DNA from: Candidatus Firestoneibacteriota bacterium | Lineage (GTDB): Bacteria > Oederibacteriota > D2-FULL-39-29 > JBBTED01 | DNA length: 64,000 bases | Direction: 5' to 3' | NCBI GenBank assembly: GCA_038042445.1 | Contig: JBBTED010000067.1 | Location: forward strand, 15,309 to 79,308 | In this document: one piece after another, positions 1 through 64,000 of the stretch | How the letters are laid out: each line of letters begins with the position of its first letter | Numbering within the stretch: the stretch's first letter is position 1 | Made by a program: the position numbers and the translations under genes | Notes under the pieces: generated by a model | What the model was told of the DNA's origin: nothing | Database searches by the model: none | The model's input: only the letters and a program-made list of their open reading frames with translations

Positions 1-359
1 TAGGTGATGAATTTAAGTCGAGTATTGGTTCTGAAATGTTGCTGAGAAAACTTGGCAAACAATTACAATTTGATATTTCATCTGGAGGTGTAAGTTCTAT
101 ATATAGTTTTTCAGGTGTACAGGCTCAAAAACAAGATTTTTTTCTGGAAGTAAATACTGAGCTTATTTTATATGGTAAAACTATACCTGATGCTCAGGTT
201 ACAATACAAAGTAAAAAAATAAAACTTAATCCTGATGGTACTTTTAGTATGAGATTTATACTTCCTGATGGAGAACAATTTATTCCTGTTAAGGCAATTT
301 CATTTGATAGAAAAGATGTCCGTGAAATTGTGCCAGTTGTAAAAAAGAAGACAAAATAA
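1..359 (+). CDS. DUF4912-domain protein, C-terminal part (5' truncated by window)
   Basis: Frame is open to the window start; FFLEVNTELILYGKTxPDAxVTI...PDGTFSMRF motif; coupled to a GH57 gene as is typical. Confidence 0.75.
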   Translation, partial: GDEFKSSIGSEMLLRKLGKQLQFDISSGGVSSIYSFSGVQAQKQDFFLEVNTELILYGKTIPDAQVTIQSKKIKLNPDGTFSMRFILPDGEQFIPVKAISFDRKDVREIVPVVKKKTK

Positions 360-1942
360 TGGAAAAAGGTTATCTTTCTTTGGTATTACACGCTCATTTG
401 CCCTATGTTCGGCATCCTGAGTATGAGAGTTTTTTGGAAGAAGACTGGTTTTATGAAGCAATTATAGAGACATATATCCCATTTATCAATTTATTTGATA
501 AACTTGCTTTAGATGGTGTAGATTGGCGTCTTACAATGTCTATAACTCCACCTCTTGCTAATATGTTAATTGATCCATTATTGCAAGAGCGAACAGTTAA
601 ACACATTGAAAGACTTATTGAGCTTGCTGAAAAGGAGGTAATAAGAACTCAGTGGCAAAGTGAATTTAATACTACTGCAAAAATGTATCTGGATAAATTC
701 AAGAATGCGCGTTATGTATTTGTGGAAACATACGGAAAGAATTTAATAAATGCTTTTAAAAAGCATCAGGATTCGGGAAAACTTGAGATAATAACTTGTG
801 CAGCAACTCATGGGTATTTGCCTTTAATGGAGGTAATACCGAATGCAGTAAGAGCTCAAATTAGTATTGCTGTTACTTCTTATACGAGATTATTTGGAAG
901 AAAACCACGTGGTATATGGTTGCCTGAATGTGCATATTATCCTGGTCTTGATGCAATTTTAAAAGAATTTGGTATAAAATTTTTTATACTGGATACACAT
1001 GGAATACTTTATGGATCACCGCGTCCTAAATATGGAATATTTGCTCCTGTTTATTGTCCTACAAAAGTTGCAGCTTTTGGACGTGATTTAGAATCTTCCA
1101 AGCAAGTTTGGAGTTCCAAAGAAGGTTATCCTGGTGATTACTATTATAGAGATTTCTACAGAGATATAGGTTTTGACATGGATTATGAATATATCAAGCC
1201 ATATATACATAAAGATGGAATAAGAGTATATACTGGGATTAAATATTATCGCATAACCGGGAATACAGATTATAAAGAGCCGTATAATCCTCATATAGCT
1301 TTTGAAAAAGCTGCGAGTCATGCAGGTAATTTTCTATTTAATCGTGAAAAACAAGTAGAATATTTAGCAGGTATAATGGATAGAAAACCAATGATACTTG
1401 CTCCTTATGATGCAGAGTTGTTTGGGCATTGGTGGTATGAAGGACCTGAATGGTTGAATTTTTTAATAAGAAAAATTTACTATGACCAGAAGACTATAAA
1501 ATTAATAACACCTTATGAATATTTACAGATGTATCCTAAAAATCAGATTTCTATGCCTTCTGCATCAAGTTGGGGATGGAAAGGGTATCATGAAGTCTGG
1601 CTTAATGGAGCTAATGATTGGGTGTATAGGCATTTGCATAAAACTGCCCAGCGTATGGTGGAATTGGCAAATAGCTATAGAAATACATCGGGTGTATTAC
1701 ATAGGGCATTAAATCAAGCGGCAAGGGAATTATTATTAGCACAATCTTCGGACTGGGCATTTTTAATGAAAACCGGGACCGCATCTGAATATGCTACAAA
1801 GAGAACTATTGAACATATTGCACGATTTGTCCGATTGTATGAAAATATAAAAAATAATTCAATTGACGAAAGGTGGCTTTCTGATATTGAATATAAAGAC
1901 AATATTTTTCCTGAAATAAGTTATGAAGTATATAGGGGATAA
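359..1942 (+). CDS. Glycoside hydrolase family 57 1,4-alpha-glucan branching enzyme (DUF1957 C-terminus)
   Basis: LHAHLPYV, GIWLPEC, PYDAELFGHWWYEG, LLAQSSDWAF motifs. Confidence 0.93.
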   Translation: MEKGYLSLVLHAHLPYVRHPEYESFLEEDWFYEAIIETYIPFINLFDKLALDGVDWRLTMSITPPLANMLIDPLLQERTVKHIERLIELAEKEVIRTQWQSEFNTTAKMYLDKFKNARYVFVETYGKNLINAFKKHQDSGKLEIITCAATHGYLPLMEVIPNAVRAQISIAVTSYTRLFGRKPRGIWLPECAYYPGLDAILKEFGIKFFILDTHGILYGSPRPKYGIFAPVYCPTKVAAFGRDLESSKQVWSSKEGYPGDYYYRDFYRDIGFDMDYEYIKPYIHKDGIRVYTGIKYYRITGNTDYKEPYNPHIAFEKAASHAGNFLFNREKQVEYLAGIMDRKPMILAPYDAELFGHWWYEGPEWLNFLIRKIYYDQKTIKLITPYEYLQMYPKNQISMPSASSWGWKGYHEVWLNGANDWVYRHLHKTAQRMVELANSYRNTSGVLHRALNQAARELLLAQSSDWAFLMKTGTASEYATKRTIEHIARFVRLYENIKNNSIDERWLSDIEYKDNIFPEISYEVYRG

Positions 1943-1960
1943 AACAAAGTGACGCGAAGC

Positions 1961-1985
1961 GTCATCCTGAGCGAAGCGAAGGATC
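1961..1985. repeat. GTCAT-type palindromic repeat (half unit)
   Basis: GTCATCCTGAGCGAAGCGAAGGATC; relatives at 16464, 37930, 38796, 63931. Confidence 0.75.
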
Positions 1986-2005
1986 ACAAAAATAAAGGTG
2001 GAAAA

Positions 2006-2941
2006 ATGTATATAGTGTCCATTGTTATATGTTTGTTAGTAACGAATATTAATTTAGTAAATGCATCTCCTGTAATTACTGATACAGGTGGAATAGTTGC
2101 TGGTAATGGTATTGAAATAAGTGCACATAGTTTTTATACAGAGTATAAAAAGAAACATAGTTTGGATGGTAGTTCAGACAATCTTTCTGCAAATGAGTCA
2201 CGGATAGCAACCGATGTTCCTGTATCTTTAAAATTCCTGTTATATGAAAATACAGAAATGGATTTTAAATGGACTTACTTAATGTTAAAACATACAAAAA
2301 GTGATGGAACGCAATTAACTGCAAATGCATTTGGTGATTTAACTGTATGGGCAAAGTCGCAGTTTGTTTCAAATCCTTCGCCACTTGCAAATATGTCTTT
2401 AGGTGTTGGAGTAAAAGTTCCTACAGGAAAAAGTATATTTAATGTAGGCCCGAATGAGCTTTCTGTGGGTTCCGGGACATGGGATCTTCTGTTTGGATGG
2501 TTTTCTACAGAAGCACATGGTCCAATTATGCTTCATGGTAATATAAAATATGCAATTCGTTTTAATCTAAATGCAAATAAAATAAACAATGTTTCATTAG
2601 ACGAAATAAAAGTTGTTCCCGGAAATATTCTTTTCTACGATTTTGCTGCAGAATTACCATTTTCAAGTAAAATTGTGTTACTTGCAGAAGTAAATGGAAG
2701 AATTATTTATTCTGGGTCTGCAAGTTATACTGGCCATGATGGAGATGCTACCTCTAATGTGGATACAATGGCACAACCGCAGTATTATCTTCAACGCAGC
2801 CATACTGTATTCTTGACTACTGGTGTTGAATATACATTTTCAGGATTTATAAACATAAACGTTGGCACACAAGTACCAATTTATGTATCTTCTGAGTATT
2901 CGGGTGTTACTTATTTCGCTGGTATAAAACTTAGAATATGA
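2006..2941 (+). CDS. Outer-membrane beta-barrel, COG4313/MetA-pathway-like transporter
   Basis: Signal peptide; FGDLTVWAK, GVKVPTGK, GSGTWD motifs; ATG 2006 has RBS AAGGTGG (the longer GTG start lies in a repeat). Confidence 0.6.
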   Translation: MYIVSIVICLLVTNINLVNASPVITDTGGIVAGNGIEISAHSFYTEYKKKHSLDGSSDNLSANESRIATDVPVSLKFLLYENTEMDFKWTYLMLKHTKSDGTQLTANAFGDLTVWAKSQFVSNPSPLANMSLGVGVKVPTGKSIFNVGPNELSVGSGTWDLLFGWFSTEAHGPIMLHGNIKYAIRFNLNANKINNVSLDEIKVVPGNILFYDFAAELPFSSKIVLLAEVNGRIIYSGSASYTGHDGDATSNVDTMAQPQYYLQRSHTVFLTTGVEYTFSGFININVGTQVPIYVSSEYSGVTYFAGIKLRI

Positions 2942-2982
2942 AGCTTGTTAGGTTTCGTGAGTGAAAAAAACTGTTAAAAAGC

Positions 2983-3010
2983 TTGACAAAAATATAATAT
3001 TTAATATAAT
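2983..3010 (+). promoter_or_regulatory. sigma70-type promoter of the rho operon
   Basis: TTGACA(2983)-16 nt-TATAAT(3005). Confidence 0.7.
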
Positions 3011-3163
3011 CTTAAATTATAAAAGCCTGTCAGTATTTGAAGTCAATCTGAGGATATTTTTCAGTTATCCAATTTAAATGATATGTAAGGGTAGCAAAAT
3101 TATCTTTTTTAATTAGGGGAGATTTCTAATTATTAATTAATTTTATGTGAGGTGATTTATAGA

Positions 3164-4429
3164 ATGGCAAATTTAAATGTAGAAGAGTTAAAAAAGAAGA
3201 AAATGACAGAGTTAGCACAGATGGCAAAGAGCTTGAATTTAGATGATATAAACGGATTGAAGAAACAAGAACTTATATTTAAAATACTCCAAACCCAAAG
3301 CCAGGCAGATCGTGATGGATTGGTTTTTGTTGAAGGAGTATTAGAAGTTTTGCCAGATGGGTTTGGATTTTTAAGGTCTCCAAACTATAATTATCTTCCA
3401 GGCCCTGATGATATTTATATATCTCCTTCTCAGATAAAAAAGTTTTTTTTGAGAACAGGTGATTTTATTCAGGGTCAGGCAAGGCCTCCTAAAGAGCAAG
3501 AAAGATATTTTGCACTTTTAAGGATAGAAGCTGTTAATCGTGAAAATCCTGAGTTGACACGTGGTAAAATACTGTTCGATAATTTAATACCACTTTATCC
3601 ATCTAAAAAGATTAACCTTGAACGTGATTACAAGGATATTTCTACACGAATTATTGATTTGTTTGTGCCTATAGGAAAAGGTCAACGTGGATTAATAGTT
3701 TCACCGCCGCGAGCAGGTAAAACAATATTGCTTCAGAAAATTGCAAATAGCATTACTGTAAATCATCCGGAAATAGTTCCGATTATACTGCTTATTGATG
3801 AAAGGCCAGAGGAAGTTACAGATATGGAACGTTCTGTAAAAGCAGAAGTTATAAGTTCTACTTTTGATGAGCCACCAGATAGGCATGTACAGGTTGCAGA
3901 AGTTGTTTTGGAAAAGGCAAAAAGATTGGTTGAATCTAAAAAAGATGTTGTAATTTTATTGGATAGTTTAACCAGATTAGCTAGAGCACATAATTCTATA
4001 ATTCCTCCAAGTGGAAAAGTTCTTTCAGGCGGAGTTGATTCTAATGCTTTACAAAGACCAAAGAGATTTTTTGGTGCAGCTAGAGATACAGAAGAAGGAG
4101 GGAGTTTAACCATAATTGCTACTGCTTTAATTGATACAGGTAGTAGAATGGATGATGTAATATTTGAAGAATTTAAAGGGACAGGAAATTTAGAAATGGT
4201 GTTGGACAGGGATATGGTTCACAGAAGAATTTTTCCTGCTATAGATATTAACAAGTCAGGTACACGCAAAGAAGAACTTTTACTTAGCGAGGAAGAATTG
4301 CAAAAAATATGGATATTGCGTAAACTATGGAATACAATGAGTCAGATAGAAGCTATGGAACTTCTTATTGATAGAATGAAAAAAACCAAAACCAATAAGG
4401 AATTTCTTGCTTCAATGAATCAATTGTAA
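3164..4429 (+). CDS. rho: Transcription termination factor Rho
   Basis: GFGFLR RNA-binding motif, [18 protein letters not shown]-loop, [17 protein letters not shown]. Confidence 0.98.
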
Positions 4430-4446
4430 AAGTGAGGTGAAAAAAA

Positions 4447-4650
4447 ATGAGACCTAAAATACATCCTAAATATCAGGAAACAACTATTACCTGTGTGTGT
4501 GGTGAAGTTATAAATGTACGATCCACTAAGCAAAATTTACGTGTTGAAATATGCTCAAAATGTCATCCGTTTTTTACAGGTAAGCAAAGATTTGTTGATA
4601 CAGCAGGAAGAGTAGAGAAATTTAAACGAAGATATGAACAAAAGTCTTGA
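4447..4650 (+). CDS. rpmE: 50S ribosomal protein L31 (Zn-binding type)
   Basis: IHPKY, Cx[17 protein letters not shown]. Confidence 0.97.
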
Positions 4651-5704
4651 AGATAGACTCGTACAAATAGAGTCAGAGTGTAAAGATTTGGAAAAGAGAC
4701 TTTCTGATTCCGCATTATTTTCTGCAAAAGAGGAATTTCAAAAATGCACAAAGCAATATTCCATTCTTATTCCAATACAGAGAAAGTTCAATGCTTATAA
4801 AAAGGTAAAAAATGACATTGAAGTTGTAACGCCATTGCTTTTGGATAGCGATCAGTCTATTCAGGAACTCGCAAAAGCTGAACTGGAAATATTTGAGAAC
4901 AGGAAGCGTGAGTTTGAGGAAGAATTGTATAAGGCAGTGTTTCCTGAAGAAAAAAACTCGGACAAAAACATAATTATAGAAATTAGGGCTGGTACTGGTG
5001 GCACAGAAGCTTCGATTTTTGCTGCAGATTTATTTAGAATGTATACAAAATATGCAGAGTCAAAAAATTTAAAAATAGAAGTTATGGATTCTCATCCTTC
5101 TACTCTTGGTGGGTATAAGGATATTATTTTTTCTATAATAGGTAAGACTGCAGCTGGGTTGTTTAAATATGAGTCAGGAGTGCATAGAGTACAAAGAGTT
5201 CCTGTAACTGAAGCAAGCGGCAGAATACATACTTCAACTGCTACAGTTGTAGTATTGCCTGAACCAGAAGAAGTAGAATTGGTTATAAATGCAGAAGATT
5301 TGAGAGTTGATACTTTTTGTTCTTCAGGACCTGGTGGACAAAGTGTAAATACTACTTATTCAGCAATTAGAATTACACATATTCCAACTGGCGTGGTTGT
5401 TCAGTGTCAGGAAGAAAGATCGCAGATAAAAAACAGGGCAAAAGCAATGCGTGTTTTGCGTGCTAGATTAGTAAAGAAAAATCAGGAAGACCAACAAAAA
5501 GAAATGTCGGCAGAGCGTAAAATTCAGATTGGTACAGGTGATAGGAGCGAAAAAGTCAGAACATATAATTTTCCTCAAAACAGAATTACTGATCATCGTG
5601 CAGGTTTGTCTTTATATAATCTTGAAGTGATAGTTAATGGTGAGCTTGACGAATTAATACAGGGATTAATAGCTGCAGAAAATAAGGAATCAGTTTCAAA
5701 TTAA
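4634..5704 (+). CDS. prfA: Peptide chain release factor 1
   Basis: GGQ motif, PVT anticodon-mimic motif (RVPVTE), RTYNFPQNR. Confidence 0.97.
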
Positions 5705-5752
5705 AATGTCATTCCCGCATGTATTAATAGGTCAGGCATCTTGCCTGACAAA
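5704..5752. repeat. Composite repeat (GTCATTCCCGC half + ATAGGTCAGGCATCTTGCCTGAC hairpin)
   Basis: Near copy at 32465-32516; hairpin part also at 29372. Confidence 0.75.
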
Positions 5753-5766
5753 CAACTATAAAATCA

Positions 5767-6618
5767 ATGACAATAAAAGATGCTATTACTTTTGGAACAA
5801 AGGTTTTAGAATCTATTAATATAGAAAATGCCAGATTTGAATCAGAAATAATTTTAGCTCATATTCTAAATATAAAACGGTATAACTTATATTTAAATTT
5901 TGCACAAGAACTTTCAAAACTCCAATCAAAAAATTATTCTTCTTATATAAATAAACGTAAAAAGCATATTCCACTTCAATATTTACTTAAATCTCAGGAA
6001 TTTATGGATGTGAAATTGTATATTGATAAAGGAGTTCTTATACCACGGCCAGAAACAGAGATTTTAGTAGAAAAATTTATAGAACTTGTTAAGAATAAAT
6101 CAAAAAAAATAAAAATTTTAGATATAGGAACAGGTAGTGGAAATATTGCAATTATGTTAGCGTTGAACTTAAACTGTGTTGTGTATGCAGCAGATATTTC
6201 TGTTGATGCTTTGAAAATAGCTAAATATAATGCAAAACAATATAAAGTTAGCGATAAAATTAAGTTTATACAAGCAGATATTTTGAATTTATTACCAACA
6301 TTTTGTGATTTTGACGCTGTTATTTCAAATCCTCCATACATAAAATCAGATGATATTGATAAATTGTCTGATGAGGTTTCAAAATACGAACCAAGAATTG
6401 CTTTAGATGGTGGTAAAGATGGATTATTATTTTATAAAAGTATTTTAAGTAAAATAAAAAAAATACTTAAGCCAAATGGTATTATTGCATTTGAAATAGG
6501 AATGGGACAAAAAAAACATCTTTTGCAAATATTAAATCAATTAGGCAATTTTACGGATATAAAGTTTATAAAAGATTATCAGAGCATAGACCGTGTAGTA
6601 TTTGCAAGGATGATTTGA
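5767..6618 (+). CDS. prmC: Release factor glutamine N5-methyltransferase
   Basis: LIPRPETE, DIGTGSG, SNPPY; follows prfA. Confidence 0.96.
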   Translation: MTIKDAITFGTKVLESINIENARFESEIILAHILNIKRYNLYLNFAQELSKLQSKNYSSYINKRKKHIPLQYLLKSQEFMDVKLYIDKGVLIPRPETEILVEKFIELVKNKSKKIKILDIGTGSGNIAIMLALNLNCVVYAADISVDALKIAKYNAKQYKVSDKIKFIQADILNLLPTFCDFDAVISNPPYIKSDDIDKLSDEVSKYEPRIALDGGKDGLLFYKSILSKIKKILKPNGIIAFEIGMGQKKHLLQILNQLGNFTDIKFIKDYQSIDRVVFARMI

Positions 6619-6626
6619 ATTGTATC

Positions 6627-6655
6627 TTGACAAAATCTTTTGGTTTTTATATCAT
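6627..6655 (+). promoter_or_regulatory. Promoter of the toxin-antitoxin pair
   Basis: TTGACA-17 nt-TATCAT. Confidence 0.6.
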
Positions 6656-6674
6656 TATAATAGGGGTGATATAT

Positions 6675-6872
6675 ATGTCGTCAAGTACACTTTCATTATT
6701 AGATGTTGAACGAGCAATCAAAAAATTTGAACCGGAAAAGCAAAGAAAATTACTTGTAAAACTTCCTTCACTTTTAAAAATAAAAGTAGAAAATTTAGAG
6801 CTTTTAAAACTTGCAGAAGAATCTTTTGAATTTTGGAAAAATCCCGAAGATAAAATCTATGACACTCTTTAA
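6675..6872 (+). CDS. Putative antitoxin
   Basis: 65 aa, RBS GGGGTGA, C-terminal AEESFEFWxNPEDxIYD, overlaps toxin gene. Confidence 0.7.
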   Translation: MSSSTLSLLDVERAIKKFEPEKQRKLLVKLPSLLKIKVENLELLKLAEESFEFWKNPEDKIYDTL

Positions 6873-7206
6873 TAGCGGGGATGTTGTATTAATAGGTTTT
6901 CCATTTACTGATTTGTCAGGTTCAAAGCAAAGGCCTGGTGTAATAATTTCATCAAAATTATATAATGAAAAAGGAATAGATGTTATTATTGCTGCTATTA
7001 CTTCACAGATTCAGGACAAAATAGAAAATGATGAATATTGTCTTACAGAAAAAGAGCAAAAGATTGCAGGATTACCAAAAAAGTCTATTATAAAAGTTGG
7101 CAAGATAATAACTATTGATCAACGATTAATTAGAAAGAAGCTGGGATATTTAACATCAGAAACATTAGCAAATATTAGAAATATCCTACTAAAAATTCAT
7201 ATATAA
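6859..7206 (+). CDS. mazF: PemK/MazF family toxin
   Basis: GDVVLIGFPFTD..GSKQRPGVIIS, AITS, GLPKKS motifs. Confidence 0.88.
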   Translation: MTLFNSGDVVLIGFPFTDLSGSKQRPGVIISSKLYNEKGIDVIIAAITSQIQDKIENDEYCLTEKEQKIAGLPKKSIIKVGKIITIDQRLIRKKLGYLTSETLANIRNILLKIHI

Positions 7207-7246
7207 AATAACGTAATAGACTTAGCTGTAACAATCATTTCTGTCA

Positions 7247-7597
7247 TCAATATTTGGATTTTTTCTTGAATACTTGTGAAAGAATATTAAAAGCCACTTT
7301 TTTATCTTCTACACTTTTTGCTCTGATGATATTGCTGATTTTATTTATATATGGGTCTACTTTGTAAATTACTACTGGCTTGTGAAATGCAAATAAATTA
7401 CTTAAAGAAATAGTCAGTGCTTCACAAATTCTTACCAGTGTTTCTATAGATGGAACATTTTTGCCTCTTTCAATCTGGGACAAATAACTCCAGTCTCTTT
7501 GTGTTTTCTCTGCAAGCTGTTCTAATGTCATACCCCTTTTATTTCTTTCGTTTCTGATGATTTTACCAATATATTTATAGATTTCAGTTGTTTCCAT
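7247..7597 (-). CDS. XRE-family HTH transcriptional regulator
   Basis: GMTLEQLAE...YLSQIERG..PSIETL; RBS AAGGAG. Confidence 0.9.
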   Translation of the reverse strand: METTEIYKYIGKIIRNERNKRGMTLEQLAEKTQRDWSYLSQIERGKNVPSIETLVRICEALTISLSNLFAFHKPVVIYKVDPYINKISNIIRAKSVEDKKVAFNILSQVFKKKSKY

Positions 7598-7679
7598 TGT
7601 TTCTCCTTTGGATTTTCAATATACCGTTAATACGACCAAAAGTGTATAATCTATAAGCACACCATTAGCAAAATACACA

Positions 7680-7708
7680 TTGACTATATACCCAAAATAT
7701 GGCATACT
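7680..7708 (+). promoter_or_regulatory. Promoter divergent from the first XRE gene
   Basis: TTGACT-17 nt-CATACT. Confidence 0.45.
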
Positions 7709-7772
7709 ATAATATAGAAAGATAAAGTTCAATTGTAACGAAATAGGTTATTGGTTCTATGTAAGGTTTTAT

Positions 7773-7862
7773 GTAGGGCAAGGCTTTAGCCTTGCGGATG
7801 CAGGCGGATGCAAACTTTGCTTAAACACGTGTCATTCCCGCGTGTAATAAGCGGGAATCCAG
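7773..7862. repeat. GTAG-type REP (7773-7796) plus GTCATTCCCGC-type palindrome (7831-7862)
   Basis: GTAGGGCAAGGCTTTAGCCTTGCG; GTCATTCCCGC...GCGGGAATCCAG. Confidence 0.8.
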
Positions 7863-7936
7863 TGTCTATTGTTGTATTACAAGTGAAACTGGGTTTAATG
7901 GTGGCTACTAAAAATGAAAGAAAATATGCAGAAATT

Positions 7937-8269
7937 TTATGTGAAAATTATTTTTGCAATTTTTATTAGTATGTCAATTTGTTTTGATGTTCTATTTTTG
8001 ATAACATTGAAAAGCTCTCTGTGTTTTCTATCTTTACTTTTCCATTTGCTTTCTTCAACGAACAAGTCAACAAGTGAAACATTTAAAGCATCTGCAATTT
8101 TCTGTAAAGTCTCCAAGGAGGGACCTTTTGCACCTCTTTCAATGAGGCCAATATAACTGTTATGCAAATTACTTTTTTCAGAAAGCTTTTCTTGTGTCAA
8201 ATTTTGTTCAGTTCTCAAGCATTTTATTCTATTCCCAAGCAATTTATAAAGCTCATTAAATTCGTTCAT
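7937..8269 (-). CDS. XRE-family HTH transcriptional regulator
   Basis: LTQEKLSE...YIGLIERG..PSLETL. Confidence 0.9.
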   Translation of the reverse strand: MNEFNELYKLLGNRIKCLRTEQNLTQEKLSEKSNLHNSYIGLIERGAKGPSLETLQKIADALNVSLVDLFVEESKWKSKDRKHRELFNVIKNRTSKQIDILIKIAKIIFT

Positions 8270-8376
8270 TTAGAGAATAAGTCTACATCAAAACCCACTA
8301 AAAGTGAAGTAACCCACAGTATTATTTTTATTGACTGTAGGTATTGTTTTATGTAATTATATTTATGGTAACACTG

Positions 8377-8399
8377 GTAGCCGCAGGCTTTAGCCTGCG
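8377..8399 (+). repeat. GTAG-type REP
   Basis: GTAGCCGCAGGCTTTAGCCTGCG; copies at 13535 (reverse), 33596, 43199. Confidence 0.85.
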
Positions 8400-8429
8400 T
8401 ATCTAGTAGAAACAAGGATGTGAAAATTT

Positions 8430-8777
8430 ATGAACTTGAGGCAAGGTGAAATTAAACAAATTGAAAGTGATATTAATCTCCAAAAAAGTAACGGTTGGAG
8501 TTCATTAGCGAGTTTTATGTATGCAGCAAGTAAATATCTGAATCGTATTGGTATGCAGATTAATAAGGATAATTTATATGACTTAAATATTGCTTGCCAT
8601 AGACAGTTAGGAATAACACAATATGCTAAAAATTCTATAATGCCATCAGATTATGCTTTTCCTAAATATGGTTTAGGAAAAGGTAAAACAGGCAAGAACA
8701 CAAAAAAATACCCAAAATTTTTGGAGAAAATTGATGGCAAAAAAGGTAAGAATTTTGAACTTGACTATTCCCTATAG
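8430..8777 (+). CDS. Hypothetical protein, probably 3'-truncated by a repeat element
   Basis: RBS AAGGA; stop codon lies inside the hairpin at 8770-8789. Confidence 0.5.
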   Translation: MNLRQGEIKQIESDINLQKSNGWSSLASFMYAASKYLNRIGMQINKDNLYDLNIACHRQLGITQYAKNSIMPSDYAFPKYGLGKGKTGKNTKKYPKFLEKIDGKKGKNFELDYSL

Positions 8778-8954
8778 CTTGCTACAGGGTTACAATATTT
8801 TGTCATGCCCGAATGTAGTAATCGGGCATCCAGAGTCTTGTTTTATCAATGTTTTAAAGACACTGGATTCCCGATAGAAACATTCGGGAATGACGGTATT
8901 ACTTAAGTATTTTTTAGTTTTTGGATACCCCGTAGCTTGCTACGGGGAGGTTCA
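8756..8954. mobile_element. Non-autonomous composite element: paired GCTTGC-loop hairpins enclosing a 93-bp palindromic doublet
   Basis: CCCTATAGCTTGCTACAGGG (8770) and CCCCGTAGCTTGCTACGGGG (8928); inner unit 8802-8894 has a reverse copy at 47332. Confidence 0.6.
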
Positions 8955-9054
8955 TTTTATATGATAATAAAACAAAATGTTATTTTAAAATTCGGGGTAA
9001 GTTCAGTGTCCCACGAATTATAAATGTAAAGATGCAACATTTGAAGCAAGTGAT

Positions 9055-9693
9055 ATGGCAGAACAATTAAAAAGTGAAATAGGAAAAGGTTTTGAAGATG
9101 TATTTATGAAAAAAAGTCTAAAAATTTTTGGGTTTATTCTTGGTGGCATTGTAGGTATTATATTTACCAAACTTTTTTTATTGAAGTCCTATGAAGATGA
9201 AAAAAAGAATGAGAAATTGACAGAGAAAGAAGAAGAAAAAAAGTTACATCAATTAGATGATTACTATGATGATTATATTCGAAGAAGAGATGAATTTAAT
9301 AAAATTAGATCAGATACTATGGATTCGGTTGATAAAATAATATTGACTTTATCAACTGGTACATTAGTTCTATCAATTACATTTTTAGATAAAATTGGAA
9401 AACCTATCAATTATTCTTTTATTTTAGTATGTTCATGGTGTTTTTTAATGGTTTCTCTCTTACTAAATATTCTTAGTTTTATATTTGCAAGAATAAATAT
9501 AGAAAACAAAATTCAGGATTTGGATGATAAATACGAAGAACGTAAAGAAGATAAGAAATATTTTGTTGAAAAAAACTTTATTTGGGAAAAGTGGACTGAT
9601 TTTTGTAATTATTTTGCTTTATTTTCATTTCTTATAGGTATTATTAGTTTTTTTATTTATGCATTAATAATTATATTTGATAATTGTAAATAG
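9055..9693 (+). CDS. Hypothetical membrane protein (about 4 hydrophobic segments)
   Basis: ORF with DKIILTLSTGTLVLSITF and further TM segments; start uncertain. Confidence 0.6.
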   Translation: MAEQLKSEIGKGFEDVFMKKSLKIFGFILGGIVGIIFTKLFLLKSYEDEKKNEKLTEKEEEKKLHQLDDYYDDYIRRRDEFNKIRSDTMDSVDKIILTLSTGTLVLSITFLDKIGKPINYSFILVCSWCFLMVSLLLNILSFIFARINIENKIQDLDDKYEERKEDKKYFVEKNFIWEKWTDFCNYFALFSFLIGIISFFIYALIIIFDNCK

Positions 9694-9707
9694 AATGGAG
9701 GTGCATT

Positions 9708-9764
9708 ATGGCCAGTAAAAAAACAGGTGGGAAAACACCATCTAAACCACCTAAAAAGAAATAA
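9708..9764 (+). CDS. Putative 18-aa basic micropeptide MASKKTGGKTPSKPPKKK
   Basis: Strong RBS GGAGGTG directly upstream of ATG. Confidence 0.5.
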   Translation: MASKKTGGKTPSKPPKKK

Positions 9765-9801
9765 AATTTTTATATGTTTATGAATTAGGAGATATAAAAT
9801 T

Positions 9802-10038
9802 ATGGAAATAGAAATTAGTGATAATTTTGGAGTAAATGGTGGACTGCATTATGGAACACCTGTAAATGTTGTAAGAGAACTTAAAGCAATATGGAATATT
9901 ACAGCACGAGTATCTGAAGAGATAAGGAATAAAAGTGTTGATGATTGGGCAAAAGATATAAGGGAACATATGCCGTTTTTAAATTGTTGGTATGAAAAAT
10001 TATTAAAAGAGAAAAACATCCTTTTTCAAATGAATTAA
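9802..10038 (+). CDS. Hypothetical protein
   Basis: RBS AGGAG; 78 aa. Confidence 0.5.
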   Translation: MEIEISDNFGVNGGLHYGTPVNVVRELKAIWNITARVSEEIRNKSVDDWAKDIREHMPFLNCWYEKLLKEKNILFQMN

Positions 10039-10199
10039 TGACTATTTTTGCACTTGCTTATGGCGAGCCAAACTATCAATGGGTAAGTATTCAGAATATT
10101 ATATGGGATGATGGTTCCACTACTACAAGGGATGATTTACTTAGAATGCAATTGGATGAAGAAAAATTCAATAATTTACAGAGATTAGGTTTAATATAG
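10038..10199 (+). CDS. Hypothetical 53-aa protein (or frameshifted C-terminus of previous ORF)
   Basis: TAATG overlap; MTIFALAYGEPNYQWVSIQ...LGLI. Confidence 0.4.
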   Translation: MTIFALAYGEPNYQWVSIQNIIWDDGSTTTRDDLLRMQLDEEKFNNLQRLGLI

Positions 10200-10225
10200 T
10201 TTTGAAATTTAAAAAGAATAAAGAA

Positions 10226-10789
10226 ATGGATAATTTAAAAGATATTTATATTAGTTATTTCAATCAGATGAGAGATGGTGAATCAAATATTTTCAAATTT
10301 CTCACTACACTTTTTACTGCTATTGGAGGATTTTATATTGTTGTTAAAAATAATGTTGTTGAAAATAATTTAGATTGGTTATTGTTTTCAGCAATTGGAT
10401 CTACTATTGTACTTATATGGGGAATTCTTTATGTTTTATCAATAGGTTATACGCATAGATATTTGCAGGTAATAATGTGGTATTATGAAAATAAATTAAA
10501 ATTACCCAATTTCAAATCTTGGGATCCAAAAAAATTTAAAAAGTTGAAAGTATGCCAAAGCTTATTATTAGAACCTACTCCGGGAATTTATAAAATCCAT
10601 CTTATAGGATTTATTATGGGAATTATGTTAGTTTGGTATTGGTACGGATTTTTAAAAAATAACAACCATATTGGTTGTGTGATTATACTATTTCTTATTG
10701 TGTGGTTGCTTACTGCTTGTTTAAATTATTACTATATGAACAAACTAAAAAAAATAATTGAAAAAGGAATTAATAATGATAAAACTTAA
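10226..10789 (+). CDS. Hypothetical 4-TM membrane protein
   Basis: Four hydrophobic segments; overlaps next gene. Confidence 0.6.
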   Translation: MDNLKDIYISYFNQMRDGESNIFKFLTTLFTAIGGFYIVVKNNVVENNLDWLLFSAIGSTIVLIWGILYVLSIGYTHRYLQVIMWYYENKLKLPNFKSWDPKKFKKLKVCQSLLLEPTPGIYKIHLIGFIMGIMLVWYWYGFLKNNNHIGCVIILFLIVWLLTACLNYYYMNKLKKIIEKGINNDKT

Positions 10790-13481
10790 TAAATTTTTTA
10801 AAATTATTTTTATAGTAATAGTTTATAGTATAATTAACGATTTTACATATACTTATGCTGTAACTTATACATTAGACAGCACAGGAAATGTTGGAGGGTA
10901 TAACTCTATAGCCATAGACAGTAATAACAAAGTTCATATTGGTTATTATGATGTTACAAATGGAGATTTAAAATACGCAACGAATATATCTGGTTCATGG
11001 GTAACATCTACTTTGGATAGTTCAGGAACTGTTGGATGGTGGAGCTCTATAGCCATAGACAGTAATAACAAAGTTCATATTGGTTATTATGATGCTACAA
11101 ATGGAGATTTAAAATACGCAACGAATATATCTGGTTCTTGGGTAACATCTACTTTGGATAGTTCAGGAACTGTTGGATGGTATAACTCTATAGCCATAGA
11201 CAGTAATAACAAAGTTCATATTAGTTATATGGATTATACAAATGCAGATTTAAAATACGCAACAAATACATCTGGTTCTTGGGTATATACAACATTAGAT
11301 GATATTGGAAGTAGTTTAGATGGTTCTCAAAACCGTACTTCAATCACAATAGATAGTAATAATAAAGTCCATATTAGTTATGCTATGGGTTTTGGTGGTA
11401 ATTTAAAATATGCAACAAATACATCAGGTAGTTGGGTGTGTATATCATTAGGTATAGGATTTACTTCTTCAATAGCCATAGACAATAATAATAAAGTTTA
11501 TATAAGTTATAATGGGACAGATTTAAGATATGGTACAAACGCATCTGGTAGTTGGGTGACATCAACATTAGATAGTGCGTTCTCAAATTCTTTCATAGCG
11601 ATAGATAACAATAACAAGATTCATATAAGTTGTTTTGATAGTACAAATGCAGATTTAAAATATGTTACAAATGCTGGTAATACAGCACCAACATTATCAT
11701 GGACAGGCGAGGCAAATTATACTTCAGATGGAATAAATCCAGAAATAGGAAACACAAGTTCAACATTTATATACAGGATTAAATATACCGATACTGATAA
11801 TGATGCACCGGCGAGTGGGTATCCAAAGGTGCATATTAAGAAAGCAGGAGTTGAAATAAGCGGTAGTCCATTTACAATGAGTTATGTAAGTGGAAGTTAT
11901 AGCACAGGAGCAATTTATACATATTCTAAAACATTAAGTTCTTTGGGAACTGACTACACATATTATTTTGAAGCGCAGGATGTGTGGAATGAAGTAGCAA
12001 CAGGCACGCCAACAATCGCTGTTGATTCTCCTGATGTCAATAATGCTCCTGCATTATCTTGGACCGGTGAGACAAATTATGTATCTGACGGGTTAGATCC
12101 GCATACAGGAAATACAGCAATAACATTTACATACAGAGTGAAGTATACGGATGCTGATGCTTTAGCAAGTGGATATCCAAAAGTTCATATTAAAAAAGCA
12201 GGAAGTGAAATATCTGGTAGTCCATTCACAATGACTTATGTAAGTGGAACATATTCAGGCGGAGCGATTTACACTTATTCTAAAATACTTTCTACCGTTG
12301 GAATTGACTATACATATTATTTTGAGGCACAGGATGTATATAACGAAGTAGCAACTGGAATACCAACAACATCAGTAGATGCTCCTGATGTTTCTGCTAT
12401 TCCTCTTATTTCTCCAAATACAGCACCCATTTTTTCCTGGACAGGTGAAACAAATTATACGGCTAATGGGATTTATCCTACTTTAGGAAATGCGAGTACT
12501 ACTTTTGTTTTTAGGGTGAAATATACGGATGCAGATAATGATGCTCCTGCATCAGGATATCCTAAATTGTATATTAAAAAAGGTGGTGTAGAAATTTCTG
12601 GTAGTCCGTTTGCTATGGTGACAGTAGATAGTAGTTTGTATTCAGCAGGTCCAATTTATACTTATTCTACGGTTTTAACTAAATCAGGTGCTGATTATAC
12701 TTATTATTTTGAGGCGAAAGATGTATTAAATGGTCTTGCAACAGGAATACCTACAAATCCTTTTGATGCACCTGATGTTAATGTAATTCAGGCAAATCAA
12801 GATACCAATATAGTAAGTGAAGACGGAACCAGTATTGATATTCCAAAGGATACACTAAATCCAGGAGTTGCAATTAACATCACTATTCCTTCTGTTATTC
12901 CTGAAGGAGAAGTCCAAAATGCAGGATATTCAGTTAAGCAGACAAATATAACAAGAGAAATAACTACATCAGATGGGAGTAAAAATTTTAATAAGGAAAT
13001 AAAAATATCTATTCCATTTAAAGATTCTGATGTTGCTGGAATAAATAAACAAAACCTGAAATTATTCTATTATTCTGAAGAAAGGAAAATGTGGATTTTA
13101 ATTCCATCTGCTGTAGTTGATACTAATAAAAATACAATTTCTATATTAGTTACACATTTGACAATTTTTAGGATAATGGCACTTGAGCCAACATCAGCAG
13201 TATTAGTTTTATATAACAATTTGTTTGACCCTGCAAATAATGAAAAATTATATGTTCGTTATGATATTGTGCAAGAAGTAGATGTTACAGTTACTGTGTA
13301 TAGCATCAAGGGGCAAAAGATAAAAGAATTATTTAATGGTAGAAAAACTGCTGGTAGTTACACTGATTTAACCTGGGATGGCAAGAATGAAGATGGAGAG
13401 GTTGTAGCAAGTGGTATTTATGTTGTGTATATTTCTGCAGGGGATTTTAGAGATAAGAAAAAAGTGGTGGTGGTGAAATGA
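10776..13481 (+). CDS. Secreted repeat protein: beta-propeller repeats, three Ig-like repeats, C-terminal FlgD-Ig/T9SS-like sorting domain
   Basis: Signal peptide; 6x SIAIDxNNKVHI..DLKYATN.SGSW; 3x APxLSWTGExNY; WDGKNEDGEVVASGIY...KKKVVVVK tail. Confidence 0.85.
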   Translation: MIKLNKFFKIIFIVIVYSIINDFTYTYAVTYTLDSTGNVGGYNSIAIDSNNKVHIGYYDVTNGDLKYATNISGSWVTSTLDSSGTVGWWSSIAIDSNNKVHIGYYDATNGDLKYATNISGSWVTSTLDSSGTVGWYNSIAIDSNNKVHISYMDYTNADLKYATNTSGSWVYTTLDDIGSSLDGSQNRTSITIDSNNKVHISYAMGFGGNLKYATNTSGSWVCISLGIGFTSSIAIDNNNKVYISYNGTDLRYGTNASGSWVTSTLDSAFSNSFIAIDNNNKIHISCFDSTNADLKYVTNAGNTAPTLSWTGEANYTSDGINPEIGNTSSTFIYRIKYTDTDNDAPASGYPKVHIKKAGVEISGSPFTMSYVSGSYSTGAIYTYSKTLSSLGTDYTYYFEAQDVWNEVATGTPTIAVDSPDVNNAPALSWTGETNYVSDGLDPHTGNTAITFTYRVKYTDADALASGYPKVHIKKAGSEISGSPFTMTYVSGTYSGGAIYTYSKILSTVGIDYTYYFEAQDVYNEVATGIPTTSVDAPDVSAIPLISPNTAPIFSWTGETNYTANGIYPTLGNASTTFVFRVKYTDADNDAPASGYPKLYIKKGGVEISGSPFAMVTVDSSLYSAGPIYTYSTVLTKSGADYTYYFEAKDVLNGLATGIPTNPFDAPDVNVIQANQDTNIVSEDGTSIDIPKDTLNPGVAINITIPSVIPEGEVQNAGYSVKQTNITREITTSDGSKNFNKEIKISIPFKDSDVAGINKQNLKLFYYSEERKMWILIPSAVVDTNKNTISILVTHLTIFRIMALEPTSAVLVLYNNLFDPANNEKLYVRYDIVQEVDVTVTVYSIKGQKIKELFNGRKTAGSYTDLTWDGKNEDGEVVASGIYVVYISAGDFRDKKKVVVVK
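10904..11285 (+). repeat. 141-bp coding tandem repeat (about 2.7 near-identical units)
   Basis: Unit starts CTCTATAGCCATAGACAG at 10904, 11045, 11186. Confidence 0.9.
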
Positions 13482-16447
13482 GAGAAAAATGGATTCCCGC
13501 TTTCGCGGGAATGACAGAATGTAGTGGAAATTCTCGCAGGCTAAAGCCTGCGGCTACAACTACATTGTTTGTAATGATGATTTTTATTTTGCCTGTTTTG
13601 TGTAATGCAGGGGTGGGAACAACTGGGGGTGTGTTTCTTGAGGATTCTGTAGGTGCAAGACCTTATGGTATGGGTTCTGCATTTTCTGCTATTGCTGATG
13701 ATGCAAATAGTATCTATTCAAATCCTGCTGGTTTTCATTATCTTGCCTATCCTGAAATAACAACAATGTATAATAAAGCATTGATGGATACTTCATTAAG
13801 TTATATTGGGTATATTCATCCTTATGAAAATATCGGAACTTTTTCCGGGTCATTTTTATTATTTGATGGTGGAGATATAGAGCTGAATTATTTAGATAGC
13901 ACAAGTGAAAAAGTGAAGGCAGGCCAGGATTGGGCCGTAACTTTAGGATATGGCAGATCTATAGGGAATTCAGAAATATTTTTTGGTGGGGCTAATATAA
14001 AATTGGTACGTAGCACATTGGTAAATAAATATTCTGCAATAGCAATAGCGATGGATGCAGGATTGTTGTATCGCACAATTGATAATAAGCTTTCAATTAG
14101 TTTAGCATTTCAAAATTTAGGTACGAAGTTGAAATATAAAAATATAGGTGATTCTCTTCCTTTTACTTCTAAATTTGGAGTTGCCTATAGAATTTTAGAG
14201 CTTGAAGGACATTCAGTATTACTTGCAGGAGATTTTTCTCTTAATTTTGTAAAGAAAAATATTGGAGTTGAATATTGGGTAATGCAAATGTTCGCATTAA
14301 GACTTGGTGCAAAATTGGGATATAATCCAAATAGCTATACTATGGGTTTCGGGATAAATGTTTTTTCTGATACAAAATTGGATTATGGATATTCTCCAAT
14401 GATAGATGAAACAACGCATAGGATTTCGTTATCATTTAAGTTTGGTTCACAGGATAAAATTACACTTGCTGATAAATACGAAGAAAAAGGAATGTATGCA
14501 CGTGCGCAATATATCCGCAATCCAGATGATTATATGTACGCAAAGGCAAATACAATAAAAGAAAAAGATGGATTTATACCTATTATAACATCAATAGAGC
14601 CAAAGAAAGCAGGTCCGGGAACGGAAATTAAAATATTCGGAGAAAAATTTGGGAAATATAGCAATGTAACAATAGGAGATGTTTTTGCAGAGGTTATAAA
14701 ATCAGAAGAAAAAAGAATAATAGCGAAAGTGCCGAATATAAAAGCTGGAGAATCAGAAGTAGTTGTGCAGACAGACAAAGGGGTTTCACTTTCAAAAACA
14801 TTATCAGTGATGCCATCAAAACCAGCAATGCTTGAAGTTTCAGAAATAACATTTAAAGATGAGAATCAAGATAATATTTTGGGAGCAGAGGAAACCGGAA
14901 ACATAATAATAACAGTTAAAAATCAGAAGGGTGCTGGAGAGTCGTTTGGAGTGAAGGTTAAACCAGTGTGTACTTCAGCAAAGAATGATCTGTTTTTTGA
15001 TAATGAAATAAATATAGGAAATATTGGTTCTGGAGAAGAGAGAAAAGTTGAAATTCCAGTTAAAGCTGGATTAGATTTAACAACAGGCAAAGCGAGTTTT
15101 AAATTGAGTTTTACTGAAGCGAATGAATATAATCCAGATCCAGTGAACATAACATTTGATACACATAAATTAGAGCCGCCTGATATAGAATTAGCGAAAT
15201 TTGAGATAGACGATGGAATGTATCCATACAATCCGGAAAAATTAGCATCAGGAAATAACAATGGAATACTTGAACCCGGAGAACAAGTTGAAATAAACGC
15301 AGTTATTGTAAACAAGGGAACAGGTCCAACAAAGAATGGAGTTGTAAAAGTTATTTGTTCTGATCCTAAAATCAATATTTCAAGTTTAAGTCAGAGTTTA
15401 GAGTTTGATTTAGGTAGTATAGAGCCGGAAAAATGGAAAGAAATAAAGTTTGCGATAGAAGTTAAAAAACAATATAAGGGTGAACAGAATCTGCCTGTAA
15501 AACTACAGTTCAGTGAAGCAAGAAAAATGTTTAACAAGGATTTGGCAATGAACATAGGATTAGGCAGGGTGTATGCAAAAACACAAGATGTTGTTATAAA
15601 AGGAAAATCGTTTGATATTGCTATTCCAACAATTACTTCTTTCGGAGATGATTTAATTAACATACCTGCTTATGCAACAACAGAAAAGAAGAATGCTTAT
15701 GCAGTAGTGGTCGGAATAGAAAAATACAGGGATGTGGTGTCAGCGGAATATGCGGCAAAGGACGCACAGTCAATAAGAGATTATTTAATTAGCGCAATGA
15801 AATTTAAAGAAGAGAATATTAGATTTGCTCTAAACGAAAGAGCAAGCAGGAATGATTTAATCAGATATTTCAATGTGGAGTTAAAGAACAATGTTGAAAA
15901 GGATTCTTTGGTGTTTGTATATTATTCCGGGCATGGTGCCCCGGATGCAACAACAGGCGATACATACATCGTTCCTTATGACGGAGACCCGAATACAATA
16001 AAAGACAGCGGGTATTCGTTAAAGCAGTTGTATGAGGTATTAAGCAAACTACCAACTAATAAAATATTGGTTGTGATAGACGCGTGTTTCAGCGGTGCAG
16101 GCGGAACAAGAACGCTTTTAGCAAAAGGAGCAAGACCATTAGTAGTGAGTAAGGATACAGATACCGGGAATGCGATAGCAATCACAGCAACAGGAGCAGG
16201 ACAAATAAGCGGGACTTATGACGAGAAACAACACGGGTTATTTACATATTATTTTTTGAAAGGTATTCAGGGTGAAGCGGATATAAACAAAGACAAGGAA
16301 ATAATGTTAAGCGAGTTGTATGGATATTTAAAGCCAGAGGTTATAAGGAAAGCAAGAAAAGACAACAGGGACCAGGAACCGCAGATATTGCCATCAGTTA
16401 ATCAGATAGGTGAGTTTGAAAAATTACCATTAGCAATATTAAAATGA
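13478..16447 (+). CDS. PorV/PorQ-like beta-barrel fused to IPT/TIG and Ig-like domains and a C-terminal caspase-family (C14) peptidase
   Basis: GARPYGMGSAF..IADDA.SIY.NPAG; ITSIEPKKAGPGTEIKIFG; AVVVGIEKY, YYSGHG, IDACFSG, HGLFTYYFL. Confidence 0.85.
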   Translation: MREKWIPAFAGMTECSGNSRRLKPAATTTLFVMMIFILPVLCNAGVGTTGGVFLEDSVGARPYGMGSAFSAIADDANSIYSNPAGFHYLAYPEITTMYNKALMDTSLSYIGYIHPYENIGTFSGSFLLFDGGDIELNYLDSTSEKVKAGQDWAVTLGYGRSIGNSEIFFGGANIKLVRSTLVNKYSAIAIAMDAGLLYRTIDNKLSISLAFQNLGTKLKYKNIGDSLPFTSKFGVAYRILELEGHSVLLAGDFSLNFVKKNIGVEYWVMQMFALRLGAKLGYNPNSYTMGFGINVFSDTKLDYGYSPMIDETTHRISLSFKFGSQDKITLADKYEEKGMYARAQYIRNPDDYMYAKANTIKEKDGFIPIITSIEPKKAGPGTEIKIFGEKFGKYSNVTIGDVFAEVIKSEEKRIIAKVPNIKAGESEVVVQTDKGVSLSKTLSVMPSKPAMLEVSEITFKDENQDNILGAEETGNIIITVKNQKGAGESFGVKVKPVCTSAKNDLFFDNEINIGNIGSGEERKVEIPVKAGLDLTTGKASFKLSFTEANEYNPDPVNITFDTHKLEPPDIELAKFEIDDGMYPYNPEKLASGNNNGILEPGEQVEINAVIVNKGTGPTKNGVVKVICSDPKINISSLSQSLEFDLGSIEPEKWKEIKFAIEVKKQYKGEQNLPVKLQFSEARKMFNKDLAMNIGLGRVYAKTQDVVIKGKSFDIAIPTITSFGDDLINIPAYATTEKKNAYAVVVGIEKYRDVVSAEYAAKDAQSIRDYLISAMKFKEENIRFALNERASRNDLIRYFNVELKNNVEKDSLVFVYYSGHGAPDATTGDTYIVPYDGDPNTIKDSGYSLKQLYEVLSKLPTNKILVVIDACFSGAGGTRTLLAKGARPLVVSKDTDTGNAIAITATGAGQISGTYDEKQHGLFTYYFLKGIQGEADINKDKEIMLSELYGYLKPEVIRKARKDNRDQEPQILPSVNQIGEFEKLPLAILK

Positions 16448-17541
16448 GAAATAAAACGGTTTTGTCATTGCGAGTGAAACGAAGTAATCTTGGGATTTAT
16501 CTAGTATTTTTTCTTGTTGTTGTTTTTTGTGGGTGTGCTACGACACCAAAGTCAAAACCGGATTTAAAAGATAAATCCGATAAACTTTTTCAGGAACTTG
16601 GAAAAGAAGAAACTCCGGATATTCAACAGAATAAAGAAATGAAACAGATGGAAAAGGAGTTGGATAAAACGCCCAATAAATCAGACCAAACAGTAGAACA
16701 AGCGTCTCGCTTGTCAGAACAACAGCCATCAATGGTAGGACAGCCGTCTCGGCTGTCAGAAGAAATTTCTTTTGAAGAAACAGGTGAAGGGTTCGCGTCA
16801 AAATACGAACGGAGAATAGAAGCAGAAAAACGTGCAGAGGAGAATGCTTTATCAAAAGCGCTAAAGAAAATAGGCACAGATGTTTTTGACAGTTTCAGCG
16901 ATGCAATGGCTCAATCCGGAAAAACACAGTATCAGTTCGTTGCGAAATGTCTTTATATCGGCACAAGCGGATTAGTGTCTTATGAAAGAACTGGAGAGCC
17001 GATTTTTACAGAAGAGACAAATGGAACAAAGTGCGTTCTTAAAATAAAAGGCACGGTTTATTCAAAAGGTAAGCCAGACCCTTCTTATGGGGTTAAAATA
17101 GATAAGAATTCCGGGATGGATAAACTGATTTATAATTCCGGGGATGAAGTCCAACTAAAATTTTCTGTTACAAAGGATTCACATATAACTATTTTAAATA
17201 TTGATGAGGAAAAGAACGTTTATCTGATTTATCCAAATAAGTTTGTTAAGGGAAATATACTGAAAGCAGGAGAAAGTTTTGAAATACCGGGTAACTTGGG
17301 AATAAAAATGCAGGCAGTATTACAGGAAGGAAAGAGCGAAACAGTTGAATTACTATACATAATCGCAACAAAAACCAATTCGTTGTTTTTATCTGAGGAT
17401 AGCAAAGAGATTCTTTTATCAACAGATTACACATTGTTTTCAATCGGAGAATTTAAAAGGGCTATGGAACGGATTGGAAAACTTAATCGTGATGAGTGGA
17501 CAATGATTGTTTTGCCATATACGATAGTAAAAGGTAAATAG
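16444..17541 (+). CDS. Lipoprotein with C-terminal DUF4384-like domain
   Basis: Lipobox FCGC; Y..GDEVQLKF.V.KDS.I.ILNID....YLIYPN. Confidence 0.75.
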   Translation: MRNKTVLSLRVKRSNLGIYLVFFLVVVFCGCATTPKSKPDLKDKSDKLFQELGKEETPDIQQNKEMKQMEKELDKTPNKSDQTVEQASRLSEQQPSMVGQPSRLSEEISFEETGEGFASKYERRIEAEKRAEENALSKALKKIGTDVFDSFSDAMAQSGKTQYQFVAKCLYIGTSGLVSYERTGEPIFTEETNGTKCVLKIKGTVYSKGKPDPSYGVKIDKNSGMDKLIYNSGDEVQLKFSVTKDSHITILNIDEEKNVYLIYPNKFVKGNILKAGESFEIPGNLGIKMQAVLQEGKSETVELLYIIATKTNSLFLSEDSKEILLSTDYTLFSIGEFKRAMERIGKLNRDEWTMIVLPYTIVKGK

Positions 17542-17553
17542 TTTATAGAATAT

Positions 17554-17641
17554 GTTATGCTGAATTCATTTCAGCATCTGTAGGGGTGGATTTATCCGAC
17601 CAGATATTGTAGTTGTTTTGTAGTTGCCGACTTTGGTTGGC
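17554..17641. repeat. Cluster of three palindromic repeats
   Basis: GTTATGCTGAATTCATTTCAGCATCT; GTAGGGGTGGATTTATCCGACC; GTAGTTGCCGACTTTGGTTGGC. Confidence 0.65.
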
Positions 17642-17657
17642 AAAGGAGGAAAAGAAA

Positions 17658-18215
17658 ATGGGAAAAGGTAATGTAGTCGCTCAATTTATTGAGCATAAGG
17701 TAGTTGCAAAGATTGGTTTGCTGATTGTTTTAGCAGTATTTGTTATAGTTGGTTGTGCATCAATGAAACCAATGTGGGTGGATAAAGGAAGTGCTGCGTT
17801 TGAGAAAGGCAAAGAAAAGGTGTTTTATGGTGTTGGCACAGCGAGTGCTGAAATTAAAGACAAAGCATTAAGAATAGAAACAGCGGATAACAGAGCAAGA
17901 GCGAGTTTACAGAAGATATTTGACACATATACAGCGTATTTAATGAAGGATTATCAGGGACAGGACGGAGTAGTTGTTGAAAGGGCTGTAAAAACATTTG
18001 CTGCTGGGAATTTATCTGGAGTTGAAATAACAGACCATTTTACTGAAAGCGATGGCACAATATATTCTTTAGCGAAACTTGATTTAGAGACATTCAAGCA
18101 GGCAATGGAAATGGCAAAGGAAGTTAGTACTATAGCAAAGGAACATTTGCAAAAGAAAGCAGATGTTATGTTCTCTGAATTAGAAAAAGAAGAAGAAAAA
18201 AGAGGAGCAAAGTAA
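17658..18215 (+). CDS. LPP20-like lipoprotein
   Basis: RBS AGGAGG; lipobox IVGC; KPMWV, FYGVG.A, ADNRARA. Confidence 0.75.
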   Translation: MGKGNVVAQFIEHKVVAKIGLLIVLAVFVIVGCASMKPMWVDKGSAAFEKGKEKVFYGVGTASAEIKDKALRIETADNRARASLQKIFDTYTAYLMKDYQGQDGVVVERAVKTFAAGNLSGVEITDHFTESDGTIYSLAKLDLETFKQAMEMAKEVSTIAKEHLQKKADVMFSELEKEEEKRGAK

Positions 18216-18257
18216 ACAAAAATTTAACTACTGAATATTCCCAAATTCTTAACAAAA

Positions 18258-18285
18258 GTAGGGAACAGGATTATCTGTTCCCTAC
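18258..18285. repeat. GTAG...CTAC palindrome (REP-like, possible terminator)
   Basis: GTAGGGAACAGGATTATCTGTTCCCTAC. Confidence 0.7.
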
Positions 18286-18469
18286 AAACCAAAATGTAAC
18301 AAATCAGTATTCCGTCATTCACTGACCCATTGCAAGGTTGATTTGAATTGTATTTCACTTAAATTTTTTGTAATATGTTTTATAATATATGGTCTGGTGG
18401 AAAAAATATCAACTATAAGGGAAAGAATTATGCTGTGTCTTTAAAACATACAGCATAAGGGAAAAAATT

Positions 18470-19723
18470 ATGGATAAAATAATAATAAAGGGTGGCAGAA
18501 GATTAAAAGGGGTAGTTACAATAAGTGGTTCTAAAAATGCAAGTTTGCCAATAATTGCAGCTAGTCTTTTGGCTAATTCAAATGTAACATTAGAAAATAT
18601 TCCTCAGTTAAGAGATGTTACTACTATGATTAAGGTGATTACTGCATTGGGTGCGAGGGTGGAAATAAAAAGGCAGGTATTAAATATAAATCCTGAAGGG
18701 TTTAAATGTAAGGAAGCTCCATATCAGTTAGTAAGAACAATGAGGGCTTCTATATATGTGATGGGTCCTCTACTTGCAAAATTTGGATATGCAAAGGTAT
18801 CTTTGCCAGGAGGTTGTGTGATTGGAGTAAGGCCTATAAATTTACATCTTAAAGGGTTTGAAAAATTAGGTGCAAAAGTTAAAATTGAGCATGGATATGT
18901 TGAGGCAAAAGCTAAAAAACTTAAAGGTGCTGAAATTGATTTGGATTGTCCAAGTGTTGGTGCTACAGCAAATTTAATGATGGCAGCTACTTTAGCCCAA
19001 GGAAAAACTGTAATAAGAAATGCTGCAAAAGAACCGCATATAGTTGATTTGGGAAATTTTCTAAAAAAAATGGGAGCTAAAATTAAAGGATATGGGACGG
19101 ATTGCATAAGCATAACAGGTGTCCGGGAACTTTCCGGATGTATTCATGAAATAATTCCAGATTACATAGAAGCCGGAACTTTTATTACTTGTGCAGCAAT
19201 AACAAAAGGTAATGTGATTTTAAATAAAGTACCTGTATCTGATTTGGAAACTGTAATATCAAAGTTTAAAGAAGCAGGTGTTAGTATAATAGAAGAGAGT
19301 CCGAATTCCTTACGTATTAAAATGTCAAAAAATATAAAGGCAATAGATATAAATACATCGCCACATCCTGGGTTTCCTACAGATATGCAGGCACAGTGGA
19401 TGGCGGTTATGAGTGTTGCAAATGGCACAAGTGTAATAACAGAAAGTATATGGGAAAATAGGTTTATGCATGTTGCTGAATTAAGAAGAATGGGAGCTGA
19501 TATAACACTTGATGGAAACACTGCTATAATAAAAGGAGTGAAATCTTTAAGTAGTGCGCAAGTTATGGTTTCAGATTTAAGAGCCGGTGCTGCACTTGTA
19601 ATAGCTGGCCTTACAGCAAAAGGAGAAACTGAAATTTCAAGAATCTATCATCTTGATAGAGGTTATGAAAAAATAGAGGAAAAGTTAGTAAGATTAGGTG
19701 CAGATATTAAAAGGATAAAATAA
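18470..19723 (+). CDS. murA: UDP-N-acetylglucosamine 1-carboxyvinyltransferase
   Basis: SGSKNA, LPGGCVIGVRP (active Cys), FPTDMQ, DLRAGA, HLDRGY. Confidence 0.98.
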   Translation: MDKIIIKGGRRLKGVVTISGSKNASLPIIAASLLANSNVTLENIPQLRDVTTMIKVITALGARVEIKRQVLNINPEGFKCKEAPYQLVRTMRASIYVMGPLLAKFGYAKVSLPGGCVIGVRPINLHLKGFEKLGAKVKIEHGYVEAKAKKLKGAEIDLDCPSVGATANLMMAATLAQGKTVIRNAAKEPHIVDLGNFLKKMGAKIKGYGTDCISITGVRELSGCIHEIIPDYIEAGTFITCAAITKGNVILNKVPVSDLETVISKFKEAGVSIIEESPNSLRIKMSKNIKAIDINTSPHPGFPTDMQAQWMAVMSVANGTSVITESIWENRFMHVAELRRMGADITLDGNTAIIKGVKSLSSAQVMVSDLRAGAALVIAGLTAKGETEISRIYHLDRGYEKIEEKLVRLGADIKRIK

Positions 19724-19735
19724 GTAGTTAATAAA

Positions 19736-20104
19736 ATGATGAATCTAACAAAAGGTCAAATAGAAGCTCAGATTAGTGAAGCAATAATTAAGTTTGAGAA
19801 AGAATATATGGGTAGAGGTCCTGTTGAAACCAAAACATATATTATAAAAGATATAGTTTTTGTTCGGCTTAAAGGTGTTCTTACGCCTGCAGAAGAACAG
19901 TTGGCAAAAACTGTTGAAGGCGCAAATTTAATAAAAAGGACACGAGTTCAATTATTAGAGAGTGCCAGGTTTTTTTTAGAAAATATTATTTTGGATATTA
20001 CAGCTTGTACAGTAAAAAGTCTCCATAGTGATATTAGTGTAAAAACTGGTGAGAGAATTATTATCTTTACTCTGGATAAAAATTTAGAAGACAATTTTAA
20101 TTGA
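19736..20104 (+). CDS. DUF2294 / MpsC-family protein
   Basis: TKGQIEA.ISEA..KFEKEYMGRGP, GVLTPAE, SLHSDIS.KTGE. Confidence 0.88.
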   Translation: MMNLTKGQIEAQISEAIIKFEKEYMGRGPVETKTYIIKDIVFVRLKGVLTPAEEQLAKTVEGANLIKRTRVQLLESARFFLENIILDITACTVKSLHSDISVKTGERIIIFTLDKNLEDNFN

Positions 20105-20129
20105 CGACAATTATTTTTTAGTATAAGAT
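20101..20129 (+). promoter_or_regulatory. sigma70-type promoter overlapping the DUF2294 stop codon
   Basis: TTGACG-17 nt-TAAGAT. Confidence 0.55.
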
Positions 20130-20187
20130 TCTTTAGGTTAATAATTGGAAGATTAAGCAAAAACTAGTTAAATAGTAGTTGTTTGAT

Positions 20188-20245
20188 AAGCCAACATTAA
20201 AACTTTCGAGTTTGTATATGGTGGAAAGTTAATGTTGGCTTTTTT
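20188..20245 (+). terminator. Long leader hairpin with U-tract (candidate attenuator)
   Basis: AAGCCAACATT-aa-AACTTTC / GAAAGTT-AATGTTGGCTT, 16-nt loop, then T-run. Confidence 0.75.
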
Positions 20246-20290
20246 ATTTGCAATGCTATTTAAATTAAGTATGTCAGAAAAACATAGTAT

Positions 20291-20473
20291 ATGATTATAT
20301 TAAAAATACATTGTCCTGTTTTTAAGCACAAAATTCACTGTTCTCAACTTGAAGATACAGAGGCGTCAGAACTTTCTGAAGAAAAACGTTATGAATTCTG
20401 TTTTAGTAAATGTCCTGTATGGAAAAAAGCACAAGAAAATGTCACAATACAGAGATTACCCACAGATAGATAA
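20291..20473 (+). CDS. Small Cys-rich hypothetical protein
   Basis: HCP..HC...CFSKCP, 60 aa; overlaps next gene. Confidence 0.4.
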   Translation: MIILKIHCPVFKHKIHCSQLEDTEASELSEEKRYEFCFSKCPVWKKAQENVTIQRLPTDR

Positions 20474-20963
20474 TACTTCATACATCGATTCTACAGCAGT
20501 AGTAATTGGTAAAGTAAAAATAGGTAGAAATGTTTACATTGGTCCAGGTGTTGTTATTAGAGTTGATGAAGCTAATAGTTCGGTTGTTATTCATTCTAAC
20601 TGTAATATTCAGGATAGAGTTGTAATTCATGCTTTAGAAGGAACGCATGTAGAGATAGGGGAGAACACATCTCTTTCTCATGGTTGTATAGTTCATGGTC
20701 CTTGTAAAATTGGTGATAGATGTTTTATTGGTTTTGGTGCGGTTATTTTTAATGCTAACTTAGGTAACGGAGTAATTGTTAAACACTTAGCAGTTGTAGA
20801 GGAAGTTAAAATTCCTTCTAAAAGAATAGTGCCTAATGGGGTTGTTATTGATTTGAAAACTGGAGTTAAAAATTTAGAAAATGTAAGTAGAAAATTAAAA
20901 ATATTCGCTCAAAAAGTAGTTACTGCTAATTTGAAATTAGTAAAAAAATATAAAAATGTATAA
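20439..20963 (+). CDS. Gamma-class carbonic anhydrase / hexapeptide-repeat protein
   Basis: IRVDE, NIQDRVVIH, SHGCIVHGPC (three Zn-ligand His). Confidence 0.88.
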   Translation: MSQYRDYPQIDNTSYIDSTAVVIGKVKIGRNVYIGPGVVIRVDEANSSVVIHSNCNIQDRVVIHALEGTHVEIGENTSLSHGCIVHGPCKIGDRCFIGFGAVIFNANLGNGVIVKHLAVVEEVKIPSKRIVPNGVVIDLKTGVKNLENVSRKLKIFAQKVVTANLKLVKKYKNV

Positions 20964-21534
20964 AGCAGTGTTTTTAGATAGAGATGGGACAATAAATGAA
21001 GATGTGGGGGATTTTTGTTCTCCAAATAAACTTATTTTTATACCTGGTGCTATTGAGGCATTGAGGATTTTGCAGGAAAAATTTTTACTCTTTATTATTA
21101 CAAATCAATCAGGAATTAGTAAGGGTGTTTTTACTGAAAAAGAATTTATACGATTTAATAAATATTTTAATAAACTTCTTAAAAAAGAAGGTGTTGTAAT
21201 AAAAAAAATCTATTACTGTTCGCATATAAAAGAAGAGAAATGTATTTGTCGTAAGCCTAGTTCATATTTTTTAAAGCAGGCAGTACAAAATTACAATATT
21301 GATTTGAGGAATTCTTATGTTATTGGGGATCATCCTCATGATATAGAAATGGGATATAATGTTGGAGTAAGTTCTATATATCTTTTGACTGGTCACGGTA
21401 AAAAACATAGACAAGATTTAATAATAAAACCGGATTTTATTGCTACTGATCTTTACAAAGCATCAATTTGGATTTTTGCAAAAAACAAGTTAAAAGTTGG
21501 GAAATATTGCAATTTTTTTGAGAATATGATATAA
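20956..21534 (+). CDS. gmhB: HAD-IIIA phosphatase (heptose-1,7-bisphosphate phosphatase-like)
   Basis: FLDRDGTIN, ITNQSG, CSH...CICRKP, IGD. Confidence 0.8.
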   Translation: MYKAVFLDRDGTINEDVGDFCSPNKLIFIPGAIEALRILQEKFLLFIITNQSGISKGVFTEKEFIRFNKYFNKLLKKEGVVIKKIYYCSHIKEEKCICRKPSSYFLKQAVQNYNIDLRNSYVIGDHPHDIEMGYNVGVSSIYLLTGHGKKHRQDLIIKPDFIATDLYKASIWIFAKNKLKVGKYCNFFENMI

Positions 21535-21572
21535 AAATTTTAATAAAGGTAATTAAAAAAGGAGGCAGTATA

Positions 21573-22430
21573 ATGGAAGAAAGAGATATTTATGAGAGTA
21601 TGAAGACAGTGCAGTCTGCAATGAAGAAGCCGGAGGTAAGGATGGCAGTAATTATCGGAGCAATTCTGATAGGTTTTTTGTTTTTTAGACCATGGGTTCA
21701 GGTTGGTCCAGGTGAAAGAGGGGTTGTTCTTAATTTCGGTGCTGTTCAAAAGATTGTGCTTGGAGAAGGAATTCATTTCAGGATACCTGTAGTGCAGAAA
21801 GTTGCTTTTATGGATGTTAAGGTGCAGAAATCTTTAATAAATGCTGCTGCTTCATCGTCTAACCTTCAGGAAGTGAGTTCAGAGGTTGCGATTAACTACC
21901 ACATAATTCCGGATAAAGCAAATATTGTTTATCAATCCATCGGCATATACTTTCAAGAGCGAATCATAGATCCAGCAGTGCAAGAAGTGGTAAAGGCTGT
22001 GTCAGCCAAGTATACAGCAGAAGAGCTTATAACAAAGAGGGCATTGGTAAGCGAGGCAATGAGAGCAAATCTTGCTGAAAGACTTTTCCCGTACAATATA
22101 GCAGTTGATGCATTTTCTATTGTCGGGTTCAGCTTCTCCAAAATATATTTGGAAGCTATTGAGTCAAAGCAGACAGCAGAACAACTTGCACTAAAGGCAA
22201 ATAGAGATCTGGAGAGGATAAAGATAGAAGCAGAACAGAAAATTACGGCAGCCAGGGCAGAAGCTGAATCTCTGAGACTTCAAAGAGCAAATATTTCAAC
22301 AGATCTTATAGAGTTGAGAAAAATAGAGGCAAACCTTAAGGCAATAGATAAATGGAACGGAATATTGCCACAGGTTACAGGTAGCGGGGCAATACCATTT
22401 ATTGGAGTAGGTGATATACAGGGAAAATAA
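21573..22430 (+). CDS. SPFH/prohibitin family protein
   Basis: GERGVV..FG, GIHFRIP, AIESKQTAEQ, KWNG.LP. Confidence 0.92.
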   Translation: MEERDIYESMKTVQSAMKKPEVRMAVIIGAILIGFLFFRPWVQVGPGERGVVLNFGAVQKIVLGEGIHFRIPVVQKVAFMDVKVQKSLINAAASSSNLQEVSSEVAINYHIIPDKANIVYQSIGIYFQERIIDPAVQEVVKAVSAKYTAEELITKRALVSEAMRANLAERLFPYNIAVDAFSIVGFSFSKIYLEAIESKQTAEQLALKANRDLERIKIEAEQKITAARAEAESLRLQRANISTDLIELRKIEANLKAIDKWNGILPQVTGSGAIPFIGVGDIQGK

Positions 22431-22460
22431 ACAAATAATCGTGTATGTGGAGAATTTCCT

Positions 22461-22718
22461 ATGATTAGATATGTTAGTTTTCTTATTATTGTGGGTATTG
22501 TTGGCGGTATTATAGCCAGAAGAAAAGGCCGCAATCCTGTAATTTGGTTTACGTTGTGTGCTCTTTTCCCTTTGCTTATTGTTGTTATTGCATTTTTTCC
22601 GCCTCTGGTATCTAAAGGATATACCAAAAAGTGTTTTTATTGCGCAGAAATAATTAAAGAAGACGCAAGATTTTGCAAACACTGTGGCAAGGAGCAACCT
22701 ATAGATATGGTCAGGTGA
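22461..22718 (+). CDS. Small membrane protein with zinc ribbon
   Basis: IARRKGR..W; CFYCAE...CKHCG. Confidence 0.8.
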   Translation: MIRYVSFLIIVGIVGGIIARRKGRNPVIWFTLCALFPLLIVVIAFFPPLVSKGYTKKCFYCAEIIKEDARFCKHCGKEQPIDMVR

Positions 22719-22841
22719 AAGAATACAGACTATAGTTAAAAAATATGGTTAGGGTGTTTTCTAATAGATAATTCTAAATATAAATAATATCTAAAAATAC
22801 GATTTGTGGAAACTTTATTTTTCTTGTGCTGTGAGTATCTT

Positions 22842-22892
22842 GTAGCGGCGAATGTGAATTCGCAAAATTCGCCGGCTTACATCGACCGCTAC
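22842..22892. repeat. GTAGCGG...CCGCTAC REP doublet
   Basis: Same termini as 42219-42274. Confidence 0.65.
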
Positions 22893-22927
22893 TATTTTAT
22901 TCGTGTTAATTCTATCTGGAGCAAAAT

Positions 22928-24340
22928 ATGTGTAAAACAAAAATTATTTGTACCATAGGTCCTGCATCAGAAAAATCTGCTACAATAGAGAAAATGATAA
23001 AATCAGGTATGGATATTGCACGCCTTAATTTTTCACATGGTTCTTATGAACAACACAGGATATATTTCGATAATATACGTAAAATATCAAATAAATTGAA
23101 TAAGAATATAGGGGTCTTACAGGATTTACAAGGACCGAAAATACGTGTTTGCAAATTTGTTTCGGGAATAAAAAGTATAATTTTAAAACAAGGCGGAAAA
23201 TTTATTTTAACTACAGAAAATTATCCTGAAAGTATGAATAAGGCAAGTGTGGATTATAAAAATCTACATAAATATCTTATTAAAGGTGATAGGGTTTTTC
23301 TTGATGATGGCAAAATAGAACTGTTAGTAAGGAAAGTTGTTAAAAGAAATATCGAGTGTGAAGTAATTGTTGGCGGTGAGTTATATGAACGTAAAGGAAT
23401 TTCGTTGCCTGGTAAGTTCTTGCCACTGCCTGTAATTACTCGACAGGATATAAATGATTTGAATTTTGGTATAAGTCTTGGTGTGAATTATGTTGCTGTA
23501 TCTTTTACAAGAAAAGCGGAGAATATTCTCCAAATTAAAAAATTACTTAAAAAAAATAACAATATTTTAATAATTGCTAAAATTGAAGATGCGGAGGGTA
23601 TAAGTAATATAAATAGTATAATTGATGTTAGTGATGCTATAATGATTGCTCGTGGAGATATGGGTGTATGCTTAACAAGGGCAGAAGTTCCTATAGTACA
23701 AAAAGAAATAATTAGAAAATGTCGTCTGGCAGGAAAGCCAGTAATAGTGGCAACACAAATGCTTGATTCGATGATAACAAATTTTCATCCTACCCGGGCA
23801 GAAGTGAATGATGTTGCTAATAGTGTGTTTGATGGAGCAGATTGTTTAATGCTTTCAGCTGAAACATCTATAGGGAAATATCCAGTAGAAGTAGTACACG
23901 AAATGAGCATCATCATTAACACAGTAGAAAAGTCTGTCGATTATATAAAAGTTTTAACTTCAGAAGAATTTTATCCTTTAGAAAAAGGATTGATTCAAGG
24001 TGTAGGAATAGCAATTGATAAACTTTCACAGGTTGGTGATGTGAAAGCAATAATTTGCTTAACTGAAACTGGCAATACTGCAAAAATAATTTCCCGGTAT
24101 CGTCCGCAATTACCAATAATTGCAATTACAATAAACAGAGCAGTTGCAATGAAACTACTTTTTTATTGGGGATTAAAAGTTTTGGTTGGTAAAAAAGTGA
24201 AAGATGTGGAACAGAATTACAGGATGTTTATAAAGCAAATAAAAAAACAAGGGTTGATTGATAAAGGGGAGCGAGTAATTATAACAAGTGGAATAAGAGA
24301 GAAACCATTTAATGCAGATATTCATATAGTAGAAGTTTGA
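22928..24340 (+). CDS. pyk: Pyruvate kinase
   Basis: TKIICTIGPAS, RLNFSHG, IAKIE, ARGDMG, ATQMLDSM, PTRAE. Confidence 0.97.
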   Translation: MCKTKIICTIGPASEKSATIEKMIKSGMDIARLNFSHGSYEQHRIYFDNIRKISNKLNKNIGVLQDLQGPKIRVCKFVSGIKSIILKQGGKFILTTENYPESMNKASVDYKNLHKYLIKGDRVFLDDGKIELLVRKVVKRNIECEVIVGGELYERKGISLPGKFLPLPVITRQDINDLNFGISLGVNYVAVSFTRKAENILQIKKLLKKNNNILIIAKIEDAEGISNINSIIDVSDAIMIARGDMGVCLTRAEVPIVQKEIIRKCRLAGKPVIVATQMLDSMITNFHPTRAEVNDVANSVFDGADCLMLSAETSIGKYPVEVVHEMSIIINTVEKSVDYIKVLTSEEFYPLEKGLIQGVGIAIDKLSQVGDVKAIICLTETGNTAKIISRYRPQLPIIAITINRAVAMKLLFYWGLKVLVGKKVKDVEQNYRMFIKQIKKQGLIDKGERVIITSGIREKPFNADIHIVEV

Positions 24341-24391
24341 TGGAAAAAGTTGGGGTGTTTCAAAAAAACAAAAGAGAAGGAGGTAATTTAA

Positions 24392-24691
24392 ATGAAACGA
24401 AATGAAAAAGAAGAAGAGTATTTTGTAAAAATTGAATTTGAAAGGAAAAAAAAGATTGAAGTGGAGAAACATAAAAAAATTGCGGATGAAGAAAAGAAAA
24501 GATTAAAGGAATTTCATTATATGAGATGCCCCAAATGTGGGATGAAACTGATAGAGATTGATTATAAAGGTATAAAAATTGATGAATGTTCTGAATGTGA
24601 TGGGATTTGGCTTGATACAGGTGAACTCGAAAGTGTGTCAAAACTTAACAAAACAGGATTTGATAAATTGTTTAGTGTTTTTAAGCGATAA
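24392..24691 (+). CDS. zf-TFIIB domain protein
   Basis: EEEYF; CPKCG; CSECDGIWLDTGELE; RBS AGGAGG. Confidence 0.88.
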   Translation: MKRNEKEEEYFVKIEFERKKKIEVEKHKKIADEEKKRLKEFHYMRCPKCGMKLIEIDYKGIKIDECSECDGIWLDTGELESVSKLNKTGFDKLFSVFKR

Positions 24692-24726
24692 ATATATATA
24701 TTTAAAAAAATGATTATAAAGCTAAA

Positions 24727-24846
24727 TTCAAAACACATCCTTTGTCATTTTTTGAATTAATGTCCATAATTGCATTGTCATCTGTGATATTTTTTGCAAT
24801 AGAGATAGAAAAACTTATTCGAAGAAAATGGTTAAAAACATTTTAG
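24727..24846 (+). pseudogene. C-terminal remnant of a cation (Ca2+-type) P-type ATPase
   Basis: Startless frame FKTHPLSFFELMSIIALSSVIFFAIEIEKLIRRKWLKTF*. Confidence 0.65.
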
Positions 24847-24914
24847 TTGCAATTACTAAATAAAGATATTATATTTAGTAGAAATAAAAATGTATTTTTT
24901 TAAGGAGGATAAAA

Positions 24915-25532
24915 ATGGATTTAAAAACAAAAATGAAATCTCCTTTTGTATTGCTTAGAATGCTTTATGACTGGACTATTTTGTGGTCTCAAAGTAAAAA
25001 AGCGCCTTTTGCTCTTTTTGGTATAGCGTTTAGCGAAAGTTCATTCTTCCCTATACCTCCGGATGTGTTGCTTATTCCTATGGTTGTAGGGCAGAGAAAT
25101 AAGTGGTTTAAGTATGCGTTAATATGTACCATTGGTTCTGTGTTGGGAGGATTATTCGGGTATTTAATAGGATGGGGATTATATGAGACTGTTGGTAAAG
25201 CAATTGTTAATTTTTATAATATGCAAGAAGTAGTAAAAATAGTTGGAACAAAATATGCTGAAAACGCTTTTATTACTGTTTTTACTGCTGCTTTTACTCC
25301 GATACCATATAAGGCAATTACAATTACCGCAGGGGTATTCTTTATTTCACTAAAGACTTTGATTGTAGCATCTATTATTGGGCGGGGAGCAAGATTTTTT
25401 CTTGTTGCTGGTATTCTTAAAATTTATGGTAAGAAACTACAGGACTCAATTGAGAAATACTTTAATATATTTTCTACGATTTTTATTGTATTGTTAATAG
25501 GTGGTATAATTATTTTAAAATATTTTTTTTAA
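24915..25532 (+). CDS. YqaA/DedA (VTT domain) membrane protein
   Basis: ESSFFPIPPDVLLIPM, FTPIPYK, GRGARFF. Confidence 0.92.
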   Translation: MDLKTKMKSPFVLLRMLYDWTILWSQSKKAPFALFGIAFSESSFFPIPPDVLLIPMVVGQRNKWFKYALICTIGSVLGGLFGYLIGWGLYETVGKAIVNFYNMQEVVKIVGTKYAENAFITVFTAAFTPIPYKAITITAGVFFISLKTLIVASIIGRGARFFLVAGILKIYGKKLQDSIEKYFNIFSTIFIVLLIGGIIILKYFF

Positions 25533-25547
25533 AACAGGATGAAGTTT

Positions 25548-25582
25548 TCCCTATTTCTCTCTTGATAAAGGGGTTTAAGGGG
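25548..25582. repeat. Degenerate CCCCTT..AAGGGG-type palindrome
   Basis: Resembles 41072, 50714, 60923. Confidence 0.5.
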
Positions 25583-27165
25583 TGTATGAAATTTCTATGA
25601 ATATTTTAAGTTTATGTTTTGCATTTACTATAGCATTGATATGGCCTATATTTAGGTTTTATGGTGTTTTGCATAATCCTGTTATTATTTCTTTGCTTTC
25701 AGGTTGTTCTATAATGGGTGCTGGATTTTTACTGTCTTGGGCTTCTGAAGCTGCTGAAAAAGATATTCCGAAATCTCTTGCATTAAGCTTACTTGCGCTT
25801 ATTGCTGTATTACCTGAATACGCTATTGATATATATTTTGCCTGGATGGGTGGAAAAGATCCTACATATATTTCTTATGCAGCAGCTAATATGACTGGTG
25901 GAAATAGACTATTAATAGGGCTTGGCTGGTCACTTGTAGTATTTTTGCACTATTTTAAGTCAAAGAAAACTGAGATTGTGGTGGAAAAATCACATCATAT
26001 AGAAATATCCTGTCTTGCTGTTGCAACTTTATATTCATTTATAATACCAATTAAAGGCACGTTGTCTATAGTAGATTCTATATTTCTTATTAGTCTTTTT
26101 TTGTGGTATCTTATAAATATAGCTAAATCAGAAGTTGAAGAACCTCATCTTGTAGGACCTGCCAAAACAATAGCAGATTTAAAAAAACCTATTCGTATAA
26201 GTATAGTAACATTTTTATTTCTTTATTCAGGCCTATGTATTTATCTTGCTGCAGAACCATTTGCCGAAAGTTTGCTTGAAATGGGCAGGCATTACAAAAT
26301 AGAAGAATTTTTGTTAGTTCAGTGGTTAGCACCATTAGCGTCTGAAGCTCCGGAAATAATAGTAGTTTGTATTTTTGTTCTCAAAAGTAAACCTACATCT
26401 GCATTAGGGGCTCTTATTTCATCTAAAATAAATCAATGGACTTTATTGGTTGGAATGTTGCCTTTGGCATTTATGATTTCAGCAGGCAAATTTATGCCTA
26501 TGCATCTTGATGCGCGTCAAACTGAAGAAATTTTGCTAACTTCAGCACAGTCATTATTTGCTATTTCTATTCTGTTGAATTCAAAATTTTCTATAAAAGA
26601 AGCGCTTACACTTTTTATTTTGTTTGCTACGCAAATATTTTTTACATCAGAAACAGCGAGATATGTTTATGTTGTTTTATATCTGATTTTAACTGTAGTA
26701 ATGTTGTTTAAATATAGGTCGCATTTGAAAGTTCTAATCAAAGTGTTCATTCCAGTAATATTGATTTTTCTTGTAGGTTGTGGTTCAAATATTCAAGTCA
26801 TTCGTCAGGATGGGATTAATGAATCTGAAGCTCAGATAGTTTCAATAATAGGGACAGGCAAAATTTTATCTGTTAGCGATAAAGAAGTATGGGTGAATGT
26901 AGATAGCAATTCTGATGTTAAAGAAAACGAAATATTACTGGTTTATCGTAAAGTTTCTGATTATAAAGTGTTAACTGCTATTTCTGCAGTAAAAACAGGA
27001 AAAGTAAAATTAATTAAAAAAATTACTAATACAATTTATACAGCGGAAATAATTGAACAAATGTATAGTATTGTGCCCGGAGATTTTGCACTAAGTGAGA
27101 CAATAATGCGCGAAGAAGAAAAAAAGACTCCTCCATTTGAGACATTGCCAACACATATCCATTAA
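25582..27165 (+). CDS. Sodium:calcium (CaCA) antiporter with C-terminal lipoprotein-like extension
   Basis: AVLPEYA, AANMTGGN, PLASEAPE, ISSKINQW; then internal LVGC lipobox. Confidence 0.85.
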   Translation: MYEISMNILSLCFAFTIALIWPIFRFYGVLHNPVIISLLSGCSIMGAGFLLSWASEAAEKDIPKSLALSLLALIAVLPEYAIDIYFAWMGGKDPTYISYAAANMTGGNRLLIGLGWSLVVFLHYFKSKKTEIVVEKSHHIEISCLAVATLYSFIIPIKGTLSIVDSIFLISLFLWYLINIAKSEVEEPHLVGPAKTIADLKKPIRISIVTFLFLYSGLCIYLAAEPFAESLLEMGRHYKIEEFLLVQWLAPLASEAPEIIVVCIFVLKSKPTSALGALISSKINQWTLLVGMLPLAFMISAGKFMPMHLDARQTEEILLTSAQSLFAISILLNSKFSIKEALTLFILFATQIFFTSETARYVYVVLYLILTVVMLFKYRSHLKVLIKVFIPVILIFLVGCGSNIQVIRQDGINESEAQIVSIIGTGKILSVSDKEVWVNVDSNSDVKENEILLVYRKVSDYKVLTAISAVKTGKVKLIKKITNTIYTAEIIEQMYSIVPGDFALSETIMREEEKKTPPFETLPTHIH

Positions 27166-27166
27166 G

Positions 27167-29332
27167 ATGTCTAAACTGACTATAAATATTTCAGGAATGT
27201 CCTGTGCATCTTGTGTTTCCAATATTGAAAATACAGTTAAAAAACTTAACGGTATTTTAACGATAAATGTAAGTCTTGCTCTTAAAAAGGGACAAATAGA
27301 ATATAATCCTGATGAAGTTTCAGACAATAAAATAAAACAAACCATAAAAGATTTAGGATATGAAGTTTTTATTTCTGAAGCTGTTGCAGATTTAAAATCC
27401 AAAAAAGAGATAGAAGGTAACTATTATAAACTTATTAGTTGTGCAATTTTATCTGCGATTATTTTCATATTTGGTTTTCTGGAAAAAATTCCGTATGTTA
27501 TTTCGTTTGTTTTGGTTTTGCCAGTGCAATTTTGGGGGGGATGGCAATTCTATAAGGGTTTCTGGAAAAATCTAAAGAATTTTCAATTTGATATGAATAC
27601 TTTGATATCTATTGGAACTTCTTCAGCTTTTATATACAGTGTTGTTGCTACTTTCTTTCCACAGTTTATTTCAGAAGCAGGATTAAAAACAGGTATATAC
27701 TATGATACTTCTGCTGTGATAATTACACTTGTTTTGTTTGGCAGGTTTCTGGATGCAAAAGCAAAAAATAGGGCATCATTAGCTTTAGAAAAATTGATTA
27801 AATTGCATCCTAAATTTGTCCATATAATTAGAGATAGCAAAGAATCGGATATTTTGCTAAATGAATTAAAACATAATGATATAGTGGTTGTAAAGTCCGG
27901 TGAAAGAATACCTGCTGATGGAATAGTTATAGATGGATTTTCTACAGTTGATGAATCTATGCTTACTGGTGAAAGTTTGCCGGTTGAAAAGAAAGCTAAT
28001 GATAAAATTACAGCAGGAACTATAAATTACACAGGAACATTTAAATTTAATGTTTTGAAAACAGGCGGTGAAACTGTACTTGCACAGATGGTTAAAATGG
28101 TGGAAGAGGCATTACTTAGTAAAGCTCCAATTCAAAATTTTGCTGATAAAGTGGCAGGAATTTTTGTTCCATCTGTGATTATAATCGCTATACTTACTTT
28201 TGTTGTATGGATGATATTTGGGAAAGTATTTAATTTGGCTCTTTTAAATTTTGTGTCAGTATTGATAATTGCTTGTCCTTGTGCGTTAGGATTGGCAACT
28301 CCGATGGCAATTATTGTGGGAGTTGGAAAAGCATCAGAAATGGGTATTCTTTTTAAAAGTGCAGGAAGTATTGAGATGTTGCATAAAACCAAAGTGCTTA
28401 TTTTTGATAAAACAGGCACATTGACTTTTGGTAAGCCAGAAATTAAAAATATAATTCCATTTAAAGGTTATTTGGAACATCAAATTTTAGAAGTTGCAGG
28501 TTCAGTTTCGCAAAAATCTGAACATCCATATAGTAAAGCTATTTTGAGTCGTGTGCGTGAGGGAAAAATCAAACTTTTTGAACCTATAGGATTTGAAGAA
28601 TTTCCAGGTAATGGTATAAATGCTAAACTTGGAGAAAAAAATGTATTGCTTGGCAGTTTGAATTTTATGAAAGAAAAGAAAATAGATTTGTCTGATATGA
28701 ATAATATTTCTGAAATAGGATTTGGAAGTTTAACTTATGTTGTAGTTGATAATATGTTAGTTGGTATATTAGTTATGGCAGATGAAGTCAGGCCAGATGC
28801 AAAAATGGCCATTGAATCCTTAAAAAATATTGGAGTTGATACTGTTTTATTGACAGGTGATAATAAAACAACTGCTGATAAAGTAGCTAAAGAGCTTGGA
28901 ATAAATAAAGTTTTTGCAGAGGTTTTGCCACAGGATAAAGCTTTTTATGTCCAACAATTTCAGAGTGATGGCAAGATAGTTGCAATGGTTGGTGATGGAA
29001 TTAATGATGCATTGGCTTTAGCTAATGCGAATGTAGGGATTGCAGTTGCGACCGGTTCAGATATAGCAATTGAAGCAGCTGATGTTACATTGATGAAAAA
29101 TGATTTGCTATTGCTTGCTACCACAATAAATTTAAGCAAAAAAATGATGCGTATAATTAAACAAAATTTATTCTGGGCATTTGCCTATAATGTTTTAGGA
29201 ATACCTATTGCTGCAGGGATTCTTTATCCTTTTTTAGGTGAAAAAGGATTTTTGAATCCAATGTTTGCGTCTTTTGCAATGGCTATGAGTTCTTTATCAG
29301 TTATACTAAATTCTTTGCGATTAAAACGTTAG
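27167..29332 (+). CDS. copA: Copper-translocating P1B-type ATPase
   Basis: GMSCASC, TGES, CPCALGLATP, DKTGT, EHP, GDGIND, YN and MxxSS motifs. Confidence 0.93.
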   Translation: MSKLTINISGMSCASCVSNIENTVKKLNGILTINVSLALKKGQIEYNPDEVSDNKIKQTIKDLGYEVFISEAVADLKSKKEIEGNYYKLISCAILSAIIFIFGFLEKIPYVISFVLVLPVQFWGGWQFYKGFWKNLKNFQFDMNTLISIGTSSAFIYSVVATFFPQFISEAGLKTGIYYDTSAVIITLVLFGRFLDAKAKNRASLALEKLIKLHPKFVHIIRDSKESDILLNELKHNDIVVVKSGERIPADGIVIDGFSTVDESMLTGESLPVEKKANDKITAGTINYTGTFKFNVLKTGGETVLAQMVKMVEEALLSKAPIQNFADKVAGIFVPSVIIIAILTFVVWMIFGKVFNLALLNFVSVLIIACPCALGLATPMAIIVGVGKASEMGILFKSAGSIEMLHKTKVLIFDKTGTLTFGKPEIKNIIPFKGYLEHQILEVAGSVSQKSEHPYSKAILSRVREGKIKLFEPIGFEEFPGNGINAKLGEKNVLLGSLNFMKEKKIDLSDMNNISEIGFGSLTYVVVDNMLVGILVMADEVRPDAKMAIESLKNIGVDTVLLTGDNKTTADKVAKELGINKVFAEVLPQDKAFYVQQFQSDGKIVAMVGDGINDALALANANVGIAVATGSDIAIEAADVTLMKNDLLLLATTINLSKKMMRIIKQNLFWAFAYNVLGIPIAAGILYPFLGEKGFLNPMFASFAMAMSSLSVILNSLRLKR

Positions 29333-29339
29333 AAAATAT

Positions 29340-29461
29340 GCAGGACAGGAATGTTCTGCCTATCGTAGAAAATAGGTCAGGCATCTTGCCTGACAACAGA
29401 TGATGTGTGGCGAAAAGTAGTTTTACTCCTCTCCTCTTGTGGGAGAGGGTAGGGTGAGGGG
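29340..29461. repeat. Repeat cluster: two GACAGG/GTCAGGCATC hairpins and a CTCTCC..GGGAGAGGG..GGGTGAGGGG repeat
   Basis: 29340-29364, 29372-29394, 29426-29461; last one has a copy at 31538. Confidence 0.75.
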
Positions 29462-29469
29462 ATGATATT

Positions 29470-29784
29470 ATGACATACGTTGTAATTTTTATAACTGTAG
29501 CAAATGAAAAAGAGGGAAATACAATTACAAAAGCGCTTATTTTAAATAAATTGGCTGCTTGTGTAAATATTGTGCCACAAATAAAATCAATTTATTGGTG
29601 GAAGGGAAAAGTGGAAACCTCAAATGAGAAATTGCTAATTATAAAGACGAGAAAATCATTGGTTGTAAAACTAATAAAGGCAGTTAAAAAACTACACAGT
29701 TATACTGTTCCTGAAATAATAGCGATTCCTATAGTTGCTGGAAATAAAGATTATCTTAAATGGATAAACGATTCTACAAAATGA
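29470..29784 (+). CDS. cutA: Divalent-cation tolerance protein CutA
   Basis: LAACVNI, SIYWWKG, HSYTVPEII. Confidence 0.95.
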   Translation: MTYVVIFITVANEKEGNTITKALILNKLAACVNIVPQIKSIYWWKGKVETSNEKLLIIKTRKSLVVKLIKAVKKLHSYTVPEIIAIPIVAGNKDYLKWINDSTK

Positions 29785-31514
29785 CGAATTTTGAACTTGC
29801 AAATATATTTGGTGAATTGGTAGAACTTCTTGAGGTAAAATCTGAAAATCCTTTTAAAATCCGCGCTTATTATAAAGCTGTTCAAGTAATTGAAAATTAT
29901 CCAATTGAATTAGAAAACATATATACCAAAGATGGTATTGCTGGTCTGGAAGAAATTTCAGGAATAGGTAAAGGTATAGCTCAAAAAATAGAAGAACTTA
30001 TAAAAACAGGCAAATTAGTGCAATTGGATGAACTTAAAAAATCTATGCCTTCAGGTATTTTGGAAATTCTTAAAATTCAGGGAATGGGGCCTAAAAAAAC
30101 TAAACTTGTATACGACAAATTAAAAGTTAGTGATATACAAGAGCTTGAAAAAGTTGCTAAAGAAGGTAAGTTAAGAAATTTGCCTGGAATGGGAGAAAAA
30201 ACTGAACAGAATATTCTTAAAGGTATAGAATTTAGGAAAAAAGCAAAAGAAAGGATGCCATTAAGTAAGGCATTGCCTATTGCAAATTTGATTATAAATG
30301 ACTTAAAAAAACTTAAAGAAATAGACAAAATTGGTGTTGCAGGAAGTGTCCGTCGTGGAAGAGAAACAATAAAAGATATAGATATATTGGTAACTTCAAA
30401 ATTTTCTGAAAAAGTGATGAAGGCTTTTACAAATTTGACTTATGTGGAGCAAGTTTTGACATTTGGAAATACAAAATCTTCAGTTGTGACGAAGGAAGGA
30501 ATTCAGGTTGATTTAAGAGTAGTAGAAAATGAGTCGTATGGTGCATCTCTTTGTTATTTTACCGGTTCAAAAGAACATAACATAAAATTAAGAGAACTTG
30601 CAATAAAGGCAGGGCTAAAAATAAATGAGTATGGTGTTTTTAAAATTAATATAGATAAAAAAATCGTGGGCAAAACAGAAGAAGAAATTTATGATATACT
30701 TAAGCTAAAATATATACCACCTGAATTAAGAGAGGATAGAGGAGAAATTGAAGCTGCAAGAAATGGTGAATTACCTGTTCTTGTACGAGAAAAAGATATA
30801 AAAGGAGATTTGCAAGTACATAGTGAGTGGAGTGATGGCGCAGATAAAATTGAAGAAATAGTAGAGGTGGCAAAAAAAAGAGGTTACGAGTATATTGCAA
30901 TAACTGATCACTCCAAATCATTGAGAATAGCAAATGGGTTGACTGCAGAAAGGTTGAAAGAACAGATAAAAATAATCAAACGATTAAATGAAAAATTGGC
31001 TCCATTTAAAATACTTACAGGTACAGAAGTTGATATAAAACCAGATGGAACTCTTGATTTTGATGAAAAAATGTTAAAAGAGTTAGATGTAGTAGTTGCT
31101 TCTGTACATACAAAATTTACGCAGGATAAGGATGAAATGACTAAAAGGATAATAAAAGCCATACAAAATAAATATGTGAACATAATAGGTCATTTAAGTG
31201 GTAGAATAATTGGGCAAAGACCTTCTTATCTTATGGATTTTGAAAAAATATTAAATGAGGCAAAAAATACCGGAACTTTTCTTGAGATAAATTCGCATCC
31301 TGACAGACTTGATATTACTGATATTCAGGCGCATTTGGCAAAAGATAATGGTATGTTAATACCTATTAATACTGATGCACATCATAAGCTTTCTCTCGCC
31401 GATATTTCTTTTGGCATTATAACAGCCAGACGTGGTTGGTTAGAGAAAAAAGATGTTTTGAATGCTTTGCCATATAAAGAATTAATAACGAAATTACATC
31501 AAAAACGAGAATGA
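29781..31514 (+). CDS. polX: DNA polymerase X / PHP-domain 3'-5' exonuclease
   Basis: GSVRRG.ETIKDIDIL, FTGSKEHN, PPELRE, ITDHS, NTDAH. Confidence 0.95.
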   Translation: MTNFELANIFGELVELLEVKSENPFKIRAYYKAVQVIENYPIELENIYTKDGIAGLEEISGIGKGIAQKIEELIKTGKLVQLDELKKSMPSGILEILKIQGMGPKKTKLVYDKLKVSDIQELEKVAKEGKLRNLPGMGEKTEQNILKGIEFRKKAKERMPLSKALPIANLIINDLKKLKEIDKIGVAGSVRRGRETIKDIDILVTSKFSEKVMKAFTNLTYVEQVLTFGNTKSSVVTKEGIQVDLRVVENESYGASLCYFTGSKEHNIKLRELAIKAGLKINEYGVFKINIDKKIVGKTEEEIYDILKLKYIPPELREDRGEIEAARNGELPVLVREKDIKGDLQVHSEWSDGADKIEEIVEVAKKRGYEYIAITDHSKSLRIANGLTAERLKEQIKIIKRLNEKLAPFKILTGTEVDIKPDGTLDFDEKMLKELDVVVASVHTKFTQDKDEMTKRIIKAIQNKYVNIIGHLSGRIIGQRPSYLMDFEKILNEAKNTGTFLEINSHPDRLDITDIQAHLAKDNGMLIPINTDAHHKLSLADISFGIITARRGWLEKKDVLNALPYKELITKLHQKRE

Positions 31515-31537
31515 AGTCATACTTTGCTTTATGGTTT

Positions 31538-31571
31538 CCCTCTCCCCTTGTGGGAGAGGGTAGGTGAGGGG
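31538..31571. repeat. CCCTCTCCC..GGGAGAGGG-type palindrome
   Basis: CCCTCTCCCCTTGTGGGAGAGGGTAGGTGAGGGG. Confidence 0.75.
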
Positions 31572-31589
31572 ATAATTCTTTAAAAATAA

Positions 31590-32465
31590 ATGAAATCTGC
31601 AATAATTTATAGAATAATAATATACGGTTTTATACTTTTTGTGCTTGTTGTGTGGAGATTTTCCTATATTTTAACACATACAACACGAATGAAAGGAGAT
31701 TTTACTCCAGCAGGTTTTAATTTAACTTATGAAAATGTTAAATTTAAAACTTCAGATGGTTTGGAACTTGCAGGCTGGTTTATTCCTGTAAATAAACCTA
31801 AAGGATTGATTATACTTTGTCATGGCATAGGTGCAGATAAAAGTGATTTAGTTAGAATGGCGCCTTTTTTGTATCATGGTGGATACAGTGTTTTTATTTT
31901 TGATTTTAGATCGCATGGAGATAGTAGTGGAAAATATACTTCAATGGGATATTATGAAAGACAGGATTTGAATAGTGCAATAGATTATTTGAAATTACGA
32001 AAAGATTGTTCTAATTTAAATATAGGTGTTTATGGTTTTTCAATGGGTGCAAGTATTGCTTATATTGTTTCTTCAGAAAACAAAGAAATTAAAGCAGTTA
32101 TTGGAGATAGTGGTTTTGTAAGCGCAAAAGATATAATAACCAGATATGCTAATAAATTTTTCCATATTCCTAAATATCCGTTAGTTCCTATTGTTATATG
32201 GGTTGGAGAAAAATGGATTAAATGCAAATATAGTGATATTGATGCGATAAAATACATTGAAAAAATCAGTCCAAGGCCTGTGTTAATTATTCATGGAGAA
32301 AAAGATGAAAATATTCCTGTAGATGATGCAAGAAAATTATTTGAGAAAGCACGTGAACCAAAAGAATTATGGATTATTCCAAATGCAGGACATACTGAAA
32401 CATATTCAACAATGCAAAGCGTTTATGAACAAAAAATTATAGATTTTTTTAACAAGAATCTATAA
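31590..32465 (+). CDS. Alpha/beta hydrolase with N-terminal TM anchor
   Basis: CHG, DFRSHGDS, GFSMG nucleophile elbow, HGEKD, AGH. Confidence 0.9.
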   Translation: MKSAIIYRIIIYGFILFVLVVWRFSYILTHTTRMKGDFTPAGFNLTYENVKFKTSDGLELAGWFIPVNKPKGLIILCHGIGADKSDLVRMAPFLYHGGYSVFIFDFRSHGDSSGKYTSMGYYERQDLNSAIDYLKLRKDCSNLNIGVYGFSMGASIAYIVSSENKEIKAVIGDSGFVSAKDIITRYANKFFHIPKYPLVPIVIWVGEKWIKCKYSDIDAIKYIEKISPRPVLIIHGEKDENIPVDDARKLFEKAREPKELWIIPNAGHTETYSTMQSVYEQKIIDFFNKNL

Positions 32466-32549
32466 AAATGTTATTCCCTCATGTAAGCAATAGGTTAGGC
32501 ATTTTGCCTGACAAATCGGGAAGCAATAGGTCAGACATCTTGTCTGACC
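32465..32549. repeat. Composite repeat with two ATAGGTCAG-type hairpins
   Basis: Near copy of 5704-5752 plus AGCAATAGGTCAGACATCTTGTCTGAC. Confidence 0.75.
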
Positions 32550-32558
32550 TGTAAAAAT

Positions 32559-33545
32559 ATGCAAGCAAGCTATATACAACTTTTAAAATTAAAAGAACTT
32601 GAAAGTAGAGTCCAAATAGCTTATGACGTTTTGAAAGATTGTACTCTATGCCCAAGAAATTGTAGAGTAAATAGGGTGGGTGGTGAACTTGGGTTTTGCA
32701 AGTCTGGAAATAAAGTATTCATTTCTGATGCAATACCTCATTTTGGAGAAGAGCCGTTTATAAGTGGTAAAAATGGTTCAGGTACCATATTTTTTTCAAA
32801 TTGCAACCTTAGATGTAAATTTTGTCAGAATTATCAGATAAGCCATGAGGGTTTAGGTAAATATATTTCAGAAGAAGAATTGGCAAAACTAATGATTAGT
32901 TTGCAAAAAAAAGGGTGTCACAATATAAACTTGGTTTCTCCTACTCATTATGTTCCGCAAATATTAAAGTCGTTGTTACTTGCTGCAAATGAAGGATTAA
33001 ATATCCCAATAGTTTATAATACAAATGCTTATGATTCTGTTGAAGTATTGAAGATTTTAAATGGAATAGTTGATATTTATATGCCTGATATAAAATATAG
33101 CAATGATGAGACAGGATTTTTTTTGTCTAATGTTCAAGATTATTTGGAACATAACAGAAATGCAATTCTTGAAATGTATAGGCAGGTTGGAAATTTAAAA
33201 GTGAATAAACAAGGGATAGCAGAAAGAGGAATACTTATCAGGCATTTAGTTCTACCAAACAAACTTGCAGGAAGCATTGATGCCTTACGATTTTTAAAAA
33301 AGAATTTAGGAAAAGAAGTATATATAAGTTTAATGGCACAATATCATCCCTGCTACAAAGCCAAATCTGATGCAAGAATAAACAGATGTATAACTAACGA
33401 AGAATATCAGGAAATATTAGATATAGCTTCAGAATTAGATTTAGAAAATGTTTTAATTCAGGAATTAACCAGTCACAATGTTTTTTTGCCAGATTTCACA
33501 GATAAAAAACCATTTAAACAAAATCCATCTGCCCATTCTATTTGA
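32559..33545 (+). CDS. Radical SAM protein, PflX-like
   Basis: CTLCPRNC, HFGEEP, CNLRCKFCQN, RHLVLP. Confidence 0.9.
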   Translation: MQASYIQLLKLKELESRVQIAYDVLKDCTLCPRNCRVNRVGGELGFCKSGNKVFISDAIPHFGEEPFISGKNGSGTIFFSNCNLRCKFCQNYQISHEGLGKYISEEELAKLMISLQKKGCHNINLVSPTHYVPQILKSLLLAANEGLNIPIVYNTNAYDSVEVLKILNGIVDIYMPDIKYSNDETGFFLSNVQDYLEHNRNAILEMYRQVGNLKVNKQGIAERGILIRHLVLPNKLAGSIDALRFLKKNLGKEVYISLMAQYHPCYKAKSDARINRCITNEEYQEILDIASELDLENVLIQELTSHNVFLPDFTDKKPFKQNPSAHSI

Positions 33546-33571
33546 CAAACCCATATTTATTGCAGTAGAAT
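33542..33571 (+). promoter_or_regulatory. Promoter for the tRNA
   Basis: TTGACA-18 nt-TAGAAT. Confidence 0.55.
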
Positions 33572-33595
33572 GGTGTTAAATTATAAATCATCTTT

Positions 33596-33663
33596 GTAGT
33601 CGCAGGCTTTAGCCTGCGTATTTTGTTAGGAATAATAATTTGTAGTGTCCAACTTGGTTGGGA
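33596..33663 (+). repeat. Two GTAG-type REPs in the tRNA leader
   Basis: GTAGTCGCAGGCTTTAGCCTGCG; GTAGTGTCCAACTTGGTTGGGA. Confidence 0.75.
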
Positions 33664-33677
33664 TAAATAAAATATAC

Positions 33678-33770
33678 GGAGAGGTACCGAAGCGGTCATA
33701 ACGGGCTCGCCTGGAAAGCGATTCGGGAGGGAAACCTTCCACGTGGGTTCGAACCCCACCCTCTCCGCCA
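33678..33770 (+). tRNA. tRNA-Ser(GGA)
   Basis: Acceptor GGAGAGG/CCTCTCC-G-CCA, anticodon loop CTGGAAA, long variable arm, GGTTCGAA T-loop. Confidence 0.95.
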
Positions 33771-33881
33771 AAAAAAATAAATAATAGAGGGGTTCGAAGC
33801 CAACCCGAGTGCCGAGCAAAGCGAGGAATAAACGAGGGTGGCCGGCTTTGAAGGAGCGAACGATAGTGAGCGGATGAAAAG

Positions 33882-33902
33882 GAACCCCACCCTCTCCGCC
33901 AA
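33882..33902 (+). repeat. Exact 21-bp duplicate of the tRNA-Ser 3' end
   Basis: GAACCCCACCCTCTCCGCCAA also at 33751-33771. Confidence 0.92.
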
Positions 33903-33916
33903 GTTTTTACTTATTA

Positions 33917-34346
33917 TGAATATAATAACAATATTACTGGTTTTAATTCCAATAATCACCGCTATAATGAGTTCTTATCTAACTTATTATTTTACAATTA
34001 AATCTAAGAAGGATGAGTCCGTATTAAAATTTAAAGAGGAAAAATACTCTAATTTGCTAATATTTCTTCAAGGTTTTGTCGGTAGAACTATTTCGGGTGA
34101 AACCAAAATAAAATTTTTTGAAGAACAATATAAATCTTGGCTGTATAGTTCTGATGGTGTGGTAAATGCCATAAATCAATTGATACGTTTACTTGTAGAT
34201 GCAAACGTAAAAGGAAAAAACGTTGATCAAGAAGAAGGTAAAAAAATATCGGAAATATTGTTCTTGAAATGCGTAAAGATTTGCTAGGTAAAACAGAATT
34301 AACATTTGAAGATTTTCAATATACTAATGTTAATCCTGATAAGTAG
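33917..34346 (+). pseudogene. Hypothetical protein with N-terminal TM, apparent frameshift in an A7 run
   Basis: -1 frame after 34246 reads IGNIVLEMRKDLLGKTELTFEDFQY...*. Confidence 0.55.
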
Positions 34347-34368
34347 AGTTTAAAGTGATGTGTCAAAT

Positions 34369-34683
34369 ATGAATAGAATCATTTTTGGGATAATTTGCGG
34401 GTTGGGTTTTGGTATTATTGATGTGTTGATAATGATACCTTTAAAGTTCGAAAACAATCGTAAAAAAATTGATGCTATGAGTTCTGCTTTTCTGGAAAGG
34501 TTTATGCTTGGATTTTTGATTCCTAATATAGAGTTGGGAATTCATCCTGTTTTTACGGGGATATTCTTGGGTGTTGGTTTGAGTTTGCCTGCGGCAATTA
34601 TTACAAGAGTTTATGCTCCTATAATAGTTATTGGCATAATAGGAGGGGCAATTATAGGTTTCATAACAAAAGCAGTTTTATGA
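34369..34683 (+). CDS. Small 4-TM hypothetical membrane protein
   Basis: Hydrophobic Gly-rich ORF. Confidence 0.7.
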   Translation: MNRIIFGIICGLGFGIIDVLIMIPLKFENNRKKIDAMSSAFLERFMLGFLIPNIELGIHPVFTGIFLGVGLSLPAAIITRVYAPIIVIGIIGGAIIGFITKAVL

Positions 34684-34718
34684 TGTGGAATTAATGGAGT
34701 TATTAAAGAAAGGAATAC

Positions 34719-35309
34719 TTGCAATATATAGTTATTATAGGAGCTGTAGTTCAATTAGTGGGGATAGTTTCTTATATAAAAGAAACGCTCAAGGGTAATA
34801 CCAAGCCAGATAAAGTTACTTGGTTGTTGTGGTCTGTTGCTCCATTAATAGCAGCTTTTGCTGGATTTATAGATGGTGTCCGATGGGCTGTGTTACCTGT
34901 TTTTATCTCTGGGTTTGGACCTTTGCTTGTTTTTATTGCTTCTTTTATAAACAAAAACGCATATTGGAAATTAGAAAAATTTGATTATCTTTGTGGGTTT
35001 TGTTCGGTATTGGCTCTTGTTCTTTGGGGTATAACAAAAGAGCCGGTTGTTGCAATTGTTTTTGCAATAGCAAGTGATGGTTTAGCTGCGGTTCCCACTT
35101 TGATTAAATCGTGGAAATATCCGGAGACAGAAACCGTTGATGTTTATACTACAGGTTTATTTGGTGCTCTTACCAGTTTTACAGTTATTAAAATGTGGAG
35201 TTTTGCTGAAATTGCTTTTCCAATTTATTTAGTTGTCGCTAGTTCGGTTTTTATTGTATCTTTTTATAGGAAAAGGATTTTTAGAAAAGAATTTGTTGGC
35301 AAAGAGTAA
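34719..35309 (+). CDS. Hypothetical membrane protein (PQ-loop-like architecture)
   Basis: YIKETLKG.TKP..VTW.LW; PTLIKSWKYPETE; RBS AAGGA with TTG start. Confidence 0.75.
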   Translation: MQYIVIIGAVVQLVGIVSYIKETLKGNTKPDKVTWLLWSVAPLIAAFAGFIDGVRWAVLPVFISGFGPLLVFIASFINKNAYWKLEKFDYLCGFCSVLALVLWGITKEPVVAIVFAIASDGLAAVPTLIKSWKYPETETVDVYTTGLFGALTSFTVIKMWSFAEIAFPIYLVVASSVFIVSFYRKRIFRKEFVGKE

Positions 35310-35368
35310 ACAAAGAATTATATTGTGCTTTTTGCACAAATTAAGTAGTATGTAAAGAGGTGTAAAAA

Positions 35369-35527
35369 ATGACGATAAATATAAGCTGGCATATGAAAAA
35401 TAGAATGGTAAAAAATCCTTCTATTGAGACGAGAATTAAATGGCATTTAAAACATTCTAAAAATTGTTCATGCAGACCTATTCCTGTAAAATTACTAAAA
35501 GAAATAAAAAAACGCAAATTGTTGTGA
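35369..35527 (+). CDS. 52-aa His/Cys-rich small protein (missed by ORF track)
   Basis: RBS GAGGTG; MTINISWH...WHLKHSKNCSCRPIP. Confidence 0.7.
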   Translation: MTINISWHMKNRMVKNPSIETRIKWHLKHSKNCSCRPIPVKLLKEIKKRKLL

Positions 35528-35603
35528 ATTGGAACTTGGTATTTTAAAAATCCTATTGATTTAATATATAATATATACTATTATATATTATGAGGTGATT
35601 AAT

Positions 35604-35900
35604 ATGGCAAAACAAATGTTAATTTATATACAGGAAGAACAAAAAAATATGCTTTCGGATTTTAGTAAGGTAACAAAAAAATCTGTATCTGAACTTGTAA
35701 GGGAAGCAATTGATTCATTTTTAGAGAGGTATAAAAAGAAACCTGTTTCTCTTAGTGATGCTTTAAGAATTTCTTCAGGTGCATGGAAGGGTAGAGAAGA
35801 TATTAAAGATACAGAAATGTATGTCCGAAAAATTAGAAAAGAATTTACTGAATCATTTGAAAAAAAATCAAATAGATATGCAAAGAAAATTTCTGCTTGA
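35604..35900 (+). CDS. Ribbon-helix-helix antitoxin
   Basis: QMLIYI...SVSELVREAID; GAWKGR; overlaps PIN gene. Confidence 0.8.
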   Translation: MAKQMLIYIQEEQKNMLSDFSKVTKKSVSELVREAIDSFLERYKKKPVSLSDALRISSGAWKGREDIKDTEMYVRKIRKEFTESFEKKSNRYAKKISA

Positions 35901-36261
35901 TACAGATGTTCTTATAAATCACTTAAGGGATATTGATACAAAAACAATATTGGAATTATCTGCTAAAGGAGAAATTTTCATATGTGCTATAACTAATTTT
36001 GAAATATTGCGTGGTATGAGAAAAAATGAAGAAGATGATACACTTCTTTTGCTGCAGACAATAAAATCATTAGAGATTACTAAAGATGTAGCAGCAATAG
36101 CTGCAAAATACTATAATATCTACTTTAAATCACATGATTTGGAATTACCGGATATATTTATTGCTGCTGTTGCCAAGTTTAATCAACTAACCCTAGTTAC
36201 AATGAATAAAAAGCATTTTCCAATGAAAGATATTGGGGTTATATCTCCGAATGTTTCTTGA
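35878..36261 (+). CDS. vapC: PIN-domain VapC toxin
   Basis: LLDTDVLI, FEI.RG, PD.FIAA.A, LVT.N.KHFP. Confidence 0.9.
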   Translation: MQRKFLLDTDVLINHLRDIDTKTILELSAKGEIFICAITNFEILRGMRKNEEDDTLLLLQTIKSLEITKDVAAIAAKYYNIYFKSHDLELPDIFIAAVAKFNQLTLVTMNKKHFPMKDIGVISPNVS

Positions 36262-36296
36262 TACTTCAGTTAGAAAATTAGTGAAAGGATAAAATT

Positions 36297-37658
36297 TTGG
36301 AAGTAAAACAAATAGTTCTGCTTTGTACAATTTTAAGTTCTTTTATTGTTCCATTTATGGCATCATCAATTAATATTTCTCTTCCATTAATTGCCAAAGA
36401 GTTTTCAATGGATGCAATATTGTTAGGATGGGTTGCAACATCATATCTTCTATCTGCAGCAATATTTCTTGTTCCTTTTGGTAGGATGGCAGATATATAT
36501 GGAAGAAAGAAAAGTTTTTTATATGGCACAATAATTTATACTATAGCATCTACGTTTTTAGTGTTTTCAAACTCTTCTTCTTTACTTATTGCATTTAGGG
36601 TTTTACAAGGTATAGGCGGTGCAATGATATTTGGTGCTGGAACGGCAATTTTAATTTCTGTATTTCCTATTAAAGAAAGAGGTAAGGCATTAGGGATAAA
36701 TGTTGCTTCAGTTTATCTTGGGCTTTCAATGGGGCCATTTTTGGGTGGAATTATTACTCAGCATTTTGGATGGAGAAGTATTTTTTTGATAAATGTTCCT
36801 GTTGGTATAATAATAATTTTACTTGTTCTTTGGAAACTAAAAGGGGAATGGACTGAATGTGAAGGAGAAAAATTTGATTGGATAGGATCTATAATTTTCG
36901 TTATTACGTTTTTTTTTATAATGTATGGATTTTCCAGTTTGCCTGCAAGAACAGGCATATTATTAATTCTAATGGGAGTTTTAGGATTTTTAATGTTTAT
37001 TAAGTGGGAGGCAAAAATACAATTTCCAGTTTATAATATTAATCTTTTTAAAAATAACACAGTTTTTGCTTTTTCAAATTTAGCTGCATTGATTAATTAT
37101 AGCGCGACATTTTCTGTGACTTTTCTTTTGAGCCTTTATTTGCAGTATATAAAAGCACTTAGTCCTAAAGATGCAGGTTTGATTTTGTTTTCACAGCCAA
37201 TTGTAATGGCTATTTTTTCACCATTAGCAGGTAAACTTTCAGATAAAATTGAACCACGGATAGTTTCTTCTATAGGTATGATATTAGCGACTATAGGACT
37301 TTTTCTTTTTACTTTTTTAGGTGAAAACACTACGATTACTTTTATTGTATTTACTCTGATTTTGCTTGGTTTTGGATTTGCTCTTTTTTCATCTCCGAAT
37401 ACAAATGCAGTTATGAGTTCTGTTGATAAAAAATACTATGGTATAGCGAGTGCAACACTTGGAACAATGCGGTTAATAGGCCAGATGCTTAGTATGGGAT
37501 TTGCTATGCTTGTATTTTCAATATTTATTGGAAAAGTGCAGATTACACCTTTTTATTATCCACTTTTTATAAAAAGTGTTAAAACATTATTTATGATTTT
37601 TTCAATTATTTGTTTTGGTGGTATATTTGCATCATTTGCAAGAGGCAAATTAAGATGA
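36297..37658 (+). CDS. MFS transporter, DHA2-like (14 TM)
   Basis: GRMADIYGRKK, RVLQGIG, GPFLGG...GWRSIF.INVP. Confidence 0.92.
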   Translation: MEVKQIVLLCTILSSFIVPFMASSINISLPLIAKEFSMDAILLGWVATSYLLSAAIFLVPFGRMADIYGRKKSFLYGTIIYTIASTFLVFSNSSSLLIAFRVLQGIGGAMIFGAGTAILISVFPIKERGKALGINVASVYLGLSMGPFLGGIITQHFGWRSIFLINVPVGIIIILLVLWKLKGEWTECEGEKFDWIGSIIFVITFFFIMYGFSSLPARTGILLILMGVLGFLMFIKWEAKIQFPVYNINLFKNNTVFAFSNLAALINYSATFSVTFLLSLYLQYIKALSPKDAGLILFSQPIVMAIFSPLAGKLSDKIEPRIVSSIGMILATIGLFLFTFLGENTTITFIVFTLILLGFGFALFSSPNTNAVMSSVDKKYYGIASATLGTMRLIGQMLSMGFAMLVFSIFIGKVQITPFYYPLFIKSVKTLFMIFSIICFGGIFASFARGKLR

Positions 37659-38767
37659 ATAAATTGTATTTTTTGTTTTTTATTTTAATATTTTCTTTGG
37701 TGTATCTTGGAATTCATTATTATGTGTATAGTCGTATTGTTGCTGGATTATCTATTTCTGTTTGTGCACGTAGTTACTTAAGAATATTTTTCTTGATAGC
37801 AGCTTTATCATTTGTGCTTGGAGAATTTTTAAGTAGATATATATCTGTATATCCTGTTGTATATTTAGGTAATGTATGGTTTGGTATTATATCAATTGCT
37901 CTTTCAATTTTTATTGTAAAAGACATATTGGGATTGCTTCGTTGTTTTGCAACTCGCAATGACAAGTTATTAACTTACTCTGCAATTATTTTGGTAATTT
38001 TGTTGTCTGGTTATGCGCTTTACAATGCAGCACAAAAACCAAAATTAAGAGAAGTTAAAATTACACATAGAAAAATCACAAAAGAACTTTCAGGGTTTAC
38101 AATTATCCAACTGTCTGATTTGCATTTATCAGTTTTAAAATCAGCACAATGGCTTGGTTCTATTGTGGATAGGGTTAATGGACTTAATCCGGATTTAATA
38201 GTTATTACAGGAGATTTAATGGATTCAGAGTCTAAGGGGACTGGTGAGATCTGTGAAGCACTTAAAAATTTAAAAGCAAAATATGGTGTTTTTGGTATTA
38301 CAGGAAATCACGAGTATTATTTTGGAATTGATAAATTTATGGAAATTGCTAAAAAATCAAATATAAATATTTTACGAAATGATAAAATTACTATTGCTAA
38401 TGATATAGAACTTATTGGAATTGATGATGATACTGGCAAACAATATCAGGAAACAGGCAGTGATTTAAAAAAAATAATGCAAAACTGTGATTTTAAGAAG
38501 ATGATTATACTTTTGGCTCATAGTCCTGTTGGTTTTGGCACTGCAGTGGATTTAGGTATTGATTTACAGTTGTCAGGTCATACGCATAGGGGACAGATTC
38601 CTCCAATGAATTTTTTGGTATATCTCTATTATAAGTATCCTTATGGGTTATACAAGAAAAGTTCTTCTTACATTTATACTACTTCTGGTACAGGAACATG
38701 GGCAATTCCAATGAGGCTTTTCTCTCGGTCTGAAATTGTAAAAATTACTTTGCAAAATGACAAATAG
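37655..38767 (+). CDS. Membrane-anchored metallophosphoesterase
   Basis: SDLH, TGD..D, GNHE, SGHTH.GQ; in-frame repeat at 37930-37963. Confidence 0.92.
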   Translation: MNKLYFLFFILIFSLVYLGIHYYVYSRIVAGLSISVCARSYLRIFFLIAALSFVLGEFLSRYISVYPVVYLGNVWFGIISIALSIFIVKDILGLLRCFATRNDKLLTYSAIILVILLSGYALYNAAQKPKLREVKITHRKITKELSGFTIIQLSDLHLSVLKSAQWLGSIVDRVNGLNPDLIVITGDLMDSESKGTGEICEALKNLKAKYGVFGITGNHEYYFGIDKFMEIAKKSNINILRNDKITIANDIELIGIDDDTGKQYQETGSDLKKIMQNCDFKKMIILLAHSPVGFGTAVDLGIDLQLSGHTHRGQIPPMNFLVYLYYKYPYGLYKKSSSYIYTTSGTGTWAIPMRLFSRSEIVKITLQNDK

Positions 38768-38795
38768 AGTATAAAATGAGTTATTAGATGAATGC

Positions 38796-38877
38796 GTCAT
38801 TGCGAGCGTTAGCGAAGCAATCTCAAATACTTTTTAGAGATTGCCACGACCAAAATAAATTTTGGTCTCGCAATGAC
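38796..38877. repeat. GTCATTGCGAG...CTCGCAATGAC doublet
   Basis: Long inverted repeat with internal GAGCGTTAGCGAAGCAATCTC. Confidence 0.85.
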
Positions 38878-38887
38878 AATATAGGTT

Positions 38888-41065
38888 ATGTTTGATAAAT
38901 CAGAATATACATTTACAGAAAAGCTAAAAGAAAATAAAAATTTCATTATCCATAAAGGGTTTTTCAATTCTGATGAAGATAAAAAAATCTTTCTTTTTGT
39001 AATTATTAAAACATCAGGAATGAATTCTTTAGATGTTATACAGATTAAATATGAGTGTGATATAGCCAAAAAAATCGAATCAAATAATACTGTAAAAATT
39101 TATGAAGTAATAGAGTCTCGAGATGAAATTATCTTAGTGGTGGAAAATTTCGAATCAATATTATTTAAAACTTTTCTTTATGAAAGCTCAATTGATATTA
39201 AGAAATTTTTGACATTAAGCATTCAATTAGCTAATGCTTTATGTGATATACATAAACATAATATCATTCACAAAAATATAACCCCATACAGCATTTTTAT
39301 TGAGAAAAATGGTGATATAGTTAAAGTAGGTGATTTGGGTATATCATCTTTAATTACAAAGGAAAACGAATTTATTTATGATAGAAGTGTATTAGAAGAA
39401 AGATTGCCATATATTTCGCCAGAGCAAACAGGAAGGATGAATTGTTCTGTGGATTATCGTACAGATTTCTATTCTTTAGGTGTTACCTTATATGAAATGC
39501 TTACAGGTAGACTGCCATTAAAATCAAATGATCCTTTGGAGCTTATTCATTTTCATATAGCTAAAAATCCAATAGCCCCAAGTAAATTAAATGAAGATAT
39601 ACCAAAAGCAATTTCTGATATAGTAATGAAACTGCTTTCTAAAATTCCTGAAGAGAGATATCAAAATAGTTATGGATTGAAATATGATTTAGAAAAATGC
39701 CTGAAGCAATTAGTTGAGAAAGGTAAAATTGAAGACATTAGTATTGGTGAAAACGATATTTCTGATAAATTTTATTTGCCTCAAAAACTTTATGGTAGAG
39801 AAAAAGAAATAAATGTTCTTCTGAAAACTTTTGATGAAATAAGTGAAAGTAAAACAAAAATAATGTTTGTATCAGGTTATTCAGGTATAGGAAAAACAAC
39901 ACTGATAAATGAAATCCATAAATTAGTGGTAAAAAAGAAAGGGTATTTTGTTGCAGGAAAATTTGAGCAATTTGAAAAAGATATTCCATACAATGCTATA
40001 ATTAATGCTTTTCAAAATTTAGTCAGGAATATATTAACTGAAAACGAGGATAGGATAAAAATATGGAGAAATAAATTATTAGAAGCAGTGGGAATCAATG
40101 GGCAGATAATTGTTGATGTAATTCCTGAAGTGGAGTTAATAATAGGAAAACAATCTTCTGTAGCCCAATTGGAACCTAAGGAAACTCAAAATAGGTTCAA
40201 TATGATTTTTCAAAAATTCATAGAAGTTTTTTCAAAAGAAGAACATCCATTGGTTTTATTCTTAGATGATTTGCAATGGATAGACATAGCCAGTTTAAAT
40301 CTAATAGATAATATTATAACTGATTCTACTATAAAGTTTTTCCTTATTATAGGCGCCTATAGAGATAATGAAGTAAGTATTTCACATCCACTTATATTAA
40401 CAATTGATGGTTTTAAAAAAATAGGTATAGATATATCTAATATAAAATTATTGCCGTTAGAAGTGTTAGATGTAACTAATTTGCTTTAGGATGTTTTTAA
40501 TAAAAAAGGAAAGGAAGTAGAAGAATTAGGACAGTTAATCCAGAAAAAATCAGGAGGTAACCCATTTTTTGTAAAAGAAATTTTGAAATCTCTTTATAAA
40601 AATAAAATATTAAAGTTTGAAATTGATGAGGGTTGGAAATGGGATATAAGGGAAATAGAAAATATTGAAGCAACCAATAATGTAGTAGAATTCTTAAGTA
40701 GTAAAATCAGCAGATTGTCTTTATATGTGAATAAAAGTCAGATTCAACAAGTGATAATAAACTTATGTAGTAATGCAATAGATGCAATGTCTAATGGCGG
40801 AAAGATTACTGTTAAAATTAGAAAAATAGATAATGAATATGAAAAAAATGTTGAAATTACTGTTTCTGATACAGGCGTAGGTATACTAAAAGAAATACAA
40901 AAAAGGATGTTTGAACAATTTTTTACAACAAAAGAAGTTGGGAAAGGCACTGGGTTGGGATTAAGTTTGTGTTATGAAATAATTCAAAAACATAATGGAA
41001 CCATTAAATTTGAAAGTGAAAGTGGTAAAGGAACAAAGTTTATTATAAACTTACCAATTAATTAG
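38888..41065 (+). pseudogene. Degraded Ser/Thr kinase-AAA ATPase-histidine kinase hybrid
   Basis: In-frame TAG at 40487; frame continues (GGNPFF) and then jumps directly to HATPase_c; HKN in place of HKD. Confidence 0.8.
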
Positions 41066-41071
41066 ATAAAT

Positions 41072-41106
41072 CTTACTCCCCCTTTAATAAAGGGGGAGTA
41101 AGGGGG
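41072..41106. repeat. CCCCCTTTAATAAAGGGGG palindrome
   Basis: CTTACTCCCCCTTTAATAAAGGGGGAGTAAG stem; copies at 50714, 60923. Confidence 0.8.
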
Positions 41107-41130
41107 TTGTTTCCAAAGGAGATTTAGCAA

Positions 41131-42222
41131 ATGAATGAAAAAACTAAAATTTTAGTTATTGATGATGAAAAAGGAATAAGAGATTTAATTTGTTTTGAAC
41201 TTAAAGATCAGGGGTATGCAGTAGATACTGTTTCAAATGGAGAAGAAGGTATTGAAAAAATAAGAAAAGAAAAATTTGATGTAGTTGTTAGTGATATAAA
41301 AATGTTAGGTATGGATGGTATTGCTGTTCTTGGAGAGATAAAAAAAATTGATTCTACAGTAGAAGTAATTATGGCAACAGGATATGCAACAATAGAAACT
41401 GCGATTGAAAGTTTAAGAAAAGGTGCAACTGATTATATTACAAAGCCATTTGAAATGTCAGAACTTTTAAGTACTGTTGAAAAAGCAGTGGAGCTGAGAA
41501 ATTTAAAATCTCAACTTGTTACTTTAAAGGAAATGGAGAAATTAAAAGAAGAATTTATGTCTATGGTTTCACATGATTTAAAAACACCGCTAACTGCTAT
41601 ATCTGGTGCTGTTGATGTGCTTTTTGATGTTACAAATTCTGGAGAGACTAATACAAAAAAGCTTTTAGAAATAATTAAACGGCAGGCGGAAAAAATGAAG
41701 AAGCTTATAAATGATTTACTGGATTTTACAAGAATGGAATCCGGGTTTGTAGAGCTAAAAAAACAGAGTATTTTTGTTGTAGAACTTATAAATGATGCAA
41801 TAAAAGAATTGGGACCATTGGCAGAAAAAAAGAAAGTAGAAATTAAATTTCAGGGTTCTTGTAATTCTGAAACAAGTATTAATTGTGACTATGAATATAT
41901 TAAACGTGTTTTTTTGAATCTTTTGGTAAATGCTATAAAATATACTCCGGATGGAGGTATGGTGATTGTCTATTTTAAAGAAGAAGCATCAGGAATAAAA
42001 TTTATAATTGAAGACAATGGTATTGGAATTGCAACAGAAAATTTAAAAAAAGTATTTGAAAAATTTTATAGGGTTGATCAATCACTTGTAAAATCAACAA
42101 GTGGTTTTGGGCTGGGACTTTCTATATGCAGGAAAATTGTGGAGTTTCATGGTGGTAGAATTTGGGTAGAATCAGAAGGCATAAATAAGGGTTCAAAGCT
42201 TATATTTACACTTCCAAAGTAG
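41131..42222 (+). CDS. Hybrid response regulator / sensor histidine kinase
   Basis: ILVIDDE, SDIKM, SHDLKTPL, NAIKY, GFGLGL. Confidence 0.92.
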   Translation: MNEKTKILVIDDEKGIRDLICFELKDQGYAVDTVSNGEEGIEKIRKEKFDVVVSDIKMLGMDGIAVLGEIKKIDSTVEVIMATGYATIETAIESLRKGATDYITKPFEMSELLSTVEKAVELRNLKSQLVTLKEMEKLKEEFMSMVSHDLKTPLTAISGAVDVLFDVTNSGETNTKKLLEIIKRQAEKMKKLINDLLDFTRMESGFVELKKQSIFVVELINDAIKELGPLAEKKKVEIKFQGSCNSETSINCDYEYIKRVFLNLLVNAIKYTPDGGMVIVYFKEEASGIKFIIEDNGIGIATENLKKVFEKFYRVDQSLVKSTSGFGLGLSICRKIVEFHGGRIWVESEGINKGSKLIFTLPK

Positions 42223-42274
42223 CGGTTGCATTACAATGCAACGAATTATTGTAGAATTGGAATCCTACCGCTAC
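42219..42274. repeat. GTAGCGG...CCGCTAC REP doublet providing the stop codon of the upstream gene
   Basis: TAG 42220-42222 is part of the GTAG end. Confidence 0.65.
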
Positions 42275-42325
42275 TTTATAATTCGCTAACAAACGTTAAA
42301 ATTAGATAATAATAAATAAAAATAC

Positions 42326-42354
42326 TTGACAAACGATAATATATGTGGTATAAT
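42326..42354 (+). promoter_or_regulatory. Consensus sigma70 promoter (likely leaderless transcript)
   Basis: TTGACA-17 nt-TATAAT with TG extension, ATG 7 nt downstream. Confidence 0.8.
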
Positions 42355-42361
42355 TACATAT

Positions 42362-43144
42362 ATGATTGATAATAAAATGTTTCCAGAAGAAAGAAGGCAG
42401 AAAATTCTTACCATTGTTAATAATAATGGTAGGGTGGATGTTTTGGAACTCGCTAATGAATTTAAAGCTTCTGTTGCTACAATTCGGACGGATTTAAATT
42501 ATCTTGCAGTTAATGGGGATATTAAACGAACACATGGTGGGGCTATTTTACTAAAACGCAGTAATATTGTTGAAAAGGAAATACCTGTAATTGAGAAAGA
42601 AAATATTGCTATTGAAGGAAAAATAAAAATGGCAAAAGCAGCACTTGAATTTATTGAAAATAAACAAAGTATATTTTTAGATATAGGTAGCACTGTATAT
42701 CAATTTGCCAAGTTACTTTCTAATAAACATGGATTAAGTATAATAACGAATTCATTTCGTATTGCCAATGAAGTTAGCAGATATTCGGATAAAGAGCTTA
42801 TTTTTATTGGTGGGGTATTTAGAGAAAAAACACAAGCAACATCTGGTCCATTAGCAATGAAAGTTTTAGAAGAAATCTATGTTCATACTTTTTTTATGTC
42901 AGTAAGTGGCATAGATTTTAAAAATGGTTTAACTACTTCACATATTTCTGAAGCAGAAATAAAAAAGAAAATGATAGAGAAAGCACAAAAAGTAATTGTG
43001 TTAGCAGATAGTTCAAAATTTAATAAAGTTGATTTTGCACGGGTGTGTGCTATTACAGATGTAGATATAATAATTACAGATAATATTTCTAAGGAAAATG
43101 AAGCTTCAATAAAAGATTTAGGTGTGAAATTGATAATAGCATAG
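42362..43144 (+). CDS. DeoR/GlpR family transcriptional regulator
   Basis: ERRQKIL, TIRTDL, RTHGGA, IFLD.GST, LADSSKF. Confidence 0.93.
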   Translation: MIDNKMFPEERRQKILTIVNNNGRVDVLELANEFKASVATIRTDLNYLAVNGDIKRTHGGAILLKRSNIVEKEIPVIEKENIAIEGKIKMAKAALEFIENKQSIFLDIGSTVYQFAKLLSNKHGLSIITNSFRIANEVSRYSDKELIFIGGVFREKTQATSGPLAMKVLEEIYVHTFFMSVSGIDFKNGLTTSHISEAEIKKKMIEKAQKVIVLADSSKFNKVDFARVCAITDVDIIITDNISKENEASIKDLGVKLIIA

Positions 43145-43173
43145 AGAATTAAGAAAAATAACCAATTAGATAA

Positions 43174-43281
43174 GGTAATGTCAAAAGCAGTATGAAAGGT
43201 AGTCGCAGGCTTTAGCCTGCGGTTTTTCTTCGCAAGCTAAAGCTTGCGGCTACCAAGGCATTAAAAACTTTTGACAATACG
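43174..43281. mobile_element. MITE-like element carrying a REP doublet
   Basis: TIR GGTAATGTCAAAAG / CTTTTGACAATACG (12/14), flanking TTAGATAA direct repeat, inner GTAG..CTAC pair 43199-43253. Confidence 0.7.
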
Positions 43282-43305
43282 TTAGATAAAAGGGGGGATT
43301 TCCAA

Positions 43306-43818
43306 GTGAAAAAAGAAGCAATAACTGTTATAAAAGCAAGGCGTTCTGTTAGAGCATTTAAAAAGGAAATAATAGCTAAAGATATTATAGAAGATATTAT
43401 AGATTGTGGGAGATTAGCTCCTACAGCTAATAATATACAGCCTTGGCAATTTGTTGTGGTGACAGATGTAGGAAAACGCGAGCATATTGCAGAAATGACT
43501 GATTACGGCGGGTTTATTGCTGATGCTCCTGTATGTATTGTAGTATTTTGTGAAAATACCAAGTATTTTTTAGAAGATGGTTGTGCTGCTGTTGAAAACA
43601 TATTGTTAGCTGTAGAATCTTATGGATTAGGAGCATGTTGGGTAGCTGGAGATAAAAAGAGTTATGCAGAGGAAATAAAACGATTTTTGAAGGTGCCAGA
43701 TAATTATAAATTAGTAGCGTTAATACCAATAGGTTATCCAGCACATATTTCTTCCTATGCTGGTTTCAAGAAGCCATTAGACAAAGTGTTACACTGGGAG
43801 GAATTTGGAAACAAATAG
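43306..43818 (+). CDS. Nitroreductase family protein
   Basis: RRSVRAF, APTANN.QPW.FVVV, GLGACW, IPIGY. Confidence 0.93.
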   Translation: MKKEAITVIKARRSVRAFKKEIIAKDIIEDIIDCGRLAPTANNIQPWQFVVVTDVGKREHIAEMTDYGGFIADAPVCIVVFCENTKYFLEDGCAAVENILLAVESYGLGACWVAGDKKSYAEEIKRFLKVPDNYKLVALIPIGYPAHISSYAGFKKPLDKVLHWEEFGNK

Positions 43819-43822
43819 TGAT

Positions 43823-44797
43823 ATGAAAAAAAATAAAGAACAATTTTTAGGATTAGATTGTGGAGGAACCAATATTAAAATTGCTCTTGTAGATTCAGAA
43901 GGTGAAATACTTAAAAGTGCTATTGAACCTATTAGTTACAAACAATCGCCACAGAAAGTGCTTAAAAATATTACAAGCTGTGTTCAACATTTTATGGACA
44001 AGAATTGCACAAGTAAAATTAAAGGTTTAGGTATTGGAGTTGCAGCAGAAGTAGACCAGAAAAATGGAATTATACTCAATGCAACTAATTTGGGATGGAG
44101 AAATGTTCCCATCGCTGATTTTTTTACAAAAGAACTGGGTATTCCCATAAATGTAGAAAATGATTCGCATTGTGCAGCATGGGGATCTTATTGCCTTGAT
44201 GCTAAAAAAAAATGCAGCACTTTAATTTGTTTGACATTAGGAACAGGTGTAGGCGGTGGTATTATTATAGGTGGTAAATTATACAGAGGGCCAAATGGAT
44301 TAGCTGGATACATTGGACATATGTCTATTTCATATTCCGGGCGTGTTTGCAGATGTGGTAGTATAGGTTGTTTGGAATCTATGGTTGGTGCATGGGCATT
44401 AAGCCAGACAGTAAAAGAAAGATGTTCAAAAAACTCCTTTCCAATTTTAAGAAAATTATTACGTATAGACAAACAATTTAAGATAACACCTGAATTGATT
44501 GCTGAAGCTGCAATAAATGGAGACTGTGATTGTCAGAAATTGTGGAATGAAACAGGTAAATATTTAGGTATTGCCTTAGGAAGTCTTGCCAACATTTTTA
44601 ATCCGGAGAAAATAATTCTTTGTGGTGGTATATCTAAAGCAGGTGTGCTTTTCTTAAAACCTATGCTGGATACTTTTAAAAAACAAGTATTTAAAACTAT
44701 ATTTCAATATACTGAAGTTTCTATTTCAAAATATACTGATAAAATTGGTGTTGTTGGTGCTGCTCTATTATTTATGGATGTTATATATGAAAGATAA
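43823..44797 (+). CDS. ROK family sugar kinase
   Basis: GLDCGGTNIK, VEND, LGTGVGGG, GH..CxCGSxGCLE. Confidence 0.9.
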   Translation: MKKNKEQFLGLDCGGTNIKIALVDSEGEILKSAIEPISYKQSPQKVLKNITSCVQHFMDKNCTSKIKGLGIGVAAEVDQKNGIILNATNLGWRNVPIADFFTKELGIPINVENDSHCAAWGSYCLDAKKKCSTLICLTLGTGVGGGIIIGGKLYRGPNGLAGYIGHMSISYSGRVCRCGSIGCLESMVGAWALSQTVKERCSKNSFPILRKLLRIDKQFKITPELIAEAAINGDCDCQKLWNETGKYLGIALGSLANIFNPEKIILCGGISKAGVLFLKPMLDTFKKQVFKTIFQYTEVSISKYTDKIGVVGAALLFMDVIYER

Positions 44798-45749
44798 AAT
44801 TTTGCAGGCAAATTTAGTATCTCCAGAAAAAATATTTTATTTTATTGGTGTTACTACAGAGAAATCTTCTATTATGAAAATTTTTCCAAAATGGATTGAA
44901 TTTTTAAAATTAGACAATTGTATAATCAAAGGAGTAAATTTTAAACCACATGATGAAGCTGGGGCATATAGAAAAATTGTAGAATATATTAAGAATGACA
45001 AACATTCTTTTGGTGCTCTTGTTACAACACATAAAATAGATTTGCTTAAAAGTTGTTATGACCTTTTTGAAGAATTAGATTATTATGCACAAGTTATGGG
45101 AGAAATTAGTTGCATTTCTAAATGTGATGGGAAACTGATTGGGCACGCTAAAGATCCTATAACCAGTGGTTTGGCTTTAGAAAAATTTTTACCTAAAGAC
45201 TATTGGTTGAAAAACAAAAGCGAAGTTTTTGTTATAGGAGCAGGTGGGTCATCAATAGCAATTACTTCATATCTAATGAATAAAGAGAGAGGTATAAATA
45301 AACCATCAAAAATTATTATATCAAATAGAAGCAGTGGGAGATTAGAAGAAATACAAAAAATACATAAAAAACTTATGTCAGATGTTTCTTGCGAATATTA
45401 TTTAACTCCAATACCGCAAGACAATGATAAAATTCTCAATAGTTTGAAACCGTATTCACTTGTAATTAATGCTACAGGTCTTGGAAAAGATGCTGCAGGT
45501 TCACCAATTACAGATAATGCTATTTTTCCGGAAAATGGAATAGCATGGGATTTTAATTATAGGGGAAACCTTATTTTTTTAGATAAGGCACGTGCGCAAC
45601 AAGAAGAAAAAAAATTGCATATTGAAGATGGCTGGGTGTATTTCATATATGGCTGGACTAAAGTAATAGCAGAAGTTTTTCACATTGAAATTCCATCAGC
45701 AGGTGAAAAATTCAATAAAATCTGTGAAATTGCAGAAAAGTTCAGATAA
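44787..45749 (+). CDS. Shikimate-dehydrogenase-like oxidoreductase
   Basis: GALVTTHK, GAGGS, INATGLG, WDFNYRG, EDGW; lacks canonical AroE N-terminal SxS motif. Confidence 0.7.
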   Translation: MKDKILQANLVSPEKIFYFIGVTTEKSSIMKIFPKWIEFLKLDNCIIKGVNFKPHDEAGAYRKIVEYIKNDKHSFGALVTTHKIDLLKSCYDLFEELDYYAQVMGEISCISKCDGKLIGHAKDPITSGLALEKFLPKDYWLKNKSEVFVIGAGGSSIAITSYLMNKERGINKPSKIIISNRSSGRLEEIQKIHKKLMSDVSCEYYLTPIPQDNDKILNSLKPYSLVINATGLGKDAAGSPITDNAIFPENGIAWDFNYRGNLIFLDKARAQQEEKKLHIEDGWVYFIYGWTKVIAEVFHIEIPSAGEKFNKICEIAEKFR

Positions 45750-45764
45750 TTAATAGGAGATAAT

Positions 45765-46331
45765 ATGATAAAAAAATCGATTAGACCATTTGGTATGGAT
45801 TTTGATTTGGAAAAAGGTATAATGAAAAATCCGGAGAAAATTATAGTTAGAAAAGCATCAGATATGCGTGGGTATTATACTGATGAAAAGGCATTGGAAA
45901 AAATTATCAAAAAGCAGGCGGATCCGATCCATTATGAGGTTTTTGAAAAACCTGTGCCTGAAGAAGATGGGCATTTATATTTTTGTATTAGTAAGCTTTG
46001 GCCTGGTTTAGTAGGGAATGAATATTTTATGACTAAAGGGCATTATCATAAAGTTGAAAAGACTGCTGAAATTTATCTTTGCCTTCGGGGAGAAGGATAT
46101 ATGTTAATGAAAACTGAAGAGGGAAAATGTGTTGCAGAACCTATGAAAAAAAACAAAATGATTTATGTTCCGCCTTATTGGGCACATCGTTCAGTAAATA
46201 TTGGAAATACGCCATTAATATCTTTATGTGTTTATCCTGCCCAAGCAGGACATAATTATAAAGATATAGAAAAAAAGGGATTTCCAAAAAGAATCTATAA
46301 TAGAAAAGGAAAAATTTGCATAGATGAATAA
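45765..46331 (+). CDS. Cupin-type glucose-6-phosphate isomerase family protein
   Basis: EYFMTKGHYH, EIY, YVPPYWAHRSVN, AGHNY. Confidence 0.9.
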   Translation: MIKKSIRPFGMDFDLEKGIMKNPEKIIVRKASDMRGYYTDEKALEKIIKKQADPIHYEVFEKPVPEEDGHLYFCISKLWPGLVGNEYFMTKGHYHKVEKTAEIYLCLRGEGYMLMKTEEGKCVAEPMKKNKMIYVPPYWAHRSVNIGNTPLISLCVYPAQAGHNYKDIEKKGFPKRIYNRKGKICIDE

Positions 46332-47256
46332 GAATGGGAAAATTTTGATTACTCCGAGGTCTTTAACCAAATCAGGACATCCAGCTCTTGATACACTTAA
46401 AAAAGCAGGATATGAGTTAGTATTTTCTACTCCTGGAAAACAACCTGACGAGAAAGAATTAATAGAATTACTTTCTGATTGTGTTGGGTATCTTGCCGGT
46501 GTTGAGAAAATAAGTGCAGAAGTATTAAAAGGTGCAGGAAAGTTAAAAGTGATAAGTAGAAATGGAACAGGTATAGATAATATTGATTTAAAAACTGCTA
46601 AGGAATTAAACATTAAAATATGTCGTGCAGAAGAAGCAAATACTAGAGGGGTTGCTGAATTAACTATTGGATTGATTTTTAGCCTGGTTCGGTATATTCC
46701 TTTTAGTGATAGAAAGATGAAAGAGGAAAAATGGGAAAGAAAAGAAGGTATTGAGTTGCAGAATCGTACACTTGGCATTATTGGTTGTGGTAAAATTGGC
46801 AGACAAGTTGCGATGATGGCACTTAGTTTAGGAATGAAAGTTGTAGCGTATGATGTTATAAGAGATAGTTCTTTTTTGCCCGCTGGAGATTTTAGTTGGG
46901 CTGATTTAAATACATTATTAAAACAGTCAGATATAATTAGTTTGCATTGTCCACCCTTGAAAAATGGAGAATCTTTAATTAATAAAGATATAATCGAAAA
47001 AATGAAAAATGGGGTTTATTTAATTAATGCAGCAAGAGCAGATTTAATAGATGAAAAAGCTGTGTTAAAAGCACTTTTTGAAAATAAAATTGCAGGTTTT
47101 GCATTGGATGTTTTTAAAAAAGAACCTCCTGTAGATAATCCATTAGTTTTGCATGAGCGGGTTATTGCAACACCACATATTGGTGGATATACAAATGAAA
47201 GTATTTCAAGAGCTACTCAAATAGCAGTAAATAATTTATTAAAGTATTTAAGTTAA
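46324..47256 (+). CDS. D-isomer-specific 2-hydroxyacid (phosphoglycerate-type) dehydrogenase
   Basis: GTGIDNID, GCGKIG, SLHCP, INAAR, LDVF..EP, TPHIG. Confidence 0.9.
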   Translation: MNKNGKILITPRSLTKSGHPALDTLKKAGYELVFSTPGKQPDEKELIELLSDCVGYLAGVEKISAEVLKGAGKLKVISRNGTGIDNIDLKTAKELNIKICRAEEANTRGVAELTIGLIFSLVRYIPFSDRKMKEEKWERKEGIELQNRTLGIIGCGKIGRQVAMMALSLGMKVVAYDVIRDSSFLPAGDFSWADLNTLLKQSDIISLHCPPLKNGESLINKDIIEKMKNGVYLINAARADLIDEKAVLKALFENKIAGFALDVFKKEPPVDNPLVLHERVIATPHIGGYTNESISRATQIAVNNLLKYLS

Positions 47257-47331
47257 AGAATAATGGTAAAAGCTCACTGAAGTCTGTTATTGCGATTGTG
47301 TTACAATGGTAATTGTAGTTTTTGGCAGTTT

Positions 47332-47423
47332 GTCATTCCCGCAGTAGTAAGCGGGAATCCACTGTTTTTAAAATATTGCTAAAACAAGACTCTGGATTCC
47401 CGATTAAAGAATTCGGGAATGAC
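47332..47423. repeat. 92-bp GTCATTCCCG...CGGGAATGAC doublet
   Basis: Reverse-complement copy of 8802-8894; flanked by TCACTGAA/TTCAGTGA inverted pair. Confidence 0.85.
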
Positions 47424-47460
47424 AAAGAAGTAAACGGTATTCAGTGAATATTTAAAAATA

Positions 47461-48324
47461 ATGATTGAAATTTCCGAACAGAATGTTGATGGAAATCCAC
47501 TTGAAGTAATGGCAAGTGTTACTAAAGGGACAGATAAACTCGCGTTATACTGGATAGGACAGGCGGGTTTTGCTTTTTGTTTCAAAAACAAATTAGGATT
47601 AATTGATCCCTATCTTTCTGATTATTTAGCTAAAAAATATAAAGATACAAAAGTGTCACATATTCGTATGATGTCTGCGCCTTTAAATTCTGTGAATATT
47701 AGAAATTTGGATTTAGTATTTTGCAGCCATTCACATTCTGACCATATGGATCCAGAAACATTGCGAATTTTGGCTAAACATAATACCAATTGTAAATTTG
47801 TAATTCCAAAAGCAGTAATGGATTTAGCTATAAAAATAGGTTTGGACGAGGCGAACATTCAGGCTGTAAATGCAGGAGAAAAAATTTCTTATAATTCTGA
47901 TATTAAGATAGAAGTCATACCTGCTTCTCACGAAGAAATAAAATTTAATAAAAAAAAAGAGCATTATTTTCTTGGATTTATACTCAAATTTGGTAATATA
48001 ACTATATATCATTCCGGGGATTGTGTTTTATATGATGGGCTTAAAGATATTCTAAAGACAAAAAATATTGATATCGCTTTATTGCCAATAAATGGACGGG
48101 ATTTATATAGGAAAAAATTAAATATTCTTGGAAACTTTACATTTGAAGAAGCGTTGGATTTATGTAGTTATTGTAAAATTCCAACTATGTTTTCTCACCA
48201 TTTCGGTATGTTTGCTTTTAATACTGTGAATGTAAAAGAAATAAATAAAAAAATAAAAAATCTAAAAAATGGCATAAAATGTTTTTTGCCTGACATAAAG
48301 AAAACATATATTATTTCAAAATGA
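47461..48324 (+). CDS. MBL-fold metallohydrolase (UlaG-like lactonase)
   Basis: WIGQAGF, IDPYLS, SHSHSDHMD, YHSGD, LPING, HH.GMF. Confidence 0.88.
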   Translation: MIEISEQNVDGNPLEVMASVTKGTDKLALYWIGQAGFAFCFKNKLGLIDPYLSDYLAKKYKDTKVSHIRMMSAPLNSVNIRNLDLVFCSHSHSDHMDPETLRILAKHNTNCKFVIPKAVMDLAIKIGLDEANIQAVNAGEKISYNSDIKIEVIPASHEEIKFNKKKEHYFLGFILKFGNITIYHSGDCVLYDGLKDILKTKNIDIALLPINGRDLYRKKLNILGNFTFEEALDLCSYCKIPTMFSHHFGMFAFNTVNVKEINKKIKNLKNGIKCFLPDIKKTYIISK

Positions 48325-49253
48325 AAACAATAGCGACTATAGGCAGTATTATTGCAGATTTGGCAGTAAAAACTCCGAGAGTGCCAGTTTCTGGTGAAAA
48401 TGTATTAGCTCATAGTTTTAAAATTGGGCCAGGTGGAAAAGGTGCAAATGCAAGTGTCGGAGTGGCACGGATGGGTGCATCTTCAATTTTAGTCGGATGT
48501 ATAGGAAATGACGATTTTGGAAAAATGGAATTATCTGCTCTTAAATCTGAAGGTGTTAATATTAAAGGAGTTAAAGTTGATTCAAATGCGTCAACTGGGG
48601 TAGCTATAATTATGGTGGATGACAATAGTGAAAATACTATTTTAGTAGTACTTGGTGCTAATGCTAATTTGTATCCTGAAGATGTCCAAAAGGCATTACA
48701 ACCTCACTGGAAAAAATTAGATGCTATACTGGTAAATTTTGAAATTCCAGAAGATGTTGTAGCAAAAGTTTGTGAAGAAGGATATAACCATAATGTTCCT
48801 GTGATAGTGGATGCAGGTCCACCGCGTAATTATAGTCCTAAGACCTGGAGAAAAGCTAAAATTATATCACCTAATAGATTAGAAATTGAAACATTAGTTG
48901 GATATAAGATAAAAAATGATTCTATGTTATTAAAAGCTGCAAAGCAGATTTTAAGTTATGGTCCAGAAGTTGTAGTTATTAAACGTGGTAAGAATGGAAT
49001 ACTTTTATGTAGTGCAAATGAGACTATAGTCATTCCAGCATATAAAGTTAAACCTGTAGATACAACAGGTGCTGGTGATGCTTTTACTTCAGCTTTTACT
49101 GTAGCTGTTGCTGAAGGTTGTTCATTGCAGGAAGCAGTGCGTTTTGGCAATGTTGCTGGTGCAATTGCAGTAACACGTTTTGGAACTTTACCTGCTATGC
49201 CAACACGTGCAGAAATAGAAAAATTTAAACAGAAAATCAAATGGAAAAAATAA
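48321..49253 (+). CDS. rbsK: Ribokinase / PfkB family kinase
   Basis: PGGKGAN, GND.FG, DTTGAGDAF. Confidence 0.85.
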   Translation: MKTIATIGSIIADLAVKTPRVPVSGENVLAHSFKIGPGGKGANASVGVARMGASSILVGCIGNDDFGKMELSALKSEGVNIKGVKVDSNASTGVAIIMVDDNSENTILVVLGANANLYPEDVQKALQPHWKKLDAILVNFEIPEDVVAKVCEEGYNHNVPVIVDAGPPRNYSPKTWRKAKIISPNRLEIETLVGYKIKNDSMLLKAAKQILSYGPEVVVIKRGKNGILLCSANETIVIPAYKVKPVDTTGAGDAFTSAFTVAVAEGCSLQEAVRFGNVAGAIAVTRFGTLPAMPTRAEIEKFKQKIKWKK

Positions 49254-49957
49254 AAATTTCACCATCACTTATGTGTGTAAATTATTTACATTTAGAAAGA
49301 ATTATTAAAGAATTGGAATCTGCAGGTGTAGATATGTTGCATTTTGATATTATGGATGGCCATTTTGTACCTAATTTTACAATGGGCCCTGATATTTTGA
49401 AATCAGTACGTGAGATAACATCACTTCCATTTGATATACATCTGATGATATCAGAACCAGATAAATACATACAACAGTTTGTAGAAGTAAGCAATTTAGC
49501 ACAAGGAAATACAGAAAATATAATTTCTGTTCATATAGAAAGTTGTATTCATTTGCATAGAGTAATTCAGGTAATAAAAAATTGCGGAGCCAAAGCTTCA
49601 GTGGCATTAAATCCTACTACTTCTTTAAGTACTTTGGATTATATTTTAGAGGACATATCAATGGTTTTACTTATGATGGTTGAACCAGGTTTTGCCGGCC
49701 AGAAATTAATATCGGGTGTTATTACAAAAATTAAGGATCTAAAAAAAATAATTGATACAAAAAAAGTAAATATTGACATAGAAGTAGATGGAAATGTAAG
49801 TTATGAAAATATTCCAATAATGGTAGAAGCAGGCGCTAATGTATTAGTAGCAGGCACATCCAGTCTTTTTAAAAAAGATATTAAAATAAAAGATGGAATT
49901 AAAAGAATTCAAGAATTGGTAGCTTCATACATAAAGGACAATGAAGAAAATGTGTAA
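49241..49957 (+). CDS. rpe: Ribulose-phosphate 3-epimerase family (AlsE-like N-terminus)
   Basis: ISPSLMC, HFDIMDGHFVPN, DIHLM, EVDG, VAGTS. Confidence 0.85.
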   Translation: MEKIKISPSLMCVNYLHLERIIKELESAGVDMLHFDIMDGHFVPNFTMGPDILKSVREITSLPFDIHLMISEPDKYIQQFVEVSNLAQGNTENIISVHIESCIHLHRVIQVIKNCGAKASVALNPTTSLSTLDYILEDISMVLLMMVEPGFAGQKLISGVITKIKDLKKIIDTKKVNIDIEVDGNVSYENIPIMVEAGANVLVAGTSSLFKKDIKIKDGIKRIQELVASYIKDNEENV

Positions 49958-50031
49958 AAATATAGATAATAAGAAATTCAAATGTTTCCTGAATTTACCG
50001 ATTAGTGTAATAAAAATGAAGGAGGGAGTAT

Positions 50032-50703
50032 ATGGCAAAGCATAGCAGGGTAAAAGTCATTAATACAATATTAGAAATAGGACTAATCCCTGTTTTTAAT
50101 AATGATAATTTAGAAACGTCAAAAAAAATTGTTAGTGCTTGTGTTGATGGTGGAGCTAAAGTGGTTGAATTTACAAATAGGGGTGATTTTGGATGGAAAG
50201 TATTTGGTGGATTAGTTGAATATTTTTCCAAAGAAAAACCAGAAGTTATTCTTGGAGTTGGTTCAATTGTTGATGCACCTACAGCTGCTCTTTATATTGC
50301 AAATGGCGCTAATTTTATAGTAGGACCTGTTTTAAATGAAGAAGTGGCGAGATTGTGCAATCGCAGAAAAATACTTTACAGTCCTGGTTGTGGAACTGCT
50401 ACAGAGATATCAAAAGCTGAGGAATGGGGTGTTGAAATATGTAAAGTATTTCCCGGAGATTCAGTTGGTGGACCTGAGTTTGTAAAAAGTATATTGGGTC
50501 CTTCTCCTTGGACAAGAATTATGCCAACAGGTGGTGTGGATGTGACAAAAGAAAATATTGAAAAATGGTTTAAAGCAGGTGTTTCCTGTGTTGGAATTGG
50601 TTCAAAATTGATTACAAAAGAAATTGTTAAAGAAGGAAAATTTAAAGAATTAACAAATAAAGTAATAGAAACTTTGAAATTGATAAAAGAAGCAAAAGTA
50701 TAA
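50032..50703 (+). CDS. eda: KDPG/KHG aldolase
   Basis: EFTNRG, GVGS, KVFPG, MPTGGV. Confidence 0.9.
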   Translation: MAKHSRVKVINTILEIGLIPVFNNDNLETSKKIVSACVDGGAKVVEFTNRGDFGWKVFGGLVEYFSKEKPEVILGVGSIVDAPTAALYIANGANFIVGPVLNEEVARLCNRRKILYSPGCGTATEISKAEEWGVEICKVFPGDSVGGPEFVKSILGPSPWTRIMPTGGVDVTKENIEKWFKAGVSCVGIGSKLITKEIVKEGKFKELTNKVIETLKLIKEAKV

Positions 50704-50713
50704 AAAGATAAAT

Positions 50714-50752
50714 TCCCCCTTAATCCCATTTTAATAAAGGTGGATAAGAGGG
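50714..50752. repeat. CCCCCTTAATCCC..-type palindrome
   Basis: Degenerate copy of 60923-60967. Confidence 0.65.
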
Positions 50753-50791
50753 TTTTTACTATAGATTTTCTAAAAATTATTTGATATATTT

Positions 50792-50820
50792 AAAACGTTC
50801 GCCTATGCGGGCGTTTTTTT
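50792..50820 (+). terminator. Intrinsic terminator
   Basis: AAAACGTTCGC-CTAT-GCGGGCGTTTT then T-run. Confidence 0.7.
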
Positions 50821-50851
50821 ATTAACAGAACATTTTAAAACCAATAAAAAA

Positions 50852-52066
50852 ATGGAACAGTGGAAGAAGAATTTATATGCATTATGGGGAATGCAGTTTG
50901 TTAGTGTGCTTGGTATGAGTATGATTTTGCCATTTATACCATTTTACATACGAACTTTAGGAATTACAAATTTAAATGATGTGTCTTTGTGGAGTGGTAT
51001 AACTATGGGTATAGGATTTATTTTTTCTGCGATTTTTTCACCTATATGGGGTGATTTTAGTGATAGATATGGCAGAAAAGTGATGATAATTCGTGCTGTT
51101 TTTGCAATAGCAATACTGAATTTATTGATGGCGTTTGCTCGCAATGTATATGATTTATTGATACTGAGGATATTGCAGGGATGTTTTGGTGGGTTTGTGG
51201 GTGCATCAGCAGCTTTAGTTTCAACATCTGTTCCACAACAAAAAATGGGTTATGCATTTGGTATACTTCAAACATCTATGATTGCAGGTAGTATTGGTGG
51301 CCCATTTATTGGTGGTGTCCTTGCAGATTTAGTTGGGTATCGCTTTGTATTTATTTTAACAGCAACTTTTATTTTTATAGGTGGATTGATTGTGACAATA
51401 ATGGTTAAAGAGGAAAAACATCTTTTAAGTAAAGAAAAAGGCGGAGGAATTATTGAAAATATAAAATCTGTTTTTGCATCTAAACAATTATTCGTAATAA
51501 TGTTAGTGCAATGTGTTATACAGATAGCTGTAATGGTTTTACAGCCAATACTACCTTTATTTATATCAAGTTTTCAAAAGGATGTTAAATATGTAGCAAC
51601 TATAACAGGTTTAGTATTTAGTTCAACTGCAATTACAACTTTATTTGCATCTTCTTTTTGGGGAAAAAAAGGAGATGTTTTAGGTCATAAAAAATCACTT
51701 TCTGTTTGTTTGCTTGGTTCTGCAATTTTAATGGCTCCACATTTTTTCATAAAAAATATCGGACAGCTTTTATTACTAAGAATGGGGCTTGGAGTTTTTG
51801 TTGCTGGAATTTCTCCATCAACTCAAACAATGATTACTGCATATATTCCAAGAAAAAAAAGAGGTGGAATGATGGGTATTGCTAATAGTTTTTCAATGAT
51901 AGGTATGGCAATGGGCCCTTTATTAGGAGGTTTTCTTGGAGCTAAATTTGGATTAAGAATTCCATTTCTTGTTACGAGCGCATTATTATTTATTACATTC
52001 TGGCTTGTCTATAAACTTGTTAAAGAACCAGTTAATACTGAGTTTATAGCTACAGGAATTGAATGA
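50852..52066 (+). CDS. MFS transporter, DHA1/MdtG-like
   Basis: WKKNL, PIWGDFSDRYGRK.M, RILQG.FGG, GPFIGG. Confidence 0.9.
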   Translation: MEQWKKNLYALWGMQFVSVLGMSMILPFIPFYIRTLGITNLNDVSLWSGITMGIGFIFSAIFSPIWGDFSDRYGRKVMIIRAVFAIAILNLLMAFARNVYDLLILRILQGCFGGFVGASAALVSTSVPQQKMGYAFGILQTSMIAGSIGGPFIGGVLADLVGYRFVFILTATFIFIGGLIVTIMVKEEKHLLSKEKGGGIIENIKSVFASKQLFVIMLVQCVIQIAVMVLQPILPLFISSFQKDVKYVATITGLVFSSTAITTLFASSFWGKKGDVLGHKKSLSVCLLGSAILMAPHFFIKNIGQLLLLRMGLGVFVAGISPSTQTMITAYIPRKKRGGMMGIANSFSMIGMAMGPLLGGFLGAKFGLRIPFLVTSALLFITFWLVYKLVKEPVNTEFIATGIE

Positions 52067-52101
52067 AAAAAGACAAAGCAATAAAAAAATTGGAGGTAAA
52101 A

Positions 52102-53694
52102 ATGTATAAAATTATTTTAATACTTGTGTGTTTTTATGTGATTGTTTGTTCACGAGAGGGATTTGCTCAGAAAAATGTTGATTCTGAAAAATGTTTTAGT
52201 TGTCATGCTGAAGTTAAGGAATTGTGGAGTTTAGGGAGACATAAACAACTTAATTGCACACAATGCCATAGTTTTTTAAATGAACATAATGAAGATTTTG
52301 AGAAAAAACCTGTTACAAATTTTGATCCTATGGTTTGTGGTAAATGCCACAAGAATCAATTTGAAACATTTTTTGAGGTTAATCTTAAAAAGCCAGCAAG
52401 AATTGAAAAATCTTTGTTGACAGAGCGTTCTCCAAATCCATTTTGGGACAAATTGATGATGGGGCATGGTTTTACAAAAGAGCACAATGTTCCAAGAAGT
52501 CATGCTTATATGCTTTTGGATCATTTGGTTGTAGATAGAGCTTATGGTGGCAGATTCCAGCCTAAAAACGGATGGGCATATACTATTACAAATACTCCTG
52601 TTAAAGTATGGGATGTTCTTGAAGATAAATATCCTGATACAAAAGAACACAAATCATTTATTCCTGAAAGTGCTGCTGCAGCAAATCCTGTATGTTTGCA
52701 ATGTAAAACTAATGATAGTATTTTGAAATGGAAATATATGGGAGAAAAAGATAAAAGTGCAAAATGGGATAGAACATCTAATCCTGTAGAATATGTAAAA
52801 GATTTGCAAAATATTATAAGTTGTGTTCATTGTCATGACCCTCATGCTACAAAACCAAGAATTGTCCGAGATGGTTTAATTCATGCACTAACCCGTGATG
52901 AAAAAGATACATTATGGCATAATGATACTAAACAAACTCCAATTAAAGTTGTTGATTTCAGGGATTTCAGAAAAATAGCGATTCTTGATAAATATGATGC
53001 AAAACTTATGTGTGGACAATGTCATGTGGAGTATAACTGTAATCCAGGAGTAAATCCTGTTACAGGCGAAAAGGTTGGGTTCAATGACATAAGGACAAAT
53101 CATTTTCCGCTTAAAAATGTTTTTCAGATTTATGAGCATTATAACAAGCTTGAGTTTCGTGATTTCAAACATAGTTTGACTGGTGGGTTGCTTTTTAAGG
53201 CTCAGCATCCTGAGACTGAAGTATTCTGGAATTCAAAGCATGATAAAGCCGGGGTAAGCTGTAATAATTGCCATATGCCAAAAATAAAAGACAAAGATGG
53301 AAAAATTTTCACATCACATTGGCAGACAAGCCCAAAAAATTACATAAAAGAAACGTGTTTGAAATGTCATCCGCAATGGACGAATGAGCAGGCAGTGTAT
53401 GCAATTGATTCAATTAAAAATCATATTAAAGGTAAGATGAGAAAGGCAGAATTTTGGCTGAGCAATTTAATTGATAAAATTGTAGAATCCAAAAAAACTG
53501 GAATAGATGAAAAAATTATTAAAGAAGCACAGGAACAACATCAAAAAGCCCATATTCTATGGGAATGGTGGACTGCAGAAAATTCAGATGGCTTCCACAA
53601 TCCAGACCAAGCAAGAGAGTCTTTAACTAAATCCGTAGAAGAATCCAAAAAAGGCATAGACCTATTAACAAAAGCTATATCAGAGAAAAAATAA
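52102..53694 (+). CDS. Octaheme cytochrome c nitrite reductase (ONR / extended NrfA family)
   Basis: 7 CxxCH + 1 CxxCK (CLQCK); CHVEYNC, KAQHPE, AENSDGFH; RBS GGAGG and signal peptide. Confidence 0.9.
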   Translation: MYKIILILVCFYVIVCSREGFAQKNVDSEKCFSCHAEVKELWSLGRHKQLNCTQCHSFLNEHNEDFEKKPVTNFDPMVCGKCHKNQFETFFEVNLKKPARIEKSLLTERSPNPFWDKLMMGHGFTKEHNVPRSHAYMLLDHLVVDRAYGGRFQPKNGWAYTITNTPVKVWDVLEDKYPDTKEHKSFIPESAAAANPVCLQCKTNDSILKWKYMGEKDKSAKWDRTSNPVEYVKDLQNIISCVHCHDPHATKPRIVRDGLIHALTRDEKDTLWHNDTKQTPIKVVDFRDFRKIAILDKYDAKLMCGQCHVEYNCNPGVNPVTGEKVGFNDIRTNHFPLKNVFQIYEHYNKLEFRDFKHSLTGGLLFKAQHPETEVFWNSKHDKAGVSCNNCHMPKIKDKDGKIFTSHWQTSPKNYIKETCLKCHPQWTNEQAVYAIDSIKNHIKGKMRKAEFWLSNLIDKIVESKKTGIDEKIIKEAQEQHQKAHILWEWWTAENSDGFHNPDQARESLTKSVEESKKGIDLLTKAISEKK

Positions 53695-53714
53695 TGAGGA
53701 GATAAATTCTACTT

Positions 53715-54257
53715 GTGTTAAAACTTTTACTAAAGATATTTTCGACGCCAAAAAATATAATTTTTATAAATCCAGATTACTATAATCAAATAGAAATTAT
53801 CACTATTGGAGAAAAGATACAAGACAAGGTAAAACGATTATTTCGAGGATCTCTTGCTATCAGACAGGTAGATGCTGGTTCTGATAATGCATGTGAACAG
53901 GAGCTTGTTGCTCTATCTAATGCTTTTTATGATATTGAGCGTTTTGGTATTCATTTCGTTGCTTCTCCAAAACATGCGGATATGCTTATGGTGACTGGTC
54001 CTGTAACCAGAAATATGGTTGAAGCAGTGAAAAGAGCATACGATGCTACACCTGATCCAAAAATTGTTGTTGTTGTTGGAGATGATGCGATAAACGGTGG
54101 AATATATAACGGATCCTACGCAACGCAAGATGGAGTGAATAATATTATACCAGTAGATTATCAAATTCTTGGAGATCCGCCATCTCCCAAAATAATTCTT
54201 TGTCACTTATTACATATATTAGAAATTCTTGATTGTAAATCGTTAGGATTAAAATAG
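53715..54257 (+). CDS. NuoB/HyfI-like small subunit with Cys-to-Asp substitutions
   Basis: QVDAGSDNACE, VASPKHAD, TGPVT, VGDDA, GDPP. Confidence 0.88.
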   Translation: MLKLLLKIFSTPKNIIFINPDYYNQIEIITIGEKIQDKVKRLFRGSLAIRQVDAGSDNACEQELVALSNAFYDIERFGIHFVASPKHADMLMVTGPVTRNMVEAVKRAYDATPDPKIVVVVGDDAINGGIYNGSYATQDGVNNIIPVDYQILGDPPSPKIILCHLLHILEILDCKSLGLK

Positions 54258-54258
54258 T

Positions 54259-56310
54259 ATGATAGATAGTGTTGCATCCTCAATAGGTTTTATTGTTCTT
54301 TTGTTTTTTTTCGGCGTTGGAGCTATGAGTGTTTTGATTTTTCGAAAAGATGATAAGCTTGCTAATATGTGGAGCAGTTTTTTCGCGATTGCCGGTTCCA
54401 TTTGGGGATTGTTTTTTGCGATATTAACATGGGCGAGTCCAAACACTATTTTTTTTACAGTTGATAGCTTTGCTTTTCCACTTCTTTCAATTTTTTTTTG
54501 TATTGATAAATTATCAATTTTTTTTATTTTTGTGATTTCTTTGATAGCTCTTTTTTGCTCTATCTATGGTATTGGATATGTAAAACATTTCTATGAAAAA
54601 TATAGTATTGGAGCTTTGGGATTTTTTTATAATCTATTCATTATAGGAATGCTTTTGGTTGTTACTGCTGCGAATGGATTATTTTTTCTTATTGCGTGGG
54701 AGATAATGTCCGTAGCGTCGTATTTTCTGGTAGTTTACGATAGAAATGACCGCAACAATGTTAATGCTGGATTTTTGTATTTAGTAATGACGCATATTGG
54801 AACAGTATTTATCATTTTTTCTTTTCTGCTTATATATAAATTCACAGGTTCTTTTGATTTTGAAACAATAAAATCCAGTGTTGTAGTCATTCCTTCGTCT
54901 ATAAAAAATATCATTTTTGTGATGCTAATAATTGGTTTTGGAACAAAAGCTGGTATTGTTCCATTTCATATTTGGCTTCCGAGTGCACATCCCGCTGCTC
55001 CTTCTCATGTTTCCGGGCTTATGTCAGGCGTAATGATAAAAACTGGTGTTTATATGATGATTAGATTTTTTCTTTATATTCTTCAGCCTGTTCCTGTGTG
55101 GTGGGGATTAGTGTTGCTTGTTATTGGGTCAATATCGTCTATCATAGGAGTTTTATACGCGCTTACGGAACATGACATTAAGCGGTTGCTTGCTTATCAT
55201 AGTATTGAAAATATAGGAATTATTCTTCTTGGTTTTGGAAGCGCACTTACTTTTTTATCTTTAAATATGCCTTCATTAGCACTTCTTGGTTTTGTAGCTG
55301 CGCTTTTTCATACATTGAACCACGCTACATTTAAGTCGTTGCTTTTTTTAAGCGCTGGTTCGGTTATAAATGAGACACATACAAGAAATATGGAAGAATA
55401 CGGAGGACTTATTAAATATATGCCAGAAACAGCTGCGTTTTTTTTAATTGGATCAATGGCAATATCTGCTTTACCACCGTTTAACGGATTTTTTAGTGAA
55501 TGGTTAACGTTTCAGTCGCTTTTTCAAGGAATAGCTGCATTAGATTTTTCTGCAAAATGGATTTTTATAGTGTCAGCAGGTGCATTAGCATTTACTGGTG
55601 GTTTGGCATTGGCATGTTTTGTGAAAGTGTTTGGTGTGACCTTTCTTGCCCGTCCAAGAAGTCAGAAAGTAGTCCATGCAAAAGAATCTTTGCTTTCTCT
55701 TCGTTTGGGAATGGGAGCTCTTGCAATTTTGTCACTTTTATTCGGAATATTTTCCGGGTCTATTACATCCGTTCTTGAGAAGGTGGGACACGATATTGGT
55801 GTTTTTCGTTACACCTCTTCTTTTTTATCAATATCTTCTAACCAACACATTGTTTCTGGTGGTAATTTTGCGTCTGTTTCTGCGCCTGCTATTGCTGTGT
55901 TTTTAATTGCAGTGTTTATTATTGTATTATTTGCAACAAAATATGTAGTGCATAAAAATCAAAAAATTCGTATGGGCGCTACTTGGGATTGTGGCACAGA
56001 TTTAACTCCACGAATGGAAATTACTGCTACCGGATTTGCACGTTCTATAATTACAATATTTAAGGGAGTTTTGAAACCAAGTATACAGCATGAAATTGAG
56101 TATAATGATGCCGAAAGCAGATATTTGCCAAAATCCAGAACAGTTACCTTAAACATCAACGATATATATCGAATATATTTGTATGAACCGTTGAATAAAA
56201 TTTTTACGATTTTATCTGAAAGAGCAAAGGGTATTCAAATTGGCAATATCAATGTCTATATTTTATACATTTTTATGGCGTTGTTTGTGGCATTAATTTT
56301 AATGATATAA
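54259..56310 (+). CDS. HyfB-like antiporter-type membrane subunit
   Basis: WEIMS, KAGIVPFHIWLP.AHPAAPS, KRLLAYHSIEN, WDCG. Confidence 0.9.
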   Translation: MIDSVASSIGFIVLLFFFGVGAMSVLIFRKDDKLANMWSSFFAIAGSIWGLFFAILTWASPNTIFFTVDSFAFPLLSIFFCIDKLSIFFIFVISLIALFCSIYGIGYVKHFYEKYSIGALGFFYNLFIIGMLLVVTAANGLFFLIAWEIMSVASYFLVVYDRNDRNNVNAGFLYLVMTHIGTVFIIFSFLLIYKFTGSFDFETIKSSVVVIPSSIKNIIFVMLIIGFGTKAGIVPFHIWLPSAHPAAPSHVSGLMSGVMIKTGVYMMIRFFLYILQPVPVWWGLVLLVIGSISSIIGVLYALTEHDIKRLLAYHSIENIGIILLGFGSALTFLSLNMPSLALLGFVAALFHTLNHATFKSLLFLSAGSVINETHTRNMEEYGGLIKYMPETAAFFLIGSMAISALPPFNGFFSEWLTFQSLFQGIAALDFSAKWIFIVSAGALAFTGGLALACFVKVFGVTFLARPRSQKVVHAKESLLSLRLGMGALAILSLLFGIFSGSITSVLEKVGHDIGVFRYTSSFLSISSNQHIVSGGNFASVSAPAIAVFLIAVFIIVLFATKYVVHKNQKIRMGATWDCGTDLTPRMEITATGFARSIITIFKGVLKPSIQHEIEYNDAESRYLPKSRTVTLNINDIYRIYLYEPLNKIFTILSERAKGIQIGNINVYILYIFMALFVALILMI

Positions 56311-56313
56311 TTT

Positions 56314-57243
56314 ATGACTACTATATTTTTTTGGATAATTCAATTAATTCTTGTGCCTGCATTGTCGCCACTTGGAATTGGGGTGATTAGGAAATTAAAA
56401 GCGAAGTTTCAAAATCGTCAAGGGGCAAATATTTTTCAGCCATACAAAGATTTATGGAAACTTTTTCATAAAGATGAGGTAATAAGCACTGATGCTTCAT
56501 GGATTTTCAGATACGCACCGTTTATTGTATTTGCTGTTACTATTGTGGTTGGGTTCAGTATTCCACTTCTTGTTTCTTTTATTTCAAACACAGTGACGAG
56601 TGATATATTGGTTGTTGTTTATATGTTGTCTATTGGCACGTTTTTTTTGGCGCTGGCAGGTATGGATACTGGAAGCGCTTTTGGCGGATTTGGATCCAGT
56701 CGTGAGATGACCATATTTGCACTTGCTGAAGGCGGACTTATTTTTTCGCTTTTGACTCTTGGTCTTATAATTGGCACAACAAATCTGTTTGAAATTTCTG
56801 GTACTATTTCTTCTTCATACAGTCAATCTTTTTTGCCTATTTTGCTGTCTTTTTCAGGATTTTTTATAGTTTTACTGTCTGAAACTGCGCATTTTCCTTT
56901 TGACAATCCAGCTACGCACTTGGAACTAACTATGATTCACGAAGCAATGATATTGGAATATTCCGGAAAAAGATTGGCGCTTATGGAATGGGCTTCGGCA
57001 AATAAACTTTTGATATTTATATCTTTGGGCGCAAATCTGTTTTTTCCGTGGGGGATAGCTCATAGCACGGATATAAAAGCAATACTTGTGAGTATAATTG
57101 TTTTTGCTGTAAAATTATTTATTTTTTATGGAGCAATTGCTGTTATTGAATCAAGTATTGCCAAGTTTAGGTTTTTTCGTTTGCCTGATTTGTTAATGAT
57201 TTCTTTTATTCTTAATGGAATTGCAATAGGTTTAATACTATGA
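56314..57243 (+). CDS. HyfC/NuoH-like membrane subunit
   Basis: FQPY.DL.KL, GSSRE, DNPATHLELTMIHEAMILEYSG. Confidence 0.92.
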   Translation: MTTIFFWIIQLILVPALSPLGIGVIRKLKAKFQNRQGANIFQPYKDLWKLFHKDEVISTDASWIFRYAPFIVFAVTIVVGFSIPLLVSFISNTVTSDILVVVYMLSIGTFFLALAGMDTGSAFGGFGSSREMTIFALAEGGLIFSLLTLGLIIGTTNLFEISGTISSSYSQSFLPILLSFSGFFIVLLSETAHFPFDNPATHLELTMIHEAMILEYSGKRLALMEWASANKLLIFISLGANLFFPWGIAHSTDIKAILVSIIVFAVKLFIFYGAIAVIESSIAKFRFFRLPDLLMISFILNGIAIGLIL

Positions 57244-57893
57244 GTATGAATATGGCATTTTCACAATTGTTATTGACGATATTTTTTCTCACAATTATTT
57301 TTTTGCATACTGCGAAAAAAAATTTTTGGGTTGCAGTTATGTATGGTATTCAGTCCTTAACAGTTGTTCTATTATTGGTCAGATTTTTTTTAGAAACGGG
57401 CAATGTTGCTTTGCTTCTGATTGCTTTGCTTACATTGATTATCAAAATTATCTTAGCTCCGGTATTTATTATTCGATTGATTAAAAAACACGAATTAAAA
57501 TTTTCTGCTAGTACTTATGTTAATACGCCGATTGCTTTAATTATGGTAGCTACGTTTACAGCTATAGCTCATTCGCATTTATTTGCTCCGCTTATCGGAA
57601 TTATTCCTGTTAATCAAAAACTGTTGGCTATTGCGCTTTCTTCAATATTCATCTCTTTGTTTTTAATAATTAATCGCAAAGGAGCTCTTTCTCAAATCAT
57701 CGGTATTTTATCATTAGAAAACAGTATTGTTGTGTTTGGTCTGTTTGCTGGTTTGGAGCAGTCTTTGGGTTTGCAAATTGGAATTATATTTGATATTTTT
57801 GTTTGGTTTATGATTGCAACTGTGTTTATATCAATGATTTATAAACATTTTGGATCACTTGATGTAACTGAAATGAAAGAGCTAAAGGATTAA
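57240..57893 (+). CDS. HyfE-like membrane subunit
   Basis: SQIIG.LSLENS, GIIFD; position in operon. Confidence 0.85.
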   Translation: MSMNMAFSQLLLTIFFLTIIFLHTAKKNFWVAVMYGIQSLTVVLLLVRFFLETGNVALLLIALLTLIIKIILAPVFIIRLIKKHELKFSASTYVNTPIALIMVATFTAIAHSHLFAPLIGIIPVNQKLLAIALSSIFISLFLIINRKGALSQIIGILSLENSIVVFGLFAGLEQSLGLQIGIIFDIFVWFMIATVFISMIYKHFGSLDVTEMKELKD

Positions 57894-57901
57894 AATTAAT
57901 T

Positions 57902-59344
57902 ATGGAACTAATCATTCTTTTTATATCTATTTTTATTGCTGTTGTAGTGTGTCTTATTGTCAGACACAGAGGCATTATTGAGTGTATTTCAGTTATTGCT
58001 TCGCTTATTGCGTTTGTTGCTTCAGTTATGATTGTTTTTAAAGTTGTTGCTTTAGGAATTTATGCTCCGTTTCAATTTTTTTCTGTGGATGCGCTTGGTG
58101 CCATTATAATGCTTCTAATTGCTCTTGTTGGATTTGCTGCTACAATGTATTCTGTTTGGTATCTTAGGGAAGAAACTGCCAATCAAGTTATTGGATTTAC
58201 ACGAGTTAAGCAATATTTTATTTTGTTGAATCTTTTTCTTGGAGCGATGTTTCTTGCAGTTGTGTCAAGTAATCCTATTTTTACATGGATTTCTATTGAA
58301 GCCACAACACTTTCAACAGCTTTTCTTATCAGTTTTTACAATAAGCCAGCAGCTATGGAGGCGGCTTGGAAATATTTGATTATAAATTCAATTGGTTTGC
58401 TGTTAGGGTTTTTTGGGACATTGCTATATTTTACATCATTACAAGCAACTGGAGGAGGAGGTTTGGCGACTTGGAATAGTTTATTGTCAAACGCTGCGCA
58501 TCTTAATCCTTCGATTGCCAAAATAGCATTTATTTTTATTTTGATTGGTTATGGCACAAAAGTTGGTCTTGTTCCTATGCATACATGGCTTCCTGATGCG
58601 CATAGTAAAGCTCCTGCGCCTATTAGCGCATTACTTTCAGGAGTGCTTTTAAATGTTGCGTTTATCGCGATGTTACGTTTCAAAGTAATCACTGATGCAT
58701 CTGTTGGATCTGGTTTTTCACAGAAACTATTGATTGCTTTTGGTTTAATATCAATTATTGTTGCTTCTTTGATTATCTTTACTCAAAAAAATTACAAGCG
58801 ATTACTTGCGTATTCAAGTATTGAAAATATGGGAATCGTAACACTTGGTTTTGGTTTTGGTGGGTTAGGTGTTTTTGCTGCCATTCTCCATATAATTTAT
58901 CATTCCCTTATCAAATCCGCGCTTTTTTTCTCTACAGGCAATATGTTGCTCAAGTATAATTCTGCCAAAATTAAAGATGTAAAAGGCGCGATAAATGTTA
59001 TTCCTATAACAAGCATACTATTTCTAACAGGTTTTTTTGCAATTACAGGTACGCCACCATTTGGAATATTTCTTACCAAAATATTCATTTTGTCAGCTGG
59101 GATACAAACGCATCTTGTAATAACTATTATAGCGATATTTTTTATGGCTATTCTTTTTATAGGGTTTTTTAAACATGTTGTTGCAATGATTTTTGGAGAA
59201 CAGTCTGCTGATATTAAAACTGGAGAAGCAAGTATGTGGCTTATTGTTCCACAGTTTGCACTTGTAGCCATAGCATTTTATTTGAGTTTTCATATTCCAT
59301 CGTTTATTCATACTCTAATAACTGTTGCAGTATCACATTATTAA
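57902..59344 (+). CDS. HyfF-like antiporter-type membrane subunit
   Basis: IEATTL, EAAWKY, GTKVGL.PMHTWLPDAHS, KRLLAYSSIE. Confidence 0.92.
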   Translation: MELIILFISIFIAVVVCLIVRHRGIIECISVIASLIAFVASVMIVFKVVALGIYAPFQFFSVDALGAIIMLLIALVGFAATMYSVWYLREETANQVIGFTRVKQYFILLNLFLGAMFLAVVSSNPIFTWISIEATTLSTAFLISFYNKPAAMEAAWKYLIINSIGLLLGFFGTLLYFTSLQATGGGGLATWNSLLSNAAHLNPSIAKIAFIFILIGYGTKVGLVPMHTWLPDAHSKAPAPISALLSGVLLNVAFIAMLRFKVITDASVGSGFSQKLLIAFGLISIIVASLIIFTQKNYKRLLAYSSIENMGIVTLGFGFGGLGVFAAILHIIYHSLIKSALFFSTGNMLLKYNSAKIKDVKGAINVIPITSILFLTGFFAITGTPPFGIFLTKIFILSAGIQTHLVITIIAIFFMAILFIGFFKHVVAMIFGEQSADIKTGEASMWLIVPQFALVAIAFYLSFHIPSFIHTLITVAVSHY

Positions 59345-59345
59345 T

Positions 59346-60914
59346 ATGACAATGAAAAACATAGAGAATTATATTCCTCAACATATAAATGCAGAGATAT
59401 GTGGTAATACAGCTGTTTTTGAAATTTCTTCTTCCAAGATAATTGAATTTGCTCGTCATTTGCGTGATGATAAAAATCTCTCGTTAAAATTAATAACAGC
59501 GACTGATGAAAGAGAAGAATATGGATGTTTTAAAATATGGTATGTTTTTGGAGTTAAGAAAGAGAATGTTTTTATTATTCCCTATATTAAATTAAAAAAT
59601 ATGGAAGAATTTCCTTCTCTTACTTCTGTATTTCACGAAGCATGGAATTATGAGAGAAAAATACAAACCTTTTTTGGGCTCAAACCTATTGGTCATCCTG
59701 ATTCAAGAATGATTATTCTTCATGAAAATTGGCCAATTGATGTTTTTCCTTTGAGGAAAGATTTCAATTGGCAAACAAAACCGAAGTTGGCGCATAATGT
59801 CTATAATTTTCAAAATGTTGAGGGCGAAGGCATTTATGAAATTCCAGTTGGTCCGATTCATGCCGGTATTATTGAACCCGGACATTTTAGATTTACAGTT
59901 GCAGGAGAAGAAATTATGTTTTTAGAATCGAGACTTGGATTTACGCATAAAGGTAGTGAGAAATTGTTTGAAATACTATCTCTTGCTGAAAAAGTTCGTC
60001 TTTCGGAAAAAATTTCCGGAGATAGTTCGTTTAGTCATTCACTAACTTTTTGTCAGACAGTGGAACAATTAAGTGGTATCACAGTGCAAAGTAGAGTGCG
60101 TTATTTACGGGTTATATATGCAGAATTAGAACGATTAGCAAATCATTTTGGCGATATCGGTGCTATTATGCTTGATGCAGGTTTTAATTTTGGCGGTAGT
60201 AATGGTGCGAGGTTACGGGAAATGATTATGCAACTCAATGAGCGATTGACAGGAAGCAGGTTTTTGCGTGGAGTAAATGCAATAGGTGGAGTTACTAAAG
60301 ACATTAATATCAAAGAAATGAATGTATTATCTAGTAATCTCACAAAAATATATGAAGACTTTTTAGAAGTTATTGCAGTGGCGGAAAATAGTACATCTCT
60401 AATTAATCGTTTAAAAGATACTGGTGTTTTGACGTATGAAATTGCAAAAGATCATGGTGTGATGGGAGTTGCAGGTAGAGCTGTTGGAATACCAAGTGAT
60501 GCGCGTATTGATTATCCATACGCAGCTTATGATGAGTTTTCTATAGGTGAGGTTGCAATTGAACAAAGCGGAGATGTTTATGCGAGGTTTCACGTTCGTA
60601 TCAAAGAAGTGGATGCATCAATTAAAGTGATCCAACAAGCATTGCAGAAAATGCCGGAAGAGGGCGTAATTTCTCCTGTAGATATTGTGCTTAAAAAAAA
60701 TGCGTTAGCTGTGAGTATTGTTGAAGGATGGAGAGGGGAGATTGTATATTTTGTGACAACGGATTCGCGTGGAATTATTAGCCGAGTAGCTGTACGTGAT
60801 CCATCGTTTATAAATTGGACAGCGCTTGGGTATGCCGGTTTCGGTAATGTAGTTCCAGATTTCCCATTGATCAATAAAAGTTTTAATCTATCCTATTCAG
60901 GAAACGATCTCTAA
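59346..60914 (+). CDS. NuoC/D-fused large subunit lacking NiFe ligands (Ehr-type)
   Basis: VGPIHAGIIEPGHFRF; ISGDS and SFNLSYSGNDL in place of the two CxxC motifs. Confidence 0.92.
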   Translation: MTMKNIENYIPQHINAEICGNTAVFEISSSKIIEFARHLRDDKNLSLKLITATDEREEYGCFKIWYVFGVKKENVFIIPYIKLKNMEEFPSLTSVFHEAWNYERKIQTFFGLKPIGHPDSRMIILHENWPIDVFPLRKDFNWQTKPKLAHNVYNFQNVEGEGIYEIPVGPIHAGIIEPGHFRFTVAGEEIMFLESRLGFTHKGSEKLFEILSLAEKVRLSEKISGDSSFSHSLTFCQTVEQLSGITVQSRVRYLRVIYAELERLANHFGDIGAIMLDAGFNFGGSNGARLREMIMQLNERLTGSRFLRGVNAIGGVTKDINIKEMNVLSSNLTKIYEDFLEVIAVAENSTSLINRLKDTGVLTYEIAKDHGVMGVAGRAVGIPSDARIDYPYAAYDEFSIGEVAIEQSGDVYARFHVRIKEVDASIKVIQQALQKMPEEGVISPVDIVLKKNALAVSIVEGWRGEIVYFVTTDSRGIISRVAVRDPSFINWTALGYAGFGNVVPDFPLINKSFNLSYSGNDL

Positions 60915-60922
60915 TTTAATAA

Positions 60923-60967
60923 AAATCCCCCTTAGTCCCCCTTTAATAAAGGGGTTAGGGGAGATTT
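60923..60967. terminator. Palindromic repeat between convergent operons (probable bidirectional terminator)
   Basis: AAATCCCCCTTAGTCCCCCTTTAATAAAGGGGTTAGGGGAGATTT. Confidence 0.65.
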
Positions 60968-60969
60968 TA

Positions 60970-63159
60970 TTATAACATCGATGGCATAGTCAGAGCGGGA
61001 TGATTTACTTTTTGTAAGAATGCCAGTAATTCTTCTGGGGTTGTTGCTGTAGTTTCATCAGCAATTTTTTCAAGAAAATCAGATGCCCCGAGTTCTTCAG
61101 CTCTTTTCTTAAATCTTTCGGCTAAAGCTTCTTTGAGTTCTTTTGGCATCCATACAATTCTTAAAAATCCGCCATCTGCAGAAATAAATTTCTTGCTTGT
61201 AAGATACATTCTGCCTACACCGATAAATCCTGGGGTTTGCAAGCCACCGCCAACTGTTCCAGCTAATGTGCTAAATGTCATTCCTGCTGGAGTCATACCG
61301 CCGTATCCACGTTGCACAACCATTACGCCATTAGCTTCAGGCACAACACCAACAATACATTCAAAACATCCGCAGGATGTCATTGGAGATTCAATCATTG
61401 AATAAGCAGAGAAATGTTCCAATTTGCCATGTGATTTTGCGGCTATAAGTTCATTTACGCCTTTCCATTCACCAGTTTTTGAATTTATAGTTTCACCTTT
61501 TGCTACTGGTTGGTTTGCTCCTGCTGGATTTATTTCATAAGCAGCTTTTCCATCAAGCCAGCTGTATGCTCCGCATAATCCTAATCTTTCTGGTGTAATT
61601 ATACACAGATGGTCAGGTGCATAGGATTGGCATAAAGCACAGGAATAGAAAATATCAATATCTTCGTCTTTCATTCCGCCTATTCGTTCGTCTCTTTCTT
61701 TATATGCAGCTTGTGCTTCAGGCATCATTTTATCGACATCTTCTTGTTTAGTATAAAGAGTTACCTGAACTTTATCAATTATTGCAGGAAATTCGCTCAA
61801 TAATTTTGCATGTAATATTACACCTAAATGTTTGAATTTGAATCCGGCTTTTCTTGTATCTTTGCTGATTCTTACCCACATAAGATCTCTTTGTCCTATG
61901 TGCATTACACCAAGCGCTTCACTTAAAAAAGTATGGAATCTTCTTTCTAAAATAGATTCAAATTCTTTTTGCATTTTTCTGCCGGCAACTTCAACAAAAA
62001 TTCCAAACGGTAAAACTCCTGCATCAGCGATTTCGTCAATTTCAGGACCTATAACTTCTATTTTGCCATCCTGAACTTCATCCATATCGCGCATTTTTAA
62101 ATATTCATAAGCTTTTGAATATTTACCACCAAATTCTACACCGATATGTTCTTTTCTTACTCTTTCACCTTCAAATGCAGGTCCATAAGATACAGGAATT
62201 GGAAGTTTTTCAACTTTGATTTTTAAACCGCGGACTTCTATACCTTTTGCTACTATATCAGAAAGCGGTATCTTAGATACAACGTGTTCATAAGTGCAAA
62301 CACCTGTAGGCAATATTTGAGGTATATCTGTATCTGCAATTACAGGAAATCCAAAGTTTATTGCGCCTGCAGCAGTAGCGTATTTTTCATCATCAACTGT
62401 GCCAAGTGCTAATACAAATGCATTAACACGTTTTTTATTGTACAATAATATTTCTCTTGCTTGTTGTAAATTTCCTGGTTGTAATCCGCCAAATGTCATT
62501 GCTGATCTTGCTGCAAAATTTAGTGCATAGATGCTGGCACTTGTGTCTTTACCAAAAGGAACAATGTAAGTATCCCATCCAAGCTGAATTCCTTCTTCAT
62601 CAAGCTGTTCTGCTATACTTTTTCCATTAGTATTGCTTGCTATAAATACAAGTATTTTTTTCTCCTGTAACTCACGAATTAATTTTACAGCTTCTTCATT
62701 TGTAGGACAGGCTCCAACACAAGCAGCAAATCCAGGCATTCTTCCATCAACTAATTTTATTCCTTGTTCACGCAATATTGAATCATCTGCGAAACCCAAC
62801 CATATTCCAGAAACAGGGTTTGGGCCAATAAGGTATTTTAAAGATTCAATTATTTCTTCAGCAACCAAAGTTGCAATTCCAGCGTCTAATGTAGGCCCTA
62901 AATAAGGCAACCATACAGATTCAGAAGGGAGGGGGGGCAATAATTTTTTTGCTCTATCAAGTGGATCCCATAAATCTTTTAAGTATTGAACTTTTAACCC
63001 GAAAAATGCCAGAATTATTGGCAAGTAATACGCAGTATTCGGGTATTCTACTTTGCAATTTTCACCTTTTTGAGCTATTGCTTCTTTTAATTTTTCTTCA
63101 GCTTCTCGGACATATTTATGTGCACCTCTTATAGCTGCTGTTGCAATTATTTTTGACAT
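60970..63159 (-). CDS. acsB: CO-methylating acetyl-CoA synthase
   Basis: PNTAYYLP, CALCQSYAPDHLC, LCGAYSW, MTSCGCFEC A-cluster ligands; RBS AAGGAG. Confidence 0.96.
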   Translation of the reverse strand: MSKIIATAAIRGAHKYVREAEEKLKEAIAQKGENCKVEYPNTAYYLPIILAFFGLKVQYLKDLWDPLDRAKKLLPPLPSESVWLPYLGPTLDAGIATLVAEEIIESLKYLIGPNPVSGIWLGFADDSILREQGIKLVDGRMPGFAACVGACPTNEEAVKLIRELQEKKILVFIASNTNGKSIAEQLDEEGIQLGWDTYIVPFGKDTSASIYALNFAARSAMTFGGLQPGNLQQAREILLYNKKRVNAFVLALGTVDDEKYATAAGAINFGFPVIADTDIPQILPTGVCTYEHVVSKIPLSDIVAKGIEVRGLKIKVEKLPIPVSYGPAFEGERVRKEHIGVEFGGKYSKAYEYLKMRDMDEVQDGKIEVIGPEIDEIADAGVLPFGIFVEVAGRKMQKEFESILERRFHTFLSEALGVMHIGQRDLMWVRISKDTRKAGFKFKHLGVILHAKLLSEFPAIIDKVQVTLYTKQEDVDKMMPEAQAAYKERDERIGGMKDEDIDIFYSCALCQSYAPDHLCIITPERLGLCGAYSWLDGKAAYEINPAGANQPVAKGETINSKTGEWKGVNELIAAKSHGKLEHFSAYSMIESPMTSCGCFECIVGVVPEANGVMVVQRGYGGMTPAGMTFSTLAGTVGGGLQTPGFIGVGRMYLTSKKFISADGGFLRIVWMPKELKEALAERFKKRAEELGASDFLEKIADETTATTPEELLAFLQKVNHPALTMPSML

Positions 63160-63171
63160 AGATTACTCTCC

Positions 63172-63918
63172 TTATGTTATACTTGTCACATTAATTACAG
63201 TTGTTTTTCTTCTGCAATCCGGACAAATGTCTAATATTTCGTTAGTTAAATTAACTTTTTGCTTAACAATATTTAATTGCATTAAAGATGAAAACTTATT
63301 ATCACACATTTTGCATTTTACTAATTTAACACGTGTTTTCCATTTATCAAATATTACGTCATCTCCATTTTTCTGCATTACAATAGCATTTGTAGGGCAA
63401 ACATTTACACAGGCGCCGCATCCAATACAGGTTTCAGATTGTTTGCAAAACGGTGTTGATGCTTCGCGATGAACTCCACGATTTGAAAATCCTATTGCAG
63501 ATACATTTATTAATTCACTGCATACTCTCACGCATAGTCCACATAAAATACATTTTTCTTCCTGAATTGTAAATCTTGGTTTTTCTATTCCATATTCTTT
63601 TGCAAGAGCAATGATTTCAGGTGAAGATGAGGCGCGGGCTAATATAAATTCAATTACTAATCGTCTTGCACTTATTACTTTTTCAGATTTTGTTTCAATT
63701 ATCATATTGTTTTCAACGTGTCTACTACAGGAAGTAACTAAATCTGACCAGCTTTTCTTTTTTAATTCTACAATGCATACTCTACAGGCACTATAAGGGA
63801 CAATTGCAGGATGATGGCACAGAGTAGGAATTTTAATCCCTACTTTGTGCGCAGCATTTAATATGCTTGTGCCTTCTTCAACTTCAACTTCTTTATTGTC
63901 TATAGTTAATTTAATCAT
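63172..63918 (-). CDS. 2Fe-2S + 2x4Fe-4S protein (NuoG/HydA N-terminal-like)
   Basis: IPTLC...CRVC...SC; CILCGLCVRVC; CIGCGACVNVCP; C-terminal CxxC..CxxC. Confidence 0.9.
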   Translation of the reverse strand: MIKLTIDNKEVEVEEGTSILNAAHKVGIKIPTLCHHPAIVPYSACRVCIVELKKKSWSDLVTSCSRHVENNMIIETKSEKVISARRLVIEFILARASSSPEIIALAKEYGIEKPRFTIQEEKCILCGLCVRVCSELINVSAIGFSNRGVHREASTPFCKQSETCIGCGACVNVCPTNAIVMQKNGDDVIFDKWKTRVKLVKCKMCDNKFSSLMQLNIVKQKVNLTNEILDICPDCRRKTTVINVTSIT

Positions 63919-63930
63919 TTTTTACAATTT

Positions 63931-63994
63931 GTCATGCCGAACTTGTTTCGGCATCTCATTATGTTTTTAGATCCTGAAACAAGTTCAGGATGAC
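63931..63994. repeat. GTCATGCCGAACTTG...CAAGTTCAGGATGAC doublet
   Basis: Two inverted hairpins; related to 17554. Confidence 0.8.
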
Positions 63995-64000
63995 AAAAAC

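Follow-up and report, generated by a model that had tools for sequence, protein, structure and literature searches.

Elements that exploit the host XerCD system (IMEX) have no integrase of their own and carry short, almost identical sites at either end. Other elements enter at the end of a gene: SGI1 is described as integrating at the 3' end of trmE (PMC8409611). A cis-mobilizable element (CIME) is an element that has lost its integration and transfer genes and has kept intact attL and attR (PMC6323972). We analyzed a 64-kb stretch of DNA (the window) in which an 11.7-kb block of accessory genes (segment of 11,728 bp) separates prmC from murA, with rho-rpmE-prfA-prmC on one side and murA on the other (Table 1). 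As in a genomic island, the block is missing from the prmC-murA junction of distant relatives and has target-derived direct repeats at its flanks. As in a CIME, it retains attL/attR-like repeats, whose att function we infer, and integration and transfer genes are missing.

The repeat, TTGCAAGG(A/T)TGATTTGAATTGTAT, occurs in two copies that are 23/24 identical, with a longest exact common run of 15 nt. Both were found where the original prediction had placed them, one across the prmC stop codon and one before murA. The last 17 nt of prmC fall inside the left copy, which takes in the five final codons of the gene (F-A-R-M-I), its TGA stop (6616-6618), and then 7 bases; five codons, a stop, and 7 nt is also the layout expected of elements whose targets are gene 3' ends. 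The right copy would encode A-R-L-I-stop, but an in-frame TGA (18323-18325) lies just ahead of it, and its similarity to prmC does not extend beyond the 24-mer. In-register identity is 12/34 in the 34 nt upstream of both copies and 19/34 in the 34 nt downstream, the latter no better than in shuffles of matched composition (local alignment P = 0.36), and from these unexceptional flanks we set the length of the repeat at 24 nt. The two copies are the sole matches in the window at up to 3 mismatches; 0.01 matches are expected by chance, and none of 100 shuffles gave two or more. With up to 8 mismatches allowed, the next best site has 7, indicating that the window holds no third, degenerate copy. 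A dispersed repeat, one of the concerns raised with the original prediction, is thus excluded only for the 64 kb that the search covered. Paired inverted recombinase-binding arms were not obvious in the 24-mer when it was read by eye.

We compared the locus with a sample of 80 MurA-anchored loci, 76 of which had more than 1 kb upstream. prmC lies directly upstream of murA in 11 of the 80, with nothing between the genes in any, and in 9 of the 12 informative loci whose MurA is at least 55% identical. The prmC-murA gap is 11,851 nt here versus -14 to +77 nt in the 11 related loci, and it falls to 123 nt after the island interior and one repeat are taken out. The prmC-murA adjacency held for most of the nearest loci, but the other three (L006, L015, and L019) have murA without prmC in front, so the adjacency is not universal; locus L002 also shares the rho-rpmE-prfA order. 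The 11 loci with abutting genes are distant (MurA 53-58% and PrmC 33-42% identity), and the 24-mer is absent from all 80, so they document a synteny break and not an attB. No match was obtained when 12 island proteins (53-aa ORF at 10038-10199 left out) were searched by tblastn against prmC-murA junctions, and no element occupied the prmC-murA site in any of 12 prmC-bearing loci. These comparisons support reading the block as inserted DNA, judged by the prmC-murA junction that related loci conserve.

The check originally proposed, for an empty site, gave none: distant loci have prmC abutting murA, but none carries the 24-mer. Nor did an excision junction appear in any of the 12 prmC-bearing loci. 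The nearest other PrmC in a protein database search was only 48% identical, and no close relative was found. The exact PrmC protein is present on 3 public contigs; all 3 also bear island genes, and hence no empty site was seen for this prmC allele.

Table 1. Coordinates of the island, its borders, and the adjacent genes within the window
Feature	Position	Strand	Evidence or remark
prmC (release-factor glutamine methyltransferase)	5767..6618	+	PrmC_N 60.4 bits, plus methyltransferase domains
Left repeat copy (attL-like)	6602..6625	+	Spans prmC stop codon; repeat family D11
Sigma-70-like site TTGACA-17-TATCAT	6627..6655	+	11/12 consensus match, best within 5500-19000
65-aa ORF, putative antitoxin	6675..6872	+	Role from position only; overlaps mazF start by 14 nt
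MazF/PemK-family toxin, 115 aa	6859..7206	+	PemK_toxin 63.7 bits (cutoff 23.1)
XRE-family HTH regulator 1, 116 aa	7247..7597	-	HTH_3 50.5 bits
Host-type dispersed hairpin repeats	7772..8947 (7772-7867, 8377-8399, 8790-8947)		In island
XRE-family HTH regulator 2, 110 aa	7937..8269	-	HTH_3 64.9 bits
Orphan ORF, 115 aa	8430..8777	+	No family match
Orphan membrane protein, 212 aa	9055..9693	+	No family at threshold
Two small orphan ORFs, 78 and 53 aa	9802..10199	+	No family match
Orphan membrane protein, 195 aa	10202..10789	+	No family at threshold
Repeat-rich surface protein, 907 aa, T9SS type A C-terminal sorting domain	10758..13481	+	TIGR04183
PorV/PorQ barrel + IPT/TIG + Ig-like + caspase (C14) fusion, 989 aa	13478..16447	+	
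DUF4384 lipoprotein, 365 aa	16444..17541	+	DUF4384 54.8 bits
LPP20-like lipoprotein, 185 aa	17658..18215	+	ORF opens at 17613; LPP20 E = 0.011, below threshold
Perfect hairpin GTAG...CTAC	18258..18285		11 pairs; between last island gene and right repeat
Right repeat copy (attR-like)	18330..18353	+	Non-coding, 116 nt upstream of murA
murA	18470..19723	+	EPSP_synthase 378 bits; usual direct neighbour of prmC in related loci

The lack of a recombinase, noted in the original prediction, extends across the window: no such domain was found in the 16 island ORFs, in 83 further frames of at least 40 aa, in the 11 flanking ORFs, or in the window's 39 other ORFs. Excisionases, relaxases, and oriT-associated proteins were not detected either. 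The proposal that an integrase might lie next to prmC in other genomes found no counterpart in 12 prmC-bearing loci. The 185-aa LPP20-like protein is not a recombinase; its atlas features agree with those of LPP20 clusters at 0.93, and its structure matches lipoprotein clusters at TM 0.76-0.80. A DDE transposon was rejected on the absence of a transposase domain and of terminal inverted repeats (ends read by eye) and on the 24-nt duplication, since target duplications made by transposases are far shorter. A prophage or phage satellite was rejected because there are no phage structural, packaging, or replication genes. PHROG matches in the island were to the MazF-like protein and the XRE regulators, plus weak ones (the caspase fusion to two families of unknown function, 1.4e-5 and 1.5e-4; sub-threshold holin/virion, E ~0.006), and there was no DNA match among 50,697 phage records.

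The left arm carries a sigma-70-like site that starts 2 nt inside the island, ahead of the predicted toxin-antitoxin pair; the evidence for it is its match to the consensus, and shuffles give just as many such sites in total. The toxin of that pair is well supported, but the 65-aa ORF taken as its antitoxin matched nothing in Pfam, NCBIfam, PADLOC, or PHROG, antitoxin families included; its exact protein is present on 3 contigs. The 115-aa form of MazF is already on record, and its homologues make up 11 clusters at 70-77% identity, one named Elusimicrobia. In the same database MazF relatives reach 77% versus 48% for the best PrmC relative, and by this measure the MazF toxin alone looks recently transferred. 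The two XRE regulators are as predicted: a 96% identical variant of the first occurs on a 521-bp contig, and the second scores 57 bits against the phage_RstR subfamily, under the cutoff of 80. Orphan genes had also been anticipated, and the lack of family matches bears this out. The 115-aa orphan ORF found only itself among 1.84 billion representative proteins. For the 212-aa membrane protein, the nearest ESM Atlas clusters are unnamed (0.92), and PycTM (0.78) is a lead rather than an assignment; the 195-aa membrane protein shows no similarity to it.

The right operon, previously described as a secretion-type module, is instead a T9SS-tailed surface protein, a PorV-barrel/caspase fusion, and two lipoproteins. 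It is not a secretion system, and the translocon and motor genes of a complete type IX system (SprA/Sov, PorK-N) are absent among the window ORFs. The 907-aa protein matches Por_Secre_tail at 24.2 bits (cutoff 23) and FlgD_ig at 35.2 bits (residues 829-905), and holds internal repeats of 47 aa and 118 aa. The 989-aa fusion, whose true start is probably near 13574 and whose residues 5-13 are a translated dispersed repeat, scores 154 bits against PorV_fam NF033709 (cutoff 90), 55.4 bits against Peptidase_C14, and 37.3 bits against TIG. When its structural model was compared with the PDB, ranks 1 and 3 were PorV chains (8gl6_F and 6h3i_F; TM-score by target, TMt, 0.55-0.58), with a barrel pLDDT (per-residue confidence) of ~70-77. 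The motifs SGHG and DACFSG are invariant across 10 sequences, and full-length homologues are 38-54% identical, two of them named Elusimicrobiota and none closer than for core genes. The DUF4384 protein has a signal sequence with a terminal cysteine, seen in the translation.

The best explanation, to which we give about an even chance, is that the island is the remnant of an integrative element that entered site-specifically at the prmC 3' end and later lost its integrase. Integration at this gene end is the best, though unproven, reading: the repeat, the synteny break, the absence of recombinases, and fixation in the sampled assemblies are observed, whereas we infer how recombination took place, that an integrase was once present, and in what order events followed. 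A core of ~24 bp on the element would have recombined with the identical sequence at the prmC 3' end in a reaction of the tyrosine-integrase type, splitting the tight prmC-murA junction. The prmC stop codon would have been rebuilt from the core, giving the left copy, and a second core copy would have been left before murA. The integrase and any excision and transfer genes may have been lost afterwards. The remainder would be a left-end toxin-antitoxin pair, two XRE regulators, orphan genes, and a four-gene outer-membrane operon, now acting as a fixed part of the chromosome of this lineage. This reading draws together the repeat at the borders, the synteny break, the lack of terminal inverted repeats, the foreign signal at the left end, the signs of decay and fixation, and a tRNA-Ser scar described below. 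Against it, no empty site, excision junction, circular form, or integrase beside prmC has been observed, and literature searches turned up no earlier case of prmC/hemK serving as an attachment site.

Within the same window, the terminal 21 nt of tRNA-Ser (33751-33771) recur perfectly 131 nt downstream. This 3'-end duplication indicates that elements targeting gene 3' ends have visited this genome.

The island could alternatively still be mobile, either as a CIME or as an integrative mobilizable element. Its nearly intact attL and attR would then serve an integrase from another part of the genome, or a related incoming element that integrates next to the island. We regard this as rather unlikely. 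The cores have stayed 23/24 identical even though the right copy, which encodes nothing, could have drifted freely, and kept attL and attR without integration and transfer genes suit the CIME definition (PMC6323972). The MazF relatives at 70-77% also show that at least the MazF module moves between genomes. Set against this are the lack of any integrase in the window and of excisionase, relaxase, and oriT-associated protein, and the lack of a known partner element. In addition, the island is fixed in the sampled assemblies: island proteins occur on all three contigs with the prmC allele, and 7 island and 3 backbone proteins are each present on 3 contigs (reaching 82,084 bp; sources include NCBI, ENA, Logan, and MGnify), with allelic variants of MurA, the caspase fusion, and one XRE regulator 96-99% identical. 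Codon usage and GC3 do not differ between 10 island and 37 backbone genes (P = 0.21 for codon-usage fit; P = 0.12 for GC3). Host-type hairpin repeats lie inside the island, including a further pair at 13493-13557, and members of these families are also present in the backbone, at 5708, 33604, 43207, 47332, and 47413. Host-like codon usage and internal host repeats argue for long residence and against an active element. Together with the divergence of the PorV-caspase fusion (54%), these observations weigh against the original suggestion of mobilization in trans; they suggest that the element is fixed and decayed and no longer active.

Insertion may also have taken place without a dedicated recombinase. 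Incoming or rearranged DNA could have recombined illegitimately or through short homology, or genes native to the lineage could have accrued stepwise at a permissive junction. The 24-nt duplication would then be a by-product, retained for preserving the prmC stop and the murA leader. Mobility genes are wholly absent, as this account would have it. Neither codon usage nor GC3 sets the island apart from the backbone, and the tetranucleotide distance of the island (0.18-0.23, a value inflated by internal repeats) is at the top of the backbone range (0.12-0.21). The best homologues of the cargo are named Elusimicrobiota and show core-like divergence, and with the host-like composition this leaves most of the island without a signature of foreign origin. 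The island may moreover be composite, with 26-29% GC in the left arm, including a 26% stretch at 9-11 kb, and 33-39% in the right operon. Illegitimate insertion, however, seldom produces a clean direct repeat of 24 nt that marks both borders exactly; stepwise growth is hard to square with a repeat that brackets both arms and has no third internal copy; and the tRNA-Ser duplication shows that integrase-type scars occur in the window. We regard this account, too, as rather unlikely.

A third possibility is an IMEX that used host XerCD at a chromosomal dif site, the 24-mers being dif-like sites. The missing integrase and the short, near-identical flanking sites are those of such elements, but we consider this highly improbable. 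Across the region GC skew is positive throughout and the cumulative curve climbs monotonically; with no skew inversion, this is not the replication terminus, where dif lies. The 24-mer also overlaps coding sequence and forms no two-arm palindrome around a central spacer (read by eye). Finally, although the window apparently comes from metagenome assemblies and its proteins occur on few contigs, an assembly artefact is an unlikely source of the repeat or the island, and a chance repeat or a chimera at the junctions is scarcely credible, given the shuffles, a common run of 15 nt where assembler k-mers are usually longer, and the recurrence of backbone and island proteins on 3 contigs each from different sources.

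We thus return to the integrative-element remnant and its likeness to known systems. As in MazEF modules, a PemK/MazF toxin has a small overlapping upstream ORF and sits at the island edge, the position of a maintenance module; unlike in those modules, the upstream ORF fits no antitoxin family, and a stabilizing role is putative. The right operon recalls the T9SS pair of PorV and CTD substrate, with a 989-aa PorV/PorQ barrel and a preceding gene that ends in a type A sorting domain. The barrel here, however, is fused to Ig-like and caspase domains, whereas locus L004 has a stand-alone 324-aa PorV after a CTD protein, and no further T9SS gene lies within the window. In Bacteroidota, the PorU sortase processes the CTD tail, and the caspase domain might conceivably act on the sorting tail in a PorU-like manner.

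Like SGI1 and the dusA-specific islands, the prmC island appears to have targeted, duplicated, and restored the terminal part of a conserved housekeeping gene. SGI1 and the dusA-specific islands retain a tyrosine integrase beside att, along with excision and mobilization genes, whereas the prmC island has none. CIMEs are derivatives of integrative conjugative elements (ICEs) that lack the integrase. Known CIME examples lie at the fda gene of Streptococcus thermophilus, whereas the host here belongs to an uncultured diderm lineage and is not a streptococcus. For this island, no ICE or integrative mobilizable element is known as a parent at the same site, and mobilization by accretion would be hypothetical. 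With attL/attR-like direct repeats where a housekeeping gene ends, accessory cargo, and no integration or transfer genes, this integrase-less island nevertheless looks like a CIME and is an ordinary kind of decayed genomic island.

We confirmed that a 24-nt direct repeat lies at the end of prmC and again before murA, as the original prediction had claimed, with the two copies identical at 23 of 24 positions. The sequence, TTGCAAGG(A/T)TGATTTGAATTGTAT, matches the window only twice at up to three mismatches, against 0.01 matches expected by chance, and none of 100 dinucleotide-preserving shuffles contained two or more. When the search was relaxed to eight mismatches, the best further site had seven; a third, degenerate copy is therefore absent from the island and from the window, and the concern that the 24-mer might be a dispersed repeat is answered for these 64 kb, which hold two copies only. 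Outside the repeat, 12 of 34 nt are identical in register upstream and 19 of 34 downstream, the latter not above composition-matched shuffles (P = 0.36). Thus, the duplication is 24 nt long and sits exactly at both borders of the 11,728-bp block. With the aim of identifying the ancestral copy, we aligned the window's own PrmC with 119 homologues (n = 120); the residue at position 282 (left copy, M; right copy, L) is K in 37, L in 36, and M in 9. An Rfam search over 5500-19000 gave no match at the borders and only sub-threshold matches on a hairpin repeat at 8787-8912.

Positions and content of the island, its borders, and other features of the window
Feature	Position	Strand	Description
Left 24-mer	6602-6625	+	five final prmC codons, TGA stop (6616-6618), and 7 bases beyond
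Right 24-mer	18330-18353	+	116 nt 5' of the murA start; preceded by an in-frame stop, otherwise without likeness to prmC
Left arm, 65-aa ORF			no family match; overlaps a MazF/PemK toxin gene (63.7 bits)
Left arm, two XRE regulators		-	
Left arm, five ORFs			no family match; two are membrane proteins
Right arm, four-gene operon: 907-aa repeat protein	10758-13481		C-terminal T9SS type A sorting domain (TIGR04183, 24.2 bits; cutoff 23)
Repeat arrays of the 907-aa protein	10860-12782		six or seven 47-aa repeats (DNA up to 90% identical), then three 118-aa repeats
Right arm, operon: 989-aa fusion	13478-16447		PorV/PorQ barrel (154 bits vs 90), TIG, Ig-like, and caspase (55 bits) domains
Right arm, operon: DUF4384 lipoprotein			
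Right arm, operon: LPP20-like lipoprotein			
murA leader	18403-18472		30-nt tandem duplication with ribosome-binding site and ATG
murA	18470-19723		
Dispersed repeats, group one	5708, 7831, 8801, 8884, 13505, 47332, 47413		backbone intergenic: 5708, 47332, 47413; inside the island: 7831, 8884, 13505
Dispersed repeats, group two	7781, 8385, 13538, 33604, 43207		backbone intergenic: 33604, 43207; inside the island: 7781, 8385, 13538
tRNA-Ser(GGA) and 21-nt repeat	33678-33902		copies at 33751-33771 (final 21 nt of the tRNA) and 33882-33902
Small membrane ORFs and PIN protein	33838-36261		three membrane ORFs and one PIN-domain protein
Anaerobic metabolism genes	52063-63918		multihaem cytochrome c552-like protein, Mrp/complex-I-like membrane module, acetyl-CoA synthase/CO dehydrogenase

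The island interrupts a run of genes that reads GH57 enzyme, outer-membrane protein, rho, rpmE, prfA, and prmC on the left and murA and mpsC on the right. We compared this junction with the best 80 MurA-anchored loci among the matches listed (44-61% identity, none of those listed exceeding 61%), all distant from the window's organism, whose own genome is not among them; 76 have over 1 kb of sequence 5' of murA. In 11 of the 80 (L002, L004, L007, L008, L009, L011, L012, L013, L017, L044, and L064), prmC lies directly 5' of murA; a twelfth prmC-bearing locus, L026, has it on the opposite side. Twelve informative loci have MurA at least 55% identical; the adjacency is present in 9 of them and absent from L006, L015, and L019. 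L002 shares rho-rpmE-prfA as well. Between the prmC stop and the start of murA, the 11 loci have -14 to +77 nt vs 11,851 nt in the window, where deleting one repeat copy and the interior would bring it to 123 nt. Window proteins were searched by tblastn against the 80 loci; 12 island proteins served as queries, the 53-aa ORF not among them, and none occurs at the 11 junctions. Weak matches to domains of the two large island proteins are confined to L004 and L015, where they lie elsewhere. The block therefore splits two genes whose close spacing is conserved. In place of the empty site predicted for relatives, 11 of the 80 distant loci have a tight prmC-murA junction, and the 24-mer is in none of the 80; these loci show a synteny break rather than an attB. 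The best named relatives of several window proteins are Elusimicrobiota, and the nearest MurA loci are variously labelled.

The island is also present in every sampled assembly. Exact PrmC forms a one-member cluster in a collection of 5.8 billion clusters, where the next best is 48% identical, and occurs on three contigs of public assembled sequences, the longest 82,084 bp. Exact look-up of ten proteins gave three contigs each for PrfA, PrmC, and MurA and likewise for the 65-aa ORF, both XRE regulators, the 115-aa and 212-aa orphans, the DUF4384 protein, and the caspase fusion. These equal counts for backbone and island indicate no empty allele. Retention of the island genes with no empty allele, named in advance as counting against the prediction, was thus seen in all three contigs, but these are strain-level variants (allelic proteins 1-4% divergent) and cannot decide the matter. 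MurA on the 82-kb contig differs from that in the window at 7 residues, all within a 35-residue stretch (147-181), which suggests a short recombination tract between strains. The copies of the murA leader duplication are 80% identical and 40 nt apart, and the leader also has a hairpin, ATGCTGTGTC...ACAGCAT; together, these may form a short leader ORF or an attenuator.

The claim that the island has no recombinase held under a wider search. No recombinase family was found by Pfam and NCBIfam in the 16 island ORFs, and six-frame Pfam at E up to 0.05 detected neither recombinase nor remnant in 83 further stop-to-stop frames of at least 40 aa (6650-18441). None was found in 11 flanking ORFs or in the 39 other ORFs of the window. 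An integrase hidden beside the right repeat was considered and rejected, the nearest gene there being a lipoprotein. PADLOC and PHROGs returned mostly generic HTH and MazF matches, plus one PADLOC caspase model; two PHROGs families of unknown function match the caspase fusion, and holin and virion matches were sub-threshold. Blastn of the left arm (6600-10800) had zero matches in phages and in plasmids. The two membrane proteins, of 212 and 195 aa, show no similarity to each other and were rejected as paralogues, and look-alikes of the 212-aa orphan in the ESM Atlas are unnamed clusters only (PycTM 0.78, below use).

The right arm encodes a surface protein and its putative processing enzyme. 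The AlphaFold model of the 989-aa fusion, built from a 10-sequence alignment, has a mean pLDDT (per-residue confidence) of 69, with domains at 70-88. Its best PDB matches include, at ranks 1 and 3, the T9SS translocon PorV chains 8gl6_F and 6h3i_F (TM-score by target, 0.55-0.58); generic Ig-domain chains make up the rest of the top matches. All 10 aligned sequences retain the His and Cys motifs of the caspase domain unchanged. PorV with a C-terminal sorting domain (CTD) is a textbook pair whose structure is solved (8gl6). From gene order and the established roles of PorV and the PorU sortase, we infer that the barrel would accept the tail of the 907-aa protein and the caspase domain would trim it. 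The same barrel/TIG/caspase fusion occurs in nine full-length clusters (P0134-P0142; 38-54% identity), two named Elusimicrobiota, and L004 has a CTD-bearing protein followed by a stand-alone 324-aa PorV-like gene; thus, a gene pair that recurs is here present in fused form. A literature search for a PorV-plus-caspase architecture returned no relevant paper among the matches listed. Repeat arrays such as those of the 907-aa protein readily collapse in assembly and vary in length. The recorded start of the fusion (13478-13574) reads MREKWIPAFAGMT..., the translation of two dispersed repeats; because the annotation reads through these, the protein in the public record is likely about 32 residues too long, and translation probably begins at the MMIFILPVLCNA signal sequence near 13574.

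The composition of the island is close to that of its host. Island and backbone are not separated by synonymous-codon fit (P = 0.21) or GC3 (P = 0.12; 10 vs 37 genes), and in tetranucleotide distance the island falls at the upper end of the backbone values. Two intergenic hairpin-repeat families are dispersed through both; one has the stem GTCATTCCCGC...GCGGGAATCC, and the other has GTAG followed by a AGGCTTTAGCCT hairpin. We take them to resemble bacterial REP (repetitive extragenic palindromic) elements, and no RAYT-type transposase is in the window. The PorV-caspase fusion, at 38-54%, is no closer to its homologues than core proteins are to theirs. We read the host-like codons and tetranucleotides, the internal host repeats, and the divergence of the fusion as signs that the island has been resident for long or came from a closely related donor. 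The left end looks unlike the rest. For MazF, 11 clusters of homologues are 70-77% identical (one carries the name Elusimicrobia), well beyond PrmC (48% in the same database) and also above Rho (69% in L002), and a search of 1.84 billion representatives gave no homologue of the 115-aa ORF. A composite island is therefore possible, in which a maintenance module may have been exchanged more recently.

Elsewhere in the window, the final 21 nt of tRNA-Ser(GGA) are repeated perfectly 131 nt downstream, the two copies being separated by 110 nt. The arrangement resembles the att scar of an almost fully deleted integrative element, independent of the prmC repeat; small membrane ORFs and a PIN-domain protein lie downstream. 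The backbone genes toward the right end of the window indicate an anaerobe with a Wood-Ljungdahl-type pathway.

Recombination by a tyrosine integrase between an element's core and a gene's 3' end usually leaves a clean repeat that rebuilds the end of the conserved gene. Applied here, the core would have recombined with the 3' end of prmC, duplicating 24 nt and rebuilding the end of the gene. The clean repeat, the absence of terminal inverted repeats and transposase from the island, and the tRNA-Ser scar make it likely that the island arose by site-specific integration at prmC. The chances that it is now a fixed remnant of such an event are about even. That it is still recombined in trans is unlikely, and insertion without a dedicated recombinase is similarly improbable. 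More doubtful still is the fullest reading. In it, a family of integrative elements in an uncultured diderm lineage (possibly Elusimicrobiota-related) would use the 3' end of prmC as a true, hitherto undescribed attachment site. The island would be an integrase-less passenger that remains competent, its nearly perfect 24-bp sites being recombined in trans, and would carry a T9SS-tailed surface protein in a single portable cassette with a PorV-barrel/caspase processing enzyme of its own. A Xer/dif route is disfavored because GC skew does not invert in this region. A chance repeat or a chimeric assembly is likewise disfavored, the former by the shuffles and the latter by the recurrence of backbone and island proteins on three contigs each.

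Site-specific integration at prmC, if true, would add this gene to the few protein-coding genes known to offer a landing site for integrative elements at the 3' end; our search of the open-access literature found no report of prmC/hemK as an attachment site, attB, or integrase target. It would also mean that such elements operate, and decay to islands lacking an integrase, in an uncultured, deep-branching lineage of which hardly any relatives have been sampled. The prmC-murA junction is a spot to seek accessory genes in new genomes of the group, and the PorV-barrel/caspase fusion with its adjacent CTD protein is a compact outer-membrane module of biochemical interest. Integrase-less islands with att scars are already well known, and no new mechanism is opened here. 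In PMC6323972, cis-mobilizable elements (CIMEs) are defined as keeping attL and attR after losing integration and transfer genes; the prmC island compares with them in having kept att-like scars while being integrase-less.

Follow-up and report, generated by a model that had tools for sequence, protein, structure and literature searches.

A C14 caspase fused to a PorV-like barrel in a four-gene putative envelope module

Caspase homologues are numerous in bacteria, while the place of action or the substrate is known for few of them. The locus described here lies within a 64-kb stretch of DNA (the window, meaning the whole stretch analysed) and raises the question of where such an enzyme works and on what, when it is joined to a barrel related to PorV. 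The fusion would tie the enzyme to the outer membrane, and three candidate partners are encoded in its operon, so that the question is directly testable.

Organisation of the locus

Four genes running in the same direction on the + strand, g1 to g4, are called as open reading frames between positions 10776 and 18215 (Table 1), in agreement with the earlier note, which had described a four-gene module with its first three genes coupled by ATGA overlaps. Both overlaps are read directly in the sequence (g1/g2 at 13478–13481 and g2/g3 at 16444–16447), while g3 and g4 are without overlap. g1 starts at ATG 10776, with an alternative TTG at 10758, and contains a tandem repeat of 141 bp (10882–11285, 93% matches). 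The frame given for g4 (17613–18215) exists, but its start had to be corrected: the true start is most likely ATG 17658, which lies behind an AAGGAGG, and public records hold the 185-aa form. A promoter scan stayed at chance level (61 found against 59 expected). The placement on a mobile island, also proposed earlier, is rejected: profile annotation of the 64-kb window detected no integrase or transposase, megablast returned zero matches in plasmids or phages, the composition is unremarkable, and the genes flanking the module are prfA-prmC and murA.

Table 1. Features of the locus, in positions of the window
Feature	Position	Strand	Basis or remark
g1, secreted protein, 901 aa	10776..13481	+	signal peptide; six blade-like repeats aa ~30-300; three ~125-aa repeats; further region; C-terminal tail
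g1 tail aa 806-901, T9SS type-A-like / FlgD-Ig sorting domain (putative)	13191..13478	+	Pfam, TIGR04183
g2, PorV-like barrel, helical neck, TIG, two Ig-like, C14 caspase; 989 aa	13478..16447	+	profiles, model, fold match
g2 barrel aa 48-322 (strands aa 93-321; last strand ISLSFKF)	13619..14443	+	NF033709, PorV profile, Foldseek, DSSP
g2 helical neck aa 327-364, conserved, EEKG invariant	14456..14569	+	homologue alignment, DSSP
g2 TIG aa 368-439 and two Ig-like domains aa ~450-698	14579..15571	+	profiles, DSSP
g2 C14 caspase aa 741-970; His819 = 15932-15934, Cys870 = 16085-16087	15698..16387	+	profile, alignment, Foldseek
g3, lipoprotein (Cys31), K/E/S/Q-rich linker, conserved N-domain aa ~108-205, DUF4384 aa 230-311, conserved C-terminal motif	16444..17541	+	
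g4, LPP20-family lipoprotein, 185 aa	17658..18215	+	ORF opens at TTG 17613
Palindrome after g4, 11-bp stem, possible operon end	18258..18285		T-run on - strand only

The barrel–caspase fusion and its passengers

The N-terminal domain of g2 is a barrel with a PorV-like fold, as had been claimed: NF033709 (PorV/PorQ family, NCBIfam) gives 154.4 bits (cutoff 90), the PDB profile match is PorV (6h3i_F, E 5.2e-11), and Foldseek of the AF2 model (pLDDT 79.5) returns PorV again (8gl6_F/6h3i_F, E ~1e-12, TMt 0.59–0.63). g2 misses the cutoffs of both equivalog models (PorV, 52.5 bits against 250; PorQ, 85.6 bits against 220) and is thus neither PorV nor PorQ proper; it also weakly matches UPF0164. With such a barrel at the N-terminus, the caspase is predicted to be anchored in the outer membrane, which upholds this part of the earlier proposal.

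Behind the barrel, profiles and model agree on the remaining architecture, namely the TIG domain (E 2.7e-9), Ig-like domains and Peptidase_C14 (E 9.4e-15; 55.4 bits, cutoff 21.4), while the EACC1-associated caspase subtype is missed (75.4 bits, cutoff 140). The His-Cys dyad is intact at the codons previously pointed out, His819 and Cys870 being invariant in all seven full-length homologues, and Foldseek of the caspase domain matches MALT1 (3v4o, TMt 0.72) and GSU0716 (3bij, TMt 0.59). The domain is predicted to be proteolytically active, with a probable P1 preference for Arg or Lys; according to the excerpts of PMC5756287, this is where the C14 enzymes from outside the metazoans that have been characterised cleave.

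For the AF2 model, a count taken from the DSSP secondary-structure string and not from coordinates is compatible with 14 strands, and PorV is described as a 14-stranded barrel of the FadL family in the available text of PMC9143113. A reading of 14 strands leaves the C-terminal passenger on the same side as the N-terminus, i.e. in the periplasm. On this model a periplasmic caspase is thus the most likely arrangement, and the picture of a PorV shuttle or of cargo processing at the surface is weakened. Two additional TIG-Ig-caspase paralogues in a Firestonebacteria MAG (L001) carry lipoprotein signals in place of the barrel. Elsewhere, PDZ, S41 peptidase and TolB-like parts occur as fusion partners in proteins related to the Ig-caspase unit.

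Three proteins of the same barrel clade (P0261, P0314 and P0394) possess a CsgG/LpoB/FlgO-like passenger instead of the caspase, domain types that are periplasmic in known proteins. P0261, the barrel of which is 88% identical to that of g2, splits from it directly after the neck and contains a CsgG domain (31.7 bits, cutoff 20.8). Passenger exchange points lie right behind the neck, and the passenger has been swapped or lost repeatedly, with at least four changes on a barrel tree of 22 rows. The candidate fusions P0009 and P0012 were discarded, as they have no PorV_fam match. With at least 10 clusters (50% identity) among 1.84 billion, the barrel–caspase fusion is rare but old.

The tail protein, the lipoproteins and gene order

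g1 is a FlgD-tailed protein, scoring above the cutoffs of Pfam FlgD_ig (35.2 bits, cutoff 27) and, marginally, of TIGR04183 (24.2 bits for the whole protein and 27.4 bits for the tail alone, cutoff 23). A tail of about 90 aa is encoded directly 5' of the PorV-like gene in five of five loci, while the remainder of the tail protein is variable; the mean column identity of these tails is 68%, all five match TIGR04183 at E<=0.01 and the C-terminus of the PorZ model, and four match the C-terminus of the PorU model. This constant position supports a tie between the tail-bearing gene and the barrel gene. Barrels without the caspase keep the tail partner in L002, L003 and L004, and the caspase is thus dispensable for the tail–barrel pair. 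The sorting role of the tail is putative, as is its binding by a PorV-type barrel; what is observed is the adjacency of the genes in the five loci. L003 holds a full-length homologue of g1 (48% over aa 4–551), and a search of the ESM Atlas with g1 found nothing (score 0.77).

The DUF4384-like nature of g3 is clear from PF14326 (54.8 bits, gathering cutoff 27; E 1e-14), and the linker of this lipoprotein is K-rich and disordered, with 11 K in 79 aa. The LPP20-like nature of g4 stands by its relatives and its fold, but its direct score against PF02169 is sub-threshold (16.3 bits, cutoff 25.9). LPP20 is matched at E<=0.01 by 38 of 42 aligned family members, and the best fold match of the AF2 model (pLDDT 85.9) is H. 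pylori Lpp20 (5ok8, E 4.9e-4, TMt 0.57); by such transitivity and predicted fold, g4 is a divergent LPP20-like protein. A kinship of g4 or of the g3 N-domain with the fused CsgG/LpoB-like domains was discarded (hhalign probability 0.2% and 0.1%, respectively), and g4 against the g3 N-domain gave 1.2%.

L001 is the only full-length homologue locus found with context, and here a tail protein gene, an ATGA, the fusion, a DUF4384 gene (43% identity) and an LPP20-like gene (43% identity) follow one another, repeating the gene order of the module at 43–46% identity; a WD40-Ser/Thr kinase gene adjoins. The recurrence of the fusion with DUF4384 and LPP20-like genes, which the earlier note had proposed as a check, is therefore found in one independent locus. 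An indirect hint of the same pairing is that g2 and g3 homologues share equal longest-contig values (11846; 363642), as do g3 and g4 homologues (10238; 3733; 10916). The g3 family, with 19 clusters, equals the fusion in rarity, while the g4 family is far wider than that of g2 or g3 (438 matches).

Proposed function and rival readings

The best explanation, to which we give a probability of about 45%, is a caspase complex that is tethered to the outer membrane and works in the periplasm, linked to a surface protein, g1, docked by its tail, and acting with g3 and g4. Together they would make up an envelope module conserved in uncultured diderms of the Firestonebacteria/Elusimicrobiota type. In g2, the barrel of the PorV/PorQ family would be the anchor in the outer membrane, and its outer face may hold the type-A-like tail of g1, by analogy with PorV/PorQ and PorU/PorZ in Bacteroidota. 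From the last barrel strand the chain would continue through the helical neck and three Ig-like domains, forming a stalk, to the caspase in the periplasm, which would perform limited cleavage, probably after Arg or Lys, with g3 and g4 as candidate partners, regulators or substrates. Against this reading, T9SS core genes (SprA/Sov, PorKLMN) were not seen in the 64-kb window, a span too short to speak for the genome, which leaves the route of g1 across the outer membrane without a candidate there. The retention of the tail partner by caspase-less barrels, the single independent locus with context and the lack of a profile link between the CsgG-like fused domains and g4 or the g3 N-domain likewise count against it, and lipoproteins can be exposed at the surface in some phyla.

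The same parts may also be read as a fused PorV-PorU analogue, in which a surface caspase on the Ig stalk would remove the g1 tail and might also attach g1 to the cell surface. The PorU sortase and caspases both belong to clan CD, g2 has a weak Peptidase_C13 match (E 0.0043), the tail gene is adjacent to the barrel gene in all five loci, and the succession of barrel, Ig domains and tip resembles inverse autotransporters. PorU itself is a PorV-anchored surface sortase cutting the tail, as stated in the available part of PMC8545088. However, the 14-strand reading, the CsgG/LpoB-like passengers of sister barrels, the tail–barrel pair kept by caspase-less variants and the lipoprotein nature of the paralogous caspases make such an arrangement quite unlikely. 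It is unlikely, too, that the barrel does no more than tether a protease with general housekeeping duties in the envelope, with g1, g3 and g4 as neighbours without joint function: the repeated passenger swaps and losses, the breadth of the g4 family and the presence of FlgT_N+DUF4384-type lipoproteins in other phyla would suit this view, while the ATGA coupling, the same gene order in L001 and the rarity of the g3 family speak against it.

Distinctly improbable is a trans-envelope switch for signalling or defence, an idea going back to the earlier note, in which the surface protein on the barrel would relay outside events, the state of g1 controlling the periplasmic caspase, which would cleave the DUF4384 and LPP20 lipoproteins to signal, to damage the envelope or to kill. 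PADLOC assigns only its generic caspase model to g2 and nothing to g1, g3 and g4, no system-specific model of anti-phage defence being matched by the module, and the module has neither a regulator or sigma/anti-sigma gene nor a phage or island context. In favour of the switch are the K-rich disordered linker of g3, the WD40-Ser/Thr kinase gene beside the module in L001, and the finding, in the portion consulted of bioRxiv 10.1101/2022.08.17.504292, that certain Csx30 proteins, which are substrates of a protease resembling caspases, end in a DUF4384 domain. If true, it would be an envelope counterpart of Craspase-Csx30 logic, using a type of barrel known until now from type IX secretion.

Like the locus studied here, the T9SS attachment complex of Porphyromonas gingivalis (PorV-PorU, PorQ-PorZ) contains a PorV/PorQ-family barrel, a partner with a type-A-like tail and a cysteine peptidase at the barrel, whereas here barrel and peptidase form one chain, the peptidase is C14, not PorU-like, and probably faces the periplasm, and T9SS core genes are not seen in the window. 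The lineage is outside the groups reported with T9SS in the excerpts of PMC11205867 and PMC5445135. In the systems of PorP/SprF-like barrels, too, a surface protein with a tail has its cognate barrel and a lipoprotein partner in the periplasm (PorE, in the accessible text of PMC9143113), but their tail is type-B and a protease is absent, whereas here the tail is type-A-like and the barrel PorV/PorQ-like. Treponema pallidum FadL-like proteins possess a presumptively periplasmic C-terminal extension, which differs from that of g2 in being alpha-helical and without a protease, as far as described in the extracts of PMC8407342. Bacterial orthocaspases have the C14 fold and the His-Cys dyad in common with g2; the sections available of PMC7475262 mention no outer-membrane barrel fusion, and DUF4384, known there and in bioRxiv 10.1101/2022.08.17.504292 as fused to caspases and other proteases, is here a separate lipoprotein. 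In the literature outside subscription journals, no description of the PorV barrel–caspase architecture was found. PorV-type barrels with type-A-like tails and a swappable passenger (caspase or CsgG/LpoB-like), in lineages not listed with type IX secretion, form a pattern that bears on the origin of the T9SS attachment complex. H. pylori Lpp20 (HP1456), a lipoprotein as is g4, shares 20% identity with it and differs by an extra C-terminal helix and another gene context.

Gene order and surroundings of the module

The module comprises a 901-aa tail-bearing protein (g1), a 989-aa fusion of a PorV-like barrel, TIG and Ig-like domains and a C14 caspase (g2), a DUF4384 lipoprotein (g3) and a 185-aa LPP20-family lipoprotein (g4), the last held in this form in public records. 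The ATGA coupling of the first three genes reported in the earlier note is seen at both overlaps when the sequence is read directly, while a gap separates g3 from g4. The ORF overlapping the start of g1 has no family and no homologue at E<=1e-3 in the four loci described below. A mobile island was also proposed, which is not borne out, as sequence searches found no integrase in the surroundings of the module and no plasmid or phage similarity. The parts of the module are already known; a literature search found no description of the fusion, the four-gene module or a swappable passenger (the part following the barrel).

Features of the module and its surroundings (positions in the window)
Feature	Position	Strand	Remark
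rho, prfA, prmC, then MazF toxin gene, two HTH genes, unassigned ORFs			upstream of module
MazF/PemK toxin gene, two divergent HTH_3 genes	6811-8269		between prmC and module
195-aa membrane protein ORF	10202-10789		overlaps g1 start
g1-g4, four ORFs	10776-18215	+	ORF reading
141-bp tandem repeat in g1	10882-11285		2.9 copies, 93% matches
g1 stop TGA	13479-13481		within ATGA opening g2
Two perfect GC-rich palindromes	13493-13553		inside g2 5' end
Palindrome TCCCGCTTTCGCGGGA	13495-13510		0.01 expected by chance
Second palindrome, CGCAGGC-TAAA-GCCTGCG	about 13536-13553		g2 5' end
ATGA	16444-16447		common to g2 end and g3 start
Two further hairpins	about 17556-17600		g3-g4 spacer
ATG, likely g4 start	17658		AAGGAGG ahead
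Palindrome GCTCAAT-TT-ATTGAGC	17679-17694		g4 signal-peptide region
murA			downstream of module
VapC-like gene	35779-36261		
NrfA-like multihaem cytochrome, hydrogenase-4-like membrane complex, acetyl-CoA synthase/CODH subunit, FeFe-hydrogenase-like gene	52063-63918		

The barrel-caspase fusion and its relatives

g2 contains a PorV/PorQ family domain (NF033709; aa 48-322; 154.4 bits, cutoff 90; NCBIfam), a TIG domain (aa 368-439) and Peptidase_C14 (aa 741-970; Pfam/NCBIfam), where His819 and Cys870 are invariant in 7/7 full-length homologues and lie at the positions earlier proposed for the dyad. A profile from 7 homologues matched PorV from the T9SS translocon structure (6h3i_F; E 5.2e-11), and the AF2 model (31-row alignment; pLDDT 79.5) matched PorV chains 8gl6_F and 6h3i_F (E ~1e-12, TMt 0.59-0.63) and the caspase folds MALT1 (3v4o; TMt 0.72) and GSU0716 (3bij; TMt 0.59). 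As profile and fold both match PorV, the objection that the N-terminus is not a barrel fails, and the PorV-like barrel is real. The two 5' palindromes encode an N-terminal insert, IPAFAGMTECSGNS, which other full-length homologues do not have.

At least six other full-length clusters (45-53% identity to g2) were found among the best 8000 candidates of a word-indexed search. By phmmer over 1.84 billion representatives and NCBIfam on 15 chosen matches, 8 of the 15 contain PorV_fam (E<=1e-21) and caspase (P0260, P0262, P0265, P0266, P0268, P0271, P0276 and P0318), with P0266 and P0271 scoring under the 90-bit PorV_fam cut-off. P0003 and P0006 are likewise barrel plus caspase, which brings the fusion (868-1099 aa) to a minimum of 10 clusters at 50% identity. 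In a tree built from 22 barrel rows (three duplicates removed; P0271 left out, having no BLAST match at 1e-5), caspase-bearing barrels are not a single clade, stand-alone barrels nest beside caspase forms (support 99/97) and at least four changes of state are needed, in a sample biased towards caspase forms, since its rows were chosen from matches to g2. The P0261 barrel is 88% identical to that of g2, with similarity running through the neck (the conserved helical stretch after the barrel, aa 327-364) before a CsgG/LpoB-like domain takes over; P0314 and P0394 make the same switch. Among the records in the P0261 cluster is a Candidatus Firestonebacteria MAG protein annotated as PorV/PorQ family protein.

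The tail protein and the two lipoproteins

g1 matches FlgD_ig (35.2 bits; Pfam) and TIGR04183 (24.2 bits, cutoff 23; NCBIfam). Its tail of ~90 aa is kept in 5/5 loci (mean column identity 68%), all five matching TIGR04183, while the parts upstream differ. The 141-bp repeats are blade-like and recently duplicated. The DUF4384 domain earlier assigned to g3 is confirmed (E 1e-14; Pfam) in a rare family (19 clusters) whose members carry a lipobox and a linker rich in K/E/S/Q as well as a conserved N-domain, the DUF4384 domain itself and a motif conserved at the C-terminus; other phyla also have similar lipoprotein clusters of the FlgT_N+DUF4384 type. The LPP20-like nature of g4 holds: among its 438 homologues, 38 of the 42 aligned match LPP20 at E<=0.01, and its model (pLDDT 85.9) finds H. 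pylori Lpp20 as best fold match, but g4 itself matches no Pfam/NCBIfam family above threshold.

Recurrence and possible mechanism

We tentatively favour a periplasmic caspase complex tethered to the outer membrane (probability about 0.45). The g2 barrel would dock the g1 tail on the outer side, likened to the PorV-PorU and PorQ-PorZ pairs, where, as described in PMC8545088, PorV and PorQ hold PorU and PorZ; the caspase would act beneath the membrane together with g3 and g4. The DSSP string of the model fits 14 strands (aa 93-321; the last being ISLSFKF), as in PorV, described as a 14-stranded FadL-family barrel (PMC9143113), and because this number is even, the passenger would lie in the periplasm, a placement likewise proposed for the C-terminal part of T. 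pallidum FadL-like proteins (PMC8407342). A surface sortase fusion resembling PorV-PorU is improbable, and a switch for signalling or defence has a similarly low probability. The loop after Cys870 (aa 876-886), of low model confidence and with basic residues, may be an autoprocessing site, as alignment and model suggest; C14 enzymes characterised so far outside metazoans cut after Arg/Lys, according to PMC5756287.

A loose association of the module genes is unlikely. Scanning species-representative genomes gave four loci (L001-L004), and among named organisms the closest relatives come from Firestonebacteria and Elusimicrobiota. The only full-length match, L001 (Candidatus Firestonebacteria MAG), contains a tail-bearing protein, ATGA and the fusion (46% identity), then a small unassigned protein, two barrel-less TIG-Ig-caspase paralogues with lipoprotein signals, DUF4384 and LPP20-like genes (each 43% identity to g3 and g4, respectively) and a WD40-Ser/Thr kinase, so that the proposed co-occurrence of fusion, DUF4384 and LPP20-like genes is found elsewhere. 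L002 and L004 (one Elusimicrobiota MAG) each have a tail-bearing protein and, after it, a stand-alone 339-aa PorV-like barrel; in L003 a full-length g1 homologue overlaps a PorV-like protein of 641 aa whose C-terminus differs. Directly after the barrel stop in L004, a remnant of the C-terminal end of g3 persists in frame (2779-2886), likely the scar of an event that deleted the caspase together with most of g3. Further g2, g3 and g4 homologues are linked, indirectly, by equal size of the longest contig.

The three L001 caspase paralogues, one barrel-fused and two lipoproteins, occupy 4734-9745 and 11675-14707 of that locus, which also encodes a 208-aa small OMP-like protein and a second g4 paralogue (28% identity). 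A GC-rich palindrome precedes the g3-like remnant in L004. The cytochrome, hydrogenase and CODH genes of the window point to an anaerobic, possibly acetogenic host.

What the first reader, a model, noticed from the sequence alone, without database searches (positions are those of the whole stretch)
53715..54257. Hydrogenase/complex I small subunit with three of four Fe-S cysteines replaced by aspartate
Seen: GSDNAC (GAT at 53883, Cys kept at 53892), VGDDA (GAT at 54084) and GDPP (GAT at 54174). Established: NuoB/HyfI/EchC proteins ligate their 4Fe-4S cluster through GSCxxC, GxCA and GCPP. Each TGY-to-GAT change needs two substitutions, all three give Asp, and the rest of the protein is well conserved, so decay is unlikely. 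Inference: the site was re-purposed to a Cys/Asp3 site (an Asp-ligated cluster or a mononuclear/divalent cation), so the complex may be non-redox or run new chemistry.
Basis: partly seen in the sequence, partly recalled or inferred. Interest (0 to 1): 0.85.

Follow-up and report, generated by a model that had tools for sequence, protein, structure and literature searches.

The report
Iron-sulfur-free small subunit of Ehr complex
This gene encodes the small subunit of a six-protein membrane machine related to respiratory complex I and hydrogenases that has lost all its usual metal sites, with aspartates where the iron-sulfur cysteines were, so it probably moves ions without moving electrons; the type is already known, mostly from ultra-small bacteria.

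Summary
ORF 53715-54257 is a NuoB/HycG/MbhJ-family protein. The four [4Fe-4S] ligand positions read Asp57, Cys60, Asp124 and Asp154.

It is the first gene of a six-gene Ehr-type (energy-converting hydrogenase-related) operon. The large subunit has lost all four NiFe cysteines, and the operon has no ferredoxin-like subunit.

The pattern is neither error nor decay:
- Contigs from two studies show no difference at the codons.
- All 120 closest homologues (70-100% identity) lack the cluster cysteines.
- dN/dS is about 0.04-0.14.
- The retained Cys is dispensable in relatives (Ala, Val, Thr, Glu).

Across 196 Cys-poor homologues, 192 keep at least two acidic residues at the four positions and none has a basic one.

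Best reading: a redox-cofactor-free ion-translocating complex whose former cluster pocket is kept acidic, either as a stand-in for the cluster's charge or as a cation site. Neither has been tested.

What is new here is the host. It is a 2.8-Mb non-CPR groundwater bacterium that also has a canonical nuo operon. The operon is closest to CPR copies and lies 20 bp downstream of an octaheme cytochrome gene.

This scan found the same feature earlier on other DNA.

The parts
53715..54257 (+). EhrS: NuoB/HycG/MbhJ-family small subunit, 180 aa, without a [4Fe-4S] ligand set
   Evidence: Pfam PF01058 E 3.6e-23. Alignments to 6cfw_J and 7z0s_G. AF2 model pLDDT 89.9 superposes on MbhJ at rmsd 2.0 A over 137 columns.
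53883..53885 (+). GAT, Asp57, at cluster ligand position 1
   Evidence: Asp in 119 of the 120 closest homologues
53892..53894 (+). TGT, Cys60, the one retained ligand position (position 2)
   Evidence: Cys in 112, Ala in 6, Val in 1 of 120
54084..54086 (+). GAT, Asp124, at cluster ligand position 3; it follows Asp123
   Evidence: Asp in 119 of 120. Asp123 is present in 192 of 196 Cys-poor homologues.
54174..54176 (+). GAT, Asp154, at cluster ligand position 4
   Evidence: Asp in 88 and Asn in 32 of 120
53696..53701 (+). GAGGAG, a ribosome-binding-site-like hexamer 13 nt before the GTG start
   Evidence: read directly. The N-terminus matches those of homologues.
54259..56310 (+). EhrA: HyfB/NuoL-like antiporter-type subunit
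   Evidence: PF00361 E 1.4e-61. NCBIfam hydrogenase 4 subunit B 655 bits, just under the 667 cut-off. Conserved membrane Glu/Lys residues kept in alignments to HycC and MbhH.
56314..57243 (+). EhrB: HyfC/NuoH-like subunit
   Evidence: PF00146 E 2.1e-43
57240..57893 (+). EhrC: HyfE-like membrane subunit
   Evidence: NCBIfam hydrogenase 4 membrane subunit E 3.8e-16, below cut-off; PF00420 E 6.4e-5
57902..59344 (+). EhrD: HyfF/NuoN-like antiporter-type subunit
   Evidence: PF00361 E 2e-50; NCBIfam hydrogenase 4 subunit F E 1.5e-126, below cut-off
59325..60914 (+). EhrL: fused NuoC-NuoD/HycE-like large subunit. The four NiFe Cys positions read Ser231, Ser234, Ser523, Gly526 (codons 60015-60017, 60024-60026, 60891-60893, 60900-60902). 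The exact start codon is uncertain.
   Evidence: PF00346 and PF00329; alignment to HycE 7z0s_E, E 2.5e-65; column count

Best explanation
ORF 53715-54257 is the small subunit (EhrS) of an Ehr-type complex. Ehr complexes descend from group-4 membrane-bound [NiFe] hydrogenases and are cousins of respiratory complex I. This complex has none of its family's usual redox cofactor sites: the NiFe site is gone from the large subunit, there is no NuoI/HycF-type ferredoxin subunit, and the last [4Fe-4S] cluster has been lost from the small subunit. The fold of the small subunit is kept. The former cluster pocket is filled with carboxylates (Asp57, Asp123/124, Asp154). The complex most likely translocates ions (H+ and/or Na+) through its two antiporter-like subunits and its NuoH-like subunit without electron transfer, much as an Mrp-type antiporter does. 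In this view the EhrS/EhrL cap is kept as a structural or gating module. My preferred reading of the aspartates is that they stand in for the net negative charge of the lost cluster in a pocket built to hold an anion. Shown: the cofactor ligands are absent, the pattern is clade-wide, and selection is purifying. Inferred: ion translocation without redox chemistry, and the role of the aspartates.
For: (1) Ligands. Three of the four cluster Cys are Asp. In all 75 large subunits I aligned (the window plus 74 loci), none has Cys at any of the four NiFe positions (HycE alignment). The six ORFs are contiguous and leave no room for a further gene. A CxxCxxCxxxC[PAGS] motif scan found a ferredoxin-type ORF near the operon in only 2 of 24 Cys-poor loci, both on the opposite strand.
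(2) Selection. dN is 0.17-0.44 while synonymous sites are saturated, giving dN/dS 0.04-0.14 in the 6 of 12 pairs where dS could be computed. Asp codons switch between GAT and GAC among relatives. The window's end branch is 0.11 against a median of 0.26.
(3) Fold. The AF2 model has pLDDT 89.9, and 94-95 in the blocks that hold the former ligands. Foldseek places it on MbhJ at rmsd 2.0 A and on Aquifex NuoB at rmsd 1.7 A.
(4) Membrane arm. EhrA keeps the Glu/Lys positions conserved in MbhH, in alignments to MbhH and HycC. The names of those positions are recalled.
(5) Hosts. Four CPR genomes of 1.0-1.4 Mb each hold this as their only PF01058 protein.
(6) Neighbours in relatives. Among 11 loci, F-type ATP synthase genes lie directly upstream in 2 (L001, L003) and a Na+/H+ exchanger (PF00999) lies within the flank in 4 (L001, L013, L014, L017). 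No formate dehydrogenase or NuoE/F was seen (53 of 90 flank ORFs were scanned).
(7) Acidity. 192 of 196 Cys-poor homologues keep two or more Asp/Glu at the four positions, and 0 of 23 distinct patterns has Lys, Arg or His (many rows are close relatives).
Against: No experiment exists on any Ehr complex of this kind. Papers up to 2025 call the function of Ehr unknown (passages seen). The ATP synthase and exchanger neighbours appear in a minority of relatives and not in this window. Here the operon follows an MFS transporter gene and an octaheme cytochrome c gene on the same strand, 20 bp away, which could point to a link with redox metabolism in this host. Many Ehr relatives that also lack NiFe still keep all four cluster Cys (56 of 80 loci), so the cap may have a role I do not understand. 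Why a pure antiporter would keep a roughly 700-residue cytoplasmic cap under strong selection is unexplained. I could not read model coordinates, so I did not measure whether the carboxylates converge. Carboxylates as a charge stand-in and carboxylates as a cation site are not told apart by any result here.
Confidence: 0.6

Rival explanations
1. One reading: the Asp-rich pocket (Asp57, Asp123/124, Asp154, with or without Cys60) binds a mononuclear or divalent cation such as Mg2+, Ca2+, Mn2+, Fe2+ or Na+. The cation is either a structural replacement for the cluster or a sensing or coupling site. This is compatible with a non-redox ion translocator.
For: Two or three carboxylates are kept in 192 of 196 Cys-poor homologues and a basic residue is never present. 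Asp123 rises from 47% in the four-Cys homologues to 98% in the Cys-poor ones. Replacement by acidic residues recurs in lineages that the trees place apart: DVDD/DDDS/DVDS, ECED, SAES and DAAD. Three like charges packed together usually need a counter-ion; this is inference.
Against: The ligand set is not fixed. Position 1 reads Asp, Thr, Ser or Asn; position 2 Cys, Thr, Ala, Glu, Val or Pro; position 3 Asp, Gly or Glu; position 4 Asp, Asn or Ser. Four of 196 sequences have one acidic residue or none. Most Cys-poor homologues gain Lys or Arg at position 132 (64% and 16%), which could neutralise charge without a metal; the window has Asn there. No geometry was measured.
Confidence: 0.22
2. The complex is still redox-coupled. 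It docks a separately encoded redox module, for example a formate dehydrogenase as proposed for other Ehr complexes, or in this host something connected with the adjacent octaheme cytochrome. The cap then serves as the docking and coupling site.
For: An FDH-Ehr complex has been hypothesised for Margulisbacteria and Saganbacteria (passages). Geobacter Ehr subunits are more abundant with formate (passages). In the window the cytochrome gene ends 20 bp before EhrS on the same strand.
Against: The cap has no cofactor ligands that could carry electrons. The Gly in EhrL aligns with the position I recall as the quinone-binding Tyr87 of Thermus Nqo4. The cytochrome has no homologue next to the operon in any of the 23 related loci listed. 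From its eight haem motifs, it should lie outside the cytoplasm, while the cap is cytoplasmic by homology (inference). CPR hosts of 1.0-1.4 Mb have no second PF01058 protein.
Confidence: 0.12
3. A non-canonical Fe-S cluster is ligated by one Cys and three Asp.
For: A single Asp ligand to a [4Fe-4S] cluster is known in some ferredoxins (recalled). Cys60 is kept in 112 of the 120 closest homologues.
Against: Cys60 is Ala or Val in 7 of those 120 and Thr, Ala, Glu, Val or Pro in 71 of 196 Cys-poor homologues. I know of no cluster with three carboxylate ligands (recalled). The operon has no electron entry or exit site.
Confidence: 0.03
4. Sequencing error, or a decaying pseudogene.
For: None found.
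Against: Contigs from two studies show no difference at the codons. The pattern is clade-wide. dN/dS is 0.04-0.14. All six ORFs are intact. The fold model is confident.
Confidence: 0.01

Closest known systems
Ehr (energy-converting / Ech-hydrogenase-related) complexes, in particular the CPR-specific clade reported by Jaffe et al. 2020 (PMC7304191; passages seen). The name goes back to Coppi 2005 and Marreiros et al. 2013, neither of which I could read (recalled).
   Same: A group-4-hydrogenase-like operon with two antiporter-like subunits, a NuoH-like subunit, a HyfE-like subunit, a large subunit and a small subunit. The large subunit lacks the NiFe cysteines. The closest relatives (64-76% identity over the small subunit, 56-69% over the large) are labelled Magasanik-, Kaiser-, Falkow- and Levybacteria.
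   Different: The host is not a CPR bacterium. It has a 2.8-Mb genome with a canonical nuo operon, a group-3 [NiFe] hydrogenase and acetyl-CoA synthase. Gene order is S-A-B-C-D-L, whereas the methanogen relatives have A-B-C-D-L-S. The passages I saw discuss only the large subunit's cysteines, not the small subunit's Cys-to-Asp changes.
Ehr-type loci with an intact small-subunit cluster (L018-L080: Rhizobiales, other Alphaproteobacteria, Nitrospirota, Acidobacteriota, Rokubacteria and others)
   Same: Their large subunits share the same Cys-free motifs at the NiFe positions, and they also lack a neighbouring ferredoxin-type gene (1 of 57 loci had one).
   Different: They keep all four cluster Cys in the small subunit (56 of 80 loci). 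The window belongs to the further reduced form. The NiFe site therefore appears to have been lost before the cluster (inference).
HycG and HyfI of E. coli formate hydrogenlyase (7z0s_G) and MbhJ of the Pyrococcus furiosus membrane-bound hydrogenase (6cfw_J)
   Same: Same fold and family: E 6.1e-27 and 3.2e-29; rmsd 2.0 A to MbhJ.
   Different: Those proteins hold a [4Fe-4S] cluster that feeds a NiFe site. Here three of the four ligands are Asp and there is no NiFe site.
NuoB/PSST (NDUFS7), the cluster N2 subunit of respiratory complex I
   Same: Homologous domain (E about 1e-22 to many solved chains). The host's own NuoB on contig C116 has the Cys motifs.
   Different: The match is below the NCBIfam NuoB cut-off (105.4 against 116 bits). 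There are no N2 ligands, and the partner large subunit lacks the quinone-site Tyr (residue identity recalled).
Mrp-type multisubunit cation/proton antiporters (7qru, 6z16)
   Same: This is a likeness in how it may work, not family membership. EhrA matches MrpA and MrpD chains (E 2.9e-42 and 7.5e-33), and the complex has no redox cofactor.
   Different: Mrp has no NuoB/NuoD/NuoH-like cap. The MrpB, C, E, F and G subunits were not sought here.

Membership tests
NuoB/HycG/MbhJ small-subunit family (Pfam PF01058) | Domain match above Pfam's gathering score | tested here: met
   82.1 bits against a cut-off of 27, E 3.6e-23
NuoB/HycG/MbhJ small-subunit family (Pfam PF01058) | Four conserved Cys that ligate the proximal/N2 [4Fe-4S] cluster | tested here: not met
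   The four positions read Asp, Cys, Asp, Asp
NuoB/HycG/MbhJ small-subunit family (Pfam PF01058) | Flavodoxin-like fold of the small subunit | tested here: met
   AF2 pLDDT 89.9. Foldseek: 6cfw_J TM 0.89 normalised to the target, rmsd 2.0 A; 7q5y_F rmsd 1.7 A.
NuoB of complex I (NCBIfam NF005012 / TIGR01957) | Score above the curated cut-off | tested here: not met
   105.4 against 116 bits, and 97.3 against 142.7 bits
Ehr complex | Group-4-type large subunit without the two CxxC NiFe motifs | tested here: met
   Ser, Ser, Ser, Gly at the four positions
Ehr complex | Operon with antiporter-like, NuoH-like and HyfE-like membrane subunits plus a large and a small subunit (EhrA-D, L, S, as listed for Geobacter GSU0739-45 in PMC7894505; passages) | tested here: met
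   Six contiguous genes, 53715-60914. The order S-A-B-C-D-L differs from the L-S order in the methanogen relatives.
Ehr complex | Sequence kinship with a named Ehr complex (Geobacter sulfurreducens) | not tested
   No Geobacter sequence was retrieved. The third homologue search returned a methanogen clade instead.
CPR Ehr clade (Jaffe 2020) | Nearest relatives are CPR sequences that form a clade apart from other Ehr | tested here: met
   Sister to L001 (Magasanikiibacteriota MAG), SH-aLRT 89, inside a group of Cys-poor, mostly CPR-labelled rows. This is a small-subunit tree; theirs was of the large subunit.
Group 4 [NiFe] hydrogenase (Hyc/Hyf/Mbh/Ech) | NiFe-ligating Cys pairs in the large subunit | tested here: not met
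Group 4 [NiFe] hydrogenase (Hyc/Hyf/Mbh/Ech) | HycF/NuoI-type 2x[4Fe-4S] subunit in the operon | tested here: not met
   No such ORF among the six genes. The only motif hit in the window region is 63172-63918 on the minus strand, beside the acetyl-CoA synthase gene.
Respiratory complex I | Quinone-site Tyr of NuoD (Tyr87 of Thermus Nqo4; residue recalled) | tested here: not met
   Gly in EhrL aligns with that Tyr in 2fug_4
Mrp antiporter | MrpA/MrpD-like subunits with conserved membrane Glu/Lys | tested here: met
   Alignments of EhrA to MbhH and HycC, and matches to 7qru_A and 7qru_D. EhrD was judged only by eye.
Mrp antiporter | The small subunits MrpB, C, E, F and G | not tested
   Not sought. 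The operon holds a NuoH-like and a HyfE-like subunit instead, so it is not filed as Mrp.

The most novel reading that the evidence does not exclude
The acidic pocket is a working part rather than filler. A fixed negative charge, or a bound cation or proton, at the old N2 position sets or gates the conformational coupling between the cap and the NuoH-like ion channel. This complex would then run the complex-I coupling machinery from ion binding or membrane potential instead of electron transfer. It would also be a natural test of how charge at the N2/quinone site drives the membrane arm. Recurrence of the acidic replacement in several lineages would then be convergent adaptation.
Probability: 0.15. 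Interest if true: 0.75.

Novelty: new member of a known kind. Interest (0 to 1): 0.38.

Why it matters
In the passages I read, papers from 2019 to 2025 still call the function of Ehr complexes unknown. A version with no ligand set for any of its family's redox cofactors, yet under strong purifying selection, rules out the electron-transfer functions usually proposed for it. It points instead to ion handling. The recurrent replacement of cluster ligands by acidic residues suggests a concrete experiment on the role of charge at the N2 position in complex-I-type coupling. This copy adds one fact: the reduced form so far linked to CPR bacteria also sits in a larger, respiring, non-CPR genome beside ordinary complex I. 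It is therefore not merely a remnant tolerated in tiny genomes. As a finding it is not new in kind. The complex type is in print, and this scan has reported the same Cys-to-Asp pattern several times on other genomes.

Tried and rejected
- Expression: no RNA holder was listed for 52000-61000, so nothing can be said about expression.
- Primary papers: Marreiros et al. 2013 is not held and I did not look up Coppi 2005. I therefore cannot exclude that the small subunit's Cys loss is described there.
- Literature searches: six full-text searches and the passages read gave no statement about Cys-to-Asp in EhrS. One search found no occurrence of the term. In the supplements of PMC6349859 only 12 of 29 files were searched.
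- Geobacter Ehr: the third homologue search was meant to reach Geobacter Ehr. It returned only a methanogen clade (DTDN in 96 of 120).
- Host taxonomy: the Rho marker search did not resolve the phylum. The best named hits were Poribacteria, Firestone-, Desantisbacteria and Omnitrophica at 73-74% identity.
- dS was saturated in 6 of 12 pairs, so those pairs gave no dN/dS.
- Independent losses: the AU test of a single origin for all 29 sampled Cys-poor rows gave p 0.043 (log-likelihood difference 56), but the group was named after I had seen the tree. Independent losses are favoured, not proven. I left the long-branch rows P0238 and P0172 out of that set.
- Cytochrome link: the idea that the upstream octaheme cytochrome belongs to the system was set aside, because no homologue of 100 or more aligned residues lies near the operon in the 23 related loci listed.
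- Basic residues: I looked for basic residues that compensate the new charges. Only position 132 (Lys or Arg in most Cys-poor sequences) stood out, and the window has Asn there.
- Model coordinates are not exposed, so I measured no distances in the pocket.
- The complex predictor was not used, because a small-large subunit pair would pass on likeness to solved structures.
- The near-place look-up of earlier findings gave nothing.

Full report
**Observation.** The ORF at 53715-54257 (plus strand, GTG start, 180 aa) carries these codons:
- GAT at 53883 (Asp57)
- TGT at 53892 (Cys60)
- GAT at 54084 (Asp124)
- GAT at 54174 (Asp154)

Pfam places the protein in PF01058, the 20-kDa subunit family of complex I and hydrogenases (E 3.6e-23). 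HMMER alignments to the solved chains MbhJ (6cfw_J) and HycG (7z0s_G) put the three Asp opposite three of their Cys and Cys60 opposite the fourth. That those Cys hold the proximal/N2-type cluster is established knowledge I recalled.

**The operon.** The gene opens a tightly packed six-gene operon, 53715-60914:
- small subunit
- HyfB/NuoL-like subunit
- HyfC/NuoH-like subunit
- HyfE-like subunit
- HyfF/NuoN-like subunit
- fused NuoC-NuoD/HycE-like large subunit

Aligned to E. coli HycE (7z0s_E, E 2.5e-65), the four NiFe cysteines of the large subunit read Ser, Ser, Ser, Gly. There is no HycF/NuoI-type ferredoxin gene among the six. The next gene lies on the other strand and encodes acetyl-CoA synthase. 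This is the composition of an Ehr complex, as listed for Geobacter GSU0739-45 (passages of PMC7894505). Ehr is described as lacking the NiFe ligands in several papers (passages).

**Not an error, not decay.**
- Contigs of runs X1 and X3 (one study; X1 may be the source) cover 53500-54500 without a difference.
- A contig from a second study (X4) covers 53883-54129 without a difference. No listed strain variant of X4 touches the four codons; 7 differences were not shown.
- Among the 120 best homologues (70-100% identity), Asp stands at ligand positions 1 and 3 in 119 each. Position 4 is Asp in 88 and Asn in 32. The retained Cys is present in 112, Ala in 6 and Val in 1.
- Against 12 related loci, dN is 0.17-0.44 while synonymous sites are saturated. 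dN/dS is 0.04-0.14 in the 6 pairs where it could be computed. The Asp codons alternate between GAT and GAC.
- An AF2 model built on 46 sequences has pLDDT 89.9. It superposes on MbhJ at 2.0 A over 137 columns.

**The wider family.**
- In a scan of species-representative genomes, 80 loci were kept. Of these, 56 small subunits have all four Cys, one has three, and 23 have at most one. The search pattern favoured the Asp type, so these shares are not frequencies.
- All 75 large subunits I could align, including those paired with four-Cys small subunits, lack Cys at all four NiFe positions. The NiFe site therefore seems to have been lost first, and the cluster later in some lineages (inference).
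- In a FastTree tree of 200 rows, the window lies in an all-Cys-poor group of 38 rows (SH-like support 93). In an IQ-TREE mixture-model tree of 71 rows, it lies in an all-Cys-poor group of 23 rows (SH-aLRT 81).
- Within that group are subgroups reading DCDD/DCDN, TCDD, SEGD, TEGN/TEGE and, in methanogens, DTDN (96 of 120 hits).
- Other Cys-poor lineages (DVDD/DDDS/DVDS, SAES, ECED, DAAD) fall among four-Cys sequences.
- Forcing all 29 sampled Cys-poor rows into one clade costs 56 log-likelihood units (AU p 0.043). This is weak, because the group was named after the tree was seen.
- Across 196 Cys-poor sequences, many of them close kin, 192 keep at least two Asp/Glu at the four positions. No pattern has Lys, Arg or His.
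- So the constant feature is an acidic pocket, not a Cys/Asp3 ligand set.

**Host and context.**
- The window lies in a 2.81-Mb, 90%-complete genome of about 32% G+C, from groundwater metagenomes.
- The genome also holds a canonical nuo operon with an intact NuoB and a group-3 [NiFe] hydrogenase.
- A Rho marker search gave only 73-79% identical hits, the named ones from Poribacteria, Firestone-, Desantisbacteria and Omnitrophica. The host is therefore a non-CPR bacterium of unresolved phylum.
- The Ehr operon is nevertheless closest to CPR-labelled copies: 76% identity (small subunit) to a Magasanikiibacteriota MAG.
- Among the 98 other genomes of the host's own phylum, the best match is 51% identical. 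The five best all have four Cys.
- Among 401 genomes of the CPR phylum, 14 match and 11 of those at 53% identity or more. This points to lateral transfer between CPR and this lineage; the direction is unknown.
- Four CPR hosts of 1.0-1.4 Mb have this as their only PF01058 protein.
- In 11 related loci, ATP synthase genes lie directly upstream in 2 and a Na+/H+ exchanger lies nearby in 4. No formate dehydrogenase or NuoE/F was seen (53 of 90 flank ORFs were scanned).
- In the window itself the upstream neighbours are an MFS transporter gene and an octaheme NrfA-like cytochrome c gene that ends 20 bp before EhrS. That pairing is not seen in relatives.

**Mechanism.**
- Best supported (0.6): a redox-cofactor-free ion translocator. 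The antiporter-like subunit EhrA keeps the membrane Glu/Lys positions conserved in MbhH. The cap is retained under selection, and the old cluster pocket is filled by carboxylates.
- I favour the view that the carboxylates replace the net negative charge of a cysteinyl-ligated cluster in a pocket evolved to hold an anion. This is inference; the charge of the cluster is recalled.
- A bound cation is the main alternative (0.22) and is compatible with the same overall function.
- Coupling to a separate redox partner (0.12), an Asp-ligated cluster (0.03) and error or decay (0.01) are less likely.
- No tool here could tell charge mimic from cation site.

**Comparison and novelty.**
- The complex is an Ehr complex of the reduced form linked to CPR bacteria. 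Jaffe et al. 2020 reported a monophyletic CPR Ehr clade without the metal-binding cysteines, judged from the large subunit (passages).
- I found no printed statement on the small subunit's Cys-to-Asp changes in six searches. The two founding papers were not readable here.
- This scan has already reported the same pattern on other genomes, with the same reading. I reached my reading before those look-ups, and they agree with it.
- What this window adds is a non-CPR host that also has ordinary complex I, and the cytochrome neighbour.

Verdict: a real, selected and interesting feature, but a new member of a known kind.

Noticed in passing
window 52063-53694 (+): A 543-aa cytochrome c with eight haem-binding motifs, one of them CXXCK. 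It matches Cytochrom_C552/NrfA over residues 201-540 (E 1.1e-56) and has an extra N-terminal multihaem part, so it resembles an octaheme nitrite-reductase-type enzyme. Its start overlaps the stop of the upstream MFS gene (50852-52066) by 4 bp, and it ends 20 bp before EhrS. This looks like a possible single transcription unit with the Ehr operon. The pairing is not seen in relatives.
   Followed up: partly
window 60970-63159 (-) and 63172-63918 (-): An acetyl-CoA synthase (ACS/CODH beta subunit domains, E 1.8e-121) next to a 2Fe-2S plus 4Fe-4S protein. The host probably runs the Wood-Ljungdahl pathway.
   Followed up: no
G000 contig C116, about 12924-18041: The host's canonical nuo operon runs NuoA, B, C, D and then directly H, I, J, K. 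No NuoE/F/G genes lie between D and H, which is the 11-subunit type whose electron donor is unknown.
   Followed up: no
loci L018-L080 (large-subunit genes beside four-Cys small subunits): Every one of these large subunits (Rhizobiales, Nitrospirota, Acidobacteriota, Rokubacteria and others) lacks Cys at all four NiFe positions, while the partner small subunit keeps its cluster ligands. They are Ehr-type complexes with a lone cluster and no nearby ferredoxin gene. What that cluster does is unclear.
   Followed up: partly
window 10758-17541 (+): Three large consecutive genes (907, 989 and 365 aa) with FlgD-Ig, TIG, caspase (Peptidase_C14) and DUF4384 domains. Possibly a secreted or surface caspase-like system.
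   Followed up: no
L005 17238-18677: In the Kaiserbacteria locus a second HyfF-like gene (59% identical to the window's EhrD) follows the large-subunit gene, giving a seven-gene variant of the operon.
   Followed up: no
window 45765-46331 (+): A cupin-type glucose-6-phosphate isomerase (PF06560, E 1.9e-33), a type I recall as mostly archaeal, inside a sugar-kinase/aldolase gene cluster.
   Followed up: no
L072 10567-10908 (+): Just downstream of the Methanosarcina EhrS, an ORF made of many near-identical copies of a short Lys/Ile/Gln/Thr-rich unit. This is a tandem repeat at the DNA level.
   Followed up: no
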